IMG/VR virus record: IMGVR_UViG_3300031669_000034
Location: 1 to 58,165 of that record
Source: a virus
Lineage: Duplodnaviria; Caudoviricetes
Length of the DNA: 58,165 nucleotides
Strand: one strand, 5' to 3'
The notes beneath the pieces were generated by a model. It was not told the origin of the DNA, did no database searches, and saw only the letters and a list, made by a program, of their open reading frames with translations. The first letter of the stretch is position 1; every line of letters starts with the position of its first letter. A program made the translations under genes and the position numbers. Positions 1 to 58,165 of the stretch are shown piece by piece.

Positions 1-126
1 CAACTCAAAATCACTCTATTGGATCAAGCAACTAGAAATTTGACTCCAATTACATATACTGATAATATTGATGATCTGGTGAAACTATTTTCTAGTGCAG
101 AAGAGAAACGAAAACTTTTAGAATAA
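1..126 (+). CDS. C-terminal end of a type II DNA topoisomerase B subunit (GyrB/ParE/T4 gp60-like), 5'-truncated by the window
   Basis: Frame 1 reads QLKITLLDQATRNLTPITYTDNIDDLVKLFSSAEEKRKLLE*, resembling the GyrB C-terminal QLxETTMDPxTRxL...RK pattern; the A subunit lies 2.3 kb downstream. Confidence 0.6.
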   Translation, partial: QLKITLLDQATRNLTPITYTDNIDDLVKLFSSAEEKRKLLE

Positions 127-216
127 CAAGGAGTATTATGAACTTACGAAATTATCATGATGGGGAATTAAGATAAAGAAAATTAAAACTATAATTAAAC
201 AGAAAAGGATATAGTT

Positions 217-1083
217 ATGCATAGACAAGAACGAGTTATAGTGGAACCAGTCAAATCGAGATATGAGGTAAAAACAACTTCATCACCAAGATTTAAAAAT
301 TATTCTGAATTACCAACTTCAAATCTCATTAAGAATATTATGAAGTTAGGAAACTCAAGTTTATCATTGAATTGCACAGAACTACTTCCGATAAATACAA
401 GATTTTATACAAAGATCAGAAACGAAAATATCTTTGTAACTGAACACCCTCCAGTTGAAAGAACGATAAGAGTTGAAGTCTATTTTTATCGAAAGAAAAA
501 GGAATTTGAAAAGTTTTGTATCCAACAAAAAGATGAAAAATATCTAACTGATTATGTTCCATTAACAAAGAACGCAAAAGGAGATTATCGACAATATACT
601 TTTAATTTGGTAATGCCATATGTCGTATTTGTTTCCATGATAAATCCCCATGATAGGCGTTTTTCTTGTTTTCTATTTTTCAGAAACGCTCCTTTAAAGA
701 AACTTTCCGATACTCTTTTTAAAGCTCCATTTTATAATATAACGGATAGTCAGAAAGCATGTATTTATGCCAGAAAATTAGATTATGATTCTCTGTATTC
801 ATTACCTATACCTCAAATGGTGGAAGAATTATTTGATATTTTCTGGGCTTCTCCTTTTAACTCAGATTATGATGGAAACATGCGTTCATATTCTAAAAAC
901 CGTTCTATTAGTAATTATTTTATGTGGGAATATTTTTCTAAAACTGATCCACTTTCAATCTTAAAAACAAACTGGATTAAATATACATCTTTAGAAAAAT
1001 TCATATCTTTTATTTTGAGCAGATTTACTGGTATAACTACCTCTGACGCAAATTTTTCAGATCTTCGGAAGGCGTTTCTGTGA
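217..1083 (+). CDS. Prokaryotic E2-like protein (Prok-E2 family D / PRTRC protein B-like)
   Basis: FNLVMPYVVF...LFKAPFYNITDSQKACIY...FWASPFNSDY resembles the E2_D pattern LxxAPFxN...C...FWxSxF; clear paralog of the N-terminus of 12568..15174. Confidence 0.65.
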   Translation: MHRQERVIVEPVKSRYEVKTTSSPRFKNYSELPTSNLIKNIMKLGNSSLSLNCTELLPINTRFYTKIRNENIFVTEHPPVERTIRVEVYFYRKKKEFEKFCIQQKDEKYLTDYVPLTKNAKGDYRQYTFNLVMPYVVFVSMINPHDRRFSCFLFFRNAPLKKLSDTLFKAPFYNITDSQKACIYARKLDYDSLYSLPIPQMVEELFDIFWASPFNSDYDGNMRSYSKNRSISNYFMWEYFSKTDPLSILKTNWIKYTSLEKFISFILSRFTGITTSDANFSDLRKAFL

Positions 1084-1096
1084 AATAAGGATCTTA

Positions 1097-1264
1097 ATGA
1101 AAAAGAAAAAATATCGAAAGAATTGTCCTGAATGTTTGTATCAGATCCCAAAATCCGGTGCATGCCAGAAGAATCCAGAAAGACAAACATATAGTATCTG
1201 GACACTACCTACTGATTCGAAAGATCGTGAGTGGTGTCCAGATATGAAAAAGAGGAGAAAATGA
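1097..1264 (+). CDS. Small 4-Cys protein, 55 aa, not in the ORF track
   Basis: MKKKKYRKNCPECLYQIPKSGACQKNPERQTYSIWTLPTDSKDREWCPDMKKRRK; AAGGA upstream; stop overlaps the next ATG (ATGA). Confidence 0.6.
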   Translation: MKKKKYRKNCPECLYQIPKSGACQKNPERQTYSIWTLPTDSKDREWCPDMKKRRK

Positions 1265-1581
1265 ACAAGTGGGAAGAAGTTAAACGGTATGTAAATAGTA
1301 AAGAAATAGGAACTGTAATAACTCGAAAAGATCTTATGAACCTTATATATAATGGACCGCATCCTCCCACTTCTTCATATGGAACTACCGTTGATAATTA
1401 TAGACGATGTTTAGTACTTTTGGGAATACTAGACCATACCAATATAGGTGAATACACATTACGTTATCGCATGAGAGAAGATCTAACAGTTGCCGAATTA
1501 AGAAGTCTAGCATACGGAGGATATAGAAGTTGGTTTAATGATGTGAAGATTACAGAAAGGGGAGAAAGAGAGAACATTTAA
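1261..1581 (+). CDS. Hypothetical protein
   Basis: ORF-track ORF re-started at ATG 1261 (MNKWEEV), preceded by AGGAG; coupled to both neighbours. Confidence 0.65.
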   Translation: MNKWEEVKRYVNSKEIGTVITRKDLMNLIYNGPHPPTSSYGTTVDNYRRCLVLLGILDHTNIGEYTLRYRMREDLTVAELRSLAYGGYRSWFNDVKITERGERENI

Positions 1582-1844
1582 TGCCATACATTTTAAAAGA
1601 AAAAAGAAAATCGTTTGATCCATATTTGGAAGTAATAGGACCGCATACAATTGCAGCAGGGGATTTAAACTATTGTATAACTCATTTATGTCATTCGTAT
1701 TTGAAAGCTCATGGCAAAAGCTATTCAGTTATGAATGATATTATTGGCGTACTTGAAGCAGCAAAGACGGAATTTTACAGAAGAATTATTGCGCCGTATG
1801 AGGATATCAAAATTCAAGACAATGGAGACATGGAAGTGTTATGA
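1581..1844 (+). CDS. Conserved small phage protein (MPYI...GxLNY...LExAKxEFYRR..PYEDxKI..NGD type)
   Basis: Recognisable widespread phage motif set; function unknown. Confidence 0.7.
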   Translation: MPYILKEKRKSFDPYLEVIGPHTIAAGDLNYCITHLCHSYLKAHGKSYSVMNDIIGVLEAAKTEFYRRIIAPYEDIKIQDNGDMEVL

Positions 1845-2011
1845 GAAGAAAAGTGTTAACTATTAATTGTCCATCATGCGACTATTTAGAGATTGGAGAT
1901 AATAGTGAATTTCTATGTCGTTGGGGAAAATCAAAAACTATTAAGGTCATGGGATCTCATAAAGGAAAAAGACCAAAAACTTGCAGATTGATAACGAGGA
2001 AAACGGAATGA
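1841..2011 (+). CDS. Small 4-Cys protein, 56 aa, not in the ORF track
   Basis: MRRKVLTINCPSCDYLEIGDNSEFLCRWGKSKTIKVMGSHKGKRPKTCRLITRKTE; ATGA overlaps at both ends. Confidence 0.6.
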   Translation: MRRKVLTINCPSCDYLEIGDNSEFLCRWGKSKTIKVMGSHKGKRPKTCRLITRKTE

Positions 2012-2400
2012 CACGAGGAGATTTTTATATTGGTCAGGGGCCTGAGTCAAATTGGATTGGAAGTATTACTCATGATGCATTTCCACAAAATATCCCATTG
2101 GATATTCTAATATGCATAAATCCAACATTGTATGAAGAATTGGTTGTTGAGTTTATTGAGAAGATGAACGGGATCATTAAAACTAATGGTCAAGGGTGGC
2201 CTTGGCCGTGGCACGACAGTAAGTTAACTGACTACTCTTATATCTTTGAACCAACAGTCGATAAAGTATTAGCATCACACCTTGGCGAAGATCTATTTGA
2301 TCCTATTGCTATTGTTCAAGGCGAAGATATGAACAATGCTATTACAGGATTTGGCCCGCCAATATTTAGAAATATGGTTAAGAGAAAAACAAATGGATAA
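2008..2400 (+). CDS. Hypothetical protein
   Basis: ORF re-started at ATG 2008 (MTRGDFYIG), after GAGG; contains GWPWPW. Confidence 0.65.
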   Translation: MTRGDFYIGQGPESNWIGSITHDAFPQNIPLDILICINPTLYEELVVEFIEKMNGIIKTNGQGWPWPWHDSKLTDYSYIFEPTVDKVLASHLGEDLFDPIAIVQGEDMNNAITGFGPPIFRNMVKRKTNG

Positions 2401-3700
2401 AACGTTACCAAAACTATATAAAGACTACGGAGAATACTCCAACTGGAGAAATTTCCCATGTTCAATTGATGGATTAAAACCAGTTGAGCGTAGAGTCTTA
2501 TTATCAGCATATAAGATTTCTAGAAACAAACTGGTTAAATCAAGACAAGTTGATGCATATACTACTGGTCATTATCATCCTCATGGAGATTGTTATGGCA
2601 CAGTTGTTCAATTGGTTCGTCAGGGATTTCTCACCGGTCAAGGAAATTTCGGTACAAATATTGGAGTTGAGCCTGTTGGCCCAGCTGCCCCTAGATATAC
2701 TGAATGTAAAATAAATCAAAGAACAATAGATTTAGCATTTAAATATGTCCAGTATTCGCAATGGGTTGATACAGAATTAGGTGATACGGAACCTATTTAT
2801 CTCCCAGCGATGTATCCAATATGTCTTATGGGTACCGAGTATACTCAGGGCATAGGATTTGGGTATAAAACTTACATCCCATGCTATAAACCAGAAGATC
2901 TCTATAAAAGACTTCAATGGTTGCTAGGAATAAGAAAACGAAAACCGATAATTGCTCCAATTACAGATTGCATAATAACTTCCACACCCGAAGTTTTAGA
3001 TGAATTATTAACAACCGGAAAGGCAAAAATAGATGTCGAAGGTATAATTGAAGTCAATCCCAGAAATAATACTGTGGAGTTGAAATCTTGGCCTCCCGGA
3101 AAAAGGTTTGAATCATTTTTGAATAAGTTTCAAAAGGAATTATCGGAAAACCTTATCGGATTTTCAGATCTATCAGTCACGGAAACTAAGATTGTATTCC
3201 AGATCATGCGAGAAAGAAACCGAGATAAGATATTTAGTGACTTCGTTGAAAAGCTACAAGATGTTCTTAAAGGAAGCATTTCATTTGAAATAAATACAGT
3301 TGATCTTAACCAGACAGTTGTAGTAAGTTCAATTGATGATATGTTATTAAATACTTATAATATGTTTACTGCAACAAACGACAAGATGTTAAAGGATGAA
3401 ATTGCGAAAATAAGTGATGAGATCCAATGGCTCAGCGCAATTGAATTGATGATTCCCATATTGAGTAACTGTCTCAAAAATGGATATGACGTCGAAACAT
3501 CTCTGGATACAATTGAGAAAGAAACTCCAGTAAGCAGGAAAGTTGCTGAAGAAGTTATAAATAAATACAAGATAAAAAAGCTTCTGACATTCGACACAGA
3601 CAATACAAAATTAAAAGAGAATAAAACTGAATTAGAAAATCACCATAAGAATCTAACTGGTTTTGTACTCGAACAATATGGGGGAATGCAATATGTATAG
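2393..3700 (+). CDS. Type II DNA topoisomerase subunit A (GyrA/ParC/T4 gp52-like, no C-terminal pinwheel)
   Basis: DGLKPVERRVL, YHPHGD, GQGNFG, AAPRYTE (catalytic Tyr); start re-assigned to ATG 2393. Confidence 0.92.
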   Translation: MDKTLPKLYKDYGEYSNWRNFPCSIDGLKPVERRVLLSAYKISRNKLVKSRQVDAYTTGHYHPHGDCYGTVVQLVRQGFLTGQGNFGTNIGVEPVGPAAPRYTECKINQRTIDLAFKYVQYSQWVDTELGDTEPIYLPAMYPICLMGTEYTQGIGFGYKTYIPCYKPEDLYKRLQWLLGIRKRKPIIAPITDCIITSTPEVLDELLTTGKAKIDVEGIIEVNPRNNTVELKSWPPGKRFESFLNKFQKELSENLIGFSDLSVTETKIVFQIMRERNRDKIFSDFVEKLQDVLKGSISFEINTVDLNQTVVVSSIDDMLLNTYNMFTATNDKMLKDEIAKISDEIQWLSAIELMIPILSNCLKNGYDVETSLDTIEKETPVSRKVAEEVINKYKIKKLLTFDTDNTKLKENKTELENHHKNLTGFVLEQYGGMQYV

Positions 3701-4118
3701 ACTATCAAAACAATTCACATTTGCTATGGGGCATAGACTTAGTTGCCATCAAGGGGCATGTAAAAATCTTCATGGTCACAACTATACAGTTGAGGTTGGA
3801 ATTAAAAGCGGGACGTTAAATAAAGATGGAATGCTCATGGATTTCTCAAATCTAAAAGCGGTGGTTGAAGGATTTCTAGGTTATATGGATCATGCTTTAA
3901 TGGTTAATGAGACAGATGGAGATTTGATCAAGAAGATGCAAGAAATCATTCCTAGTTTGAAAATTATCGAAACTCCTTTTGAACCGACAGCCGAAAATAT
4001 GGCCGAAGAAATATATAAGCATGTTGGCGATGTATTGACTAAGTCATATTCTGTACGAATGGATTATGTAACCATATGGGAAACTGATACATCCTGTGCC
4101 ACGTATAGTGAGGATTAA
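3693..4118 (+). CDS. queD: 6-carboxy-5,6,7,8-tetrahydropterin synthase (QueD/PTPS)
   Basis: FAMGHRL, CKNLHGHNY, DFSNLK, DH, PTAENMA, WET motifs. Confidence 0.92.
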   Translation: MYRLSKQFTFAMGHRLSCHQGACKNLHGHNYTVEVGIKSGTLNKDGMLMDFSNLKAVVEGFLGYMDHALMVNETDGDLIKKMQEIIPSLKIIETPFEPTAENMAEEIYKHVGDVLTKSYSVRMDYVTIWETDTSCATYSED

Positions 4119-4121
4119 TTC

Positions 4122-5528
4122 ATGTTAGAACTGATACAACGCTCTGGTCTTTTGATATCGAAAGAGCACCAGTATAAAGAATTCTATATAAAGATAAAGG
4201 AGTTCCTAGAGCGAAGATCCATGGCGTATGACAGGTCTAATTACACAATCAATACATTCTATATTGAGTCGGAGAAGTATCTCCTTATTCCGAGGTACTT
4301 CCCGATTCAACAATATTTGTTTGATTATACTATTAAGAACCATCAGCATAATGGAGCTCCAATTGAAATTGAGCATAATATCACACCGAGAAGTAAATCC
4401 CAGGAAAAAGCAATCAAGTATATGATGGATCATGAAAACGGGATTATCCAATTAGCTCCAGGTGTAGGAAAAACGGTTATCTCAATTTATATGATTGCTG
4501 AAAGAAAAGTAAAAACTTTGATATTGGTTCATAGAGATCCTTTAGCATTACAATGGAGAAATAGGATAGAATCATTTACAAATCTCAATGAAGATTCAAT
4601 TGGAAGATTAACTTCGGCAAATTTTAAAGAAGAATTAAAGAAACCGATTATTATTTCAATGAATCAAACTATCCTCTCATTATTAAAAAGGAAAAGAGAA
4701 GAGTTTCTCTATGCTCTTCATGATGCTAATATCGGATGTTTTATTGCAGATGAAGTCCATACAACAGTTGGGGCGCCAACATTCTCAGAATGTTCAATTC
4801 ATATTCCAGCCAAATATACATATGGATTAAGTGCAACTCCATATCGTTATGATGGAAATGGAGACATTATTGAATTTCATCTTGGAGAGATATTTATAGA
4901 CGATGATCTTGAAGGAACAATGAAACCAAAAGTCACCGTTTTGCTTTTAGATTATGAAATAGATACACCACGCAGACACACCTATGTCCACTGGGGAGGG
5001 TCTTTTCAACGAGCAAGATACCTGAATCTAATGAAAAAATCAAATCCGTTTCTGCGCGGTCTGAGGGGGTTATTGACCAAATTTCGAGTGGATAGAAATG
5101 TGTTGTGTATGATAGAAAGAGTCAAATTAATTGAAGATATGCACAATTGGATGCCATCAAAAAGTAAAGGAATGTTCTGTGGAGCAGGACCTAAACTTGA
5201 AGAACTTGATAAGCAAATAACATTCTCAACACCCGGAAAAGGAAGAGATGGAATTGATGCTCCTTGGAAAGATTGTTTGATAATGACATCTCCAATTTCT
5301 AATATTGAACAGCTAGCAGGAAGAGTTCTGCGATCAAAAGATGGAAAGAAAGAACCAATTGTTATTGATATGGTTGATTTCGGTTCTCGAGATATTTCAA
5401 GAACGTTTTTTAGTCGTCAGAAATTCTATGATGATAAAGGTTGGTGTGTTCAATATTTATTATTAAAGGACAATAAAATAAATAATATTGATCGACAAGT
5501 AACTATGAGTATTTTGGAGGGGGAATGA
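4122..5528 (+). CDS. Superfamily 2 DEAD/DEAH-box helicase (UvsW-like)
   Basis: Walker A APGVGKT, DEVH, GLSATP, GIDAP, QLAGRVLR. Confidence 0.9.
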   Translation: MLELIQRSGLLISKEHQYKEFYIKIKEFLERRSMAYDRSNYTINTFYIESEKYLLIPRYFPIQQYLFDYTIKNHQHNGAPIEIEHNITPRSKSQEKAIKYMMDHENGIIQLAPGVGKTVISIYMIAERKVKTLILVHRDPLALQWRNRIESFTNLNEDSIGRLTSANFKEELKKPIIISMNQTILSLLKRKREEFLYALHDANIGCFIADEVHTTVGAPTFSECSIHIPAKYTYGLSATPYRYDGNGDIIEFHLGEIFIDDDLEGTMKPKVTVLLLDYEIDTPRRHTYVHWGGSFQRARYLNLMKKSNPFLRGLRGLLTKFRVDRNVLCMIERVKLIEDMHNWMPSKSKGMFCGAGPKLEELDKQITFSTPGKGRDGIDAPWKDCLIMTSPISNIEQLAGRVLRSKDGKKEPIVIDMVDFGSRDISRTFFSRQKFYDDKGWCVQYLLLKDNKINNIDRQVTMSILEGE

Positions 5529-5908
5529 AGATTAAAACTGATTTTGTAACAAATAGTAGTACAACATCATTTGTGGTTATAGGAAATAGAATTAATATAA
5601 AAGATATAGAAATATCAACTGATATTATAGGCAAGATAACTAATGATAGATCCGAATTTCAGGAAGAACTAGAAAATCCAGGTTACGAATACTTTGACAT
5701 TTTGCTTCATGGTACAGCTTTAGAATTTTCATTTGGTGAAAATGATAGTCCGTATCATGATGTGATGGTTGGTATTTCATATTTAAATATGAAAGATGAA
5801 GAAACGTTGGGGCAATTTAAATCAAGAGTTAAACAACTAATTAAAGACTCTTTCAATATTGAATGTGAACCACCATATCATATTGAAGAAGCTTGGAGAG
5901 ATGGATAA
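5525..5908 (+). CDS. MKIKxDFVTNSSS-family protein 1
   Basis: N-terminus MKIKTDFVTNSSTTSF, shared with three other ORFs in the window. Confidence 0.75.
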   Translation: MKIKTDFVTNSSTTSFVVIGNRINIKDIEISTDIIGKITNDRSEFQEELENPGYEYFDILLHGTALEFSFGENDSPYHDVMVGISYLNMKDEETLGQFKSRVKQLIKDSFNIECEPPYHIEEAWRDG

Positions 5909-5910
5909 TT

Positions 5911-6258
5911 ATGAAAGTAAAAACTGATTTTGTGACCAATAGTTCATCAACTGCATATATCATTCAGAATACAAGTGATTCCAATAAAACTCTAGTTGAT
6001 TTTGTAAAAGAGAATCCAGACCTTATTGATATGTTTGTAAAACAATATGATTGGTATCTTGGTGACCCAAAATTTAGTCAAGAAAAATTGATTAAATCAG
6101 CTCGTCAAAACAATATTAAATTTAAGGCAGGTTCATCAATTTATTGTGTATTCGGAGATGAACAAGGGACACTTGTTGGTCACGTGTTCGATTATATCTT
6201 AAGATCGGGAGGAAGCTCTAAAAATTTTAACTGGAGATTCTCTGAATACCTGAGATAA
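5911..6258 (+). CDS. MKIKxDFVTNSSS-family protein 2
   Basis: Start re-assigned to ATG 5911: MKVKTDFVTNSSSTAY. Confidence 0.75.
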   Translation: MKVKTDFVTNSSSTAYIIQNTSDSNKTLVDFVKENPDLIDMFVKQYDWYLGDPKFSQEKLIKSARQNNIKFKAGSSIYCVFGDEQGTLVGHVFDYILRSGGSSKNFNWRFSEYLR

Positions 6259-6261
6259 AAC

Positions 6262-6333
6262 ATGAAAATTAAATCTGACTTTATAATCTTAAAGAAAGGA
6301 GCCGAAGATGTTACTACAGAAGATCAACAATAA
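6262..6333 (+). pseudogene. Truncated fifth MKIKxDF copy (23 aa)
   Basis: MKIKSDFIILKKGAEDVTTEDQQ*; the first 8 codons match the family, then run into the RBS of the pilin-like gene. Confidence 0.45.
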
Positions 6334-6544
6334 GATAGGGGGATTCACATTAATTGAACTAATGGTTGTTATTATAATAATTGGTATATTGGCACTTATT
6401 GCAATTCCAGTGTTTATGACTTTTATTCAAAATTCTCATGATAACGAAATAAAATATGATAGTCCAGCATCAGATCCGAATGAAGCTGATCCGGTCGGGT
6501 CTAAACCAATAGAAGAAAAAGAAAGCGGGGGAGACAAACTATGA
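6308..6544 (+). CDS. Short type IV pilin-like protein with class III signal peptide
   Basis: G|FTLIELMVVIIIIGILALIAIP prepilin cleavage/methylation motif with E5, G14 and P22; acidic low-complexity tail. Confidence 0.85.
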   Translation: MLLQKINNKIGGFTLIELMVVIIIIGILALIAIPVFMTFIQNSHDNEIKYDSPASDPNEADPVGSKPIEEKESGGDKL

Positions 6545-7575
6545 AATTTGCTTTTATTGCCGATATTCATTTATCCAAATATGCGCAAGATAAGCGTGAA
6601 GAAACAAGTAATTTACCAGAGCGATTGCATAGTATTAAGTCAGCTTTATATGAAGTAGCTGATTATTGTAAGCGAAACAATATTCATGTAATGATCATCG
6701 GTGGAGATATCCTTCATGGTAAATCTATTATCTATGCAATCGCTCAGGATATTATGTTACAATTCTTTGAAGATTTTAATAATGCAATCCAATTTTATGT
6801 TATCGACGGTAATCATGACTTATCTGGCAAAGGTGAAGATGTAGTATCTGCTCTACGTCCATTAGCTAATATACATGGAGTTGAGTGGATTAACCATACA
6901 AACAAACACAGAGTGATACAACCTGAAGGAATAATGTTTATTCCATATTCACATGATGTTGCCCAAGATGTTAAAAGTGCAAAATCAAGAATATTAATCT
7001 CACATTTCGGATTAAGTGAAGGAGTTTTAAACTCCGGAATGAGTATCATTCAAGATATATCTGTAAAGGATCTGATTGGAAAATATGAACTAGTCCTCCT
7101 TGGCCACTATCATAAACCTCAGTATATAAACCGTAGTGATATTCAACTGTATTATGTCGGGTCATTAATTCAATTAAATTGGGGCGAGAAGGGGGAAGAA
7201 AAAAGATTTTTGGTTGTTGAAACGGATACGCTTAAAGTTGATAGTATCCCAATAACTCAATATCGAAAACACATTGAAATTGAAATAACTCCCGATACAA
7301 AAGCAGCAGCTATCCTACAAGCGCAACAGGCAATAGATGGCGGAGATCATGTTAAGATAGTCATGAAAGAAACTGTCGATATGACGGACTATAAAGGCAA
7401 GTTCAACATAGTTGACAAAACTGAAAAGGATATAACAGATCGAGGAATCTCAAGCTCAATGTCTATGAGCGATATTCATACCCGTTATATGGAAATAAAA
7501 CAAATTCCAGAAGATCAAAGAGAACTTTATCTCAGAGAAGGTATGGAAATAATAAATGAATGTGAGGGCGAGTAA
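6541..7575 (+). CDS. sbcD: SbcD/Mre11-like nuclease (T4 gp47-like)
   Basis: ADIH, GGDILH, GNHD, SH and GHYH metallophosphoesterase motifs; adjacent to SbcC. Confidence 0.9.
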   Translation: MKFAFIADIHLSKYAQDKREETSNLPERLHSIKSALYEVADYCKRNNIHVMIIGGDILHGKSIIYAIAQDIMLQFFEDFNNAIQFYVIDGNHDLSGKGEDVVSALRPLANIHGVEWINHTNKHRVIQPEGIMFIPYSHDVAQDVKSAKSRILISHFGLSEGVLNSGMSIIQDISVKDLIGKYELVLLGHYHKPQYINRSDIQLYYVGSLIQLNWGEKGEEKRFLVVETDTLKVDSIPITQYRKHIEIEITPDTKAAAILQAQQAIDGGDHVKIVMKETVDMTDYKGKFNIVDKTEKDITDRGISSSMSMSDIHTRYMEIKQIPEDQRELYLREGMEIINECEGE

Positions 7576-7576
7576 T

Positions 7577-9766
7577 ATGAGAATAGCAGATTTCCAAGAA
7601 GTTGGAATGCAAAATTATGGACCTTATATCGAACCAATGGTACTTGAATTTAAACCTGATTCATTGGTTTTAATAACAGGCCCAAATGGAATTGGAAAAA
7701 CCATGGCCCTCGATGCAATTCCATTTACTCTATATGGAGTTACAAGTAAGGGGGCAAAAGGTGATGATGTGGTAAATAATGTAGTTGGGCGAAATTGTAA
7801 AACATGGGTCAAATTTACAATTGACGGAGTCCAATATATGGTTACACGTTATCATCAATATTCAAAACTCGGAAATACAGTAATTTTAAATGTTGGTGGT
7901 GTAGATACCAAACAAGGAGCTAAAGAAGTATTACCTGAAATTGAAAGAATCTTGTGTCCAAAAAAGACCTTCATGAATACTTTAATGTTTGGGCAAAAGG
8001 TTAAAGACTTCTTTACTGATCTCGGGGATGCTGATAAAAAAGAAATCTTTAGAATGATTTTAAATCTGGCTCTGTATTTGATGTATTATAAAAAGGCAGA
8101 TGAAAAGCTGAAAAAGATTAATATTGAACTGGACTCTTTAAATACAGAGGTTGGAATTCAAACTGGTTTATGGGAGAACTCTAAATCAGAAATCGAAATG
8201 CTACTTCAACAGCAAAAATATTTTAAATCGGAGAAAGAAACACAGCTGAAAGTTCTTCTTGAAGATCTTAAAATTAATGAAACTCTGCTTAAGCAATGGC
8301 AAAAGGATATTGAAGAAAGTCAATTAATTGATCTCAACACGGCAGGAGTAATTAAAGAAATATCTAATTTAGAATCTCAATTGAAAGAATCTCAATTTCA
8401 TAAAGAGTCAGAAATAAGAGACCTTACATCCAGAAAAGATCTTAAAGAAGCAGACATTAAAAGTCAAGTTGAAGTTGAAAAATCTAAAATAAAAGAAGAT
8501 ATAAGAAATACTTCTGATAATCTTAAACAGCAAGCGCAAAATCTAATAGATAAAATAACCGAGCTTGTTCAAATATCACAGGAGAAAAGACACCATGTTG
8601 AAATCTCAATCGAAAAACTCGAAGGAGAAAACAGATTTTATGAAGAACAAGCAACAGAAATCGACCAAAAAGTTATTCAAGCAGATACTAAACGATGTCC
8701 GCTGTGTAAGCAAACGGTTGATGGAGCTACTGCTAGACAATTACAGGAAACGATAGAAAAGTTCAAGAGTCAAATTGAAACCAATCAAATCTCTATGAAT
8801 GATATGACTCAAAGCATAAAGAGAATGAATAAAATCCTATTTACACAGAGTGAAGAGATAAATTCAGAACGAGATCATCTTATAAATCAAATTCAAGTTC
8901 TTGAATTGGATGAGAAAAAGAAACTCAAAGAGATTGATGTTCGCCTATATGATGCGCAAAAGAAATTGACTGAACTTCTTATTTCTGGGTCTAATGAGAT
9001 TGATAAAAAATATAAAGAGAAAGAAATGCAGTTAACAAGTAAAATTAATCATTTACTGAATGAAAAAGAAAAGATGGAAGAAGATCAAAATAAAATTAAT
9101 CAGATGAAACAGGCAATGGAAAAGGTTGTTGATCGTATTACTCAGTGCAAGATAAAAATTGATTTAAAGGAAAATGAGAAATATGATAAATCTCAACTCA
9201 ATTTCTATAAAAAGAAAGAATATGATCTTGGTGCAGAAATAGTTTCCCTTCAAAATAGGCAAGAAGAGGTTATGAAGAAGCATTATATCATTTCTTTCTG
9301 GAAAACAGGATATTCTTCATCTGGTATTCCATCAATGTTAATTGATGATTCTATTCCATTTATGAATGAACGAGTAGCATATTATCTTGAGAAATTAACA
9401 AATGGAAGATATATAGTTTCCTTTGATACTCTTGCAGAAACAAAAGCAGGAGATTTCAGAGATAAGATTTCTGTAAATGTTTTGGATACATTTACAAGAG
9501 CAAATTCTCGAGTCCAATTATCAGGCGGGCAAACGAGAATTATTGACATAGCAACAATTTTAACCCTCGGCGATCTTCAATCAAATATACACCACATTAA
9601 AATAAACATACTTATTTTCGATGAAGTCTTTGATAGTTTGGATGAGGAAAACATTGGATTTGTATCAAAGGTTTTGAATAAGTTAAAAGTTGGGAGATCG
9701 ATTTATTTAATTTCACATAGACACGAAGATCAGCTTGAAGCAGATGAGGTTTTAGCAATGGCATGA
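7577..9766 (+). CDS. sbcC: SbcC/Rad50-like SMC ATPase (T4 gp46-like)
   Basis: GPNGIGKT, coiled coils with CPLC zinc hook, LSGGQ signature, IFDEVFDSLD, ISH. Confidence 0.92.
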   Translation: MRIADFQEVGMQNYGPYIEPMVLEFKPDSLVLITGPNGIGKTMALDAIPFTLYGVTSKGAKGDDVVNNVVGRNCKTWVKFTIDGVQYMVTRYHQYSKLGNTVILNVGGVDTKQGAKEVLPEIERILCPKKTFMNTLMFGQKVKDFFTDLGDADKKEIFRMILNLALYLMYYKKADEKLKKINIELDSLNTEVGIQTGLWENSKSEIEMLLQQQKYFKSEKETQLKVLLEDLKINETLLKQWQKDIEESQLIDLNTAGVIKEISNLESQLKESQFHKESEIRDLTSRKDLKEADIKSQVEVEKSKIKEDIRNTSDNLKQQAQNLIDKITELVQISQEKRHHVEISIEKLEGENRFYEEQATEIDQKVIQADTKRCPLCKQTVDGATARQLQETIEKFKSQIETNQISMNDMTQSIKRMNKILFTQSEEINSERDHLINQIQVLELDEKKKLKEIDVRLYDAQKKLTELLISGSNEIDKKYKEKEMQLTSKINHLLNEKEKMEEDQNKINQMKQAMEKVVDRITQCKIKIDLKENEKYDKSQLNFYKKKEYDLGAEIVSLQNRQEEVMKKHYIISFWKTGYSSSGIPSMLIDDSIPFMNERVAYYLEKLTNGRYIVSFDTLAETKAGDFRDKISVNVLDTFTRANSRVQLSGGQTRIIDIATILTLGDLQSNIHHIKINILIFDEVFDSLDEENIGFVSKVLNKLKVGRSIYLISHRHEDQLEADEVLAMA

Positions 9767-10143
9767 AGATAAAAGCTGATTTTATAACCAACAGTTCATC
9801 TACCATGTTTGTAATTGAGATAGATAACAAGTTTCTTAGGAAGGATCTTGAAAAATTAATGAGCTTACATGTAGGAGAATCCTTAAGATTCTTCGATGAC
9901 AGAAGTAAATTAATTTCTTATACTCAACATCAACCTTGCGACTGGATAACCGAAATAACAGGAAGACCAATAGCAACTTGGAATATGGATTCTTGTTGTT
10001 TTGATGTTGCCTGTAATATATTAAAAGAAGGGAAATTTGTTATCTATCTTACTATGGAAAGAAACTATCCTGATCATATGGAAAGAGCATTGAGAATAAT
10101 TGAGGATAATGGTGGAATTATAAAACATAGGGATTATGATTAA
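9763..10143 (+). CDS. MKIKxDFVTNSSS-family protein 3
   Basis: MKIKADFITNSSSTMF. Confidence 0.75.
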   Translation: MKIKADFITNSSSTMFVIEIDNKFLRKDLEKLMSLHVGESLRFFDDRSKLISYTQHQPCDWITEITGRPIATWNMDSCCFDVACNILKEGKFVIYLTMERNYPDHMERALRIIEDNGGIIKHRDYD

Positions 10144-10796
10144 TGAAAATAAAAGCAGACTTTGTAACAAATAGCTCAAGCACGAGCTATACAATACAAT
10201 CGGTGGCCACAGGTCATATTGAGCCTTTGGGTAACTTAAAGAAATTAGAGACCCTGGCCAAAAAATTCAACTCTAAATATAATTTCATTTATGATGATTG
10301 TGCGCATTTTCAATATACTAAGGGGAATGCTGAATTAGAAAATGATCATCACACCATAAGTGTGAGTCTTTCGAATAAACGTATTTGGGGAAATATTACT
10401 ACCCCGACCACTATGAGAAATATTACTGTTTTACACATTTCTGTTGATAATCATCATGATTGGCATTACGACACCCTTGAATTAACAAAAGAAGTTATTG
10501 AAGAAGTATTTAGATTCTTCGATTTAAAGTCAAATTCAAACTTGAATTATGTTGCATTTCCTATTAGTTTTAAAGGAGATGGTTGGGATGGTGGGGATGC
10601 AAGTTGTGGCCCCCAAAGTAAATATGCATGGGTCAAAGATGTTTATGAGAATGAAAGTCGAATGGGTGTACTAACGATAATTGATAATAGGGTCATCCCA
10701 TATGTACTACCTCTAAAAGAAAATAGGTCATTCATGGAAGAGACAGCAAAATTCATAAATTCACAGGGGGTTTGTTTAGATGATAAGGATAGCTAA
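10143..10796 (+). CDS. MKIKxDFVTNSSS-family protein 4
   Basis: MKIKADFVTNSSSTSY. Confidence 0.75.
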   Translation: MKIKADFVTNSSSTSYTIQSVATGHIEPLGNLKKLETLAKKFNSKYNFIYDDCAHFQYTKGNAELENDHHTISVSLSNKRIWGNITTPTTMRNITVLHISVDNHHDWHYDTLELTKEVIEEVFRFFDLKSNSNLNYVAFPISFKGDGWDGGDASCGPQSKYAWVKDVYENESRMGVLTIIDNRVIPYVLPLKENRSFMEETAKFINSQGVCLDDKDS

Positions 10797-11829
10797 TTGG
10801 TTATTAACACGAAAATGCAATCTCAGGTGTGACTACTGCGCGATTGTAAAAAACTATGACGATAAACCTGGTAAATATCCTGATATGAAACATTATTATA
10901 AAAATGAAATGTCAACACATCAAGTTCTTGATGGACTCGATAAGTTGCAAACCCACAATCCAGAGATGTTTCATATCTTTTACGGGGGTGAACCCTTACT
11001 CAGAAAAGATCTACACGAAATCATAAGTCATTGTAATAAACAAAATATTTATTACACTATTATCTCGAATAATACCGAAGAGATAAGACCAATGATTTAT
11101 GACCTATGTGAGAAAGTCAAAGGAAAAATAAAAGGGTTCACCGCCTCCGTAGATCCAGTATTTCAGAATGAAATGGAATCTGGAAAAGATAGAGTCAAAA
11201 AAAGCGTACATGGTTTAGCTAATCTTGTGAATATGAAACAGTATGTAAACGATGTGGTTGCTGAGATTACAGCAATGAAACATAATTATATATACCTGTA
11301 CGATCTATTAAAAGAGCTGACCAAGTATGAAATAAACGGAGATATTACATTTATTGATATTTCTAAAAGCCCATACTATGATTTCTCAAATATTTCAGAT
11401 CCAAACTTGTTGGTGCATCAAACAGCACAGCTTGCGGATCAATTTAAGAAAATAAATAAAGATAAATCCCTAAATGTACACATGAAAGATGTACTGTTAA
11501 GAGGAATGTGGGATACACTTCCATCAAATATGAATTGTGAGATTGATAAACAATTACACAATATTTCAATTGATGCAGATGGAAGTATTCGTTTGTGTCT
11601 TAGAATAAGAGGGACTTTCACACCAGATACGGTAAATTTAAAAAATTTATTATATCAAGATGGGAAAATTTCTCCAATTGCACATGCTGCAATCAAAAGA
11701 GATAAAAAGGAGTATTGCAAATTGTGTAATCATACTTGTCATTTGATGAGTAAATATATAGAGGAAACAGAGTCCGGAGTAGATGATTTAGTTCATACGG
11801 ACGTAAGGGAGGGAACAATAAATGGTTGA
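10780..11829 (+). CDS. Radical SAM enzyme with C-terminal Cys cluster (SPASM/twitch-like)
   Basis: CNLRCDYC, GGEPLL, C...IDADGSIRLC...CKLCNHTC. Confidence 0.88.
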   Translation: MIRIANWLLTRKCNLRCDYCAIVKNYDDKPGKYPDMKHYYKNEMSTHQVLDGLDKLQTHNPEMFHIFYGGEPLLRKDLHEIISHCNKQNIYYTIISNNTEEIRPMIYDLCEKVKGKIKGFTASVDPVFQNEMESGKDRVKKSVHGLANLVNMKQYVNDVVAEITAMKHNYIYLYDLLKELTKYEINGDITFIDISKSPYYDFSNISDPNLLVHQTAQLADQFKKINKDKSLNVHMKDVLLRGMWDTLPSNMNCEIDKQLHNISIDADGSIRLCLRIRGTFTPDTVNLKNLLYQDGKISPIAHAAIKRDKKEYCKLCNHTCHLMSKYIEETESGVDDLVHTDVREGTING

Positions 11830-12175
11830 ACAAATAGATAGTGACGTCATTGTTAGTGCTGTTCAATTCTGGCAAAAAGTCTATACAGAAAAAATTGTTA
11901 AAATAAGATTTACAAAAAAAGATGGAAATGACAGAATAATGAGTGCAACTCTCGACTTCACAAAGATTCCCAAAGAAGATCATCCAAAAACTGTCAACAT
12001 TCAGAAGATTCTTTCTCTTATTCAAAAGAATCAAATCATGCACGTCTATGATTTAGATGCAAAAGGATGGAGATCGGTTCCATTTAACAGAGTAGAGTAT
12101 CTTCAAACATTAAAAGGAAAACGATTCTATGTCCAAAGTAAGAAAAAGGAAATGGAAAGTTTGACAAAGGAGTAA
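11822..12175 (+). CDS. WYL_2/Sm-like SH3 beta-barrel phage protein (DUF2693-like)
   Basis: FTKKDGxxRxMxATL...VYDLDAKGWRS pattern. Confidence 0.7.
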   Translation: MVEQIDSDVIVSAVQFWQKVYTEKIVKIRFTKKDGNDRIMSATLDFTKIPKEDHPKTVNIQKILSLIQKNQIMHVYDLDAKGWRSVPFNRVEYLQTLKGKRFYVQSKKKEMESLTKE

Positions 12176-12183
12176 GATAAGAA

Positions 12184-12567
12184 ATGACAATTCTTTCAGA
12201 CATTATTAAAGAACTCGGTACAGATAAACTTTCCGAGCAAGTTCATATGATTTGTAAAAAAATAAAAGATGAGGAAACAGAATCATTTGAATATATACAA
12301 TACGCCTCCGAAGGACCAAATATATTTCTTACTCTTGAAGTTCCGGGAAGAAATAAAAAAGAGGTTGGATTCATATCTTTAGAAAGAGAATCAGATGAAG
12401 TTTATTTATCTATATATTCAACTTTATTTCTAATAGATATAAAAAATGTAGAGCCAAAGGATGCTGCTCCACCAAAAAGACAAAGAGTTTGGGAAATCAA
12501 AGATCATCGAGCAGAGAAAATTTTAACAGAGTTTGCTAAACACGTGAAATATTTACGAGGTGAATAA
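12184..12567 (+). CDS. Hypothetical protein
   Basis: 127-aa ORF with AAGGAG upstream, abutting the next gene. Confidence 0.65.
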   Translation: MTILSDIIKELGTDKLSEQVHMICKKIKDEETESFEYIQYASEGPNIFLTLEVPGRNKKEVGFISLERESDEVYLSIYSTLFLIDIKNVEPKDAAPPKRQRVWEIKDHRAEKILTEFAKHVKYLRGE

Positions 12568-15174
12568 ATGCGCCCTGATTTGGTAGAAGAAATTAGAATC
12601 AATCCGAAGTATACGCAATACTTTTTATCTGAATTTGATAAAGATAAAGAAGAAGGAGATCCCAAAATTATCAAACGGACAATGTTTACAGCAGATTATC
12701 TTAGAAAACTGGGATCCCACTCAACTCTTGCTATGTTACCGCCAAATTGTCGATATATTGAAAGAACAGGAACCGGTGGTTATATAACAGTAATTGAAGA
12801 ACCTCCTGCTATGAGAACTATAAGCATTAGCAGAGATTTCTGGACAGAGAAAAATGAACTAGTGGAACAAGGAAAATGGGTGGAGTATGGATATAAAGGA
12901 TACAACGTTGACTTAAATATCCATAAGTTTAGTTTAGCATTTCCGTATGTAATCTTTATACTGGTGTTCGATAGGAGATTTTATCTATTAGAAGGAATGG
13001 TTTTTATGAGAATTCAACAGCTCATTGGAATGTCTGATTATTTATTAAAAACTCCTCTAAGCAATATATCCAGCGACCAAAGAATATGTTTTGGAGAGCA
13101 TGCAAATAACGGCGGGGCTAAACATTCTTTAAATCATGCGGTCCAAAATGCTATCATGGTTTTCTGGTCGGCTCATTTTAATACTGATTATACGTATAAC
13201 TGTTCAGATTATAAGAAAAAAGGTTCAGTATTTTCTAATATGTTAAAGTGGCAATATTATTCTAATACCAATCCAATGTTCATCTATGATGCTGACTGGA
13301 TTCGAATAGAAAGAACTTTTGGAGAATATATAAACTATACAAAGTGTAAAGAGTATGTAGGAGGAACTTATGCTGGAATGGATTATAAGGATGTTACTAA
13401 TTCTATTTTCTCTCAGGAAGATTCTGGAGTTGATATAAAAATCACACCGAGGGGATCCAGAAAGGCTAGACTGTTCTATGATGTTGCAAATGGAATCACT
13501 ATTGGGGATTACTTTATACATCAGGGGGATCCATTCCAATATAAAAATGGGGATATAGTATATATTGAATCTTTCGCCGGTTTTCAGGATGGGGGTCGTA
13601 TTCACTACATACAAGTTGACAAAAATGGGAAGAAGATTGTCATGAAGTTAACTTCAAAACTTCAAAACTATATTGCTGTATCAAATAAAGCATTAAGATA
13701 CGTATCAGAAGTAATTCTTCCTAATAAGACCAAAGTTAAAAGTGGCGATATTCTTATTGTTGAAGATAAGAATGGAACTTTTTATGCAAAAGTTGACTTC
13801 ATAAGGAATGCACGTGATGGGTCGATAGAAATAAAAATTGGATCTGATTATTATTTAGCTGATAAACTTAATGCTACCTTATTTAATATAACAGATCCAG
13901 AAGTTGATGGAATTAAGCTACAAAAGGGTAAAGAATATTTGATTATAACAGATCCGAGAGGAGGGTCAGTTCTGTCATCCGGAGACATATTAAAATATAC
14001 AGGAGTTTCAGTATCTGGGTCAACTAATATCAAATTTGATTTTCTTGGTGAGCGATATAGAGACTTAATCGGACCTATTACTTTTTCTTTACAGGTTAAT
14101 ACAACGCAAAAAGCTCCAAGAATTTATGAGCTCGATGCAGTTAGAGAGTTCGATGGGAGTTTTAGACTCGGAAAAAGTATATTCTGTATGACATCATCTC
14201 ATAACGCTAGGAGTTCAGGAATAACATATCCTGTAGCATGGGAACTTGCAGATGGTAATGGAGCTGTTTTTAATTCTTACTTTAGACTTGACAAACCAAC
14301 AACTCTTAATAGTCTCGTAAAAGATGACAGATTCTTCTTGCCAGGTATTCATTATGATATAGATTTTAGAGTCGGCGATAAGGTTGTTGTTGCTAACTGG
14401 GGAACTCCAACTGAGATGTTAAAGATTAAAGAGATCGCAGGATTTTCTTTTGTTAACAACGAAAGTAGTAAACGTGATGATCTATATTTTATTTTAACCG
14501 ATAGGGAAGGAAAACTATCCAAACACAAATATATTGATGGATATAAGTCAGTATGTCATATAGGAAGTGTCAGAAAAATAACGAACAGATTTAACGGAGT
14601 TTCAGCAGGTACTAAAATAATTTCTGATACAGCAGGTATTTACGGATTTCCAAAGAAAGATGTAAATATTATTATAGGATTTATTACTGATACGGGTGGA
14701 GATGATCCTCTTGTTCTTTGCTCAAATTGCCAAACCCTTTGGTTTAGTGATATTATTGCAAACTTTAAACGAGTAAGTGTGAAATCTGCAAAATGGAAAA
14801 CTCTCAGTCATTCGCCTATCGACTTGAGTAAAATCAAACCTCAAGCCGGAGATATTATCAACGGTACAGATAAATACAGAATGAATGAGGGGTATATGAT
14901 GGCCCATATGCCTGAATACTCAAATGTTAGAGCGACAATTCTATCATACTATACTGGTTATCCCGAAGCTTATGGAATGGATAGACAATTTAGTAAAGAG
15001 TATATCTATAACTGTATTCCAAATCCAAGGCTCTCTCCGAGTCAACTTAAAGAATTTGGAACGATTAGAGGGTTCTCTAACTTTCACGGACTCTTCTTTG
15101 CTAGCCAAAAATCAGGTGTAAGATTTATCAACCAACCAGGGAGGATTATAAATGTTTCCAGTAGTGCTGAATGA
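12568..15174 (+). CDS. Large protein with N-terminal Prok-E2_D-like domain and beta-rich (SH3/KOW-like) C-terminal repeats
   Basis: FSLAFPYVIF...LLKTPLSNISSDQRICFG...FWSAHFNTDY; later repeated I/V-x-x-GD motifs (IHQGD, VKSGD, FRVGD, PQAGD); overlaps the JAB gene. Confidence 0.65.
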   Translation: MRPDLVEEIRINPKYTQYFLSEFDKDKEEGDPKIIKRTMFTADYLRKLGSHSTLAMLPPNCRYIERTGTGGYITVIEEPPAMRTISISRDFWTEKNELVEQGKWVEYGYKGYNVDLNIHKFSLAFPYVIFILVFDRRFYLLEGMVFMRIQQLIGMSDYLLKTPLSNISSDQRICFGEHANNGGAKHSLNHAVQNAIMVFWSAHFNTDYTYNCSDYKKKGSVFSNMLKWQYYSNTNPMFIYDADWIRIERTFGEYINYTKCKEYVGGTYAGMDYKDVTNSIFSQEDSGVDIKITPRGSRKARLFYDVANGITIGDYFIHQGDPFQYKNGDIVYIESFAGFQDGGRIHYIQVDKNGKKIVMKLTSKLQNYIAVSNKALRYVSEVILPNKTKVKSGDILIVEDKNGTFYAKVDFIRNARDGSIEIKIGSDYYLADKLNATLFNITDPEVDGIKLQKGKEYLIITDPRGGSVLSSGDILKYTGVSVSGSTNIKFDFLGERYRDLIGPITFSLQVNTTQKAPRIYELDAVREFDGSFRLGKSIFCMTSSHNARSSGITYPVAWELADGNGAVFNSYFRLDKPTTLNSLVKDDRFFLPGIHYDIDFRVGDKVVVANWGTPTEMLKIKEIAGFSFVNNESSKRDDLYFILTDREGKLSKHKYIDGYKSVCHIGSVRKITNRFNGVSAGTKIISDTAGIYGFPKKDVNIIIGFITDTGGDDPLVLCSNCQTLWFSDIIANFKRVSVKSAKWKTLSHSPIDLSKIKPQAGDIINGTDKYRMNEGYMMAHMPEYSNVRATILSYYTGYPEAYGMDRQFSKEYIYNCIPNPRLSPSQLKEFGTIRGFSNFHGLFFASQKSGVRFINQPGRIINVSSSAE

Positions 15175-16945
15175 TGGGCAAAATGAAATGCCCAAAGATG
15201 ATATTTATTATGTTATTGCGAAAGAGGGAGTTTATCTTAAGAAGAAATTGGGGGTTATGGAAAGTCTTGCTCCAGTAAAACAGATCTCAACTCTTCAAAG
15301 CATTACAGCTACGGCCACAATGCATATTGAAAAAATTCCTGGTCCTAAATTTGCAAAGATTATCGAGTTCTTTAGAGAAGTTTATAAAGAATACTATGGA
15401 GAAGCAATTGTCCTATTATTTTATGACGAAGAGAAAAAGACCTATTTTATCATGCCTCCACATCAAAAAGTATCAGGCGGATCATGCGATTACAACAGAG
15501 GTATAACCGTAGATGGTTATACTATGATTGGTACAATTCATAGTCATGCCGCAATGTCTGCATTTCATTCTGGAGTTGACGATAAAGATGAGGAAGGGTT
15601 TGACGGACTTCATATTACAATTGGAAATGTGAGGGACGAAGAAGTCAGTATTTCAGCATCAATTGTTGCTAATGGTCATCGGATAATGGTTGATCCGAGA
15701 GATTATGTTGAACAACTGCAACTAACTCAAGACATTGATGAAGATACTACCGGGGCAACTACTAAAGTCTATGAATGGAAAGATGGTAAACTACAAGAGA
15801 ATCTAAAGAAAACGAATCGTTATGCTTACAATTATCGAAGATTTGATAAGCGCTATGTAGTAACAGTAACTGACCACCAAAAACGATTTAATCAGAAATG
15901 GATGAAGGTGGTTGAAAAAGGGCACTACGTTCACAAAGGTTGGAATCGTGGAGTTGGGCGTGGATATGGAGCAGACTGGTATACTGGCAATGGATGGGGG
16001 TATGGATTTGATGCAGACGCATGGAATCAAATGAATCAAGGATTTCAAAGAAGACTTCCAGGTTCATTTGTCGTCCATGGAAAACCAGATCCGAGAAACG
16101 TTGGACCGTACAAAACACAAGGCATAGTCTTTCCTCCTCATAAAGATGAAGATGAAGATGTAAATCATTGTCAGAATTGTGTGCATAGAGATGACAAGTT
16201 GGGTTGGGCTCTTGAGCAATTCACAGAGGAAGCAGAAGATGAACCGGATGAAGAAGATGTGATTGATAATTTTGCATCTCGGGATGATTATGACAAAATG
16301 TTTATGGATGGTAATATTGCATGCCAGAATTGTTTTGAAACTTATCACGGTCCATCCTATCAAGCATGCCCAACGTGTGGTGCACCAAATATTTCTAAGA
16401 TGAAAGCATCACAAGATCCTATAGCAGGTCAAAGATTTAGTTGCCCAACTTGTACAAACGAGTTCGATCATGAGGGAGAAGATGAATGCCCTTTTTGCCA
16501 CACAGAACTAGACTTTACCGAGTTCAGAGAAGCCGCATTAGTAGAAGACAAATCAGACGAAGAGGGAGAACCTTCGATCGGAAAAGATATTGAACCCGGA
16601 AAATGGTATATATGTAACCTTTGTACCACTATATTTGAAGCTAAATCTGTTATAAATGATTGCCATTGCCCGAGTTGTGGCAAATATATGTTGGAAGAGT
16701 ACAATTGTACTCAATATAATATAGAGGATGAAAGAACATCAATTGCCGATAAAGATTCCGGTAAATTGATGGAGGATTCTAAACGCGACATTCTTCTGTT
16801 AGCCGCTGAAGCCGATAAATATCTAGAAAGAATCCCTGATCCACAAAAACTCGAAACTCCTTTATCAACGCGTGTTCAAAAAACATCTCGTATGTCTATC
16901 AAAGAGATGTTCAAAAGGACATTTGGGAAGGAGAGAACTAAATGA
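15152..16945 (+). CDS. JAB/MPN+ metalloprotease (deubiquitinase-like) with C-terminal zinc ribbons
   Basis: GEAIVLL...IGTIHSHAAMSAFHSGVDD = E...HxH-x7-S-x2-D JAMM motif; seven CxxC motifs in the acidic C-terminal half. Confidence 0.85.
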   Translation: MFPVVLNDGQNEMPKDDIYYVIAKEGVYLKKKLGVMESLAPVKQISTLQSITATATMHIEKIPGPKFAKIIEFFREVYKEYYGEAIVLLFYDEEKKTYFIMPPHQKVSGGSCDYNRGITVDGYTMIGTIHSHAAMSAFHSGVDDKDEEGFDGLHITIGNVRDEEVSISASIVANGHRIMVDPRDYVEQLQLTQDIDEDTTGATTKVYEWKDGKLQENLKKTNRYAYNYRRFDKRYVVTVTDHQKRFNQKWMKVVEKGHYVHKGWNRGVGRGYGADWYTGNGWGYGFDADAWNQMNQGFQRRLPGSFVVHGKPDPRNVGPYKTQGIVFPPHKDEDEDVNHCQNCVHRDDKLGWALEQFTEEAEDEPDEEDVIDNFASRDDYDKMFMDGNIACQNCFETYHGPSYQACPTCGAPNISKMKASQDPIAGQRFSCPTCTNEFDHEGEDECPFCHTELDFTEFREAALVEDKSDEEGEPSIGKDIEPGKWYICNLCTTIFEAKSVINDCHCPSCGKYMLEEYNCTQYNIEDERTSIADKDSGKLMEDSKRDILLLAAEADKYLERIPDPQKLETPLSTRVQKTSRMSIKEMFKRTFGKERTK

Positions 16946-17643
16946 ATAAACTATCTATTGTTGTAGTGGGCCTCGGTGGTGTAGGTTCTATTTTAATAGA
17001 ACGTCTCGGTCGCTTTCTGAATTATGGCGATTATGAAGCAAATATGCTTCTAGTAGACGGTGATGAATACGAGGTCAAAAACTATCAAAGGCAAGAGTTC
17101 AATCAAATGGGGAATAAATCTGACGTGAAAGCAACTGAGCTACAAATAAAATTTCCTAAAATTGTGTTGGACTCGTATGATGCCTATGTAAACGAAACAA
17201 ATACTGCTGAGATCATCAGAGAGGGAGACATAGTTTTTCTCTGTGTTGATAATCACAAAACCAGAAACATCATATCCAATTATTGTATGCAATTAAAAGA
17301 TATTACTTTGATTTCTGGTGGGAATGAGTTGACAGATGGAAATGTGCAAATTTATATCAGACAAGGAGGTGTAGACTTAACACCTGATCTCTGTGCATAC
17401 CATCCTGAAATTGCCAATCCCGAAGATAAGTTACCCGAAGAATTGTCATGTGAAGAAAGAGCCAATGCAGATCCTCAGTTGTATTTCTGTAATCTTGGCG
17501 TAGCTACGTTAATGTGTTGGGCCTTTTACAAATCAATCATAAAAGGTCAGATTGATCAGCAGTCTGAAGTATATTTCGATATTCTTCAAATGTCTGCCAA
17601 TGCACAAACTCGAATTGTAAAAACTAAAGAAGGAGAAAGCTAA
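16942..17643 (+). CDS. ThiF/E1-like adenylyltransferase (PRTRC ThiF-like)
   Basis: VVVGLGGVGS, DGDEYEVKNYQRQ, K, CVDN, LSCEE (candidate catalytic Cys). Confidence 0.88.
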   Translation: MNKLSIVVVGLGGVGSILIERLGRFLNYGDYEANMLLVDGDEYEVKNYQRQEFNQMGNKSDVKATELQIKFPKIVLDSYDAYVNETNTAEIIREGDIVFLCVDNHKTRNIISNYCMQLKDITLISGGNELTDGNVQIYIRQGGVDLTPDLCAYHPEIANPEDKLPEELSCEERANADPQLYFCNLGVATLMCWAFYKSIIKGQIDQQSEVYFDILQMSANAQTRIVKTKEGES

Positions 17644-17645
17644 AA

Positions 17646-18125
17646 ATGGTACGTAGAAAAACTTATACAAGAGATCAATTGGAAGCAATGAATGCTAAAG
17701 ACCTCAAAAGTATGGCATTTCATTCACTAGGACTCAGCGGGCTGAGCAAGAAACCCAAAGATGTTGTTGTAGATGCAGTCATTGCCTATCAAGACGGTGG
17801 TAAAGCATCTATCGCACCAGGAAAGGCAGCATCTTCCGGCCCCATTACCGGACTGAACTTCACTGGTCAAAGCAGCCTAACCAATCCAGGCGCTTCATTC
17901 GGTAACAAAACCACAACCACCATTCAAGTATCATGTGGTGCATCTTCAGGAGCCTTTCCGGTTCAGGGAAAAACTGTTCGTGAAGTCGGTGAGTTTTTGA
18001 GAGAAGTTCTCAATGTGAGTCAACTTTCAACCGGTTTGGTAAATGGAAAAGAAGTCGACTCCGGTTATATTTTGAAATCCGGTGATCGTCTTGAATTCCT
18101 GAAACCAGCAGGGCGTAAGGGATAG
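17646..18125 (+). CDS. Ubiquitin-like protein with N-terminal Rho-N/HeH-like domain
   Basis: C-terminal beta-grasp pattern VNGKEV...YILKSGDRLEFLKPAGRKG*; N-terminal LEAMNAKDLKSMA..LGLSGLSKKPKDVVVDAV. Confidence 0.78.
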   Translation: MVRRKTYTRDQLEAMNAKDLKSMAFHSLGLSGLSKKPKDVVVDAVIAYQDGGKASIAPGKAASSGPITGLNFTGQSSLTNPGASFGNKTTTTIQVSCGASSGAFPVQGKTVREVGEFLREVLNVSQLSTGLVNGKEVDSGYILKSGDRLEFLKPAGRKG

Positions 18126-18138
18126 ACTATGCTTACGA

Positions 18139-18162
18139 TGGGAGCCTCATATGGGGCTCCCA
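18139..18162 (+). terminator. GC-rich hairpin after the Ubl gene (terminator or processing stem)
   Basis: TGGGAGCCTC-ATAT-GGGGCTCCCA inverted repeat; no strong U-tract. Confidence 0.5.
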
Positions 18163-18185
18163 ACTTCAATCTAAGGGGTTTAATA

Positions 18186-18722
18186 ATGAACGAAAATATT
18201 GAAAAATTATTTAATGAAAATGGCATAGATAAAGTTGCGTTTTACTATAAAAGTACTCCCTTAGTTGACAATGCATATACTACTTGCATACTTGTCAATA
18301 CAGAAAAGGGACGGATTGAATCAAGGGGTATCGCCATATGCTCCATGCGAGATACGTTCAACAAAAACAAGGGTAAAAATAAAGCGTTTGGAAGAGCTAT
18401 TGAAGCTGTGGTACGAAAGATTAATTCTGGAAAAATTAACCCTTGTGGGCGTGATTGCGAAGGAGTACGCAGACAATTCAAAATCAAAACCGAACAGGAT
18501 CAAACAAAGTTTGAAAGCGCCATTACTGAGCTTAATACTTTGCATCCTGAATTGGAAGTTGTAATTATTAATGATGGTTCTAAGAACCATACAAAATATT
18601 GTTTGAATATTCCAGCAAGCTATCCAATCCGAGTTGCCAATAAAGACTTTAAATATAAGTCTCAGTTTAGGCCAAACCCAGCCGGAAGTGAAGAATCGAA
18701 ACTATTAGACAAGGGTATATAA
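18186..18722 (+). CDS. Hypothetical phage protein with GxAxCSxxDxFxKxxGxxxAxxRA motif
   Basis: Start re-assigned to ATG 18186, after AAGGGG. Confidence 0.65.
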   Translation: MNENIEKLFNENGIDKVAFYYKSTPLVDNAYTTCILVNTEKGRIESRGIAICSMRDTFNKNKGKNKAFGRAIEAVVRKINSGKINPCGRDCEGVRRQFKIKTEQDQTKFESAITELNTLHPELEVVIINDGSKNHTKYCLNIPASYPIRVANKDFKYKSQFRPNPAGSEESKLLDKGI

Positions 18723-18735
18723 GGCAAGGCAAAAA

Positions 18736-18759
18736 GGGAGGAGAGGTAACTTTCCTCCC
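18736..18759. terminator. Intergenic hairpin with GTAA tetraloop
   Basis: GGGAGGAGAG-GTAA-CTTTCCTCCC preceded by an A-run (a U-tract on the minus strand). Confidence 0.5.
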
Positions 18760-18786
18760 AATAACTCGAAAGGAGACTAGCCAAAC

Positions 18787-19644
18787 GTGGCGTACAGAAG
18801 TATAACTATAATAGGAATAGGAACACTGGGAGGATTTATTGCAGAATCTCTTTCAAATCTGGATGGAGTAGAGGAACTAATTATAGTAGACCACGATATA
18901 GTTGAAAAAAAGAATCTAAGGAATTCTATTTATAGACAGATTGATGTTGATCTATTTAAAGTAGATGCTCTTGGAGATATATTATCTATAAATAGAGATA
19001 TTAATGTTAAACAATTTCCAATAAAATTTGAAGAAGGAACAACAAAACTCCCACACTCAGATTTGGTTTTAGATTGCAGAGATTACACTTATGACAGAGG
19101 ATCATATCTTGATGCACGACTTTATATCTCATCTAGATATCTTATGGTCGATTGTCGAAAGAATGTAAAATATGACAATCCAGTTGAAGGTAAATATCTA
19201 GAAGCTCTAACCAAAGATGATTTACGATACGCTTCAACGATGGTAGCAATGTTACTTCATAGTAATACAATTGCATCATTGATTGATGTAGGATCAGTTC
19301 AAAAATATGAACTTGATTATGTAACAAGGATTGACAGTTGCTCATATGATATTTTATATGATGCATCACCTGGAAATGATAAATTTGTCAACCTGCCTGC
19401 AAAAATTATTCCCATTTTAGATCTTAATAGAGAATATGATCTAAATGTATTTGTTGGAAGTAAGAATCTACCATTAACTGAAAGAATTATTCCTAAAGCA
19501 TCTTTAAAAGATGGAAATGATTTAATAATCAATTTAGCATCTGTTACAAGTTTACAATGCAATTTTAATCAATATCTTGTATCTCCATTTAAGGAAGGTG
19601 GAAAAGTTTATATTGAACTTATTCCTGAAACTGGAGCTGCATAA
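18787..19644 (+). CDS. Second ThiF/E1-like protein, with a C-terminal extension ending IELIPETGAA
   Basis: GTG start after AAGGAG; IIGIGTLGG, DHDIVEKKNLRNS, K, DCRD. Confidence 0.8.
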   Translation: MAYRSITIIGIGTLGGFIAESLSNLDGVEELIIVDHDIVEKKNLRNSIYRQIDVDLFKVDALGDILSINRDINVKQFPIKFEEGTTKLPHSDLVLDCRDYTYDRGSYLDARLYISSRYLMVDCRKNVKYDNPVEGKYLEALTKDDLRYASTMVAMLLHSNTIASLIDVGSVQKYELDYVTRIDSCSYDILYDASPGNDKFVNLPAKIIPILDLNREYDLNVFVGSKNLPLTERIIPKASLKDGNDLIINLASVTSLQCNFNQYLVSPFKEGGKVYIELIPETGAA

Positions 19645-19982
19645 TGAAATTAACCCGCATTGCAGTAAAAAATTTAATTGTCCCAAGACGATTGATTTTT
19701 AGAAATGAATTCTATAAAATATTAGATTACCCAAACAAATATATAATCAAAGGATATACTGTTATCTTACTTGATGATAAAATTGATGAGTTAGAAATTA
19801 GGGACTCACATCCCAATGCAAACCCAAGGACTGGAGAATTTTGTATACCAAACACATTACGAAACTTTCCATTAAACGATGAAACGAAAAACATGATTCA
19901 TAACATCTTAAGTTGCTTTAACTTAGATAATTGCTACTTCACTCCTTGGAACGAAATTCAATATAGAAAACAAGAGGTGTGA
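19644..19982 (+). CDS. Minimal E2/UBC-like protein
   Basis: SHPNANPRTGEFCIP matches the UBC active-site pattern HPN-x-G-x-x-C; coupled to ThiF-2. Confidence 0.55.
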   Translation: MKLTRIAVKNLIVPRRLIFRNEFYKILDYPNKYIIKGYTVILLDDKIDELEIRDSHPNANPRTGEFCIPNTLRNFPLNDETKNMIHNILSCFNLDNCYFTPWNEIQYRKQEV

Positions 19983-20215
19983 ACATGCTTAAAGAAAAAA
20001 AACCATTATTATCTAGAAAAAAATTGGACAAAGCTCTTGGTGAATCAATTGATGAGCTCAGCGATGCAACCAAGAAAAGTTCAAGAAAGGTCTTTGATGC
20101 TTTGATAGAAGAAGGGGTACAGACCATAAGTCATATTTTTGATAAATATAAGATAATAGCAAAACAAAAGGTGATCAGACATGGCCAAGAAAAAGACGAT
20201 AGGGATAGTGAGTGA
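19979..20215 (+). CDS. Hypothetical small helical protein
   Basis: GTG start after GAGGT; overlaps neighbours. Confidence 0.55.
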   Translation: MNMLKEKKPLLSRKKLDKALGESIDELSDATKKSSRKVFDALIEEGVQTISHIFDKYKIIAKQKVIRHGQEKDDRDSE

Positions 20216-20426
20216 AATGCACTCAGGGATTCTTGAACAAGAAATTATTCGAATTGTTGAAAAAGTAACACGTGATAATCTACTCGGATTAGCGGCAGAC
20301 GATGTTAAAATCATCGCTAAAGAACTTATGCCCGATTTTGATAGAATGATTTCTAAAAAAATCAAGGATCACTTATATGAGATAGGGGAGTTCCTTATGG
20401 AACGATTTAATACGGAAGACGACTAG
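20181..20426 (+). CDS. Hypothetical small protein directly upstream of RNAP beta'
   Basis: 81-aa ORF; AAGGTGA upstream. Confidence 0.6.
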   Translation: MAKKKTIGIVSEMHSGILEQEIIRIVEKVTRDNLLGLAADDVKIIAKELMPDFDRMISKKIKDHLYEIGEFLMERFNTEDD

Positions 20427-20437
20427 GGGGAGAAATA

Positions 20438-23155
20438 ATGCCAAAAATTCTTAACTATGCTAAATTTTGTGAAAATTTAGAGGAAGTAACCTCTCTAAAA
20501 ACATTTGGGAAAAAGAAGTTTCATTCTAATGGTTTATTCTCCGAGCAAATCTTCGGACCAGTCAGAAACTATACATGCCAATGCGGTACGTATCATGGAG
20601 TTTCAAAATCTGGAGGTACTTGCAAAGAATGTGATGTTGATATTGTTAATAGCGATGAAAGACGAAAAAGATTTGCAAAAATAGTTTTGCCAACACCAGT
20701 TGTTAATCCACTATTCTATGATTTATTAGTTGATATTGCCGGAAGAACTCTAAAAAGTGCGCTTGATGATTTAATGAAAATGGATAAGAGCGTTCTATAT
20801 ATTCAAGATGGTGAATTTGTAGTTACAGTAAACCCCGAAACAATCCCAGCTGGATTACAACAATGGGAACGTATAGAAGCTATCAGAGTTCTTGTCGAAA
20901 CATTAGCTACTGATATGGTTGCTGAGGGAATTCCGGAATGGAAAATTGTTTTAGATAATATTGATAATCTTATTATTGATACAATAATTGTATTACCTCC
21001 AGACTTAAGACCGACGTCTAAAAGTTCAGGCGAAGGAAAACAGTTGATGGACAAAATTAATCGTTATTATGTCCAGATACTAACTAAGAAAGAGATAATG
21101 AAAGATACGATTATTGATATTCGAAGAGATAAAAGTTTGTATTACACATACTTCAAACAATTACAAAAAGATGTCAGCGAATTATATACACGAATATTGG
21201 AAAAGATGGCAAAGAAAGAGGGATTGATTAGAGGAAATATTCTTGGTAAAAGAATTGATTTTTCGGGTCGAGCTGTGATAACTCCAGACCCAACTTTAAA
21301 TCTTGATGAATGTAAATTGCCCTATTTAATGATTCTTGAAATTTTCAAATTGCCTATTGCCAAAAAGATTATGTCTTTGGGTAAATTCAAGATTTTAAAT
21401 AGAGCGATTGATTATGTCGACCTGTGTATTGATAGTCAATCCCCAGCTCTTTTCAAAGTTTGTGAAGGGCTTATTCAAAATGAAGTTTGTATTCTAAACA
21501 GACAACCATCGTTACATAAACTCGGAATGCTTGGTTTCAATATTAAGATAACTCTTGATCAAGTTATTAAAATACACCCGTTGGTGTGTCCTCCATTCAA
21601 TGCAGATTTTGATGGAGATCAAATGGCAGTATATATTCCAATTACAGATGAGGCCAAACAGGAAATTCGGGACAAGATTTTTATCACTAAAAATTTAAGT
21701 AGTCCTGCAAATGAAAGTTTGACAACAACGCCAAGTCAAGATGTCATTTTGGGAATATACTATTTAACTTCCATTGAACTTACGACATATTCAGAAATGA
21801 TAGAATACAAAGGACAAAAAATTACATGGGGACAAGCTGAATTTAATAAATGTCTGCCAGAGGATTATCCAATAATTGATACACCAGTCAACAACGATAA
21901 ATTATTGGATATATTAAATCATATTAAAGATCACTATCCGGAAATGGTTACAGTTCAAGTTTTAGATGCAATCAAAAGGATTGGATTCAAATATGCTACT
22001 CTCTTTGGTTGTACTATGTCACTAAAAGATTGTACGATGGAAGGTGCCAGAGAATTTAGGGATCAGTTGTTTTCAGATGATGATATACACAAACAATTAG
22101 TAGCAGTTTCAGACCCCGCTGTAACACAAAAGATGCGAGAGAACTTCAAATATTCATATATGATTGAATCAGGTGCAAGAGGAAGCTGGGATCAAGTTCG
22201 ACAGCTAGTTTTGACCAGAGGATTTATCTCAAACTTTCAAGGAAAAATTCTTCCAGAACCAATCAAGAATTCATTGATGGATGGGTTGACTAATAAAGAA
22301 TTTTTCTATTCAACATACGGGTGTCGAAAAGGTTTGCTTGATGTTGCTTTGAATACCGGCACAAGCGGATATCTGTCAAGAAAACTAATATTTACTTGTG
22401 CAAATCTTCAAATTGATCCAATACTTGAAGATTGCGGGACGAAAGATCTTTTAACAGTTGAAGTTAAAAATAAACTGAAAGCTCGAATGTTAATTAACAG
22501 ATATATGCTTGAGAATAAAACATTAGTTAGAATAACCAGAGAAAATTATAAAGATAATATTGGAAAGATAATTCAAATTAGAAGTCCAATATTGTGTCAA
22601 AGTCCAAGAATCTGTCATACTTGCTATGGAGATCTATATAAACGATTGAATAGCAGATTCATTGGAATCATAGCAGCTCAAACTCTTGGTGAAAGAGGAA
22701 CCCAATTAGTATTAAGAACATTTCATACTTCTGGTTCAGCGGTCATTAAGGGAGAAGGAGAAGAAAGCGGGGATGTGGATCAATCAATGCTTCAAGAAGA
22801 CATTATTGGAGATCTCGCTTCTGTGTCTGAACTATTGCATAAGTTCAAAGGAAAAAGTTATGATGGTATAGTTTCAGAATTATTTGATGCCTATGGTAAA
22901 GATATTTATCATGTTCATTATGAATGTGTGGTTGCTCAGCTTATGTGGAGTAACTATCGAAAATGGAGACTATTAGAAAATAGGGTACTAGTCGAACCGG
23001 ATTACTTTTCAATCCAATCTGTGCCCAATCAGGAAAGCTGGATATTAGCGATGGCCTTCTCAAATCCAAAAAGATCAATTTTACAGGGCATACTATATGA
23101 AGGAAGATATTCAGGAGTCATGGATAAAATTCTAAAGGGGGAACGAATCACATGA
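20438..23155 (+). CDS. rpoC: Phage multisubunit RNA polymerase beta' subunit
   Basis: GLFSEQIFGP, Zn finger CQC..CKEC, VLPPDLRP, GKRIDFSGRAVI, LNRQPSLH, catalytic NADFDGDQM, bridge helix TSGYLSRKL, trigger loop TQLVLRTFH. Confidence 0.96.
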   Translation: MPKILNYAKFCENLEEVTSLKTFGKKKFHSNGLFSEQIFGPVRNYTCQCGTYHGVSKSGGTCKECDVDIVNSDERRKRFAKIVLPTPVVNPLFYDLLVDIAGRTLKSALDDLMKMDKSVLYIQDGEFVVTVNPETIPAGLQQWERIEAIRVLVETLATDMVAEGIPEWKIVLDNIDNLIIDTIIVLPPDLRPTSKSSGEGKQLMDKINRYYVQILTKKEIMKDTIIDIRRDKSLYYTYFKQLQKDVSELYTRILEKMAKKEGLIRGNILGKRIDFSGRAVITPDPTLNLDECKLPYLMILEIFKLPIAKKIMSLGKFKILNRAIDYVDLCIDSQSPALFKVCEGLIQNEVCILNRQPSLHKLGMLGFNIKITLDQVIKIHPLVCPPFNADFDGDQMAVYIPITDEAKQEIRDKIFITKNLSSPANESLTTTPSQDVILGIYYLTSIELTTYSEMIEYKGQKITWGQAEFNKCLPEDYPIIDTPVNNDKLLDILNHIKDHYPEMVTVQVLDAIKRIGFKYATLFGCTMSLKDCTMEGAREFRDQLFSDDDIHKQLVAVSDPAVTQKMRENFKYSYMIESGARGSWDQVRQLVLTRGFISNFQGKILPEPIKNSLMDGLTNKEFFYSTYGCRKGLLDVALNTGTSGYLSRKLIFTCANLQIDPILEDCGTKDLLTVEVKNKLKARMLINRYMLENKTLVRITRENYKDNIGKIIQIRSPILCQSPRICHTCYGDLYKRLNSRFIGIIAAQTLGERGTQLVLRTFHTSGSAVIKGEGEESGDVDQSMLQEDIIGDLASVSELLHKFKGKSYDGIVSELFDAYGKDIYHVHYECVVAQLMWSNYRKWRLLENRVLVEPDYFSIQSVPNQESWILAMAFSNPKRSILQGILYEGRYSGVMDKILKGERIT

Positions 23156-23370
23156 GAGATCCCAAAAGAATACCAGAAATATTAGATGAACTAAAGGGGA
23201 TTTGGGGAGCAGTTCCTGATCTACGCTTTGGTCAATTGATAATAAATGTAATAGGCACACAAATATTATCAAAAGAAAATGACCAACAATTTTATTATAT
23301 GGAGGATGAAGAACTAATAAAACTTTTTAGAAAATATCTTTCGGAGGTTAAATATATTGAACATCATTAA
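23152..23370 (+). CDS. Small conserved phage protein (MRDPxRI...W...PDLRFGQL; YihD/DUF1040-like)
   Basis: Recognisable motif; lies between the two RNAP genes. Confidence 0.65.
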   Translation: MRDPKRIPEILDELKGIWGAVPDLRFGQLIINVIGTQILSKENDQQFYYMEDEELIKLFRKYLSEVKYIEHH

Positions 23371-26359
23371 TCCAACATTTAAAATCCAAGATTTGGATAA
23401 AAATGTCTTTACAATAAGACAAAAGGATTACGATCAGATTTTACCGTTGGTTCAGAAAATAGTTAAACCAGTTGAGGAGATTGGCTTCGAAATAAATGAA
23501 ATTGATCTCAAGGATTCAAGGTTTGCTTCCGGAGAATTATCATCAACTCTAAAGCAAACTTTAGTTATCAAAATGCAAAAGGGTACTGCAAATATTGATA
23601 TCTCAATATTCATTCCAAAACTGGTAGAAAATAATTATATTTACATCAACGGAAGGAAAAAGATTCCTCTATTTCAGTTATTTGATATTCCCATTGTTAC
23701 AAGAGGCGAAAACATCAAACTCAGAACAAATGTAGCAACCATTGTTGTCACATTAGAAAAAGAAGGTCCAAGAGTTCAGATTAGTTTTCTTGGGAAAAAA
23801 GTTCCTCTTTCTTTAATGTTTCTTGCATATTATGGCATTGAAAGAGTATACGAGATGTTCAGCCTCACTGAAAAGATTGACCCTTCGGACGGTCATTTGT
23901 ATGAGATACTCAGATTTGATCTTAAGGATTATTGTGAGGAATCCAAGGGATACACACAAGATGATTTTGTTTTAGAAGTTGGAAGAATTTATTCTCGCTT
24001 CAATCAAAAATCAAAAGGTGAAGATATAATGTACGCCCTTGATCTTATTCCCAAGGTCGATATTATTACAGCAAAGTTTTTAACAACCGACTCAATTTTA
24101 GAAGAATTAGTTGAAGCTATCAAAATTGGGGACATCGACGATACACTATTTACTAATAAACGGGTTAGATGTTTCGAGTATATGGTTACATCTAAAGTCT
24201 CAAAAATCATATTTGATTTATGCTTCTCAAACAGAACATCTCGGCAACCAAAATTTAATATCAACTCCACTCAAATATTATCAGAGTGTAATGTATCAGA
24301 TATTGTTCAGTTTGATTTCTCTATTAATCCAATTGAAGAACTAACCAAGTTATCCCGAATAAGTCTTTTAGGACCTGGAGGATTTAAAAGAGAAAATATT
24401 CCACAGCATTTGAGAGACATATGTCCAACTATGTACGGTCGAGTGTGTCCGGTTGATACTCCGGATAGAGACAATTGCGGAGTCTTACAAAATTTAATTC
24501 CAAATGTTTTATTGGACGATAATCTGAAATTTAGCGATGAATTTTTAGAGAATCAACCAATTTCAATGCCAGTTTCAATGACTCCATTCTTGAAACATGA
24601 TGATCAAACAAGACTTCAAATGGCGGCATCACAAATGCGCCAATCAATTATGTTAAAAGAGTTTGATACTCCATTGATCAGTTCTGGTTGTGAAGGTCTT
24701 TATTCAGACTATACACAATTTGTCAAGCGAGCCAAAAAAGATGGTGAAGTTCTGCATATTGATCGTAACTATATCATAGTAATCTATAATGATAAAGATG
24801 CAGATGTGTTTGACATTAGTTATAGAAAGATTTATGTTGAACATCTTGACTTTATGAACATCTATATAAAACCAGGAGATAAATTCAAAGCGGGTGACAT
24901 TCTTGCCGAAAGTAACTTTTGTAAAGATGGAAAAATTAATATAGGCAAGAATCTATTAACTGGGGTAATGGTGTATTATGGAAACAACTATGAGGATGGT
25001 ATTGTCATATCTGATAGATTGGTTGAAGATGATTCCCTAACTTCAGTGCATTATAAAGAATTATCATTTTCACTGACACCTGAAAAAGTATTGTTATCTC
25101 TTAGTGAGGATAAATACAAACCATTGCCTGATGATTTAGAAGTAATTCAGGCAGGAAATCCATACGCAATTTTGAAAAAATTAAATTCTGATGATTTTTA
25201 TTCAGTATTCTCAGAACCCATTGAGTTGATTGCTAGGAAAAACTTCATTATTTCAGAAGTAAATCTCTATGCAAATTCATGGAATGAAGAAGTTCCGGAG
25301 TATAAGAAATGGATTGAAACGAAACTTCAAGAACAATCTGAAAAAGAAAATTATCTTCAAAAAATGATGAAAGTACATTTACCAAAAGATCACGCTATCA
25401 AATTTATTAGAGAACGAGGACTTGATAAATTTTCGTTCGTCGGAAAATATAAAAATAAAAGAGAAAAAATTAATGGTATTCAAGTCGAAATGATTGGAGT
25501 TCATACAAGAAAAATAAAAGTCGGGGATAAGATCGCAAACAGGCATGGTAATAAGGGAGTTATTTCAAGAATAGTCCCTCATGATAAAATGCCCCAGTTA
25601 CCAAATGGGCAACACCTGGATATTTGTATTAATCCTCTAGGTATTATTTCTCGAATGAACTTTGGTCAATTATATGAATTACATCTAGCATTTTCAGTTA
25701 GTCATCTAAAACGAAAAATGATTGAGATGATTGACGCAGAAGTTCCAGATAAAGAGATTACAGATTTTCTATTTGGATATATAGAAATTATTGACAAAAC
25801 AAATGGAAAATGGTATTCAGAACAAATCAAAGAACAGTTACCAAAGAAAATTACAAAGGAATTTGTTGAAAATTTTACTATCATTCAACCTCCTTTTGAA
25901 TCATGCAGAATTGAAGAAGTTGAAAAGGCAATGGAATACACAGGAACCAATTTTACCGAAGTTCTTTATGATCCATTATCTCAAGTTAATTTACATAATG
26001 AAATTGCAGTTGGTTATATTTACTTTTTCAGAATGGTTCATATTGCTGAAGAAAAATTAGCTGCAAGAGGAATTGGAGCATATGCCAGGAGAACACTTCA
26101 ACCGCTCGGCGGAAGAAAGAATAAAGGTGGTCAGAGATGTGGAGAAATGGAAACCGCCTGTTTGATTGGTCATGATGCACCATGCAACTTATTTGAATTT
26201 CTTACAACTAAATCAGACTGCATTGATCTAAAAAATAGTTACATCCGTGGTTTTATTGAATCCAAACTTGTTGACGAAACTAAGGAATTAAATCCAATGC
26301 CGGAATCGGTAAAACTCCTTAATTCTTACTTAACAGTTATAGGAGTTGATCACAAATGA
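23357..26359 (+). CDS. rpoB: Phage multisubunit RNA polymerase beta subunit
   Basis: TTG start after GGAGG; LGPGG, GRVCPVDTPD, HDDQTRLQM..QMRQ, NYEDGIVIS, GDKIANRHGNKGVIS, NPLGIISRMN, GGQRCGEME. Confidence 0.96.
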   Translation: MNIINPTFKIQDLDKNVFTIRQKDYDQILPLVQKIVKPVEEIGFEINEIDLKDSRFASGELSSTLKQTLVIKMQKGTANIDISIFIPKLVENNYIYINGRKKIPLFQLFDIPIVTRGENIKLRTNVATIVVTLEKEGPRVQISFLGKKVPLSLMFLAYYGIERVYEMFSLTEKIDPSDGHLYEILRFDLKDYCEESKGYTQDDFVLEVGRIYSRFNQKSKGEDIMYALDLIPKVDIITAKFLTTDSILEELVEAIKIGDIDDTLFTNKRVRCFEYMVTSKVSKIIFDLCFSNRTSRQPKFNINSTQILSECNVSDIVQFDFSINPIEELTKLSRISLLGPGGFKRENIPQHLRDICPTMYGRVCPVDTPDRDNCGVLQNLIPNVLLDDNLKFSDEFLENQPISMPVSMTPFLKHDDQTRLQMAASQMRQSIMLKEFDTPLISSGCEGLYSDYTQFVKRAKKDGEVLHIDRNYIIVIYNDKDADVFDISYRKIYVEHLDFMNIYIKPGDKFKAGDILAESNFCKDGKINIGKNLLTGVMVYYGNNYEDGIVISDRLVEDDSLTSVHYKELSFSLTPEKVLLSLSEDKYKPLPDDLEVIQAGNPYAILKKLNSDDFYSVFSEPIELIARKNFIISEVNLYANSWNEEVPEYKKWIETKLQEQSEKENYLQKMMKVHLPKDHAIKFIRERGLDKFSFVGKYKNKREKINGIQVEMIGVHTRKIKVGDKIANRHGNKGVISRIVPHDKMPQLPNGQHLDICINPLGIISRMNFGQLYELHLAFSVSHLKRKMIEMIDAEVPDKEITDFLFGYIEIIDKTNGKWYSEQIKEQLPKKITKEFVENFTIIQPPFESCRIEEVEKAMEYTGTNFTEVLYDPLSQVNLHNEIAVGYIYFFRMVHIAEEKLAARGIGAYARRTLQPLGGRKNKGGQRCGEMETACLIGHDAPCNLFEFLTTKSDCIDLKNSYIRGFIESKLVDETKELNPMPESVKLLNSYLTVIGVDHK

Positions 26360-26556
26360 GTATTTTTGACACACCCATGTGGAGTCCGGGAACATCAACA
26401 GTTTCAACATCTTCAATATTTCCATATAATTGGGAAAATGAACATGAAATTAAACCCAAGAGAAAGATAGTTAGAAAGAAAAAAGTTGAAGAGGAAGAAA
26501 TAAAACAAATGCCGTCAGATCTAATTTTATTTGATCCGAAGGATTTGATACTATGA
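26356..26556 (+). CDS. Hypothetical small protein
   Basis: 66-aa ORF with ATGA-type overlap to the beta gene and AGGAG upstream. Confidence 0.55.
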   Translation: MSIFDTPMWSPGTSTVSTSSIFPYNWENEHEIKPKRKIVRKKKVEEEEIKQMPSDLILFDPKDLIL

Positions 26557-26598
26557 GTAATTATAATAAAAAAATAGAAAACTTATGGGGGAAAATAA

Positions 26599-27483
26599 AT
26601 GACAGAATGTTTACCAGATATTCAATGCTCAATACCGGATATTAAAATCCCCATTATGCAAGTAGGTGTTGAAAATATTGAAGTCCCTTTCAAATTGGAA
26701 TCTAAGTATGGCGGGTATCATCAGATGATTGCAAACGTATCTCTGAGAACCAACTTGGATAAAGATACGAAAGGGATTTCAATGTCAAGATTGCTTCTAA
26801 CTTTGAAGCCATATCTTGACTTACCATTAAAGCATACATTGATCAAACAAATACTTGAAGATGTACGAAAAAATGTTGAGAGCGATGCTGCATTTATGAA
26901 GTTTGAATTTCGAATGCCGATAATACGAAAGTCTATAAAATCGGATAATGAGTTTCCTATCTACTATAAATGCAAATTTGAAGGACAGCTATTTAAATCT
27001 CCCGTATTCGTTGAACAGGGAGTATTTACAATTACAGATCATTTCAGATTCTATCAAGGCGTTATAATCCAATATGCTTCATACTGCCCTTGTTCAGCAG
27101 AGTTGTGTGGCCATTTAAATGAAAATGAGTCAAAGGGATATCCACACAATCAAAGATCGTATGCTGACATTCTTATAGAAGTTATTGACCCTCATTATTT
27201 ATGGTTAGAGGATATTATCGACGCTGTTGAAGAACAGTTGATAACTATTCCATATCCAATAATCAAAAGACTAGATGAACAAGAGATAGCAAAGGTAGCT
27301 GCTGAAAATCCGATGTTTGTTGAAGATTCGATCAGAAAAATATCACAATGTTTGAATGATCGTGAAGATGTTTTTGATTGGATTGTTAAGTGTTCTCATG
27401 AAGAATCAATACATACATCTGAAGCAATTGCAGTTAATTGGAAAGGTCGCCCGGGTGGATTTAATGGGAGAAGATATCTATGA
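26599..27483 (+). CDS. folE2: GTP cyclohydrolase IB (FolE2)
   Basis: LPDIQ, KGISMSRL, YCPCS, HNQRS, KRLDE, NPMFVED, EESIH. Confidence 0.92.
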   Translation: MTECLPDIQCSIPDIKIPIMQVGVENIEVPFKLESKYGGYHQMIANVSLRTNLDKDTKGISMSRLLLTLKPYLDLPLKHTLIKQILEDVRKNVESDAAFMKFEFRMPIIRKSIKSDNEFPIYYKCKFEGQLFKSPVFVEQGVFTITDHFRFYQGVIIQYASYCPCSAELCGHLNENESKGYPHNQRSYADILIEVIDPHYLWLEDIIDAVEEQLITIPYPIIKRLDEQEIAKVAAENPMFVEDSIRKISQCLNDREDVFDWIVKCSHEESIHTSEAIAVNWKGRPGGFNGRRYL

Positions 27484-28190
27484 TTAATGTATGCATTTCA
27501 TATGGTTTTGGGGAAGGCAATAGATTTCAACAAGAAACTATTCCAGATAAAATTCAATTAGCAATATACAAGTACGATATTTTTATGGAGCTTAAAGATG
27601 ATGCTGTTAAAGCTCTTAAAAAACATGGTACTGATGTTAAAGTAGTTCACCTTCCAGAGGATACTTTAAGACAAAGTTTAGACAATATAGATAAACTGAT
27701 AGAGATTTGTATTTATGAAATAGGATGTCGAAGGTTTGTTATACATCCAAACAAAAATATCTTTCAGTTTATTGACCACTTTATAGAAAGATGGGGGTAT
27801 TCCGATATGGCAAAACTTTTAGTTGAAACCTTTGGTTGGAGAACTAAAAAACAGCTAAGAGGACCATTGGATATTTTGCAAGTTTGTATTGAAAATCCAG
27901 AATTAGCAATGGTTATTGATACAAGTCATATCGAAACATTGTGGTTTGATCATAGGATTATGCCTACGTTATTGAAATATACCCCAGTAATTCATTTATC
28001 AAATAGAGCAAAAGGGTTCGGTTCACATATGCCGTTTAATTCAGCAAATGGTGAACTGAAACTGGTGGGATTTGTCAGAGATCTAAAACATAGATATAAT
28101 TGGAATGGAGATTTAGTTCTGGAATATATGTCTGAATATAAGGAGAAGCTTATGAAAAATAAACTGTACATAGAGAGGTTATTGGCATGA
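27480..28190 (+). CDS. Xylose-isomerase/AP-endonuclease-2-like TIM-barrel protein
   Basis: VHLP, VIHP, LVET, IDTSH, IHLSN, HMP, VLEY metal-ligand pattern. Confidence 0.7.
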   Translation: MINVCISYGFGEGNRFQQETIPDKIQLAIYKYDIFMELKDDAVKALKKHGTDVKVVHLPEDTLRQSLDNIDKLIEICIYEIGCRRFVIHPNKNIFQFIDHFIERWGYSDMAKLLVETFGWRTKKQLRGPLDILQVCIENPELAMVIDTSHIETLWFDHRIMPTLLKYTPVIHLSNRAKGFGSHMPFNSANGELKLVGFVRDLKHRYNWNGDLVLEYMSEYKEKLMKNKLYIERLLA

Positions 28191-28546
28191 ACAGAGGCCA
28201 TACAATTGCTCTTTACGAGAAAGAGAGACAATATGAAGAAGAGGTTTTTGGAAACTATTCACAGATCAAAAGTTTAAGTTTCCCCAGTTTTCTTGCTTTT
28301 TTAAGAGTATATATTGATAAAGCAGAGAAGGCATATGCCGGAAAATGGGAAAAAGAGTTACCACCGTGGTTGAAAACCTGCGCTGAATTTGAAACTGAAG
28401 CAAAGGGAACCGCACCAGTAAAGGCGTACGAAGAGGTTATCAAAATCATGGCTCTTGCAGGAGCTGCATTAGAAACTTACACAATTATTGACGCCAGTAA
28501 ATGGAGAGAAAATCCGAACACGGATGCAGAAAAGTGGAAAGATTAA
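28187..28546 (+). CDS. Hypothetical protein, possibly an all-alpha NTP pyrophosphatase (MazG-like)
   Basis: ERQY...FG and EEVIKIMALAGAALE resemble phage MazG-like helices; weak. Confidence 0.4.
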   Translation: MNRGHTIALYEKERQYEEEVFGNYSQIKSLSFPSFLAFLRVYIDKAEKAYAGKWEKELPPWLKTCAEFETEAKGTAPVKAYEEVIKIMALAGAALETYTIIDASKWRENPNTDAEKWKD

Positions 28547-28571
28547 AAACTAAAAGGAGAGATGAAAAACA

Positions 28572-29315
28572 ATGAATGAAAACCTATCCGAAATGGTAAA
28601 AGATGCAACAACCGAACCAAACCCAGCTATATTCTCTGAGGCCGATCTCGATTTGCCAACTGATGATATTCAAGAGGTAGCAACTGTTGAGGCAAGCCCA
28701 GCGATTCCCATTACATCGTTATCAAGCTGGTTTGAGGAAAATGCTTCACGGTTTAGTAACATCAACCAGGTTAAAGTTGCAATTCGTGGTGTTGATGCAG
28801 CTAAGACATTAATCATGGCAGTAGCAGATGATTCAGAAGAAGCTGATGGTGAAGGTAACGAGAAAAGAAATCTGCGGGTATATGAGAATGCTGATACCCA
28901 TCCAGTTCTTGATCTTACTCCGGAAACCATGGATGTTTATAGCAACGGTTTCAGAATTCTGTATAATTATGGAGAAGGCGTATCTATCAAATGTTATGGA
29001 ATTCGAACCGGTCTCATTGCTGTATTCTGTAATGTAATTGAAGGAAGCATGATTCCATATGCAATTACACGAGTTAAAAGAAAAGACGATGAGATTGAAG
29101 TTGTATCAAGAGATGCCGCAGAAGTGTCAGCAAAACTAGCTGCCGCAGTTGATGGAGAATCTTTACAACTGAGATATAAACAATCAGCGAAAGCTGTTGC
29201 TGATTTCACAACGAATAAAAGTGCTATTGACTGGTTATTGGCTCGACAAGTTGAGATTACAGATATTAATCATCATCTTCAGATCGACAACATTATCATC
29301 GACACTTTAGCGTAA
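28572..29315 (+). CDS. Acidic hypothetical protein
   Basis: 247-aa ORF; AAGGAG upstream. Confidence 0.7.
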   Translation: MNENLSEMVKDATTEPNPAIFSEADLDLPTDDIQEVATVEASPAIPITSLSSWFEENASRFSNINQVKVAIRGVDAAKTLIMAVADDSEEADGEGNEKRNLRVYENADTHPVLDLTPETMDVYSNGFRILYNYGEGVSIKCYGIRTGLIAVFCNVIEGSMIPYAITRVKRKDDEIEVVSRDAAEVSAKLAAAVDGESLQLRYKQSAKAVADFTTNKSAIDWLLARQVEITDINHHLQIDNIIIDTLA

Positions 29316-29329
29316 GGTAATAAAGGACT

Positions 29330-29471
29330 TGGGCGGGTAACATGCGGAGAAGAAATCAAAACACCAGAGCCGATACCAGTTGGTGCGACCGACTCTCATT
29401 TATGAGATGGAGCTTAAACCTCACTGGCCAATTCGGACTAAAATATAAATTTTCTCTCCCGGTCCCGCCCA
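29330..29471. ncRNA. Candidate structured RNA: long rod with central A-rich bubble (6S-like)
   Basis: Nested complementary segments TGGGCGGG/CCCGCCCA, GGAGAAGAAAT/ATTTTCTCTCC, CCGA/TCGG, CCAGT/ACTGG, TCTCAT/ATGAGA; GC-richer than its surroundings. Confidence 0.45.
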
Positions 29472-29481
29472 TTTCACTTAT

Positions 29482-30210
29482 ATGAAACTAAATGAAAATG
29501 TAAAACTAGTCCTAAAAGACGTTTATCTATATGACATTGAAGCGTGTCATTATACTATAATGGAGAAGCTTGGGTTGGATGTGAGCACATTAGATAGAAA
29601 TGATAAGTCTCAAAGAAATATTGAAATTGGAAAAATGATGAGAAAGAATCCTCAACTAACTTCTCTATTACGAAATACAACCAAAACAATTATTGACGAA
29701 TATTTAATGAAAAATAATGTCACTGAAGATGACATTTTGATCAGACAATACGATGGTATTTTAACGACCAAAATTCTTAGAGTTACAAACATCCAACATA
29801 TTCCATTTGAAATGAGAAAAAGATATTTAACTTTTATCATATCAATTGATAGAGGAAAATATATTGCTCAGCAAGCAATGGACGGCGGAATAACAATAAA
29901 AGGTATACCATTTCGTTATCCTCAAATGGATTTGATCTATAGAAAAATATGTGGAATTAATTTTGCAAATAAGAGTCGAATATTTATCCAGCTACAAAAA
30001 ATAAAAGACGATTTTTTAAATTCTAACAACCCATACTTATTTGGAGTCCCGACTAAAAAAGGATTCAATGTTTATTTGAAAGGGTATGGTGAACTTGAAG
30101 TAACTGAGAGCACAGTCAAGTTAATGGATACGGATGATATTGACAAAGAAAGATACTTCAAGTTTTATATCGAACCGTTTACAAAAAGCATAACAGTAGA
30201 GTTTGTATAA
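29482..30210 (+). CDS. Short DNA polymerase palm-like protein (divergent family B-like)
   Basis: YLYDIEACHYTI (motif A-like) and IRQYDGIL (motif C-like), IKG, C-terminal DIDKERYF. Confidence 0.5.
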   Translation: MKLNENVKLVLKDVYLYDIEACHYTIMEKLGLDVSTLDRNDKSQRNIEIGKMMRKNPQLTSLLRNTTKTIIDEYLMKNNVTEDDILIRQYDGILTTKILRVTNIQHIPFEMRKRYLTFIISIDRGKYIAQQAMDGGITIKGIPFRYPQMDLIYRKICGINFANKSRIFIQLQKIKDDFLNSNNPYLFGVPTKKGFNVYLKGYGELEVTESTVKLMDTDDIDKERYFKFYIEPFTKSITVEFV

Positions 30211-30218
30211 GGAGAAAT

Positions 30219-30809
30219 ATGGAAGAGCAAATATTAAACATCGCAGGAGGAAAGATTCCACCTCTTGATATAGAAAAACCCTATTTCATTGTTAATGTGG
30301 ATACAATGTACTATCGTAATGAAGAACCGGCATGGGTGGAAGAGCAATGGTCAGAATGGAGAAGATCCTCTACAAAATATACACAAATCATGAATGTAAA
30401 ATCGGATGTATTTGAGTTTATGGAACGAACTTATATGACATTTGATAGAATTTGTATCTATAGATTTCTTGAACACGTATCATTTACGAATCTCTTGTAT
30501 TTCATTTATTTGGTATCGACTGTTACAGAGAAAGATGATATTGTTGATATTATCGTACCAAACTATCAGACTCTTGCAAAACTACTTCTTAATGAATCTG
30601 TATTGAATCCAACTTTTGAAAGAGATAATATTTTGTTGACAACAGAGCTTTTAAATGAACCATCATGCCCACACGCATCCATTTGGACCCCAGATAGAGC
30701 TTTTCACTTTTGGGAAATGGAGGGAAGGTTTAAAATTGAAGAGGTGTTCCCTAAGTTTAACTTTGATGGGCGGGATATTTATATGAGGTTTAAAGCAAGA
30801 AGGAGGTAA
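30219..30809 (+). CDS. Class I SAM-dependent methyltransferase-like protein
   Basis: ILNIAGG, NVD, FDRICIYRFLEHV, IIVPN pattern. Confidence 0.6.
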   Translation: MEEQILNIAGGKIPPLDIEKPYFIVNVDTMYYRNEEPAWVEEQWSEWRRSSTKYTQIMNVKSDVFEFMERTYMTFDRICIYRFLEHVSFTNLLYFIYLVSTVTEKDDIVDIIVPNYQTLAKLLLNESVLNPTFERDNILLTTELLNEPSCPHASIWTPDRAFHFWEMEGRFKIEEVFPKFNFDGRDIYMRFKARRR

Positions 30810-30812
30810 AAA

Positions 30813-31727
30813 GTGACACCATTTAGTGAACGTGCAGCTCAAATGGGTCTTGATGTAAGTGGCGCTTTTAAAGGGTTGTTTACTTATCAAGACCGGTATT
30901 GCGAATTAGCGTATAGACAACTATCACCTCAAGCAACTTACGGTGATGGAGAAAATCCAGATCATCCAACTGATATTATGGTATCTCCGCTACTTGCAAT
31001 CTATACAAAAGGACCAGATGCTTTAGGTTATCAGTATTGTGGTTACGTATCAAATATGTATAAATTTGTTGGGAATGATGCTCTAAATGAAAGAATAAGA
31101 TCTTCAGTAATAGCAGTCGGGTTACCTGTCCTTAGAGAAGCAGCATTATTTTCATTGGATTACACTCGAATGAGAAATGAAATTGTCATTCATAGCAGTA
31201 AACAGGCAATAGAAGGTGGGGATGTTATGCCTGTTATGATTGTCAATAATAGTTACAATGGTACAAGAGCAGCTTCTTTAGCTTTTGGTATTGCAACTTC
31301 ATATGGAGATGAAAGACTTACTTTCTCATTCAGTCTTGGTGAAATTAGACAGGTTCATATCGAAACAGCTACCACAAGTCTTGCTACCGCAGTATCAACA
31401 TATATGGAAGTATTCTCAGGAGACATACTTGATATGATATCCGGAAGCTTTCAAAAGCAAGTTGGGGAAGACGAAATGATGACTCTACTTGAACTCCTTA
31501 ACGAAACATTCGGAAAAAGAAGAGCTGAAAGAATCTCTGAGTTAATAGGGGATGTTAAAGGAACACAACAAAAACCAACTGCCTGGCAAGTCTTTTTAGC
31601 AATTATTAGATATACGAGTTTTGAACCAAACTTGAATATCAAACGGATGATGGAAAATATTGCAGAAAGCGTTCTTATCATACCAGCCCGTATGCATGGA
31701 GTTTTGAAACGATTAGAAGTTGATTAG
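30813..31727 (+). CDS. DUF932-like phage protein
   Basis: GTG start after AGGAGG; YKFVGN and MIVNNSYNGT resemble the DUF932 NSHDG motif. Confidence 0.45.
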   Translation: MTPFSERAAQMGLDVSGAFKGLFTYQDRYCELAYRQLSPQATYGDGENPDHPTDIMVSPLLAIYTKGPDALGYQYCGYVSNMYKFVGNDALNERIRSSVIAVGLPVLREAALFSLDYTRMRNEIVIHSSKQAIEGGDVMPVMIVNNSYNGTRAASLAFGIATSYGDERLTFSFSLGEIRQVHIETATTSLATAVSTYMEVFSGDILDMISGSFQKQVGEDEMMTLLELLNETFGKRRAERISELIGDVKGTQQKPTAWQVFLAIIRYTSFEPNLNIKRMMENIAESVLIIPARMHGVLKRLEVD

Positions 31728-31774
31728 TTTGCGTCTGTAAATGCCAACGATCGTGATCGATCCATGACGCAAGA

Positions 31775-31814
31775 GAGTGGGGGAGTTCTGGCTGTCTTCC
31801 CCACTCATTTTTTT
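31775..31814 (+). terminator. Rho-independent terminator ending the replication/transcription block
   Basis: GAGTGGGGGAG...CTTCCCCACTC followed by ATTTTTTT. Confidence 0.8.
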
Positions 31815-31828
31815 GCGCAAAAAAAATG

Positions 31829-31842
31829 GAACAAACTATAAA
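31829..31842 (+). promoter_or_regulatory. Candidate late promoter motif GAACAAACTATAAA
   Basis: Matches the GAACAAAATATAAA motif seen upstream of other morphogenesis units. Confidence 0.5.
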
Positions 31843-31861
31843 AAAAGAGGATATCAATCTA

Positions 31862-33733
31862 ATGCCAGAAGAATTTAAATCGCCTGTTGAAGGTGCTAAA
31901 TTTATACCTGCAGAAACTTATGAAATAAGAGTAGCAATAGGGGAACTCGACTATACGTCAGATTTAATATCAGCAAATTTTAAATCATCATTGAGTACCG
32001 GATATCAGACTATGAATCTCGCGTTTGAATTAGATCCGACTGATGTTATTCTCTATGAGCTATATGGTGGTCAAGAGATAAAAGTGGCCATTATTCTAAA
32101 AAGAGAAACTGCCGAAATGGGTCAAAGGATCGATTTAGATTTAATTCTTATAACATCTAATTTTCTACTAAATGAAAAACAAACAGAGGCAAGCACTAAA
32201 CAAAAAGATAGAGGAATACTCTCAGTAAGAACTGTTGTCCGCCCAGCGTATCAAATAATTAATAGTTTAGTTAATGCAGTTTTTATCGGTAAAGATCTCA
32301 ATTCAATAATTACTTCATTGGCAACTTCTGTTGGCGCCAAAAAACTTGTTTTTGATTCAGATGGAAGAAACAATTCTCCTATTGATCAAGTATGTATTCC
32401 TCCGACTACCTTCTATAAAATTATTAAAGAATATGATAGAAATAATCCAGAAGTATTTGATGGTTTTCTTGATCAAAGGTTTGGATTGTTTGATGGAGTT
32501 CCTGGAGTGTTTTGCCAATTCGATAAAACAGTCTATATAAAAAATTTAACTTCTAAGATGAATAAAAGTCCTGTCTTTACAATCTATCAAATGGCCACAG
32601 ATACTGAAGTGAAAAGAATGGAAGAAATTATTAAGAAATCAACTGATGGGAAAACATTCTATACTTACGATACAATCCATACGGACTATTCTGCTAATGC
32701 TAAATTTGCTTCTTTGGGATCAAATATAAATCATGTTATTAAACCAAAAGATACATTATCAGCAATTTTTAATCAAAATTTAGAAACTGTTGCTGGAACA
32801 TATGGATTGATATATCAAAATAAAAAGATATTCAAAAATTCTGCGATTGATCGTAAAAAATATTACAATGAAGATACAGGAAATGAAACTGAGCAAACTA
32901 TTTTTAATTCACGATTTGCGAGGCAGGTGGCAGATCTATCTACAATATCTATAAATTTAGAGCGAAACTTACCAGTGCTTGACTTAATTCAAGTGGGGGA
33001 GTGTGTTGATTTTAAACCACTTATAGTTGATTATCTGAATTTATCAGGAAAGTATATCCTTTGGAGTGTGGATATAATGTTTACAAGACCAAGTACATGG
33101 GAAACTGTTGCATCGATAAATTTAATCAGAACTAATAAAATATCTGGCCAAGAAGTAAAATCATACCAGCAAGCTACTGCTGATCCGATTACATTAAACG
33201 AAATTGATAAAGGGCAAACTTTAAATACAGCTTTAGCATCTCCTGCAGCACCTGCTAAGAAAGATGTAAACTGGGGGCATGTAGAAAGATTAACTAATCA
33301 AATCAACAAACTTCAAAAATATATAAATAAAAATTGTGGTGGCGTAATTGAAACATTAAGTTTATCTGTTAGGACCACTTGTCGTTTGTGGGGAAATGAT
33401 CTAGATGCTGCTAAAGTTGCCCGAGCAACAGAAATGGGAACAACTCAATCTGATGCTGAAGCAATTCTTGAGGAACGGAAAAAAGCTAGAGTCAATAATC
33501 TAATAGATTCAATAAAGGTTGCAGAAAACAAACAACCTAATGTTAAACCATTTCAGGAAAAATCAAAAGAAGAAATTGGTAAGATATCTAAAAATCAACA
33601 AACAATAGATAAAATACAAAATAAACTTTCACAGTGTGAAATACAACCAAACTCAAGAGGGTGTTCCAAACTTCAAATAGCAGTAATGAAAGAAAAACTT
33701 CATCAATTAATAGCAGAAGAAAGGGGTCGATAA
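31862..33733 (+). CDS. Probable virion structural protein (baseplate hub/tail-associated) with helical C-terminal extension
   Basis: First gene of the late block; VGECVDF...LSGKYILWSV..F resembles the hub-protein C-terminal barrel; start re-assigned to ATG 31862. Confidence 0.45.
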   Translation: MPEEFKSPVEGAKFIPAETYEIRVAIGELDYTSDLISANFKSSLSTGYQTMNLAFELDPTDVILYELYGGQEIKVAIILKRETAEMGQRIDLDLILITSNFLLNEKQTEASTKQKDRGILSVRTVVRPAYQIINSLVNAVFIGKDLNSIITSLATSVGAKKLVFDSDGRNNSPIDQVCIPPTTFYKIIKEYDRNNPEVFDGFLDQRFGLFDGVPGVFCQFDKTVYIKNLTSKMNKSPVFTIYQMATDTEVKRMEEIIKKSTDGKTFYTYDTIHTDYSANAKFASLGSNINHVIKPKDTLSAIFNQNLETVAGTYGLIYQNKKIFKNSAIDRKKYYNEDTGNETEQTIFNSRFARQVADLSTISINLERNLPVLDLIQVGECVDFKPLIVDYLNLSGKYILWSVDIMFTRPSTWETVASINLIRTNKISGQEVKSYQQATADPITLNEIDKGQTLNTALASPAAPAKKDVNWGHVERLTNQINKLQKYINKNCGGVIETLSLSVRTTCRLWGNDLDAAKVARATEMGTTQSDAEAILEERKKARVNNLIDSIKVAENKQPNVKPFQEKSKEEIGKISKNQQTIDKIQNKLSQCEIQPNSRGCSKLQIAVMKEKLHQLIAEERGR

Positions 33734-33743
33734 CTATTTTTTA

Positions 33744-33757
33744 GAACAAAAATTAAA
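33744..33757 (+). promoter_or_regulatory. Candidate late promoter motif GAACAAAAATTAAA
   Basis: Directly upstream of the terminase RBS. Confidence 0.5.
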
Positions 33758-33767
33758 GGAGTAGTTT

Positions 33768-35429
33768 ATGGAAGAAGTTATCGTTACAAAAGATGATGAA
33801 ATACAAGTTATAGCTGACGAGTATGTTTCCGAATATTTGAAATGTAAAAACGCTTTTGAATATTTCTGTGAAAACTACATCTTAATTGAAGTACCGGGGC
33901 AGGATACTCTTTTAAAACCATATAAAAAACAAAAAGAGTTAATACATCTAGTTGAAGAAAAACGTTATGTCTTGGTATTAAAAAGCCGTCAGATAGGTAT
34001 TTCTACGATTATTCAGGCATACGCCGCCTGGTTAGCAGTCTTTTTCGATAACGCAGTAATTGGTATTATTTCTAAGGATGGAAAAGAAGCTACCGACTTT
34101 GCAAGAGCAATTAGAGGAATGGTTGAAAAACTGCCTGACTGGATGAAACCTCCAAAAGGTCCTCTCGGAAAAGGTTTTGCAAAAAGAACAGAGCAATCAT
34201 TCATTCTTACAAATGGAAGCAAAGTATATGCTTCGCCTGTTAATCCAAATGCTCCTGATAAAACGCTTCGTGGTAAAGCAATAACATTTTTAGTAATCGA
34301 CGAAGCAGCATTCGTTCATCATGTTGATACAGCTTGGACTTCAATGGTTCCTGCTTTATCAACAAATCAGATGCAAGCCAAAAAAGCTGGAGTACCATTT
34401 GGAACAGTTGTACTTTCAACTCCAAATAAAACAATGGGAGTTGGTCAATGGTATTTTAATAGATATACAAAATCTATTTCTAGAGATGATATTTTTGAAC
34501 CATTTGTAATTCATTGGAAAATGATTCCTGAACTTGCCGATGATCCTGATTGGTATAAAACTCAGTGTAGATTGTTTGATAATGATCAAAGAAAGATTGC
34601 ACAGGAACTCGAGTTAAAATTTTTACCATCAGAAGGATCATTCTTTGAAAGTGATACTGTAGAAAAAGTTCAAAACGCAGTTAAAATACCAATGGAAAAA
34701 ATGAGGATCTTTAATGGAGAACTTTGGAAATTTTCCAATACATTACCTAATAGATATTATATAATGGGAGTTGATACTGCACCCGAACACGGAGAAGATA
34801 AATCTGCCATTACCGTTTGGGATTATGAAACTATGGAGCAGGTTGCTGAATATCAAGGAAAATGCAAAGTTTTGGATTTTGTAAAAGTTGTAAAAGTTTT
34901 AGCATCACAATATCCGGGTTTAATTATTGTTGAATCAAACTCATATGGAAACCAAGTAGTTGAGCAATTATATGCTAGTGAATTTTCGACTATGATATAT
35001 AAAGAAAAACGAGGGCAACAAACATTGTTACCCGGTTTAGCAACAACTTCAAAAACAAGACCATTAATGATTGATGCTCTATATTCATATATTACTCAGT
35101 TCCCGGAAATTATAAAATCAGAAAGACTTGCCCTTGAAATAGCCGGATTAGTGTCAAAACCAAATGGGCGAGTTGAAGCAGATATTGGATGTCATGATGA
35201 CTTAGTACTTGCTTCATCTTGTGTTATGTATGTTAGAAAATATGACCCGCCAATGTTAGTTGGTACTGCAGAATTCTCTTCAATTCAATCTGAAATTACA
35301 GAAGCTTTGAAGAAAAACCTTTCTGTGACAGGAGAACTGACCAATGAATCCATAATGAGAACTGTTAAAGATAATATTAAAGACATGGGGGGTTTTATAG
35401 ATACTTTAACTATGTTTGAAAGAAGATAA
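33768..35429 (+). CDS. terL: Terminase large subunit (T4 gp17-like)
   Basis: LKSRQIGIST, LRG, LVIDEAAF, STPN, AQE, MGVDTA, VESN, HDDLVLA. Confidence 0.93.
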   Translation: MEEVIVTKDDEIQVIADEYVSEYLKCKNAFEYFCENYILIEVPGQDTLLKPYKKQKELIHLVEEKRYVLVLKSRQIGISTIIQAYAAWLAVFFDNAVIGIISKDGKEATDFARAIRGMVEKLPDWMKPPKGPLGKGFAKRTEQSFILTNGSKVYASPVNPNAPDKTLRGKAITFLVIDEAAFVHHVDTAWTSMVPALSTNQMQAKKAGVPFGTVVLSTPNKTMGVGQWYFNRYTKSISRDDIFEPFVIHWKMIPELADDPDWYKTQCRLFDNDQRKIAQELELKFLPSEGSFFESDTVEKVQNAVKIPMEKMRIFNGELWKFSNTLPNRYYIMGVDTAPEHGEDKSAITVWDYETMEQVAEYQGKCKVLDFVKVVKVLASQYPGLIIVESNSYGNQVVEQLYASEFSTMIYKEKRGQQTLLPGLATTSKTRPLMIDALYSYITQFPEIIKSERLALEIAGLVSKPNGRVEADIGCHDDLVLASSCVMYVRKYDPPMLVGTAEFSSIQSEITEALKKNLSVTGELTNESIMRTVKDNIKDMGGFIDTLTMFERR

Positions 35430-35441
35430 GGAGACAAAATA

Positions 35442-36374
35442 ATGTCTGAGTTAGATCTATTGTTAGAAGATTTTGTATGGGGAGAGGATCAATTAAACGA
35501 AGTGTTTGCTTCTCCGTTTGGTCTAAAACCTGTTGTAAAAATTGATGGAGCGCCGTTATACGGATCAGATAGCTTAAATGAAAGTTATCTTAAAGCAATA
35601 GAAAAATCTGGTCGTACAAGTCCAGCCGCTTTAAAATTTAGAGGACTAGTTGAAAAGAAACGAATAGTTCCTTGTTTTTTAACTAAAGGTGTTCTTCAGT
35701 TTGTTGCATGGAAAGTATTCGCCCCAGTCCATATGCAATCTATTATGGGATTTTATGATCCAACAAAAACAAAAAGAGTTTATATTCTAATTCAAAACAA
35801 TTCTAATATTTTCTCTTTTGTATCTAATGATTTTTTAGCAAGGTTGACAATTCATGAACTAATGCATATGTTGGCAGATCTGAAGACAAGTCTATTTATG
35901 AATATGTTTAGTAGTGAGCTGGCGGCATATTATAAAACTTTTTTTCAGATGGTTTTCTCAATTAATGATTTAGATACTGGAAGAGTTGATAGAATCTTAA
36001 AGTTCATATTTATGGATATTGAAAGAAGATCCGAAAAATTAACCAATGGTACATTAAATAAATATTCTGATCTTTTGAAAAAAGAACTTTCAGAAGTATC
36101 GTCTCTAACACCACTTAAATTTGATGAGATGTTACTAGATTACTTTACAATTATAAAACTTTATCTAACAAATGTTGCTAAATTTTTTGCATCTCGTGAT
36201 AAGTTTAAACATATTTTAATACCTCTTTATTTATCATATAGAAATACATTTAATATGAAAAACTTAACCACAGTATGTATTCAAGAACTCATATTTCCAT
36301 CAGAAGTTATTTGTATTCTGTCGGAAGAGATGAGATATGGAAAGAAAGCTTTAATAGGAGCTGGAAAGCTCTAA
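35442..36374 (+). CDS. Putative zincin-like metallopeptidase (HExxH)
   Basis: IMGFYDP...LTIHELMH. Confidence 0.45.
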   Translation: MSELDLLLEDFVWGEDQLNEVFASPFGLKPVVKIDGAPLYGSDSLNESYLKAIEKSGRTSPAALKFRGLVEKKRIVPCFLTKGVLQFVAWKVFAPVHMQSIMGFYDPTKTKRVYILIQNNSNIFSFVSNDFLARLTIHELMHMLADLKTSLFMNMFSSELAAYYKTFFQMVFSINDLDTGRVDRILKFIFMDIERRSEKLTNGTLNKYSDLLKKELSEVSSLTPLKFDEMLLDYFTIIKLYLTNVAKFFASRDKFKHILIPLYLSYRNTFNMKNLTTVCIQELIFPSEVICILSEEMRYGKKALIGAGKL

Positions 36375-36387
36375 GGAGATTTAATCT

Positions 36388-39300
36388 ATGCCTGACCCTA
36401 AATTGCCACGAGGTACTGATTTACTGATGAAACAGTCTAAAGAAACTGCCTCGGATAGAGCAAAGAGGATAAACTCACTACATACACACGTCGATAAAGT
36501 TATAACCGCCCGAAATCGAGAAAACTTACAACTTTCAAAAGAGACGGATTCGTTGGGGCATCAGAGAGAAATATTAAGACGTGAGTTAAATTATGCTCGT
36601 TCGGACATCTCCAATGAACTATCTAAAGATTATAATAAAGTTGTTAAAAGTCTTGGCTCTACCATTCAACAGATGTCTATTGGTATGAAAAACATTAGTA
36701 TATCAACAGCTAGAGCTACTACAAATGCTATTTCACAATATGGAAAAGCAATTGGGCAAGATATAAACATTAATAAAACAAATACTGTTGTGATGGCGCT
36801 CGCTCAGGCAACTCCGTTGTTTGGATATTTTGCTGCTAAGTTTATGGAGACAGATGTATTCCAAAATGCAGCAAAAAGAATTAAAGACAAAATAGGTGGT
36901 GCGATGGTTGCCGGTATGGCAATGGCCGGCAGAAAAATATCAGGAATGTTTGGCAGAGACACTCCACATGAAAAAATGGCAAAAAGGGAAAGAGAAATTG
37001 GAGCTATTTCATCTGAAATTTCCTCTCTTAAAAAAGAAATTCAAGGCAGTGTTCCAAAGATGGCGGCAGGCGGGTACGTTAAAAAGGGCGGTGTAGTTCA
37101 AGTTCATGCTGGAGAAGTAGTAGCACCGATTGGTTCTATAGTAAAAGAAATAATGTCAAATATGACTGATTCTAAACAACGAGCATGGCAAGACCAAATG
37201 CTGAAAGCTCTGACTGATTTAAAGCTCGTGCAAATCGGAACTAGTTCTAGATTACGACTTGGATTACAACGAACAATTATGGAAAACCCAGCAATGAGAG
37301 GAATGCTAATGTTTGCTGAGGGATTCAAGACTGTGCTTGGAGCTCCAATAAAGTGGTTATTTGGTGCTAGAGGTGGATACTTATCAGATGTAAAACGAGC
37401 AACTTCTACAAGTAATGTATTCTTAAAAGTAGCAAACCTTCTTGGTGTCCTCTATACAACAGCAATGCCCAAACTAGATGCTATAGCTAAATATACAAGA
37501 GTATCTGCAACAGTGGCTGCTGGTTATGAACCTTCGCCCCCTATGATGGATAAATATACAATGTTCCAAAAAGTGAAGGGAATTTTAAAAGGTAAGGGAA
37601 AGGGAAAAGGATTAAAAGGAAAAGGTATGGACACCATCTTGAGAATGGTTGGTGTCTCTGATGATGAAATAGCTGAATTTAGAAAAGAAGGCGGATTGAA
37701 AGGAATGTTTGGTTTAGCCAAACAGGGCGCAGAAGCTGCTAAACCTTCATTGGAAAAAGGGGTAGGGGTAGGAAAAGGAATGGCTGGTGATGCCGCCGAA
37801 ACAACTTCCTCATACTTTAAGCAAATGACCGAGTATCTTAAAGACCTTACAAAAATGAAAGGCGACCAAGAAGAAAGAGAGAAACCACATTCTCCAAGTT
37901 GGGTTGAATATATAGGACAGACGTTTCATACGACCAAAGAAAGAGTTAAACAGGGAGTTATACAACTTGGTCTTGCTGAAACAGCAAAGAAACATGTAGA
38001 TTCTGCAACGAAATATGCGAAAAAACATTATGAAAGAGCAAAGAACAGAGGTGAGAAACAATTTGAAGAAATAAAGAAAAATAGAAAAGCAAATGAACAG
38101 CAAACTAGTTTCTTAGGACGAATGGCAAAACGAGCGAAAGGAATGAAAGATTGGATCTGGAAAATTGCCATGTTTGCCTTTACTATGTTTCAAAATGCGA
38201 TTAGTATGGGGGTTAGAATGTTAGGATGGCTTCTAGCTCCTATTTTAACTCAACTTGGAATAAGGGGTCTATTTCAAAAAGGTGGACCGGGATTTATATC
38301 TCATGCTGGTAAAGGAGTTAAAGCATTAGGAGGAAAAGCTAAACAAGCTGGAAAATTTGCTGGTAAGACAGGACGAGTTGCTAGAATGGCAGGCCCAAAA
38401 GCTGCTGGTAAATTTGCAGCAAAGGGTGTTGGTAGAGCTGCTAAAAGTGGAGGCAAATTTGTTGGAAAACTTGGCCTTAATGCAGCAAAAGTTGGAGGAA
38501 AAGCTGTGATCGGACTTGGCGCAGCTATTTCCGTAGGCGAGATGGGATGGGATGCATATAGCGTAATGCGAGATCCACAAGGTTTTGCCGGAGATACGAT
38601 TACTAGAGGATTTTCTGCATTTATAGGAGGCAGAGACTCTGGAGCTTCTGGTGCACTTAGTGGAGCTATGAAAGGCGGTTCTATTGGAGCAATAGCTGGC
38701 TCATTTATTCCTATTCCTATTGTTGGTAGCATGATTGGGGGTGCGATTGGAGCTCTGGCAGGTGGTATCCTTGGTTTTATTGGTGGCAAGAGGATTTCTA
38801 AAGCACTTGATTTTGTAGTTGCACCAATTAAGAAATTGGGTAAAGCTATTTGGAGGATAGTAACATTTCCATTTAAGATGATAGGAGAAGTAGTCAAGTT
38901 CTTTAAAAGATTTGTAACAGAAACAGAAACAGGTAAAAAGATATGGAAAAAAGTTAAATTTTGGGCGCCTAAAGTAATGTTGCCACCATTAATGATGATA
39001 TGGGCACTTAAAAAAGCAGTAGGACTAATAAAGACTGGAACATCAAAAATATGGGATAAAATCAAAGATACCTTCGTAGGAAAAGCTCTAACAGCTATTT
39101 GGGATGTGGTATCATGGCCAACACGAAAACTTATAAAACTCGCCGGATGGATTGGAGGTAAATTTGCAGAAGTTTGGGATACCCTAAAAGCCGGTTTTAT
39201 GAAACTTGTTGGTATGTTTCAAGCAATTCCACAAGCATTAAAAGATTTTAATGACTGGATTTATAAAAAAATACTTGGTATTCCATTCATTGGAAAGTTT

Positions 39301-39942
39301 TTAAAAGGGATGAAGGCATTTGTTAAGAATGTTGAGGAAGGGACCTTAGCAGATAAAGCTATAGAAGGTGTCAAAAAAGGAGAGAAAAAGAAAACTCTCG
39401 ACGAGTACAATAAAAAAGCCAGAGAGGGAGAAGCAGGTAGTTCATCAGATAGGTATCGTACTGTTAATCGACTGGCAATGGAACCAGAGGCAGAATATCG
39501 AAAACGTAAAAAGATAGGAATGAATATAGCTCTTGGAACTCTTGGTGCAAGTGCTGGTACGTGGAATAATGGTGTTTTAACCAGAGCTAGAATTGACGAT
39601 GTTTGGTACGAAGTCTTTCTTGATAGTCAGGGTGGACTAAAAGACTTACTCTTATCATCAGATCAAACTGGAACAAAACTTGGTCAAAAACTAGCTGATG
39701 AAGAAAAATCAAAACGACAGGCGGCGGCTGCTGGATTGGAGAATCAAACGAGTGCCTTAAAAGATAAAATGGGTGAGGCCACCGCAGCATCAGTAAATGC
39801 AACAAATGTATCTAGTAAAAATATAACATCTAATACTAATAATATTTCAAGTAGTCAAGGCGGCGGTAGAGATGCTGGAAGCAGAGGGTTTGGGTCTGGC
39901 TATGGATATGCATCTGATGTTGAAAGATGTAACATCAGTTAA
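36388..39942 (+). CDS. Tape-measure-like protein
   Basis: 1184 aa, Ala/Gly/Lys-rich, periodic W/F amphipathic repeats, glycine-zipper segment, MAAGGYV..VHAGEVV motif. Confidence 0.75.
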   Translation: MPDPKLPRGTDLLMKQSKETASDRAKRINSLHTHVDKVITARNRENLQLSKETDSLGHQREILRRELNYARSDISNELSKDYNKVVKSLGSTIQQMSIGMKNISISTARATTNAISQYGKAIGQDININKTNTVVMALAQATPLFGYFAAKFMETDVFQNAAKRIKDKIGGAMVAGMAMAGRKISGMFGRDTPHEKMAKREREIGAISSEISSLKKEIQGSVPKMAAGGYVKKGGVVQVHAGEVVAPIGSIVKEIMSNMTDSKQRAWQDQMLKALTDLKLVQIGTSSRLRLGLQRTIMENPAMRGMLMFAEGFKTVLGAPIKWLFGARGGYLSDVKRATSTSNVFLKVANLLGVLYTTAMPKLDAIAKYTRVSATVAAGYEPSPPMMDKYTMFQKVKGILKGKGKGKGLKGKGMDTILRMVGVSDDEIAEFRKEGGLKGMFGLAKQGAEAAKPSLEKGVGVGKGMAGDAAETTSSYFKQMTEYLKDLTKMKGDQEEREKPHSPSWVEYIGQTFHTTKERVKQGVIQLGLAETAKKHVDSATKYAKKHYERAKNRGEKQFEEIKKNRKANEQQTSFLGRMAKRAKGMKDWIWKIAMFAFTMFQNAISMGVRMLGWLLAPILTQLGIRGLFQKGGPGFISHAGKGVKALGGKAKQAGKFAGKTGRVARMAGPKAAGKFAAKGVGRAAKSGGKFVGKLGLNAAKVGGKAVIGLGAAISVGEMGWDAYSVMRDPQGFAGDTITRGFSAFIGGRDSGASGALSGAMKGGSIGAIAGSFIPIPIVGSMIGGAIGALAGGILGFIGGKRISKALDFVVAPIKKLGKAIWRIVTFPFKMIGEVVKFFKRFVTETETGKKIWKKVKFWAPKVMLPPLMMIWALKKAVGLIKTGTSKIWDKIKDTFVGKALTAIWDVVSWPTRKLIKLAGWIGGKFAEVWDTLKAGFMKLVGMFQAIPQALKDFNDWIYKKILGIPFIGKFLKGMKAFVKNVEEGTLADKAIEGVKKGEKKKTLDEYNKKAREGEAGSSSDRYRTVNRLAMEPEAEYRKRKKIGMNIALGTLGASAGTWNNGVLTRARIDDVWYEVFLDSQGGLKDLLLSSDQTGTKLGQKLADEEKSKRQAAAAGLENQTSALKDKMGEATAASVNATNVSSKNITSNTNNISSSQGGGRDAGSRGFGSGYGYASDVERCNIS

Positions 39943-39953
39943 TAGGAGAAAAT

Positions 39954-41318
39954 ATGGCAGATATAGGGTTAGGAAATGAGCGAGCGGATAGCAACTTAAC
40001 AATGAGTTTAAGTCCATTCATGGACGCATTTGGAATGCCTCCATCATCTTATGTTAGTGATGATATGATTAGAAATAGTATGCCAATTATCGAGTTCTGG
40101 CCTGCTGAACCGCATTTTGCTACTGGATTATCTCTTTTTACATTAGATGAAAGCAAAGGAAAAACTGCATATCTAAAAATTCTAAAGAACCTTGGATTCG
40201 CTACAACGATTCCAATAAGAGCTGCATTTATTGCTGATAATTTTCCAACTGATACATTTTCAAATGAATATACTGAAACCTTCTTACAAAAATTTACTGA
40301 TGTTGCTTCTTCTGCTCTCAGTCAGATAGTTCAATTGTCTGGACAAAAAAATGCTAGTAACGCTTTCATAGAATATGCTGGCGAGGTGGCAAAGGCTGGT
40401 GAAAGTATGGGTGGGGCCACGGGAGGCGTACTTAAATCAGGCGCTGAAGCCGGTGTTAATATGGCACAAAATTTAAATAAGTATTTAGAAGGTAGCGGTG
40501 CAGATGATGGAGCAATGGGAAAAATGCTTCGCGGTGGTAGTGGTTTAGTAAATAAAATGCTAGCAGGTCATAGAATTGATTTTCCGCAAATCTGGTCGAA
40601 CAGTGGTTTTACTCCATCATATAGCGTAACAATAAGACTATTCAATCCATTACCAGGAAGTACTCAATCAACTAAAAGGTTTATTGCTGGACCTATTGCT
40701 TGTTTTCTAGCTTTAGCAACCCCAAGAACAGATAATGGCAATTCATATAGATGGCCTTTCTACCAAAGAATTAAGGTTGCTGGACTATATGAATTAGCAC
40801 CAGCTGCTATAACTAATATCACAATTGTAAAAGGTGGGGATCAACAACAAATTGCATTTAATCAAAATTTAGGGATATGCGATGTAAGAATTGATTTTCA
40901 AGCTCTTCATAGAAGTATGTTATTAGAAGAAGAACCATCTGGAAAATTTGATCAACGACCAACAGTGAGAAAATATATAGATGAGTTAACAACACATCAG
41001 GGAAGTACATTTGTTAGAAGAGATAAAATGAATGAAAATATTTCTAAAATAGTAGGTGTGAGTAGTTCACCAGCTGTTAGTTTTCCAGATGAAAGAGAAT
41101 CTTTTCAAGTTCAAAAAAATAAAGCATCTCAAGCAAGACAAATACAAGTAGCGACTTTAGAACCTGTTGGTACCAGAACTTCAACAGGAGACAAATTAAA
41201 ACAAAGAGCTTTGGAACGTGAAAGCGATCCAAACTTTGTACCACCGAGAATTCCAGGAACTTCATTATCATCAACAAATATATCTGCTATACTAAAAGCA
41301 ACAGTATCCGAGGGTTAA
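39954..41318 (+). CDS. Probable baseplate/tail-tube initiator protein (T4 gp48/gp54-like)
   Basis: Follows the tape measure gene; tube-like pattern PSYSVTIRL...AAITNITI...DVRIDF. Confidence 0.5.
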   Translation: MADIGLGNERADSNLTMSLSPFMDAFGMPPSSYVSDDMIRNSMPIIEFWPAEPHFATGLSLFTLDESKGKTAYLKILKNLGFATTIPIRAAFIADNFPTDTFSNEYTETFLQKFTDVASSALSQIVQLSGQKNASNAFIEYAGEVAKAGESMGGATGGVLKSGAEAGVNMAQNLNKYLEGSGADDGAMGKMLRGGSGLVNKMLAGHRIDFPQIWSNSGFTPSYSVTIRLFNPLPGSTQSTKRFIAGPIACFLALATPRTDNGNSYRWPFYQRIKVAGLYELAPAAITNITIVKGGDQQQIAFNQNLGICDVRIDFQALHRSMLLEEEPSGKFDQRPTVRKYIDELTTHQGSTFVRRDKMNENISKIVGVSSSPAVSFPDERESFQVQKNKASQARQIQVATLEPVGTRTSTGDKLKQRALERESDPNFVPPRIPGTSLSSTNISAILKATVSEG

Positions 41319-42433
41319 CAAACAGTATTCTTAAATACCATCGTTAAATAGTAGGCGAGAAATAAATTATGAAGAAATTGTGTTTGAGAGGTTAATTCGT
41401 TATACTTCTTATTATAACCAATTTCTTTGAGAATATCAAGAAGTAAAATATTGATTTGCTGTTTGAAATATATTTTCATTCTAGTTCTTTTTATTGACAT
41501 TAACTTTCTAACAAAAGGATAAAACTGCTTCCCACATAGAGAATCCGAATTTTGTAAGTCTTTCACATACAATCTATAGATAGTTCTTAACTTATCAACA
41601 TATTTAGTATTGTTTAGTTTATTAACTATTTGTGTCGCAAGAGCACTGCTAATTCTAGCTTCCTTTCTGGATTCCATCATCGCATTGTGGTCAACGTGTT
41701 TGTAAACAGTAATTTTTTGAACAACTTTATCTATTAATCTAGTACCAGTTTCTTGTGATACATTCTGAAATGCATTTTCATTATCTTCATCGTCTGTTGG
41801 TATTACTTCAGTTTTAAGACCAACTCCTTCCTTGGCAGCTTTATGATATGTACTAGCAAAACTTCTCATGCTTTGTTCAAGTCTATTACGACTCTCTTGC
41901 ATAAATTTAGATACTTCATCAAGATCATTTTTTTCTAAACCACTAGTCCATCTTCTTATCATTTCATCAGATAAGAAAAATAAAGCATTTGGAATTGTTT
42001 TTTCTCTAGAAAACAGATGTGTTCTAGTTAGAGTTTCTAATGCATATTTAAATGCATCATCAATACAATATGGAAAGTATTTATGCATTAAGTTTGCATA
42101 ATGTCGGATAATATAAAAAATCATCAAGTTTCGGTATCCAATCTTATCTCTCTTTTTTATATAATGTTGCATAAGAAAAACATAAAAATTAGCGATTGGA
42201 TCCATATGCGCCATAAATTTAGCTTCTTTTCTCCCCGCCCATCTTCTTTTCGTAAATGCTTTTATTTCCTTTTCAGTTAACCCAGATAATCTAACCATCT
42301 CATAATAATGTTTTTTAACTTCAGGATACACGCAGGGTTCAGAAAGCGAACTTAAATTATGAGATATAGAATTCACAATAATTCGTTTTAATCTTGAGTC
42401 ATCTATTTTGAGTTGTTGTAATAGCTCATCCAT
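41315..42433 (-). CDS. Hypothetical basic helical protein
   Basis: 372-aa ORF; last gene of the minus-strand structural operon. Confidence 0.65.
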   Translation of the reverse strand: MDELLQQLKIDDSRLKRIIVNSISHNLSSLSEPCVYPEVKKHYYEMVRLSGLTEKEIKAFTKRRWAGRKEAKFMAHMDPIANFYVFLMQHYIKKRDKIGYRNLMIFYIIRHYANLMHKYFPYCIDDAFKYALETLTRTHLFSREKTIPNALFFLSDEMIRRWTSGLEKNDLDEVSKFMQESRNRLEQSMRSFASTYHKAAKEGVGLKTEVIPTDDEDNENAFQNVSQETGTRLIDKVVQKITVYKHVDHNAMMESRKEARISSALATQIVNKLNNTKYVDKLRTIYRLYVKDLQNSDSLCGKQFYPFVRKLMSIKRTRMKIYFKQQINILLLDILKEIGYNKKYNELTSQTQFLHNLFLAYYLTMVFKNTVC

Positions 42434-42434
42434 A

Positions 42435-44909
42435 TTATATCACCCTAACTATAATTTCATCTTGTATAAAATATACATATTCAGGTCCATATTTTAATAA
42501 CTGATCTTGTGTCAAATCTTTTAACTGGAAATTAAAATAAATACTTGTAACAGGTTGTTTAAGAGTACAGTGACTAACACCATCAATATTCTGCACTACA
42601 TCAATAATTTCTGAACGGAATATCTCTATATTGGTTCCAAACCTATCAACAAACGCATCATAGACCGTTTCTTGTACTGATGAAATAAGTGATGAAAGAG
42701 TTCCACTATAAGTACTTGATCTAAATACTTCAAGTTCAATAATCAAAGGACAAGTATAAACTGGTAATGGAATCCACCCTCTAACTGAATAAGTATACTT
42801 TTCACCTTTATTAGTAATATAAGCAATACTATCAGAAACAGGTTGAGAATGTGTAAATATAAGTGCTGTGGCATCGACGCATTTAGCAATATAATCCGCA
42901 TTACCACATTCTGCACCAGTAATAATATAACGATCATCCAAATTACATGAAGTAGGTAAGATAGGAAGAATGTCAACTATGTCGGAAATGGTTGGTACAT
43001 TTAATAACATATTAAGCAACGGACCATAAGTATTTGTGAATTTAGTATTTGAAAAATCTGTAAGCATTCTATAATCATTTAAATCCATAGTACTAATTAA
43101 TTTTTGCATAACCTCAAGCTCAAATGCTCTCTGATCTATACCATCATAATACTCTGATAGTATCACCGGAACGTCATAAACGTAAGTTGCTGTGCTATCA
43201 AAATCTACATTCGATCTCATAAAGTCAGATAGATCATCTCTGAATGTAACCTTATTAGAATATGTTACAACTGGATCACCTAAGGGGTCGCTAATTGTAA
43301 ACTCGTAAGTCTGCTCACCTGAGGGTATATCAGTATAAGGATCAAACGTATATACAAAGTAACTTGCTGATGAATCATTTGTCATATATTTTGTGGATCC
43401 ACTTGATACAGTAACCATCTTGGCACTTGCAAGATCCATATCAGGTTCATCGCCTTTATAATGTAATTTAAATATACCTTCTGTTCCGTCTCTTATAACC
43501 TCAATAAGATCAGCATAAATATCATAATCAGTTGGATAACTTGTCTCAATTGCAGGTATTAATGAAACTTCATAAATAACATAGTCATAATAACCAACAG
43601 AATTTAAATAATCAATTCTGATTTCAAAAAGAGTTAAATAATCATTGCCATCTATTGTTATTGTAGTATCTCTTGATATTCCAGTTGCACCAGCAGGAAG
43701 TGTAAAAAATACATTGCGAGTTGGGACTAAATTGGATGTTTCCGTGACACTAGAACCAAAAAGTATACCACTGAATAGAGATATTTCATTGACTTGAAGA
43801 TCTGATCTCTTTAAAACAGGAAGAGCATTTTGTGCCAAAGGAGAATCGGGAACAATAACATTGATAACTGTATAGTCATTTTCAGTTACTAACCTATTAA
43901 GAGCAGTCAAAGCATCAATAGAATTTCTTCTAACTTCTTCTAAAGATTCTTCATCGGCACCACCGAACGCAGAAGAAGTATTGGTAACTTCATAATTAAC
44001 AACCTGAGTCAATCCAGCTAAATTAGTTAAATATATTCTGTCTCCGCTTCTTATTGAACCAGGAATAACGTTTCCGGCCTCTCCTTGAGTTACTTGAGAT
44101 GTAACCAAAACACTTGATCCGGGGTCTGGTTGAACTCCGACCAAACCATTTCCAAATGTCAATCTTCTTCCAACATCAGTTCGCCTAGAAACATAACCTT
44201 CATCTGTATCGCTCATTAAGAATAGACTTTCAAATTCTGACCAAATTGAATATCCAGCGCTGCCTGGTTCTTTAATTTGAACTTCTAAACCAGAAACTTG
44301 GCCATTAATAGGAACATCTAATGTTATAAATTGAAAAGATAATATATCACTATCAATTTGGAACTCTTGATTTACTTCTTGAAGTTGTCTAATGGGCAAA
44401 ACAAAACTAAACTCTTCTAAACTAATACTTACGGGTAAATTAAATCTTACGTTACCTTCTTTGACTTCAATTTTAACTGAAGCATTATTTGTGACTGTAA
44501 TTGTTGTTATATAATAAGTACGAAAAATAATTGATCCATCAGCTGTAAACTTAAAATTTTCCGGTATAATAAATTGGGTGATTGGATCATCAAACCCAAA
44601 AGGTATTGTAATTAAAATATCCGCTGTTGCTGCTGTAGCTTCTCTAGTATTATAACCGAGAAAAGCAGAAAGATTTAAAATTGATTCTGGCAATTGTGCT
44701 TTAGTTAAGAAAAATTCTCTATATGCTGATAGTTGATAAAATAGAAGATTAGCGGTCAATGTAGATAATGTATCAATCATAAAACTTAAAAATGATGATT
44801 TCGTAAGATCCACATTTTCTAGTTCTAAGTATAATTTAGCTCTCTCAGTTATCTGTTCTCTAATAGAATCTCTAGATAAGTATATCTGACTTGACAGTGT
44901 TTCAGCCAT
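42435..44909 (-). CDS. Baseplate wedge protein (T4 gp6/baseplate J-like)
   Basis: FLTKAQLPESI..L..FLGY, FGNGLVG..P, GEAGNV, GGADEESLEEVR, RLVTENDY. Confidence 0.85.
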   Translation of the reverse strand: MAETLSSQIYLSRDSIREQITERAKLYLELENVDLTKSSFLSFMIDTLSTLTANLLFYQLSAYREFFLTKAQLPESILNLSAFLGYNTREATAATADILITIPFGFDDPITQFIIPENFKFTADGSIIFRTYYITTITVTNNASVKIEVKEGNVRFNLPVSISLEEFSFVLPIRQLQEVNQEFQIDSDILSFQFITLDVPINGQVSGLEVQIKEPGSAGYSIWSEFESLFLMSDTDEGYVSRRTDVGRRLTFGNGLVGVQPDPGSSVLVTSQVTQGEAGNVIPGSIRSGDRIYLTNLAGLTQVVNYEVTNTSSAFGGADEESLEEVRRNSIDALTALNRLVTENDYTVINVIVPDSPLAQNALPVLKRSDLQVNEISLFSGILFGSSVTETSNLVPTRNVFFTLPAGATGISRDTTITIDGNDYLTLFEIRIDYLNSVGYYDYVIYEVSLIPAIETSYPTDYDIYADLIEVIRDGTEGIFKLHYKGDEPDMDLASAKMVTVSSGSTKYMTNDSSASYFVYTFDPYTDIPSGEQTYEFTISDPLGDPVVTYSNKVTFRDDLSDFMRSNVDFDSTATYVYDVPVILSEYYDGIDQRAFELEVMQKLISTMDLNDYRMLTDFSNTKFTNTYGPLLNMLLNVPTISDIVDILPILPTSCNLDDRYIITGAECGNADYIAKCVDATALIFTHSQPVSDSIAYITNKGEKYTYSVRGWIPLPVYTCPLIIELEVFRSSTYSGTLSSLISSVQETVYDAFVDRFGTNIEIFRSEIIDVVQNIDGVSHCTLKQPVTSIYFNFQLKDLTQDQLLKYGPEYVYFIQDEIIVRVI

Positions 44910-44921
44910 TCTTTATCTCCC

Positions 44922-45593
44922 TTAACAAGACACTGGTTGCCTTGGTGTATAATAAAACCCTACTCTTTCGTCATGTAAATTTTTTAGAGTTGGTCGCAAG
45001 TTTGAATCCTTTACTAATAATCTTGCCATAAATTCAGCATCGTATAATGTATGAATTTTTTTGTCGTATTCCACATATGAATATATATTCTCAACTTGCG
45101 CATCTACAGAAGCCAAGGTTTCGCTTTGGAAGGTTTCAACTTTTAATTTCCAATATCTACGATCCGTATTAGCAGAAATTTCAACTCCCGAAACAACATA
45201 TAGAGGATAAACATCATTTGTCGGTCTTAAATAATGTTGTTCTACTTTAATAATATCTTGTGGATAAGGAATGAAACCATGTGTACTAGGAATTACAAAT
45301 GTAGTTTCATTGTCTTTATTATATCCAGTTTCTTCAGCATCAAACGCTGTTACTACTTGATCGACATAATAAACCGGTAGAACTAAAATTTTATTTCTTT
45401 TGATTCCTGATAAATCACCCGTCCATTCATACGGACCGCCAAAAATATTTTCATCTTCCCAAATTGTTTTTGGAATATTCATATTGTAATAAGTTACCAA
45501 AAATCTGACAACATCTTCCGCATAAAAATCATAAACCAGTTTTTGATACTCATGAACATAGAAGTATAATCTCTCATATTTTTGAGTTGACAT
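44922..45593 (-). CDS. Probable virion structural protein
   Basis: Position in the baseplate operon; beta-rich with PYPQD motif. Confidence 0.45.
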   Translation of the reverse strand: MSTQKYERLYFYVHEYQKLVYDFYAEDVVRFLVTYYNMNIPKTIWEDENIFGGPYEWTGDLSGIKRNKILVLPVYYVDQVVTAFDAEETGYNKDNETTFVIPSTHGFIPYPQDIIKVEQHYLRPTNDVYPLYVVSGVEISANTDRRYWKLKVETFQSETLASVDAQVENIYSYVEYDKKIHTLYDAEFMARLLVKDSNLRPTLKNLHDERVGFYYTPRQPVSC

Positions 45594-46732
45594 TATCTAA
45601 TACCTTTTTTCCTTTTATAAGTATCAAGTCTAATTTTAGCTTCAATCTCTTTAAGTTTCCATTTTCTAACAAGTTTACGAAGTTTCTCCTCACATTTTAT
45701 TACACCCTTCTTTTTGCCAGAACATTTTCTTCTTTCACCTTCAATATAACTTATTGTCCATTGAATTCCCATAAGTTTACATCGTTTGTGACAATAAACT
45801 TTATCTTCTTCATTTTTTAATTTAGCGCATTTAACTGCACACTTATATATATTTGCATCAGTTAAATGAACCATTGCTAAAACTAAACCAGGCAATGGAA
45901 TAACTGCAGCTGCTGTTACAAGACCAACTGATAGTATTTTTTGAGTAATTGGTTTAGTCTTTGGAGCTTTCAGTTCTTCTTCAATTACTTTTTTTTTAAC
46001 ACTATTATATAGATATAAATGCTCTTTGAATGTTAATCTGGTTCTCACTTCTTCACTCTCAGATATTAATTTAGCAAGTCTTGAAGTTGAAATATTGGCG
46101 CTATCTGACAATGCGTTTGCTCTTTTACTAAGTTCTTTGCCTCTTATTTTACGTACTTTTTGAACTTGACCTGCTTTAACAGCTCTCAATTTTATCAGTA
46201 ATTCTTGAAGTTTTTTGCTCCATCTTATATACTGCTTCATTAATTTCTTTTCACATTTTGGAGGATTAGTAAATTGTCTACATTTTGCTATTTCAGATCT
46301 GAGCTCATTTACAAGTTGCCGAGCAGCATCAACTTTACATTCAAGTTTACACGCATCCCTTTTCGCAGACATCGGCATAGTTCTAAAGCATGCTCTTTCA
46401 CATGGGTCTGTTGCTTTTCTGAATAAATATAAAGCAAACATAGCAAGACCGGGAGCTTTGAGTAAACCAACTTTTAACCCTGCTGCTTTAAGACCTAATG
46501 TTGCTCCGGCTACTCCAGCAAGTCCGTATTTTAAAAACTTAGAAAACTTACCTTCAAATTCTCTAATGTCTTCAGAGAATACTGTCGCTACACCTTCATA
46601 ATCCAAGGTCATTATTTCACCGCAAAGTTTAACATGCTCTTTAAATGTAAGATTTTCTTTAAGAAATTGATCCCCAATTGCAAACTCTAAAAGAAATTGT
46701 TTACCAACTTCAGTTATTAATTTTTTATCCAT
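45593..46732 (-). CDS. Two-repeat, Cys-rich basic protein, paralogous to 48475..48969
   Basis: Two copies of LTFKEH, a hydrophobic segment, CxxxC...CxxxC, coiled coil and KC-x8/9-CEx. Confidence 0.65.
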   Translation of the reverse strand: MDKKLITEVGKQFLLEFAIGDQFLKENLTFKEHVKLCGEIMTLDYEGVATVFSEDIREFEGKFSKFLKYGLAGVAGATLGLKAAGLKVGLLKAPGLAMFALYLFRKATDPCERACFRTMPMSAKRDACKLECKVDAARQLVNELRSEIAKCRQFTNPPKCEKKLMKQYIRWSKKLQELLIKLRAVKAGQVQKVRKIRGKELSKRANALSDSANISTSRLAKLISESEEVRTRLTFKEHLYLYNSVKKKVIEEELKAPKTKPITQKILSVGLVTAAAVIPLPGLVLAMVHLTDANIYKCAVKCAKLKNEEDKVYCHKRCKLMGIQWTISYIEGERRKCSGKKKGVIKCEEKLRKLVRKWKLKEIEAKIRLDTYKRKKGIR

Positions 46733-46744
46733 ATTAACTCCCTA

Positions 46745-47188
46745 TTAAACTATGTTTGGTACTTCAAAGAATTTGAAATACGAATTCTCATCAATAACAA
46801 CTTCAAGTTGTCCTTTCTCGCCTTGGTACTCAACATCTATAGCAACATTAAACCCTTTTAAATTTGTTGAAAATATTACATTAATATCTTTAATTATTGC
46901 CCTATTATCATATAAACTTAATGAGTTAACAACGTCATTAGTAATTTCGGCTAGTGTTGCATCATCGGTCGGTTCAAAAATCATTTTATAAAGATTGCTT
47001 CCATACTCTGGATCAAACTGATATGTTCTTTTTGGAGTAATTAGAATATTACTCCAGGATGCTATTATAACTTCAATGTCAGTAATTCTTTTAAAATCTC
47101 CTGAAACATCAATTTTTGACAAATAGTCCCCAATCTTTTTATTAGAACCAACAACTGTTTTTTTAAACCGAGTTAACAAATTTGACAT
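46745..47188 (-). CDS. Baseplate gp25/GPW-like protein
   Basis: NILITPK..FDPEYGSNL..MIFEP...YDNR. Confidence 0.85.
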   Translation of the reverse strand: MSNLLTRFKKTVVGSNKKIGDYLSKIDVSGDFKRITDIEVIIASWSNILITPKRTYQFDPEYGSNLYKMIFEPTDDATLAEITNDVVNSLSLYDNRAIIKDINVIFSTNLKGFNVAIDVEYQGEKGQLEVVIDENSYFKFFEVPNIV

Positions 47189-47199
47189 ATTTTCTAATC

Positions 47200-47424
47200 C
47201 TAAAATTTCTTATTTTTTAATTTTTGTGATTCTTCATCTATTTGTTTTTGTTTTTCTTCTTCTAGTTCTGCTTTCCATTTAAGATAGTCGTAGAACTTTT
47301 TAACTGGCATGGCCATCACCTGTACGTATGCCTGGTGACTTAATTCCATGCAAGCATAAACGTCCAGGGAAGAGGATTTCCTATAAATCTCGACAGCATC
47401 ATCTTTGCTATCACTCCGCCCCAT
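47200..47424 (-). CDS. Tail/baseplate assembly chaperone C-terminal part (T4 gp51-like or GT-type extension)
   Basis: VMAMPVKKFYDYL..K.E.EEE pattern; overlaps the upstream chaperone ORF; no clear RBS. Confidence 0.55.
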   Translation of the reverse strand: MGRSDSKDDAVEIYRKSSSLDVYACMELSHQAYVQVMAMPVKKFYDYLKWKAELEEEKQKQIDEESQKLKNKKF

Positions 47425-48205
47425 ATAATGAACGAAAAAAGTTTTCCACTAAGTCAATATCATGATCTTCATCAAAGCCACATGCTGGGCAATAACTTTT
47501 CATTTTTAATTTAACTCCAAATTGCCCAAATTGGTCATTATAAGCTCTGTAAATTTCTCGCTTGTCTTTAGCAGGTAATGTAAGATATGCATCAATAATA
47601 TCTGCCTTATCTTTATATACAACTGGTTCAGTTTTATCTGGGATATCTTCCTCAAAAGATTCAATGATAAGAGTTTCAGTTATTAAGTCCATTGTACTGT
47701 TTGGTCTTGAACTCAATGTCCTCATACTTGAAACTTCATCAAATAGGGTTGGTTGCTTAATCATCGCAATTACACCCGGAGATGCCGGCAACTCAACTTT
47801 TATTCTTGCTTTTAAAATATCAGCGCGAGGATATGATGTAAAATTGAATGTATCAGATGCTTTAACTGTAACTGGATATTGTTTAGAACATGACCCACAC
47901 TTGAGTTCATAGTTTCTAATCTCTTCATATGTAACATGATATAAACCATATAAGAGAGCATCCCTATCTTTTAATGTTACATTCCTTAAAAATGTATCAA
48001 GATTTTTAATTACGTCAGGTTTCTTAACTATAGAATCAAATAAACATTGATTTAAATGCTCTGCGATTTTTTGTGGAGAAATCATACTCCCTTTTAGTTT
48101 TTCTTCTTCTTGAACATTCAAACTTCGTAATGTGAATGAATGCTTTGTTTGAGGTGTTACTACTTCATACTCCGGGTACTTAATATTAAATCCTGTAAAT
48201 GTCAT
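47411..48205 (-). CDS. Baseplate hub assembly/tail chaperone protein (T4 gp26-like)
   Basis: PEYEVVTP, LRSLNVQEEEKL, CGSC, CPAC, C-terminal NFF. Confidence 0.75.
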   Translation of the reverse strand: MTFTGFNIKYPEYEVVTPQTKHSFTLRSLNVQEEEKLKGSMISPQKIAEHLNQCLFDSIVKKPDVIKNLDTFLRNVTLKDRDALLYGLYHVTYEEIRNYELKCGSCSKQYPVTVKASDTFNFTSYPRADILKARIKVELPASPGVIAMIKQPTLFDEVSSMRTLSSRPNSTMDLITETLIIESFEEDIPDKTEPVVYKDKADIIDAYLTLPAKDKREIYRAYNDQFGQFGVKLKMKSYCPACGFDEDHDIDLVENFFRSLYGAE

Positions 48206-48248
48206 TCTGTTAATCTCCTTTCCTTTCGGATCTATTTAATACTTCTTT

Positions 48249-48461
48249 TTAAGATATTAAAGCAGTCCATCTATCATGTACAACTTGCTCTGCCAACTCA
48301 TCCAACTGTGTTACTTTTCCATCCATGATAAGAGCTTTTATTTGTGCATCGCTTGCATCATGTTCGATGAAATTCATCAGTTGAAGTTTTGCTGCTTTTG
48401 ATAGTCGAGAACCCGCAACTGATTCAGCAGCAAATAATTTTAGTTCTAAGTCTCTTCTCAT
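48249..48461 (-). CDS. Small protein paralogous to the N-terminus of 48475..48969
   Basis: SRLSKAAKLQLMNF...QIK...G versus SNLSKPAKLQLVNF...QIK...G. Confidence 0.65.
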   Translation of the reverse strand: MRRDLELKLFAAESVAGSRLSKAAKLQLMNFIEHDASDAQIKALIMDGKVTQLDELAEQVVHDRWTALIS

Positions 48462-48474
48462 TTTTGGCTCCTTG

Positions 48475-48969
48475 TTAAAGCATTTTTGATCTTATTTTTA
48501 TCAATTGTTTTTCAATAACTTTTATATTTTTAATAAATTTTTCACTACATTTTTTTGGATCAGCCGTTTGATTACATTTTCCAGCTTCCGTTTTAAGGAC
48601 AGTAATTTTTTGTTGATAAGCTCTCACTGTATAAACATTCATACACAGTTTCTTTTCTCTCCCTCTCTTTTCAGCACATGCTTTGGCTGCTTCTCCAAAG
48701 TATTTATTAAATGCTTTCATAGCTAACCCAATTGCTGCACCCCATACAATTGAAGAAGCATAGTAGGCAGCAATTGGAGCTACCTCTAATATAGAATCTA
48801 GCTCCAATTCCTGCTTCTGGGAAACATTACCAACTCTTCCCTCTACTACAAATAACTTAATCTGTGGTTCAGTTGCTTCTTTCAAAAAGTTAACCAGCTG
48901 TAATTTAGCTGGTTTACTAAGATTAGATTCATAAACCATCAAATAGGCAACTAATCTAAGGTTTATCAT
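48475..48969 (-). CDS. Cys-containing basic protein, candidate internal virion protein
   Basis: Hydrophobic segment followed by AAKAC...LC...KCNQTADPKKC coiled-coil hairpin. Confidence 0.6.
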   Translation of the reverse strand: MINLRLVAYLMVYESNLSKPAKLQLVNFLKEATEPQIKLFVVEGRVGNVSQKQELELDSILEVAPIAAYYASSIVWGAAIGLAMKAFNKYFGEAAKACAEKRGREKKLCMNVYTVRAYQQKITVLKTEAGKCNQTADPKKCSEKFIKNIKVIEKQLIKIRSKML

Positions 48970-48981
48970 ATTATAGAATCC

Positions 48982-49722
48982 TTATGAGTTATTATAAGCT
49001 AGAACTTTGCTTTTACTTTCCTTGAACATGCCTTGAGCAAATCCCTGGCATTTTTTGAAGACCCAAGGTTCATGCCAAGCATAATCGACGTTAAACTCAA
49101 TTTCAACGTCCAGTCTTCCAACAGTTTCTACATCACTTGTGAATAAATCCTGTGGATCTTTTGCTGGAAACATGCCATCATAGCATGCATAATATTCAAC
49201 TGTAACACCATCAGGAGCTGTAGTCCAGTAATACATTAAACCAGCATATGTTCTTTTTGAATAACCAATACCTTCTGCTCCGTCTTCTAGAGATGCAGAA
49301 GCTACACCAGTTCTATAATCTCTAATTAATTTAACCCAACCGTGCATAATATCCAGGATTGGAGTCTTATTAAATTCAAAGAATTTTACAGATACTGTAT
49401 TACCATAATCAATATTACCAGGAACTGCCCACTTTACTCCGCCTAATCCAGTGTACTCAACTTTATTTAGAGTTCCTCCAGGTGGTGTAACAGAAAGGCA
49501 TGTTGCTGCTAATACTTTCTTTATTTCTTGCTCATCTTGAATACCACTTCCGCCAGCAATACCAGAATTATTTAATTGGATTGATTTTGCTAGTCCGTTT
49601 GGAATCTTATCAAACCAAATAAAGTGATACCCAGTTACATAAGGATCAGCAACACCAATAGATGTTCCGCCTAGTTTTCTGGTATAAAAATTGTTCTGTA
49701 CTTCAGAAAATGAACTTTTCAT
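48982..49722 (-). CDS. Tail tube protein (T4 gp19-like)
   Basis: SVTPPGGTL..VE...VPG..DY..VSVKFFE...W...FP...VEIEFNVD tube pattern; structural context. Confidence 0.7.
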   Translation of the reverse strand: MKSSFSEVQNNFYTRKLGGTSIGVADPYVTGYHFIWFDKIPNGLAKSIQLNNSGIAGGSGIQDEQEIKKVLAATCLSVTPPGGTLNKVEYTGLGGVKWAVPGNIDYGNTVSVKFFEFNKTPILDIMHGWVKLIRDYRTGVASASLEDGAEGIGYSKRTYAGLMYYWTTAPDGVTVEYYACYDGMFPAKDPQDLFTSDVETVGRLDVEIEFNVDYAWHEPWVFKKCQGFAQGMFKESKSKVLAYNNS

Positions 49723-49725
49723 TTC

Positions 49726-50262
49726 TTATAACCTCCACGTTGCTTCAGCAACTTTATAGTTAATTCGTTTTTGGATAACTTTGAGAACTTCATCCCAATT
49801 CCCATCTTGTATATGAATCGCTTTATCGTCGATATAAAAATCGGCTGCTAATTTTTCTGCTGTAATTCTGTCAAAATGAATCCCGTGCTTATCCAGCCAC
49901 TTTCCTACTTTTTGGATCTCTTCTTTATGATCGCCACCATGTTCGGCAGCATTTTTTTGTGACGCACGAGTGGTAAAAATAACTATTTCGTAACCTAATC
50001 TTTTTAACCATTCAATAACCTTTCTCGCTCCTGCAAACGGATCGTCATAAATAGTGCCATCACTATATCCTTTTGAATATTTGTGAATGGTTCCATCAAG
50101 GTCGATCATTGCTCTTCTCGGTATATTTTCAAGTTTGCTCTCTGGGTAAAGTGATCGTATTATATGTCTTTTCTTTTTCCGTTCTGGTACTTCCGGGAAG
50201 GAATCAATAGGAAATAAAGACTCTAATCCAAAATCTATTGGTTCAATATATTTTTTTCCCAT
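49726..50262 (-). CDS. HAD-superfamily phosphatase
   Basis: IDLDGTI, IFTTR, K..ADFYIDDK. Confidence 0.85.
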   Translation of the reverse strand: MGKKYIEPIDFGLESLFPIDSFPEVPERKKKRHIIRSLYPESKLENIPRRAMIDLDGTIHKYSKGYSDGTIYDDPFAGARKVIEWLKRLGYEIVIFTTRASQKNAAEHGGDHKEEIQKVGKWLDKHGIHFDRITAEKLAADFYIDDKAIHIQDGNWDEVLKVIQKRINYKVAEATWRL

Positions 50263-50281
50263 TTTAATACCACAACCTCAT

Positions 50282-50295
50282 TTTATATTTTGTTC
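50282..50295 (-). promoter_or_regulatory. Candidate late promoter motif GAACAAAATATAAA
   Basis: About 20 nt upstream of the first gene of the minus-strand tail operon; identical to 55470..55483. Confidence 0.6.
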
Positions 50296-50323
50296 TTAGA
50301 AAGTACAAGTAAAAGATCTTAAA

Positions 50324-50338
50324 ACTATATATATTAAT
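50324..50338 (+). promoter_or_regulatory. Candidate early promoter motif ACTATATATATTAAT
   Basis: Exact 15-mer also at 56538..56552; both lie about 55 nt upstream of the first gene of a + strand accessory island. Confidence 0.55.
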
Positions 50339-50394
50339 AACTAAATGAAAATGAATTCTTGATATTATCTATTTGACTTGAAAGGAGGAATTTT

Positions 50395-50736
50395 ATGAGT
50401 AAAAGTTCAGGAGGTGGAATTAGTTTGGCAGGAATTTTCTTTTTGATCTTTCTTTACAATATATTTTTTGATGATGATGCTGATAAAAAAGAGGTGGTTA
50501 TTCATGATAAGGATAAAGGGGGCATCGAAGAAGTGAAAGAGGCAATTGAAGAAATTAAACCGGAAGTGAAAGAACTAATTATAAAGGCAAAGGAGTCTTT
50601 TGAAAAAGCAATCAATAAAGACGCTCAAGAGGAAGGGAAAGATGAAAAAATAGAAAAAGAAAAGACCCCGATCCCAGAGATAGAAACTAACCAACCAAAA
50701 CCAGAGAACGGACCCGAAGAAGGAGTCAAATTATAA
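50395..50736 (+). CDS. Membrane-anchored acidic protein
   Basis: N-terminal TM segment; strong AAAGGAGG RBS. Confidence 0.7.
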   Translation: MSKSSGGGISLAGIFFLIFLYNIFFDDDADKKEVVIHDKDKGGIEEVKEAIEEIKPEVKELIIKAKESFEKAINKDAQEEGKDEKIEKEKTPIPEIETNQPKPENGPEEGVKL

Positions 50737-51755
50737 TGAGTGAAAGAAAAATTAAATGTTTTATCAATGATGACTACGAAATATTCTTCGATCCACAGTC
50801 AGGATTTGAGATGATGAGAGGAGCTAATGGAAAACCAGATCCATTCTCACTACAGCTCCCCTCGTTATTAGACATTGGGGTAATGGGGACTTGTGTAAAT
50901 AAATGTGCATTTTGTTACCAAGGACATCAAAACAATCCGAACATGAAATTGGAAGATTTTAAAAGCATCGTTGATCAAGTGAAGCATCACACGAATCAAG
51001 TTGCATTGGGAGGAAGAGGTGATCCCAATAAACATGAGAACTTCAAAGAAATCATTGAATACGCCCGAGAAAATAATGTCATGCCAAACTATACGACAAG
51101 CGGGATCGATTTAACAGATGACGAAATTGAAATCTCGAAAATGTGTGGTGCCGTAGCCGTTAGCGATTATCATACTCCAACTACATATGAAGCTATTGAA
51201 AGGTTTATGGATGCTGGAATTAAAACTAACATTCATATGATCTTCTCACAAGGATCATTTGGAGACGCTATAAAAATTCTATATGGAAGAAATCCATGGG
51301 AAGTACAAGGTTATTCAACTGGAAGAAACACTTTGGTTGACATTAATAGACTTAATGCTGTGATATTTCTTCTATTCAAACCAGCAGGAGCAGGGGAAAA
51401 CTTAATTGATATGAGGCCAACTGAATATCAATTTGGTGTCTTCTCAAGTCTTATTTTTAACTCCAAAGCAAAATTTAAAGTTGGGATGGATTCTTGCCTT
51501 TGTAATCACGTTTTGAAAAAGAGTACTCCTACCGAACTTCAACAACTATCAATTGATACTTGTGAAGGTGCAAGGATGTCAGCATATATTACTCCGGATA
51601 TGAAACTAATGCCATGTAGTTTTGCAAACAAAGGAGAATGGGCAATTTCCATTGGAAAAAAAGACATTAAAGAGATCTGGAACAATTCAAAACCATTTAA
51701 AAAGTTTCGGAGAATGTTACGAAAACAAAAGGACAAATGCCCATTAGAATTATAA
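50736..51755 (+). CDS. Radical SAM/SPASM-type enzyme
   Basis: CVNKCAFC, CEGAR..YITPD..LMPCSF, IKEIWN, terminal CP. Confidence 0.88.
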   Translation: MSERKIKCFINDDYEIFFDPQSGFEMMRGANGKPDPFSLQLPSLLDIGVMGTCVNKCAFCYQGHQNNPNMKLEDFKSIVDQVKHHTNQVALGGRGDPNKHENFKEIIEYARENNVMPNYTTSGIDLTDDEIEISKMCGAVAVSDYHTPTTYEAIERFMDAGIKTNIHMIFSQGSFGDAIKILYGRNPWEVQGYSTGRNTLVDINRLNAVIFLLFKPAGAGENLIDMRPTEYQFGVFSSLIFNSKAKFKVGMDSCLCNHVLKKSTPTELQQLSIDTCEGARMSAYITPDMKLMPCSFANKGEWAISIGKKDIKEIWNNSKPFKKFRRMLRKQKDKCPLEL

Positions 51756-51767
51756 GGAGATGTTATT

Positions 51768-52133
51768 ATGAAGAATGGATCACAACCGTTAACGAAAAAG
51801 AATTTTATAACTCTCGGACTGCTTATTGTATTCCTATTCATTGGAGTCATTGGTGGGGTCTTCCAACAAAAATGGGCTGAAAATATTTACACATTTTGGT
51901 CTTCTTTTGTAATGATTGTTTTTACATGGCTTGCCATAATGAAAGCTAGAGTCAAACCCATGAAACCTTTTGTTGTTACATATACTTTCAACTTTCTAAC
52001 GTGCATTGCTTTGGGATGGTGGTGGTTAACTTTATTCTGGTTTGCAACTCATATCTTGTGTTTCTATGGGATGTATCAATGGGACCTAAAGTATACCCCT
52101 AAACCTGAAACAGATAAGGAGTCAGTCAAATGA
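51768..52133 (+). CDS. Multi-pass membrane protein
   Basis: Three to four hydrophobic segments. Confidence 0.7.
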   Translation: MKNGSQPLTKKNFITLGLLIVFLFIGVIGGVFQQKWAENIYTFWSSFVMIVFTWLAIMKARVKPMKPFVVTYTFNFLTCIALGWWWLTLFWFATHILCFYGMYQWDLKYTPKPETDKESVK

Positions 52134-52609
52134 AAAAATATATTATCGCAGCCCTACTCATGTCTTTCTTAATCCCAATCTCTACCTTCGCCGAAGTCAA
52201 AGCAGTCAGAATTGATCGTTTCTTGGCTGTTGACCCAATTGGCCCAAATAACTATGATCTAGAAACCATACGGATTAATGATCCTGAAAATCCATTTGTC
52301 AGCATTTATATTGCACACATAATTGCGACAGGATTTCAGCTTTCGGATCCAAGTAATACATCAATTGCTTGTCGATTAACTGGAAAGATTCCTGTTGATG
52401 AAAATGGAAAACAGATTATCAATAAGAAAACCAATCATGATATTGGGCATTTCCGAAAGTCAATAGGAACAAAAGTCATGAGAATTTCAAGAAGCTATGA
52501 TGCAGAAAAGAATGTTCTTATCTATAACGTCTACACAACCAAGTTGTTTGACGGATCATTGAAACATTCTCTATCTGTTGTTCCGTTGGGAATTCCTTTA
52601 GCACCCTAA
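52130..52609 (+). CDS. creA: CreA-family exported protein
   Basis: Signal peptide; DP, DPSNTSIACRLTG, YDAEKNVLIY..Y..KLFDGSLKHSLSVVP match CreA. Confidence 0.8.
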   Translation: MKKYIIAALLMSFLIPISTFAEVKAVRIDRFLAVDPIGPNNYDLETIRINDPENPFVSIYIAHIIATGFQLSDPSNTSIACRLTGKIPVDENGKQIINKKTNHDIGHFRKSIGTKVMRISRSYDAEKNVLIYNVYTTKLFDGSLKHSLSVVPLGIPLAP

Positions 52610-52615
52610 CGACGG

Positions 52616-52662
52616 AATGAAGGCGATCTGGTATATTTCACCCAGACCGCCTTCATTTTTTT
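52616..52662 (+). terminator. Terminator between convergent creA and tail sheath genes
   Basis: AATGAAGGCGATCTGG...CCAGACCGCCTTCATT followed by a T-run. Confidence 0.8.
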
Positions 52663-52664
52663 GC

Positions 52665-54629
52665 TTATTTAATGAAGAAATTCAACTCAATTTGTTCTAC
52701 AACTCTAGTTGGTTCTAAAGTTACATTAACATGGAATCTCTTTGTTTTTCTTTCATAGTCTGTTGCGCCAACATCAACTGCATAGCTATACAGACCACGT
52801 TTGTTTTTAATTACTTCTAAGAACTCCACTAAGTTTGTAGAAACTGATGACCAAGTAATTTCATCATTTTGTTCAAATATAAAGAATCTACAAAATTCCT
52901 CAAATGCTCTCTTAACATATAAAACAAGTCTAACAATATTTAAATCTTGCAGAGCACTTGGTCTCGCTTGTGTTGTTAACTGCCCCCAAACAACATAACC
53001 AGGGTTGAATTTAACAATCGGATTTAACTGTGCGAGATACATCTGATCTCTTTCTCCAAGACGAGGATTAAATCTCAGTTCTTTGATTGTGTCGATTGCA
53101 GCTCTATTGAAACCAGCTGCTGCAAACCAAATTTCTGCAACATTATCATTTCTTGGTAGAATATAAGACATATGATATACTGGTGAGAACCATATATCTT
53201 GGCCTGTAAATATATCAAATACTTTACTATATGATTCATAAAGTGCTAAGAAGTAAGTATTGAATGTGTGAACATTTCTTCTTGTTGTCAATGATGTAGT
53301 AAATGATGGATTATCTCCATTGTCAATAATACCAACAGAATCACGTCTTGTTTGAACAAGAGTACTGATTTGTGTCTTAACATCAGTTGGATATCCAGCA
53401 TCAAACACCATTGAGTAATAGATATTTTCTGTATCTAATACAGCATCATCAAGAAGCCCAGCATAACCTTGTGCTAATATTTGAGTAGCTACAACAGTAT
53501 CAATATCACCTGTTCCAGTTAACAGAGTTCCATCACTTCCTTTTCTTAATGGAATTGGAACTGATCCAACAAATGGTTCTGCAAATGTACTGATATTAGC
53601 TTTAATCCTATACTCAACTTCTGTATTTGTATCAAAATCTGTTATATTTCCATTCCAACTTTGAATGGCAGTAGCTAATGCTCTTTCATTGAATACGTTA
53701 ACTGTTTCTCCATCTACTCCACTGGATGCTCCTAACCAACCCCAAATTTCAACGCCTTTTGCGTCTTTTGCATAAATGGAATAAGCAGCATTACCCACTT
53801 CTGGTGATGTATCCCAGTCTCCAAAATCTTGTTTACTATCTGTAATTGATGCAGACCCGGCAGTTGTAACTGTAGTAATATTACCAATATTTTTATCATA
53901 TACTTTAACAACAGCATCATACCCAGAACTATATGCACCACTTGCTAGTGTCATATCAGCTCTAAGAACTGCTGAATATAAGTTCAACACATCAACAATC
54001 CAAAGAGACTCACCAGCACCATCCCTAGCGGTAGGATCAAATGAAATTTCAAATGATTCAATAATTTCATCTTCACCATCTGACTGTCTCTCATAAATAT
54101 CTATAATATATTGATCCCAAAGAGTCGGATTAGCAACTTCAGTAATTCTAACCCCGAGACCATTATACCATTGTCCTCTTCCTATTGGATATAAGAAGCA
54201 GACTGGGTATGTTGGCGGAACAGCAGCTAAAGATAGATTGGTTTTAATTTCGGTTACAGTATTTAAAGTATCAACAGAAGTAACTACTATGCTTCCTGTG
54301 GTATCTGTAGCTCCAAATGTTGCATCTATTCTCATATTGGAGTATGCTGCATCATCCGGAAGGCATCTCATAAAATAAAGAGCTCCAGATTCTCCTAAAT
54401 AGTTATATGCGCAATAAGGGCCTTGTCCGTAATTTTTTCCATATGTGCTAATGTTCGGTTCCCCGAACTCGGCGATATAGTCAGCTCTACCGCCAATAAA
54501 TTTTAGGGTGTTATCTTCTCCTTTCTCTGTTAATGCACAAATGAAACCAATTGTTGATGGTACCGCTTGTACGAATTGTGAAAGGTCGATAATTTTAGTA
54601 TATACACCCGGAGATACGTTTTGTCCCAT
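52665..54629 (-). CDS. Tail sheath protein (T4 gp18-like)
   Basis: SPGVYTKIIDLS, WFAAAGFNR, LNPI, VVWGQLT, LNIVRL, FIFEQNDE, LEPTRVVEQIELNF. Confidence 0.93.
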   Translation of the reverse strand: MGQNVSPGVYTKIIDLSQFVQAVPSTIGFICALTEKGEDNTLKFIGGRADYIAEFGEPNISTYGKNYGQGPYCAYNYLGESGALYFMRCLPDDAAYSNMRIDATFGATDTTGSIVVTSVDTLNTVTEIKTNLSLAAVPPTYPVCFLYPIGRGQWYNGLGVRITEVANPTLWDQYIIDIYERQSDGEDEIIESFEISFDPTARDGAGESLWIVDVLNLYSAVLRADMTLASGAYSSGYDAVVKVYDKNIGNITTVTTAGSASITDSKQDFGDWDTSPEVGNAAYSIYAKDAKGVEIWGWLGASSGVDGETVNVFNERALATAIQSWNGNITDFDTNTEVEYRIKANISTFAEPFVGSVPIPLRKGSDGTLLTGTGDIDTVVATQILAQGYAGLLDDAVLDTENIYYSMVFDAGYPTDVKTQISTLVQTRRDSVGIIDNGDNPSFTTSLTTRRNVHTFNTYFLALYESYSKVFDIFTGQDIWFSPVYHMSYILPRNDNVAEIWFAAAGFNRAAIDTIKELRFNPRLGERDQMYLAQLNPIVKFNPGYVVWGQLTTQARPSALQDLNIVRLVLYVKRAFEEFCRFFIFEQNDEITWSSVSTNLVEFLEVIKNKRGLYSYAVDVGATDYERKTKRFHVNVTLEPTRVVEQIELNFFIK

Positions 54630-54727
54630 ATCTGTTTTCCTCCTATGATGTAAAATTCTCTATTGTCGTTTTTTAAATCTCTAAGATTCTAGTATCCTTT
54701 CTCCAGGTTTAACAGAATTGAAAACCC

Positions 54728-55435
54728 TTATACGTACAAATACCACCTGAATATTAAGCGTCTATCGCTCGTTTTAATAATTGATGGGAAAGTTGTTCTG
54801 GCGAATAAAGTAAAATTTCCACTACCATCTATACTATATCCTCCTGAATCTGATGATGCTGTAAAGAGACCAGCTTCACTGAGTTGGTTTCCATTGGCAT
54901 CATCAATCCCAATCGTAACAGTTATCTTCGCAACTAACCAATTATCATCATTTAAAGCATCATGATCAAATACTACATCATCAAAAGGATGCTTATAGTA
55001 TCCTATATCTGGGTGGTCGGCGTCTACTACATTCCAATAGTCTGCACTTGAGGAATCTGAAGCATTAATCATTATATTTGAATACAACTCAGTATCTGTA
55101 AGAACAGGTGGTATAGGATCTATTGGATCCGCAGGTAGAACACCGCCGTCACCAAGGCCAAACCAGTTAATCCATTCATCTTTTGTAGATGTAACAGCTG
55201 GATTATCTATATTCATCATACGTTGTATCAGCCATTCTCGTCCTTGATATAGAACTAAGTTATGACGGCCGATAAGCTTTTTCTCTCCAGTTTTCTCAAC
55301 TTCATAAACTTCTACGAACCCTTGTGGTTTTTGAGATACTCTAGAAACACCATCTCGAACTGCATCCCCCAAGCATTTATCTCCGTAAAAGTCCTTTATT
55401 ATATACTCTGTTGTCGAAATTTCTTTTTTTGCCAT
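54728..55435 (-). CDS. Baseplate/tail-fibre attachment-type structural protein
   Basis: HNLVL..GR, GLGDGG, ANG..LSEAGLF, LFAR.TFP.IIK...W pattern; start re-assigned to 55435. Confidence 0.6.
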   Translation of the reverse strand: MAKKEISTTEYIIKDFYGDKCLGDAVRDGVSRVSQKPQGFVEVYEVEKTGEKKLIGRHNLVLYQGREWLIQRMMNIDNPAVTSTKDEWINWFGLGDGGVLPADPIDPIPPVLTDTELYSNIMINASDSSSADYWNVVDADHPDIGYYKHPFDDVVFDHDALNDDNWLVAKITVTIGIDDANGNQLSEAGLFTASSDSGGYSIDGSGNFTLFARTTFPSIIKTSDRRLIFRWYLYV

Positions 55436-55469
55436 AATTTTTAGTCCTTCCAAAATGGTGACGTTTTAC

Positions 55470-55483
55470 TTTATATTTTGTTC
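55470..55483 (-). promoter_or_regulatory. Candidate late promoter motif GAACAAAATATAAA
   Basis: Upstream of the operon leading to the tail sheath. Confidence 0.6.
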
Positions 55484-55634
55484 TTATTATTTAGTGTGTT
55501 TAGAACTATTTACTATTTTTCAAAAGGAAATAACGGATAATGAGGGGACTGGGAATAACGAGCTACAAATTTATCGTTACTCAAGTATCCAGTCCCCTCA
55601 AGAATTATATAGGCACCCATACGTTTTTGTTCTA

Positions 55635-56432
55635 TTATTCTAGAAATGTTCCACAATTGGGGCAGAACTTGAATGATGATTTTGACCTGACTCCACAAGA
55701 GGAACAAGTTAGTTTTCTTTGAACCGTTATCGGTTCTGAAACCTGACTACCTGATTCAGCAAGTCCTTTTAACTGAATAACAATAACAGCAGATTCCTCT
55801 AGTTCGCCAATAGAAGCATAACTAAACTGTTGATTACATTCAGACCCCTTTACAGTTATTCCTTCATCCATATTTGGGATATTAGAAATATTTTGTACTC
55901 CAAGAGAATCCATAGTAACATTGCTGCTCATATTCGTCATACTTCTACTTATTGATTCACAACCAGATCTAAGAGTATCATTATAAGTCCAATCTACCCC
56001 ACTATGATAAGTATATACAAATGGACTATTATGATAGTGATGATGAACTTCCTCAATAACCTTCTTAATTTGAGGTTCAGGTATCGGTTTTTCAAAAGCA
56101 AATTCTATTCTAACTAATCCATCATCTGCTCTATCGCCTCTATGCTCACTAATCTGTTTTGTTTTATTAATAAATCGAAAACGATTACGTGCAACATTTC
56201 CGCGAAGAAATCCTTCTATTTCTGTTGATGAGTTTGCGTCGAGAATTAAACTACTATTATCTAAAACATCTTCACCATCAATCGAAATATTCACAGATGC
56301 TCTTTTTGAGTTTAGATTTTTTAGTAGAATAGTGTACTCGCTTCCAAAAGGTAGGTAGACGCTTCCATCTTTAACTCTAAGGATTCGTCCATTTGATTTT
56401 ACTTCAGCTACGAATTGATCTTTATAAGTCAT
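55635..56432 (-). CDS. Hypothetical beta-rich protein with C-terminal zinc ribbon
   Basis: CSSCG...KFCPNCG; AAGGAG RBS. Confidence 0.7.
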   Translation of the reverse strand: MTYKDQFVAEVKSNGRILRVKDGSVYLPFGSEYTILLKNLNSKRASVNISIDGEDVLDNSSLILDANSSTEIEGFLRGNVARNRFRFINKTKQISEHRGDRADDGLVRIEFAFEKPIPEPQIKKVIEEVHHHYHNSPFVYTYHSGVDWTYNDTLRSGCESISRSMTNMSSNVTMDSLGVQNISNIPNMDEGITVKGSECNQQFSYASIGELEESAVIVIQLKGLAESGSQVSEPITVQRKLTCSSCGVRSKSSFKFCPNCGTFLE

Positions 56433-56537
56433 TTTTTACATCTCCTTTTACAGATTACAGACTAGAATCTCATAAATTTTAGTTTAAAGTCTGTCGGTGA
56501 ATTACGCGTATATAAATGCCTATATATATTATGTTCC

Positions 56538-56552
56538 ACTATATATATTAAT
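56538..56552 (+). promoter_or_regulatory. Candidate early promoter motif ACTATATATATTAAT
   Basis: Second exact copy; back-to-back with a minus-strand GAACATAATATATA at 56523..56536. Confidence 0.55.
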
Positions 56553-56606
56553 TAGTAGCAGGAATAGTTCTTAATCATTTAACTAACAACACTATGGAGG
56601 TGTCAA

Positions 56607-56783
56607 ATGAAAAGATATAAGATTGAATGTGAAAACGTTACAACTGGGGAAGTTCGGGAAACTGAGATAACCGTAATAACAAGCATGGCTTCAGTGGTTG
56701 ACATGCTAGGAAAATATGGTTGGGGAATCACAAAGTATCACCCAATCAACGATTCCGAAACGATTGAGACCCAAACTGCATAA
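56607..56783 (+). CDS. Small hypothetical protein, 58 aa, not in the ORF track
   Basis: GGAGGT RBS; MKRYKIECENVTTGEVRETEITVITSMASVVDMLGKYGWGITKYHPINDSETIETQTA. Confidence 0.7.
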   Translation: MKRYKIECENVTTGEVRETEITVITSMASVVDMLGKYGWGITKYHPINDSETIETQTA

Positions 56784-56790
56784 GGAGGTA

Positions 56791-57159
56791 ATGTTGAGAA
56801 ATCAAAAAGGGTTTACTCTGGTTGAGATCATTGCTGTTCTTGCGATCATGGGAGTTATACTTTCAATCGGTGTGTACAAGGTGATCGGAGGAACTTCAAT
56901 AAAGGCAGAAGAGTCAGTGCTTATATCTGTAATTATAAGTCTAAATGAAAAAGAGTTGGAAGCATGGACAAATCTGAAACTTGATGTAGGGTGGACCTCG
57001 GATGAAGAAGTTTATAATAATCTTAAAATCCTTGATTATGTTTGGCAATCAAAAGATCAGGATGGAGGGATTATTATGATAAGGGATAAAGCATTTCATC
57101 TTAAACGAATCAGGTCTGTCAAAAACACTTATGGAAAATGGGAGGCGTCAAATGGTTAA
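56791..57159 (+). CDS. Type IV pilin/pseudopilin-like protein
   Basis: Start re-assigned to ATG 56791 after AAGGAGG: MLRNQKG|FTLVEIIAVLAIMGVILSIG. Confidence 0.85.
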   Translation: MLRNQKGFTLVEIIAVLAIMGVILSIGVYKVIGGTSIKAEESVLISVIISLNEKELEAWTNLKLDVGWTSDEEVYNNLKILDYVWQSKDQDGGIIMIRDKAFHLKRIRSVKNTYGKWEASNG

Positions 57160-57580
57160 AATGTTGAGTTACTGTGATAAATGTGGAGCTGCACATGGAT
57201 TACCCATACAATCAGAAGGTAATAAAAAGGTAAGGGGTGAGTGCGCAATATGTCATATGTTCATGGGAGCATTGAACGAAACTGCTCAAGAATCTAATGA
57301 TACACTTGAGTCCATGAACTTTGGCTCATTTAAGGTCGTCAGACTTCCAGATTTCCTTCCGGGTCTTTCACCAAACCAGATTCATCAATTCCATACCTAT
57401 CAGGTACAAACGCCGGAGTCAGTGATTTATTATCCGACGATCAATGACGGCAATGGTATGAAGTCAATTATCATCGCCAACCCAAAAAAGGGTCATCAGA
57501 TTCAGGTCTTCTGGAATGAGAAGATCTCAAAGACCCCGCCAATTGCAACGATTGGTTTAGACGGTTCAACAGAAAAGTAA
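57152..57580 (+). CDS. Hypothetical protein with N-terminal CxxC..CxxC
   Basis: CDKC and CAIC; GGAGG RBS before ATG 57152. Confidence 0.65.
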   Translation: MVKMLSYCDKCGAAHGLPIQSEGNKKVRGECAICHMFMGALNETAQESNDTLESMNFGSFKVVRLPDFLPGLSPNQIHQFHTYQVQTPESVIYYPTINDGNGMKSIIIANPKKGHQIQVFWNEKISKTPPIATIGLDGSTEK

Positions 57581-57589
57581 ATATCGCTG

Positions 57590-57620
57590 ATGGGGCATAG
57601 GGTAGTTGACTATGCCCCAT
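57590..57620 (+). terminator. Intergenic hairpin
   Basis: ATGGGGCATAG...CTATGCCCCAT perfect 11-bp stem. Confidence 0.6.
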
Positions 57621-57661
57621 AGGAGATTTTTACATTAACCTTTACACTTTGGAGGTGTCAA

Positions 57662-57910
57662 ATGTTTGCAATGAAAAAAAATATAGTTAATGATGCTAAA
57701 AGGAAAATGATAGCTATCACTTTCCTAGTTTTATTCATGGTCGCCCTAATATGTATGACCGGTGCATTACAGTCTGAGATCAACAATCGTCCAGATAGAG
57801 CTCCAGTTCAGACAGTAGAAGTTTCCTCGGATGATGTTGAAGAAATCGAAATTATCGAAATCATACAAATCAATGAACCACCGGAACTTTATCTGGCAAT
57901 GAGATACTAA
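57662..57910 (+). CDS. Small single-TM protein
   Basis: GGAGGT RBS; hydrophobic segment followed by an acidic tail. Confidence 0.65.
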   Translation: MFAMKKNIVNDAKRKMIAITFLVLFMVALICMTGALQSEINNRPDRAPVQTVEVSSDDVEEIEIIEIIQINEPPELYLAMRY

Positions 57911-57938
57911 TTGGAGACAGATCTAGTTTTCGAGATGT

Positions 57939-57978
57939 AAAAGAATGGGGGACTTAATGAATCCCCCATTCTTTTTTT
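57939..57978. terminator. Bidirectional Rho-independent terminator
   Basis: AAAAGAATGGGGGA...TCCCCCATTCTTTTTTT between convergent genes. Confidence 0.85.
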
Positions 57979-58006
57979 GTCTAGTATTTTGTATTAGCTA
58001 AATTTT

Positions 58007-58165
58007 TTAAAGTTGTTTGCCATAATATTTCCCATTCCACATAAACGATCCTTCAATAATAATAATGGTATACAAATTAAAAAATCCCGTTGCTGGAAGG
58101 TGCTCAACTATACCAAAGCCATTCACCCAATGGGTAGGAGCATTTTTCTTATAGTCAGGTTCGAT
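58007..58165 (-). CDS. C-terminal fragment of a probable phage metallophosphoesterase, truncated by the window
   Basis: ..PDYKKNAPTHWVNGFGIV...GFFNLYTIIIIEGSFMWNGKYYGKQL*; resembles C-termini of phage calcineurin-like phosphoesterases. Confidence 0.45.
   Translation of the reverse strand: MEPDYKKNAPTHWVNGFGIVEHLPATGFFNLYTIIIIEGSFMWNGKYYGKQL

What the first reader, a model, noticed from the sequence alone, without database searches (positions are those of the whole stretch)
20438..26359. Compact, unsplit beta'/beta RNA polymerase in a phage with T4-like structural genes
Seen: 905-aa beta' and 1000-aa beta, each a single ORF with all catalytic motifs, in beta'-then-beta order with a small gene between; no alpha, omega or sigma is recognisable. 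Known: bacterial subunits are longer and ordered rpoB-rpoC, phiKZ/AR9 enzymes are split into more polypeptides, and a deep-branching group of tailed phages with two-gene multisubunit RNAPs has been described from metagenomes. Inference: this phage belongs to or parallels that group. The small flanking ORFs (19979, 20181, 23152, 26356) are candidate accessory subunits.
Basis: partly seen in the sequence, partly recalled or inferred. Interest (0 to 1): 0.7.

Follow-up and report, generated by a model that had tools for sequence, protein, structure and literature searches.

The report
Compact two-gene phage RNA polymerase
This stretch of an uncultured T4-like giant phage encodes the two catalytic subunits of its own unusually small, cell-type RNA polymerase, a member of a deep-branching phage group already described from metagenomes whose complete genomes turn out to carry a second such polymerase.

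Summary
ORF 20438-23155 is a 905-aa beta' and ORF 23357-26359 (TTG start) is a 1000-aa beta. Both are unsplit with intact catalytic motifs, in beta'-then-beta order.

The pair is not a recent bacterial capture. No genome of 185,579 prokaryote species gave a match above 33% identity. In every finished tree the sampled Bacteria stay on one side of a branch.

The family is large and uncultured. 297 IMG/VR stretches encode relatives, and all 80 fetched loci have the same gene order. It fits the published mReC group (Weinheimer and Aylward 2020), but I could not check that paper's contig list.

- 18 of 21 longer related records, including a complete 277-kb genome syntenic with the window, carry a second, paralogous unsplit beta'-beta set. 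In the complete genome it begins about 8 kb beyond the window's left end.
- Compactness comes from many deletions. Several are shared by both sets and absent from all sampled bacteria.
- No alpha, omega or sigma family was found.
- Of the four small ORFs, only the 81-aa one directly upstream of beta' is positionally conserved (68 of 76 loci). The gene between the subunits is optional.

Verdict: a new member of a known kind.

The parts
20438..23155 (+). beta' subunit gene (905 aa), unsplit
   Evidence: Pfam finds Rpb1 domains. The best PDB sequence matches are bacterial beta' (E 4.6e-101). The AF2 model has pLDDT 79.2, and all 50 listed Foldseek PDB matches are bacterial beta' (TMq 0.67-0.76).
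21599..21619 (+). Codons of the NADFDGD catalytic-Mg motif (beta' residues 388-394)
   Evidence: sequence. In one search, A389-D394 are invariant and N388 is at least 90% conserved across 73 sequences. One search aligns the motif to Salmonella rpoC 458-464.
20576..20632 (+). Codons of the N-terminal four-Cys zinc site of beta' (C47, C49, C62, C65)
   Evidence: In one search all four Cys are invariant in 73 sequences. In one search they align to the bacterial C-x-C...C-x2-C segment. The segment is absent from the set-2 paralogues.
23357..26359 (+). beta subunit gene (1000 aa, TTG start), unsplit
   Evidence: Pfam finds Rpb2 domains 3, 6 and 7. The best PDB sequence matches are bacterial beta (E 3.8e-84). 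The AF2 model has pLDDT 81.3 and Foldseek TMq 0.56-0.69 to bacterial beta over about the full length. GGAGG lies 9 nt before the TTG.
25523..25558 (+). Codons of the GDKIANRHGNKG motif of beta (residues 723-734)
   Evidence: sequence. In one search, ten of the twelve residues are invariant in 73 sequences. One search aligns the motif to Salmonella rpoB 1063-1074.
20181..20426 (+). 81-aa conserved small ORF directly upstream of beta'. Candidate accessory factor; function unknown.
   Evidence: In one search the profile finds it directly upstream of beta' in 68 of 76 loci that have a flank. One search shows a helical-looking family with an invariant His64. One search gives 218 representative clusters at E<=0.001, and all 150 listed are 54-108 aa stand-alone proteins. 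It has no Pfam or PHROG match.
23152..23370 (+). 72-aa optional small ORF between beta' and beta
   Evidence: Searches find a homologue in 35 of 80 loci. In one search, 30 of 80 loci leave under 100 nt between the two genes, and 17 of those overlap. One search points to widespread small phage or bacterial protein clusters, one carrying DUF1040 on 16% of members (a lead only).
19979..20215 (+). 78-aa small ORF, patchily conserved
   Evidence: profile hits in 37 of 80 loci. No family match.
26356..26556 (+). 66-aa small ORF downstream of beta, poorly conserved
   Evidence: 0 of 80 loci by blastp; 16 of 80 loci by profile. No family match.

Best explanation
The two ORFs encode the catalytic core (beta' and beta) of a phage-made, cellular-type multisubunit RNA polymerase. 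The phage is an uncultured T4-like jumbo myophage, and the enzyme belongs to the deep-branching mReC-type lineage.

**Shown here.**
- Both subunits are complete, with the active-site, zinc, bridge-helix and trigger-loop elements of a working enzyme.
- The beta'-then-beta order and the sizes (882-915 aa and 996-1067 aa) hold across a large uncultured family.
- The lineage lies outside sampled Bacteria.
- Related genomes hold a second paralogous unsplit set (beta'2 about 1000 aa, beta2 about 1360 aa). In trees it is the sister of the window's set, and it shares several of the window set's deletions.

**Inferred.**
- The enzyme assembles without alpha and omega and initiates without a sigma-70-type factor, as reported for the split phiKZ/AR9 enzymes. 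It would transcribe phage genes independently of the host polymerase.
- The two sets divide the infection programme between them (early versus late, or virion versus non-virion). Which set does which is unknown.
- The conserved 81-aa protein encoded directly upstream of beta' may be an assembly or specificity factor. This is the weakest step.
For: **Identity and intactness.**

**Family size and fixed architecture.**
- 297 of 318 pattern-matched IMG/VR stretches encode a relative. All 80 of 80 kept loci have beta then beta' in the same order.
- The best 120 listed protein clusters share 69-100% identity and come from JGI, ENA, Logan and NCBI MAGs.

**Genuine phage context, not a chimera.**
- 41 of 58 window ORFs hit the complete, terminally repeated 277-kb record G001. 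Nearly all hits run in collinear order from about 104 kb down to 27 kb.
- GC is even across the window.

**Not a recent capture.**
- The best 80 loci from 185,579 species genomes are 27-33% identical and spread over many phyla.
- No isolate in the phage collection exceeds about 31% identity over its aligned part.

**Trees.**

| Subunit, model | Size | Bacteria on one side | Set 1 | Set 2 | Set 1 + set 2 sisters |
|---|---|---|---|---|---|
| beta', LG+G4 | 56 rows, 891 columns | 100 (32 rows) | 100 | 100 | 97 |
| beta, LG+G4 | 47 rows, 866 columns | 99 | 100 | 100 | 95 |
| beta', site-heterogeneous | 26 rows, 773 columns | 99 | 100 | 100 | 96 |

Values are SH-aLRT support. The leave-one-group-out runs keep Bacteria together at 100.

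**Shared deletions.**
- beta' segments at E. coli positions 154-174, 308-324 and 1151-1227, and beta segments 577-618 and 633-654, are empty in 16 of 16 set-1 rows and more than half empty in all 4 set-2 rows.
- The same segments are filled in 32 of 32 (beta') or 25 of 25 (beta) bacterial rows.

**Second set.** Found in 5 of 5 long records and 13 of 16 further records.

**No alpha, omega or sigma-70 region 2.**
- 0 of 5 records matched PF01000 or PF01192. 0 of 5 were over the cut-off for PF04542.
- The control genomes ring in 14, 14 and 10 of 14.
- None was found among the 58 window ORFs.

**Precedent.** Alpha-less, sigma-less phage enzymes in two sets are described in passages of PMC7598289.

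**mReC criteria and names.** Sections 5 and 10 and passages of PMC7481178.
Against: - No biochemical or expression proof exists. RNA-library contigs lie on the genes at 99% identity or more, but at low, even depth, and DNA carry-over cannot be excluded.
- No archaeal or eukaryotic sequences were in my trees. 'Outside Bacteria' is shown only in unrooted trees, and placement relative to the other domains rests on the paper.
- treekit flags the set1-set2 sister grouping as a meeting of long branches. When one set is removed, the other attaches in the same region next to other long phage branches, with support of only 78 and 93.
- Absence of alpha, omega and sigma is absence of Pfam/PHROG matches. 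Divergent analogues could be missed.
- The window does not contain the second set, and it is unknown whether this phage has it.
- The deletion map rests on MAFFT alignments at about 28% identity. The domain names attached to the positions are recalled, not computed.
- Membership in the paper's contig list was not verified.
Confidence: 0.8

Rival explanations
1. Recent capture of host rpoB/rpoC: the genes are bacterial polymerase genes lately acquired, or a mis-assembled or mis-binned bacterial fragment.
For: The best PDB and genome matches are bacterial beta' and beta. The bacterial-type zinc sites are kept.
Against: - Identity to any of the best 80 loci from 185,579 species genomes is only 27-33%, with no favoured phylum.
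- Gene order is beta' then beta in 80 of 80 loci, the reverse of the rpoB-rpoC order seen in the Salmonella control locus.
- Bacteria form one side of a branch at 99-100 in all finished trees.
- Segments present in all sampled bacteria are missing.
- The window is syntenic with a complete phage genome.
- GC is even across the window.
Confidence: 0.02
2. Hybrid enzyme: the phage beta'/beta replace the host's large subunits but still use host alpha2, omega and a host or phage sigma. The polymerase is then host-dependent, not autonomous.
For: - The enzyme is of bacterial type: zinc-binding domain, second zinc site, and a conserved beta C-terminal region aligned to E. coli 1049-1338.
- No phage alpha or sigma was found, so something must assemble and direct the enzyme.
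Against: - The 18 residues aligned to E. coli beta 890-907 are missing in 16 of 16 set-1 rows. I recall this as the flap tip that docks sigma region 4.
- The beta' C-terminal tail (1358-1407) is missing.
- phiKZ/AR9 enzymes work without alpha (passages of PMC7598289).
- The family spans 55-100% identity in many habitats. That would demand compatibility with many hosts' alpha subunits.
Confidence: 0.1
3. The enzyme's main role is not mRNA synthesis but another RNA-making task, for example priming of phage DNA replication. Alternatively it is a relic with reduced function beside the second set.
For: - The genes sit in a co-directional block with replication and recombination genes: topoisomerase II, helicase, SbcCD.
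- Iyer et al. raise RNAP priming for phiKZ-like phages (passage of PMC7824862).
- Several peripheral elements are lost.
Against: - Purifying conservation is strong: mean column identity is 67% (beta') and 62% (beta) over 73 sequences, with all catalytic residues invariant.
- Set 1 is present in every related locus examined (80 of 80).
- A relic would not be kept in hundreds of lineages.
Confidence: 0.06

Closest known systems
mReC, multimeric-RNAP-encoding Caudovirales (Weinheimer and Aylward 2020, PMC7481178)
   Same: - Uncultured tailed-phage contigs carry full-length beta and beta' (at least 800 aa, with NADxDGD).
- TerL is of PF03237 type and, in relatives, the capsid protein is Gp23-type.
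- The placement is deep-branching, outside cellular clades.
- Relatives L054 and L055 bear the metagenome number that the paper prints for its mReC1 and mReC3.
   Different: - In what I read (sections 5 and 10, and term searches), the paper's main text does not mention gene order, subunit compaction, missing alpha/omega/sigma, a second paralogous set per genome, or conserved small neighbours.
- Its contig list is in supplements I could not open.
phiKZ/AR9-type jumbo-phage RNAPs (virion and non-virion sets; review PMC7598289)
   Same: - A phage-encoded cellular-type enzyme with no recognisable alpha, omega or initiation factor.
- Two sets per genome in relatives.
- Predicted independence from host RNAP.
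   Different: - In those enzymes beta and beta' are each split into two or more polypeptides. Here both are single chains.
- In some relatives only beta'2 is split.
- Virion and replication genes here are T4-like, not phiKZ-like.
- Sequence similarity to AR9, PBS1 and phiR1-37 subunits is partial, at 24-25% identity.
- A gp68-like fifth subunit was not looked for.
RNAP genes of cultured Yersinia phage GN1 (YerA41-like) and Cobetia phage Carin-5
   Same: Unsplit beta' followed directly by unsplit beta, with a compact beta (925-927 aa) and a small ORF directly upstream of beta'.
   Different: - Only about 26-27% identical to the window's proteins.
- They form a separate very long branch in the trees.
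- beta' is longer, 1083-1092 aa.
- The upstream ORF is about 200 aa and unrelated to the 81-aa family: hhalign probability is 0.6% for Carin-5.
- Carin-5's 'sigma factor' label has no Pfam support.
Bacterial RNAP core (alpha2-beta-beta'-omega)
   Same: - The overall fold of both large subunits is bacterial: Foldseek TMq 0.56-0.76.
- The catalytic motifs, zinc sites, bridge helix and trigger loop are kept.
   Different: - About 340 (beta) and 500 (beta') residues shorter than the Salmonella/E. coli subunits.
- About 260 and 470 residues shorter than the medians of the sampled bacteria.
- Gene order is reversed.
- No alpha or omega was found.
- Segments universal in the sampled bacteria are deleted.
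- Two positions that I recall as classic rifampicin-resistance sites (E. coli beta 516 and 526) carry F and K instead of D and H.

Membership tests
Multisubunit RNAP largest subunit (beta'/Rpb1) | Double-psi beta-barrel with the NADFDGD metal-binding motif | tested here: met
   PF00623 scores 115.5 bits against a cut-off of 25.3. The motif lies at residues 388-394. A389-D394 are invariant and N388 is at least 90% conserved in 73 sequences.
Multisubunit RNAP largest subunit (beta'/Rpb1) | Bridge helix, trigger loop and clamp zinc sites | tested here: met
   The window aligns to Salmonella rpoC 769-805, 920-952, 1125-1150 and to both four-Cys sites. Segment names are recalled. Rpb1 domains 1 and 4 fall just below their Pfam cut-offs.
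Multisubunit RNAP second-largest subunit (beta/Rpb2) | Rpb2 domains 3, 6 and 7 with the GDK..RHGNKG motif | tested here: met
   PF00562 scores 185.7 bits, PF04565 53 bits and PF04560 42.5 bits, all over their cut-offs. The motif lies at residues 723-734.
Multisubunit RNAP second-largest subunit (beta/Rpb2) | N-terminal lobe/protrusion domains | tested here: inconclusive
   Residues 1-312 have no Pfam or PDB sequence match. The AF2 model is confident there (pLDDT mostly 81-96), and whole-chain Foldseek alignments to bacterial beta span about 1165-1378 columns. No residue-level structural map was available.
mReC (Weinheimer and Aylward 2020) | One viral contig encodes both beta and beta', each at least 800 aa, with NADxDGD in beta' | tested here: met
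   The subunits are 905 and 1000 aa on one window, with the motif present. The criterion is read in the paper's methods passage.
mReC (Weinheimer and Aylward 2020) | The RNAP clusters apart from cellular homologues | tested here: inconclusive
   The pair lies apart from 14-32 bacterial rows at 99-100 support. No archaeal, eukaryotic or NCLDV sequences could be obtained, so the three-domain placement was not tested here.
mReC (Weinheimer and Aylward 2020) | Caudovirales hallmark genes; TerL of PF03237 type; capsid of PF07068 (Gp23) type | tested here: met
   TerL 33768-35429 hits PF03237 at 22.4 bits against a cut-off of 22 and phrog_2 at 2e-37. Sheath and baseplate genes are present. Gp23 is not in the window but is found in 4 of 5 long relatives, including the complete genome.
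mReC (Weinheimer and Aylward 2020) | Identity with, or placement among, the 97 published contigs | not testable with these tools
   The contig list and trees are in supplements, which are closed. The only link is that L054 and L055 (60% identical beta') carry the metagenome number printed for mReC1 and mReC3.
phiKZ/AR9-type jumbo-phage RNAP | beta and beta' each split into two or more polypeptides | tested here: not met
   The window and all full-length copies in the 80 loci have single ORFs of 905 and 1000 aa. The feature is read in passages of PMC7598289.
phiKZ/AR9-type jumbo-phage RNAP | No alpha or omega; two sets per genome | tested here: inconclusive
   No alpha or omega family was found in 5 related records or in the window. 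Two sets occur in 18 of 21 related records. The window itself holds one set only.
Bacterial rpoBC (recent capture) | rpoB-then-rpoC order, high identity to a bacterial clade, nested in Bacteria | tested here: not met
   The order is reversed in 80 of 80 loci. Identity is at most 33%. Bacteria lie on one side of a branch.

The most novel reading that the evidence does not exclude
This T4-like jumbo-phage clade runs a phiKZ-style two-polymerase programme. It does so with two unsplit, alpha-less beta'-beta enzymes that arose from one ancient duplication inside the phage lineage. The window's set-1 enzyme has 1,905 residues in two chains. By alignment it lacks the flap tip, the rudder segment, the jaw and the lineage-specific inserts. 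It would then be the smallest self-sufficient cellular-type RNA polymerase known, and would use the conserved 81-aa upstream protein in place of sigma, alpha or omega for promoter choice or assembly.
Probability: 0.2. Interest if true: 0.75.

Novelty: new member of a known kind. Interest (0 to 1): 0.5.

Why it matters
- **A minimal core.** If the two chains alone form an active core, this is a natural minimal version of the cellular-type RNA polymerase. It would be a simpler object than the four-to-five-piece phiKZ/AR9 enzymes for asking how a multisubunit RNAP assembles without alpha and starts without sigma.
- **A testable link to phiKZ-like phages.** The second paralogous set in related complete genomes raises a testable question: did this T4-like lineage evolve a two-polymerase infection programme independently of phiKZ-like phages?
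- **Non-tree evidence on origin.** The deletions shared by both sets bear on the duplication-versus-double-acquisition question, which the phiKZ literature leaves open (PMC7598289).
- **No cultured member.** The phage collection holds no isolate of this family, so all of this remains prediction.

Tried and rejected
- **Complex prediction.** beta' (alignment A2) with the 81-aa protein (A1) gave ipSAE 0.00 in two runs, with verdict 'no answer'. It says nothing either way.
- **Sigma lead for the 81-aa protein.** The Atlas's own low-confidence model (pLDDT 0.59) aligned at TM 0.55 to a viral cluster in which 10% of members carry Sigma70_r2. hhalign of A1 against the Carin-5 'sigma factor' ORF gave probability 0.6%, and that ORF has no sigma Pfam hit. 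I dropped the lead.
- **Unfinished trees.** Site-heterogeneous (PMSF) trees on 56 rows and 1261 columns did not finish in two 300-s runs. I replaced them with LG+G4 trees and a reduced PMSF tree.
- **Promoters and terminators.** The sigma-70-type scan of 16000-30000 gave 74 sites against 57.5 +/- 7.2 in shuffles, and 11 terminator-like sites against 7.6 +/- 2.7. This is not informative in AT-rich DNA.
- **A 16-nt motif.** It has two exact copies upstream of tail-gene units. With up to 3 mismatches there are 10 matches against 5.8 expected, and 8 of 100 shuffles did as well. I make no promoter claim.
- **tRNAs.** None in the window.
- **RNA runs.** Six RNA libraries hold 5-20% of the sampled words. 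In four that I laid, short contigs (151-613 nt, depth 2-20) cover scattered parts of 12001-32000, including both polymerase genes. Depth is low and even, so this cannot separate transcription from DNA carry-over. Uncovered parts mean nothing.
- **Literature.** Search terms are those. Passages were read in PMC12619734, PMC7824862, PMC13282480, PMC9123017 and PMC10159854.
  - None states that mReC-type phages carry two full-length sets.
  - PMC10159854 notes a second, non-homologous beta gene in one distantly mReC-like virus (legend passage only).
  - Supplements of PMC7481178 may bear on this and were not seen. The '.a' suffix in a printed contig name hints that its authors saw more than one set.
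- **No whole genome.** None is held for the window.
- **Outgroups.** I found no route to archaeal or eukaryotic reference sequences with the tools open to me.


Full report
**1. Observation**

The window holds an ATG-started ORF at 20438-23155 (905 aa) and a TTG-started ORF at 23357-26359 (1000 aa), both on the + strand.

Pfam results:
- The first ORF matches Rpb1 domains 2, 5 and 3 above their cut-offs. Domains 1 and 4 fall just below.
- The second ORF matches Rpb2 domains 6, 3 and 7 above their cut-offs.

PHROGs place both in RNAP families and in two unnamed full-length families, phrog_25354 and phrog_24349.

The catalytic and structural motifs are present and conserved in 73-sequence alignments:
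- beta' carries NADFDGDQM, both four-Cys zinc sites, and the bridge-helix and trigger-loop segments.
- beta carries GPGG and GDKIANRHGNKG.

Shine-Dalgarno-like motifs precede both starts, and the N-termini match the family consensus. A 72-aa ORF (23152-23370) overlaps both genes.

**2. Context**

The window is phage DNA.
- It encodes topoisomerase II, a helicase, SbcCD, radical-SAM enzymes, a T4-type TerL, gp6- and gp25-like baseplate wedge proteins, a hub protein and a tail sheath.
- GC is even at 0.31-0.39, and there is no tRNA.
- No whole genome is held for the window.
- 41 of 58 window ORFs hit G001, a 277-kb IMG/VR record with direct terminal repeats rated 100% complete. Nearly all hits run in collinear order from about 104 kb down to 27 kb.

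This argues against a chimeric contig.

**3. The family**

- A scan of IMG/VR found 297 stretches encoding relatives. The 80 kept loci are 55-83% identical in beta'.
- All 80 also encode beta downstream on the same strand. Full-length beta' is 882-915 aa and beta is 996-1067 aa. Some loci are near-duplicates, so the 80 are not all independent.
- The protein database lists 120 best clusters at 69-100% identity from JGI, ENA, Logan and NCBI MAGs, on contigs up to 309 kb.
- Near-identical DNA (at least 0.91 of sampled words) occurs in 14 runs of 11 studies labelled soil, sediment, marine sediment or aquatic metagenome. Nine of these runs are flagged as possible sources.
- No record of the phage collection comes close. 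The best matches are about 25-31% identical over their aligned parts, and several of them are bacterial contigs filed as phage.

**4. Not a recent capture**

- In one genome for each of 185,579 prokaryote species, the 80 best loci are 27-33% identical. They are spread over Acidobacteriota, Bacillota, Actinomycetota, Pseudomonadota, candidate phyla and others.
- In the beta' tree (56 rows, 891 columns, LG+G4), 32 bacterial rows from 17 named phyla form one side of a branch (SH-aLRT 100). The window's clade ('set 1', 16 rows) has support 100 on a stem of 1.48.
- The beta tree agrees, with Bacteria at 99.
- Removing set 2, set 1 or the isolates leaves Bacteria together at 100.
- A reduced tree under the site-heterogeneous model gives Bacteria 99 (26 rows, 773 columns).

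I had no archaeal or eukaryotic sequences. The three-domain placement therefore rests on the paper.

**5. Relation to mReC**

Weinheimer and Aylward (PMC7481178; I read sections 5 and 10 and searched passages) define mReC as follows:
- 97 contigs with beta and beta' of at least 800 aa and NADxDGD;
- clustering apart from cells;
- Gp23-type capsids (PF07068) and PF03237-type TerL.

How the window compares:
- It meets the size, motif and TerL criteria.
- Gp23 is found in 4 of 5 long relatives.
- The names the paper prints for mReC1 and mReC3 carry the metagenome number that also appears in the tool's contig names for L054 and L055.

I file the finding as a member of this group. The caveat is that the contig list is in closed supplements.

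**6. A second polymerase in relatives**

- Pfam searches of five long related records found two beta'-like and two beta-like genes in each.
- The second set has beta'2 of about 1000 aa followed by beta2 of about 1360 aa. It lies 35-40 kb from the first and again runs beta' then beta.
- In G001 it begins about 8 kb beyond the position matching the window's left end. The window itself contains no second set.
- A further search found set-2 beta' in 13 of 16 records. The three without it are 50-65-kb fragments.
- Altogether, 18 of 21 records hold both sets.
- Set 2 is 28-32% identical to the window's beta', about as far as bacterial beta'.
- Even so, set 2 is the sister of set 1 in all trees: 97, 95 and 96. 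treekit warns that long branches meet there.

Independent of the trees, several segments are filled in all sampled bacteria but are empty in all 16 set-1 rows and more than half empty in all 4 set-2 rows:
- beta' 154-174, 308-324 and 1151-1227 (E. coli numbering);
- beta 577-618 and 633-654.

I read this as one duplication inside the phage lineage, at moderate confidence.

In some relatives beta'2 is split, near residue 775-782 or near 370. The main text of the mReC paper, as far as I searched it, does not mention two sets.

**7. Why the enzyme is compact**

I aligned the window against a Salmonella rpoC/rpoB ruler, which uses E. coli numbering. Domain names are recalled, not computed, and the alignments are at about 28% identity.

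beta' lacks:

| E. coli positions | Recalled name |
|---|---|
| 154-174 and 201-223 | none recalled |
| 308-324 | rudder region |
| 535-565 | none recalled |
| 651-666 | none recalled |
| 705-723 | none recalled |
| 953-1124 | SI3 insert |
| 1151-1227 | jaw |
| 1272-1300 | none recalled |
| 1358-1407 | C-terminal tail |

beta lacks:

| E. coli positions | Recalled name |
|---|---|
| 234-341 | SI1 |
| 577-618 | none recalled |
| 633-654 | none recalled |
| 890-907 | flap tip; retained in set 2 |
| 994-1031 | part of SI2 |

Other points:
- AF2 models are confident: beta has pLDDT 81.3 and pTM 0.79, and beta' has 79.2 and 0.73.
- Their best PDB matches are all bacterial subunits, with TMq 0.56-0.69 for beta and 0.67-0.76 for beta'.
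- At E. coli beta positions 516 and 526 the window has F and K where bacteria have D and H. From recall, changes at these positions confer rifampicin resistance in bacteria. The phage enzyme is therefore predicted to be rifampicin-insensitive.

**8. Other subunits**

- Sigma70_r2, the alpha insert domain PF01000 and omega PF01192 gave 0 of 5 related records over cut-off. The control genomes rang in 10, 14 and 14 of 14.
- None of the 58 window ORFs matched such families.
- The review PMC7598289 (passages) reports the same absences for phiKZ/AR9 enzymes, which are active without alpha.

**9. The small ORFs**

| ORF | Size | Conservation | Other evidence |
|---|---|---|---|
| 20181-20426 | 81 aa | Directly upstream of beta' in 68 of 76 loci with a flank; absent from G001 | 218 representative clusters among 1.84 billion proteins; all 150 listed are 54-108 aa; invariant His64 |
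| 23152-23370 | 72 aa | Homologue in 35 of 80 loci; 30 of 80 loci leave under 100 nt between the genes and 17 of those overlap; others hold different inserts up to 343 aa | Nearest Atlas clusters are widespread small phage or bacterial proteins |
| 19979-20215 | 78 aa | 37 of 80 loci | No family match |
| 26356-26556 | 66 aa | 16 of 80 loci | No family match |

The function of the 81-aa ORF is unknown. I keep it as a candidate factor at low confidence. I do not regard the 72-aa ORF as a core subunit.

**10. Verdict**

- The finding is a new member of the known mReC kind, not a new kind.
  - the fixed beta'-beta operon structure;
  - the deletion map;
  - the paralogous second set in related genomes, with shared deletions;
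  - the one positionally conserved small partner gene.
- All functional statements remain predictions. There is no isolate, and the only expression hint is low-depth RNA-library contigs that cannot exclude DNA carry-over.

Noticed in passing
G001 record: L200 9878-17317 (- strand); also L203-L206: Related long records carry a second unsplit RNAP set: beta'2 of about 1000 aa, then beta2 of about 1360 aa. In G001 a 117-aa cupin gene sits between the two. A roughly 155-aa ORF with a weak receiver-domain match lies upstream in three records. A roughly 185-206-aa ORF of no known family lies downstream in all five.
   Followed up: yes
G004 (L205 8948-13765), G010 and G013-G016: In some relatives beta'2 is broken into two ORFs, of about 780 aa and about 235 aa. 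In G010 the break is near residue 370, with other ORFs in between. I did not determine whether these are true splits, introns, inteins or homing elements.
   Followed up: no
window 19644-19982 (+), with 18787-19644 and 12568-18125: - The 112-aa ORF just upstream of the polymerase block has, by eye, an HPN-x9-C motif like the catalytic motif of E2 ubiquitin-conjugating enzymes (recalled).
- It follows a second ThiF-like gene (PF00899, 4.6e-13).
- It is found in 74 of 80 loci by profile.
Pfam there: Prok-E2_D 0.004, Prok-JAB 1.5e-4, ThiF 3e-22.
   Followed up: partly
window 50282-50297 and 55470-55485 (- strand): Two exact copies of a 16-nt AT-rich motif lie just upstream of tail-gene units. Counts that allow mismatches are not above chance.
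   Followed up: partly
L053 12687-13718, L068 2823-3848, L065 4793-5575, L050 12690-13109, L063 12205-12624: Some relatives have larger ORFs (139-343 aa) inserted between beta' and beta, where the window has its 72-aa ORF. They are not identified. The site behaves as an insertion hot spot.
   Followed up: no
protein P0059: A beta' 72% identical to the window's sits on a 21.8-kb contig of an NCBI MAG labelled Candidatus Heimdallarchaeaceae. This is more likely a binning artefact than a host clue. I did not examine it.
   Followed up: no
L202 8288-15113 (Cobetia phage Carin-5); L208 6265-12991 (Yersinia phage GN1): These cultured phages have a roughly 200-aa ORF, then unsplit beta' (1083-1092 aa), then beta (925-927 aa). 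The Carin-5 ORF is annotated as a sigma factor but has no sigma Pfam match at E<=0.1.
   Followed up: partly
window 26599-27483, 3663-4118, 10780-11829, 27480-28190: FolE2-type GTP cyclohydrolase (1.1e-59), a PTPS/QueD-like enzyme (2.1e-34), a radical-SAM enzyme with a weak QueE-like PHROG match, and a xylose-isomerase-like TIM-barrel protein flank the polymerase genes. This suggests a 7-deazaguanine or pterin pathway. FolE2 follows beta in 74 of 80 loci.
   Followed up: no
window 12001-32000: Short contigs from four metatranscriptome libraries match this region at 99% identity or more in three of them, including inside both polymerase genes. Depth is low and even, so transcription is not shown.
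   Followed up: partly
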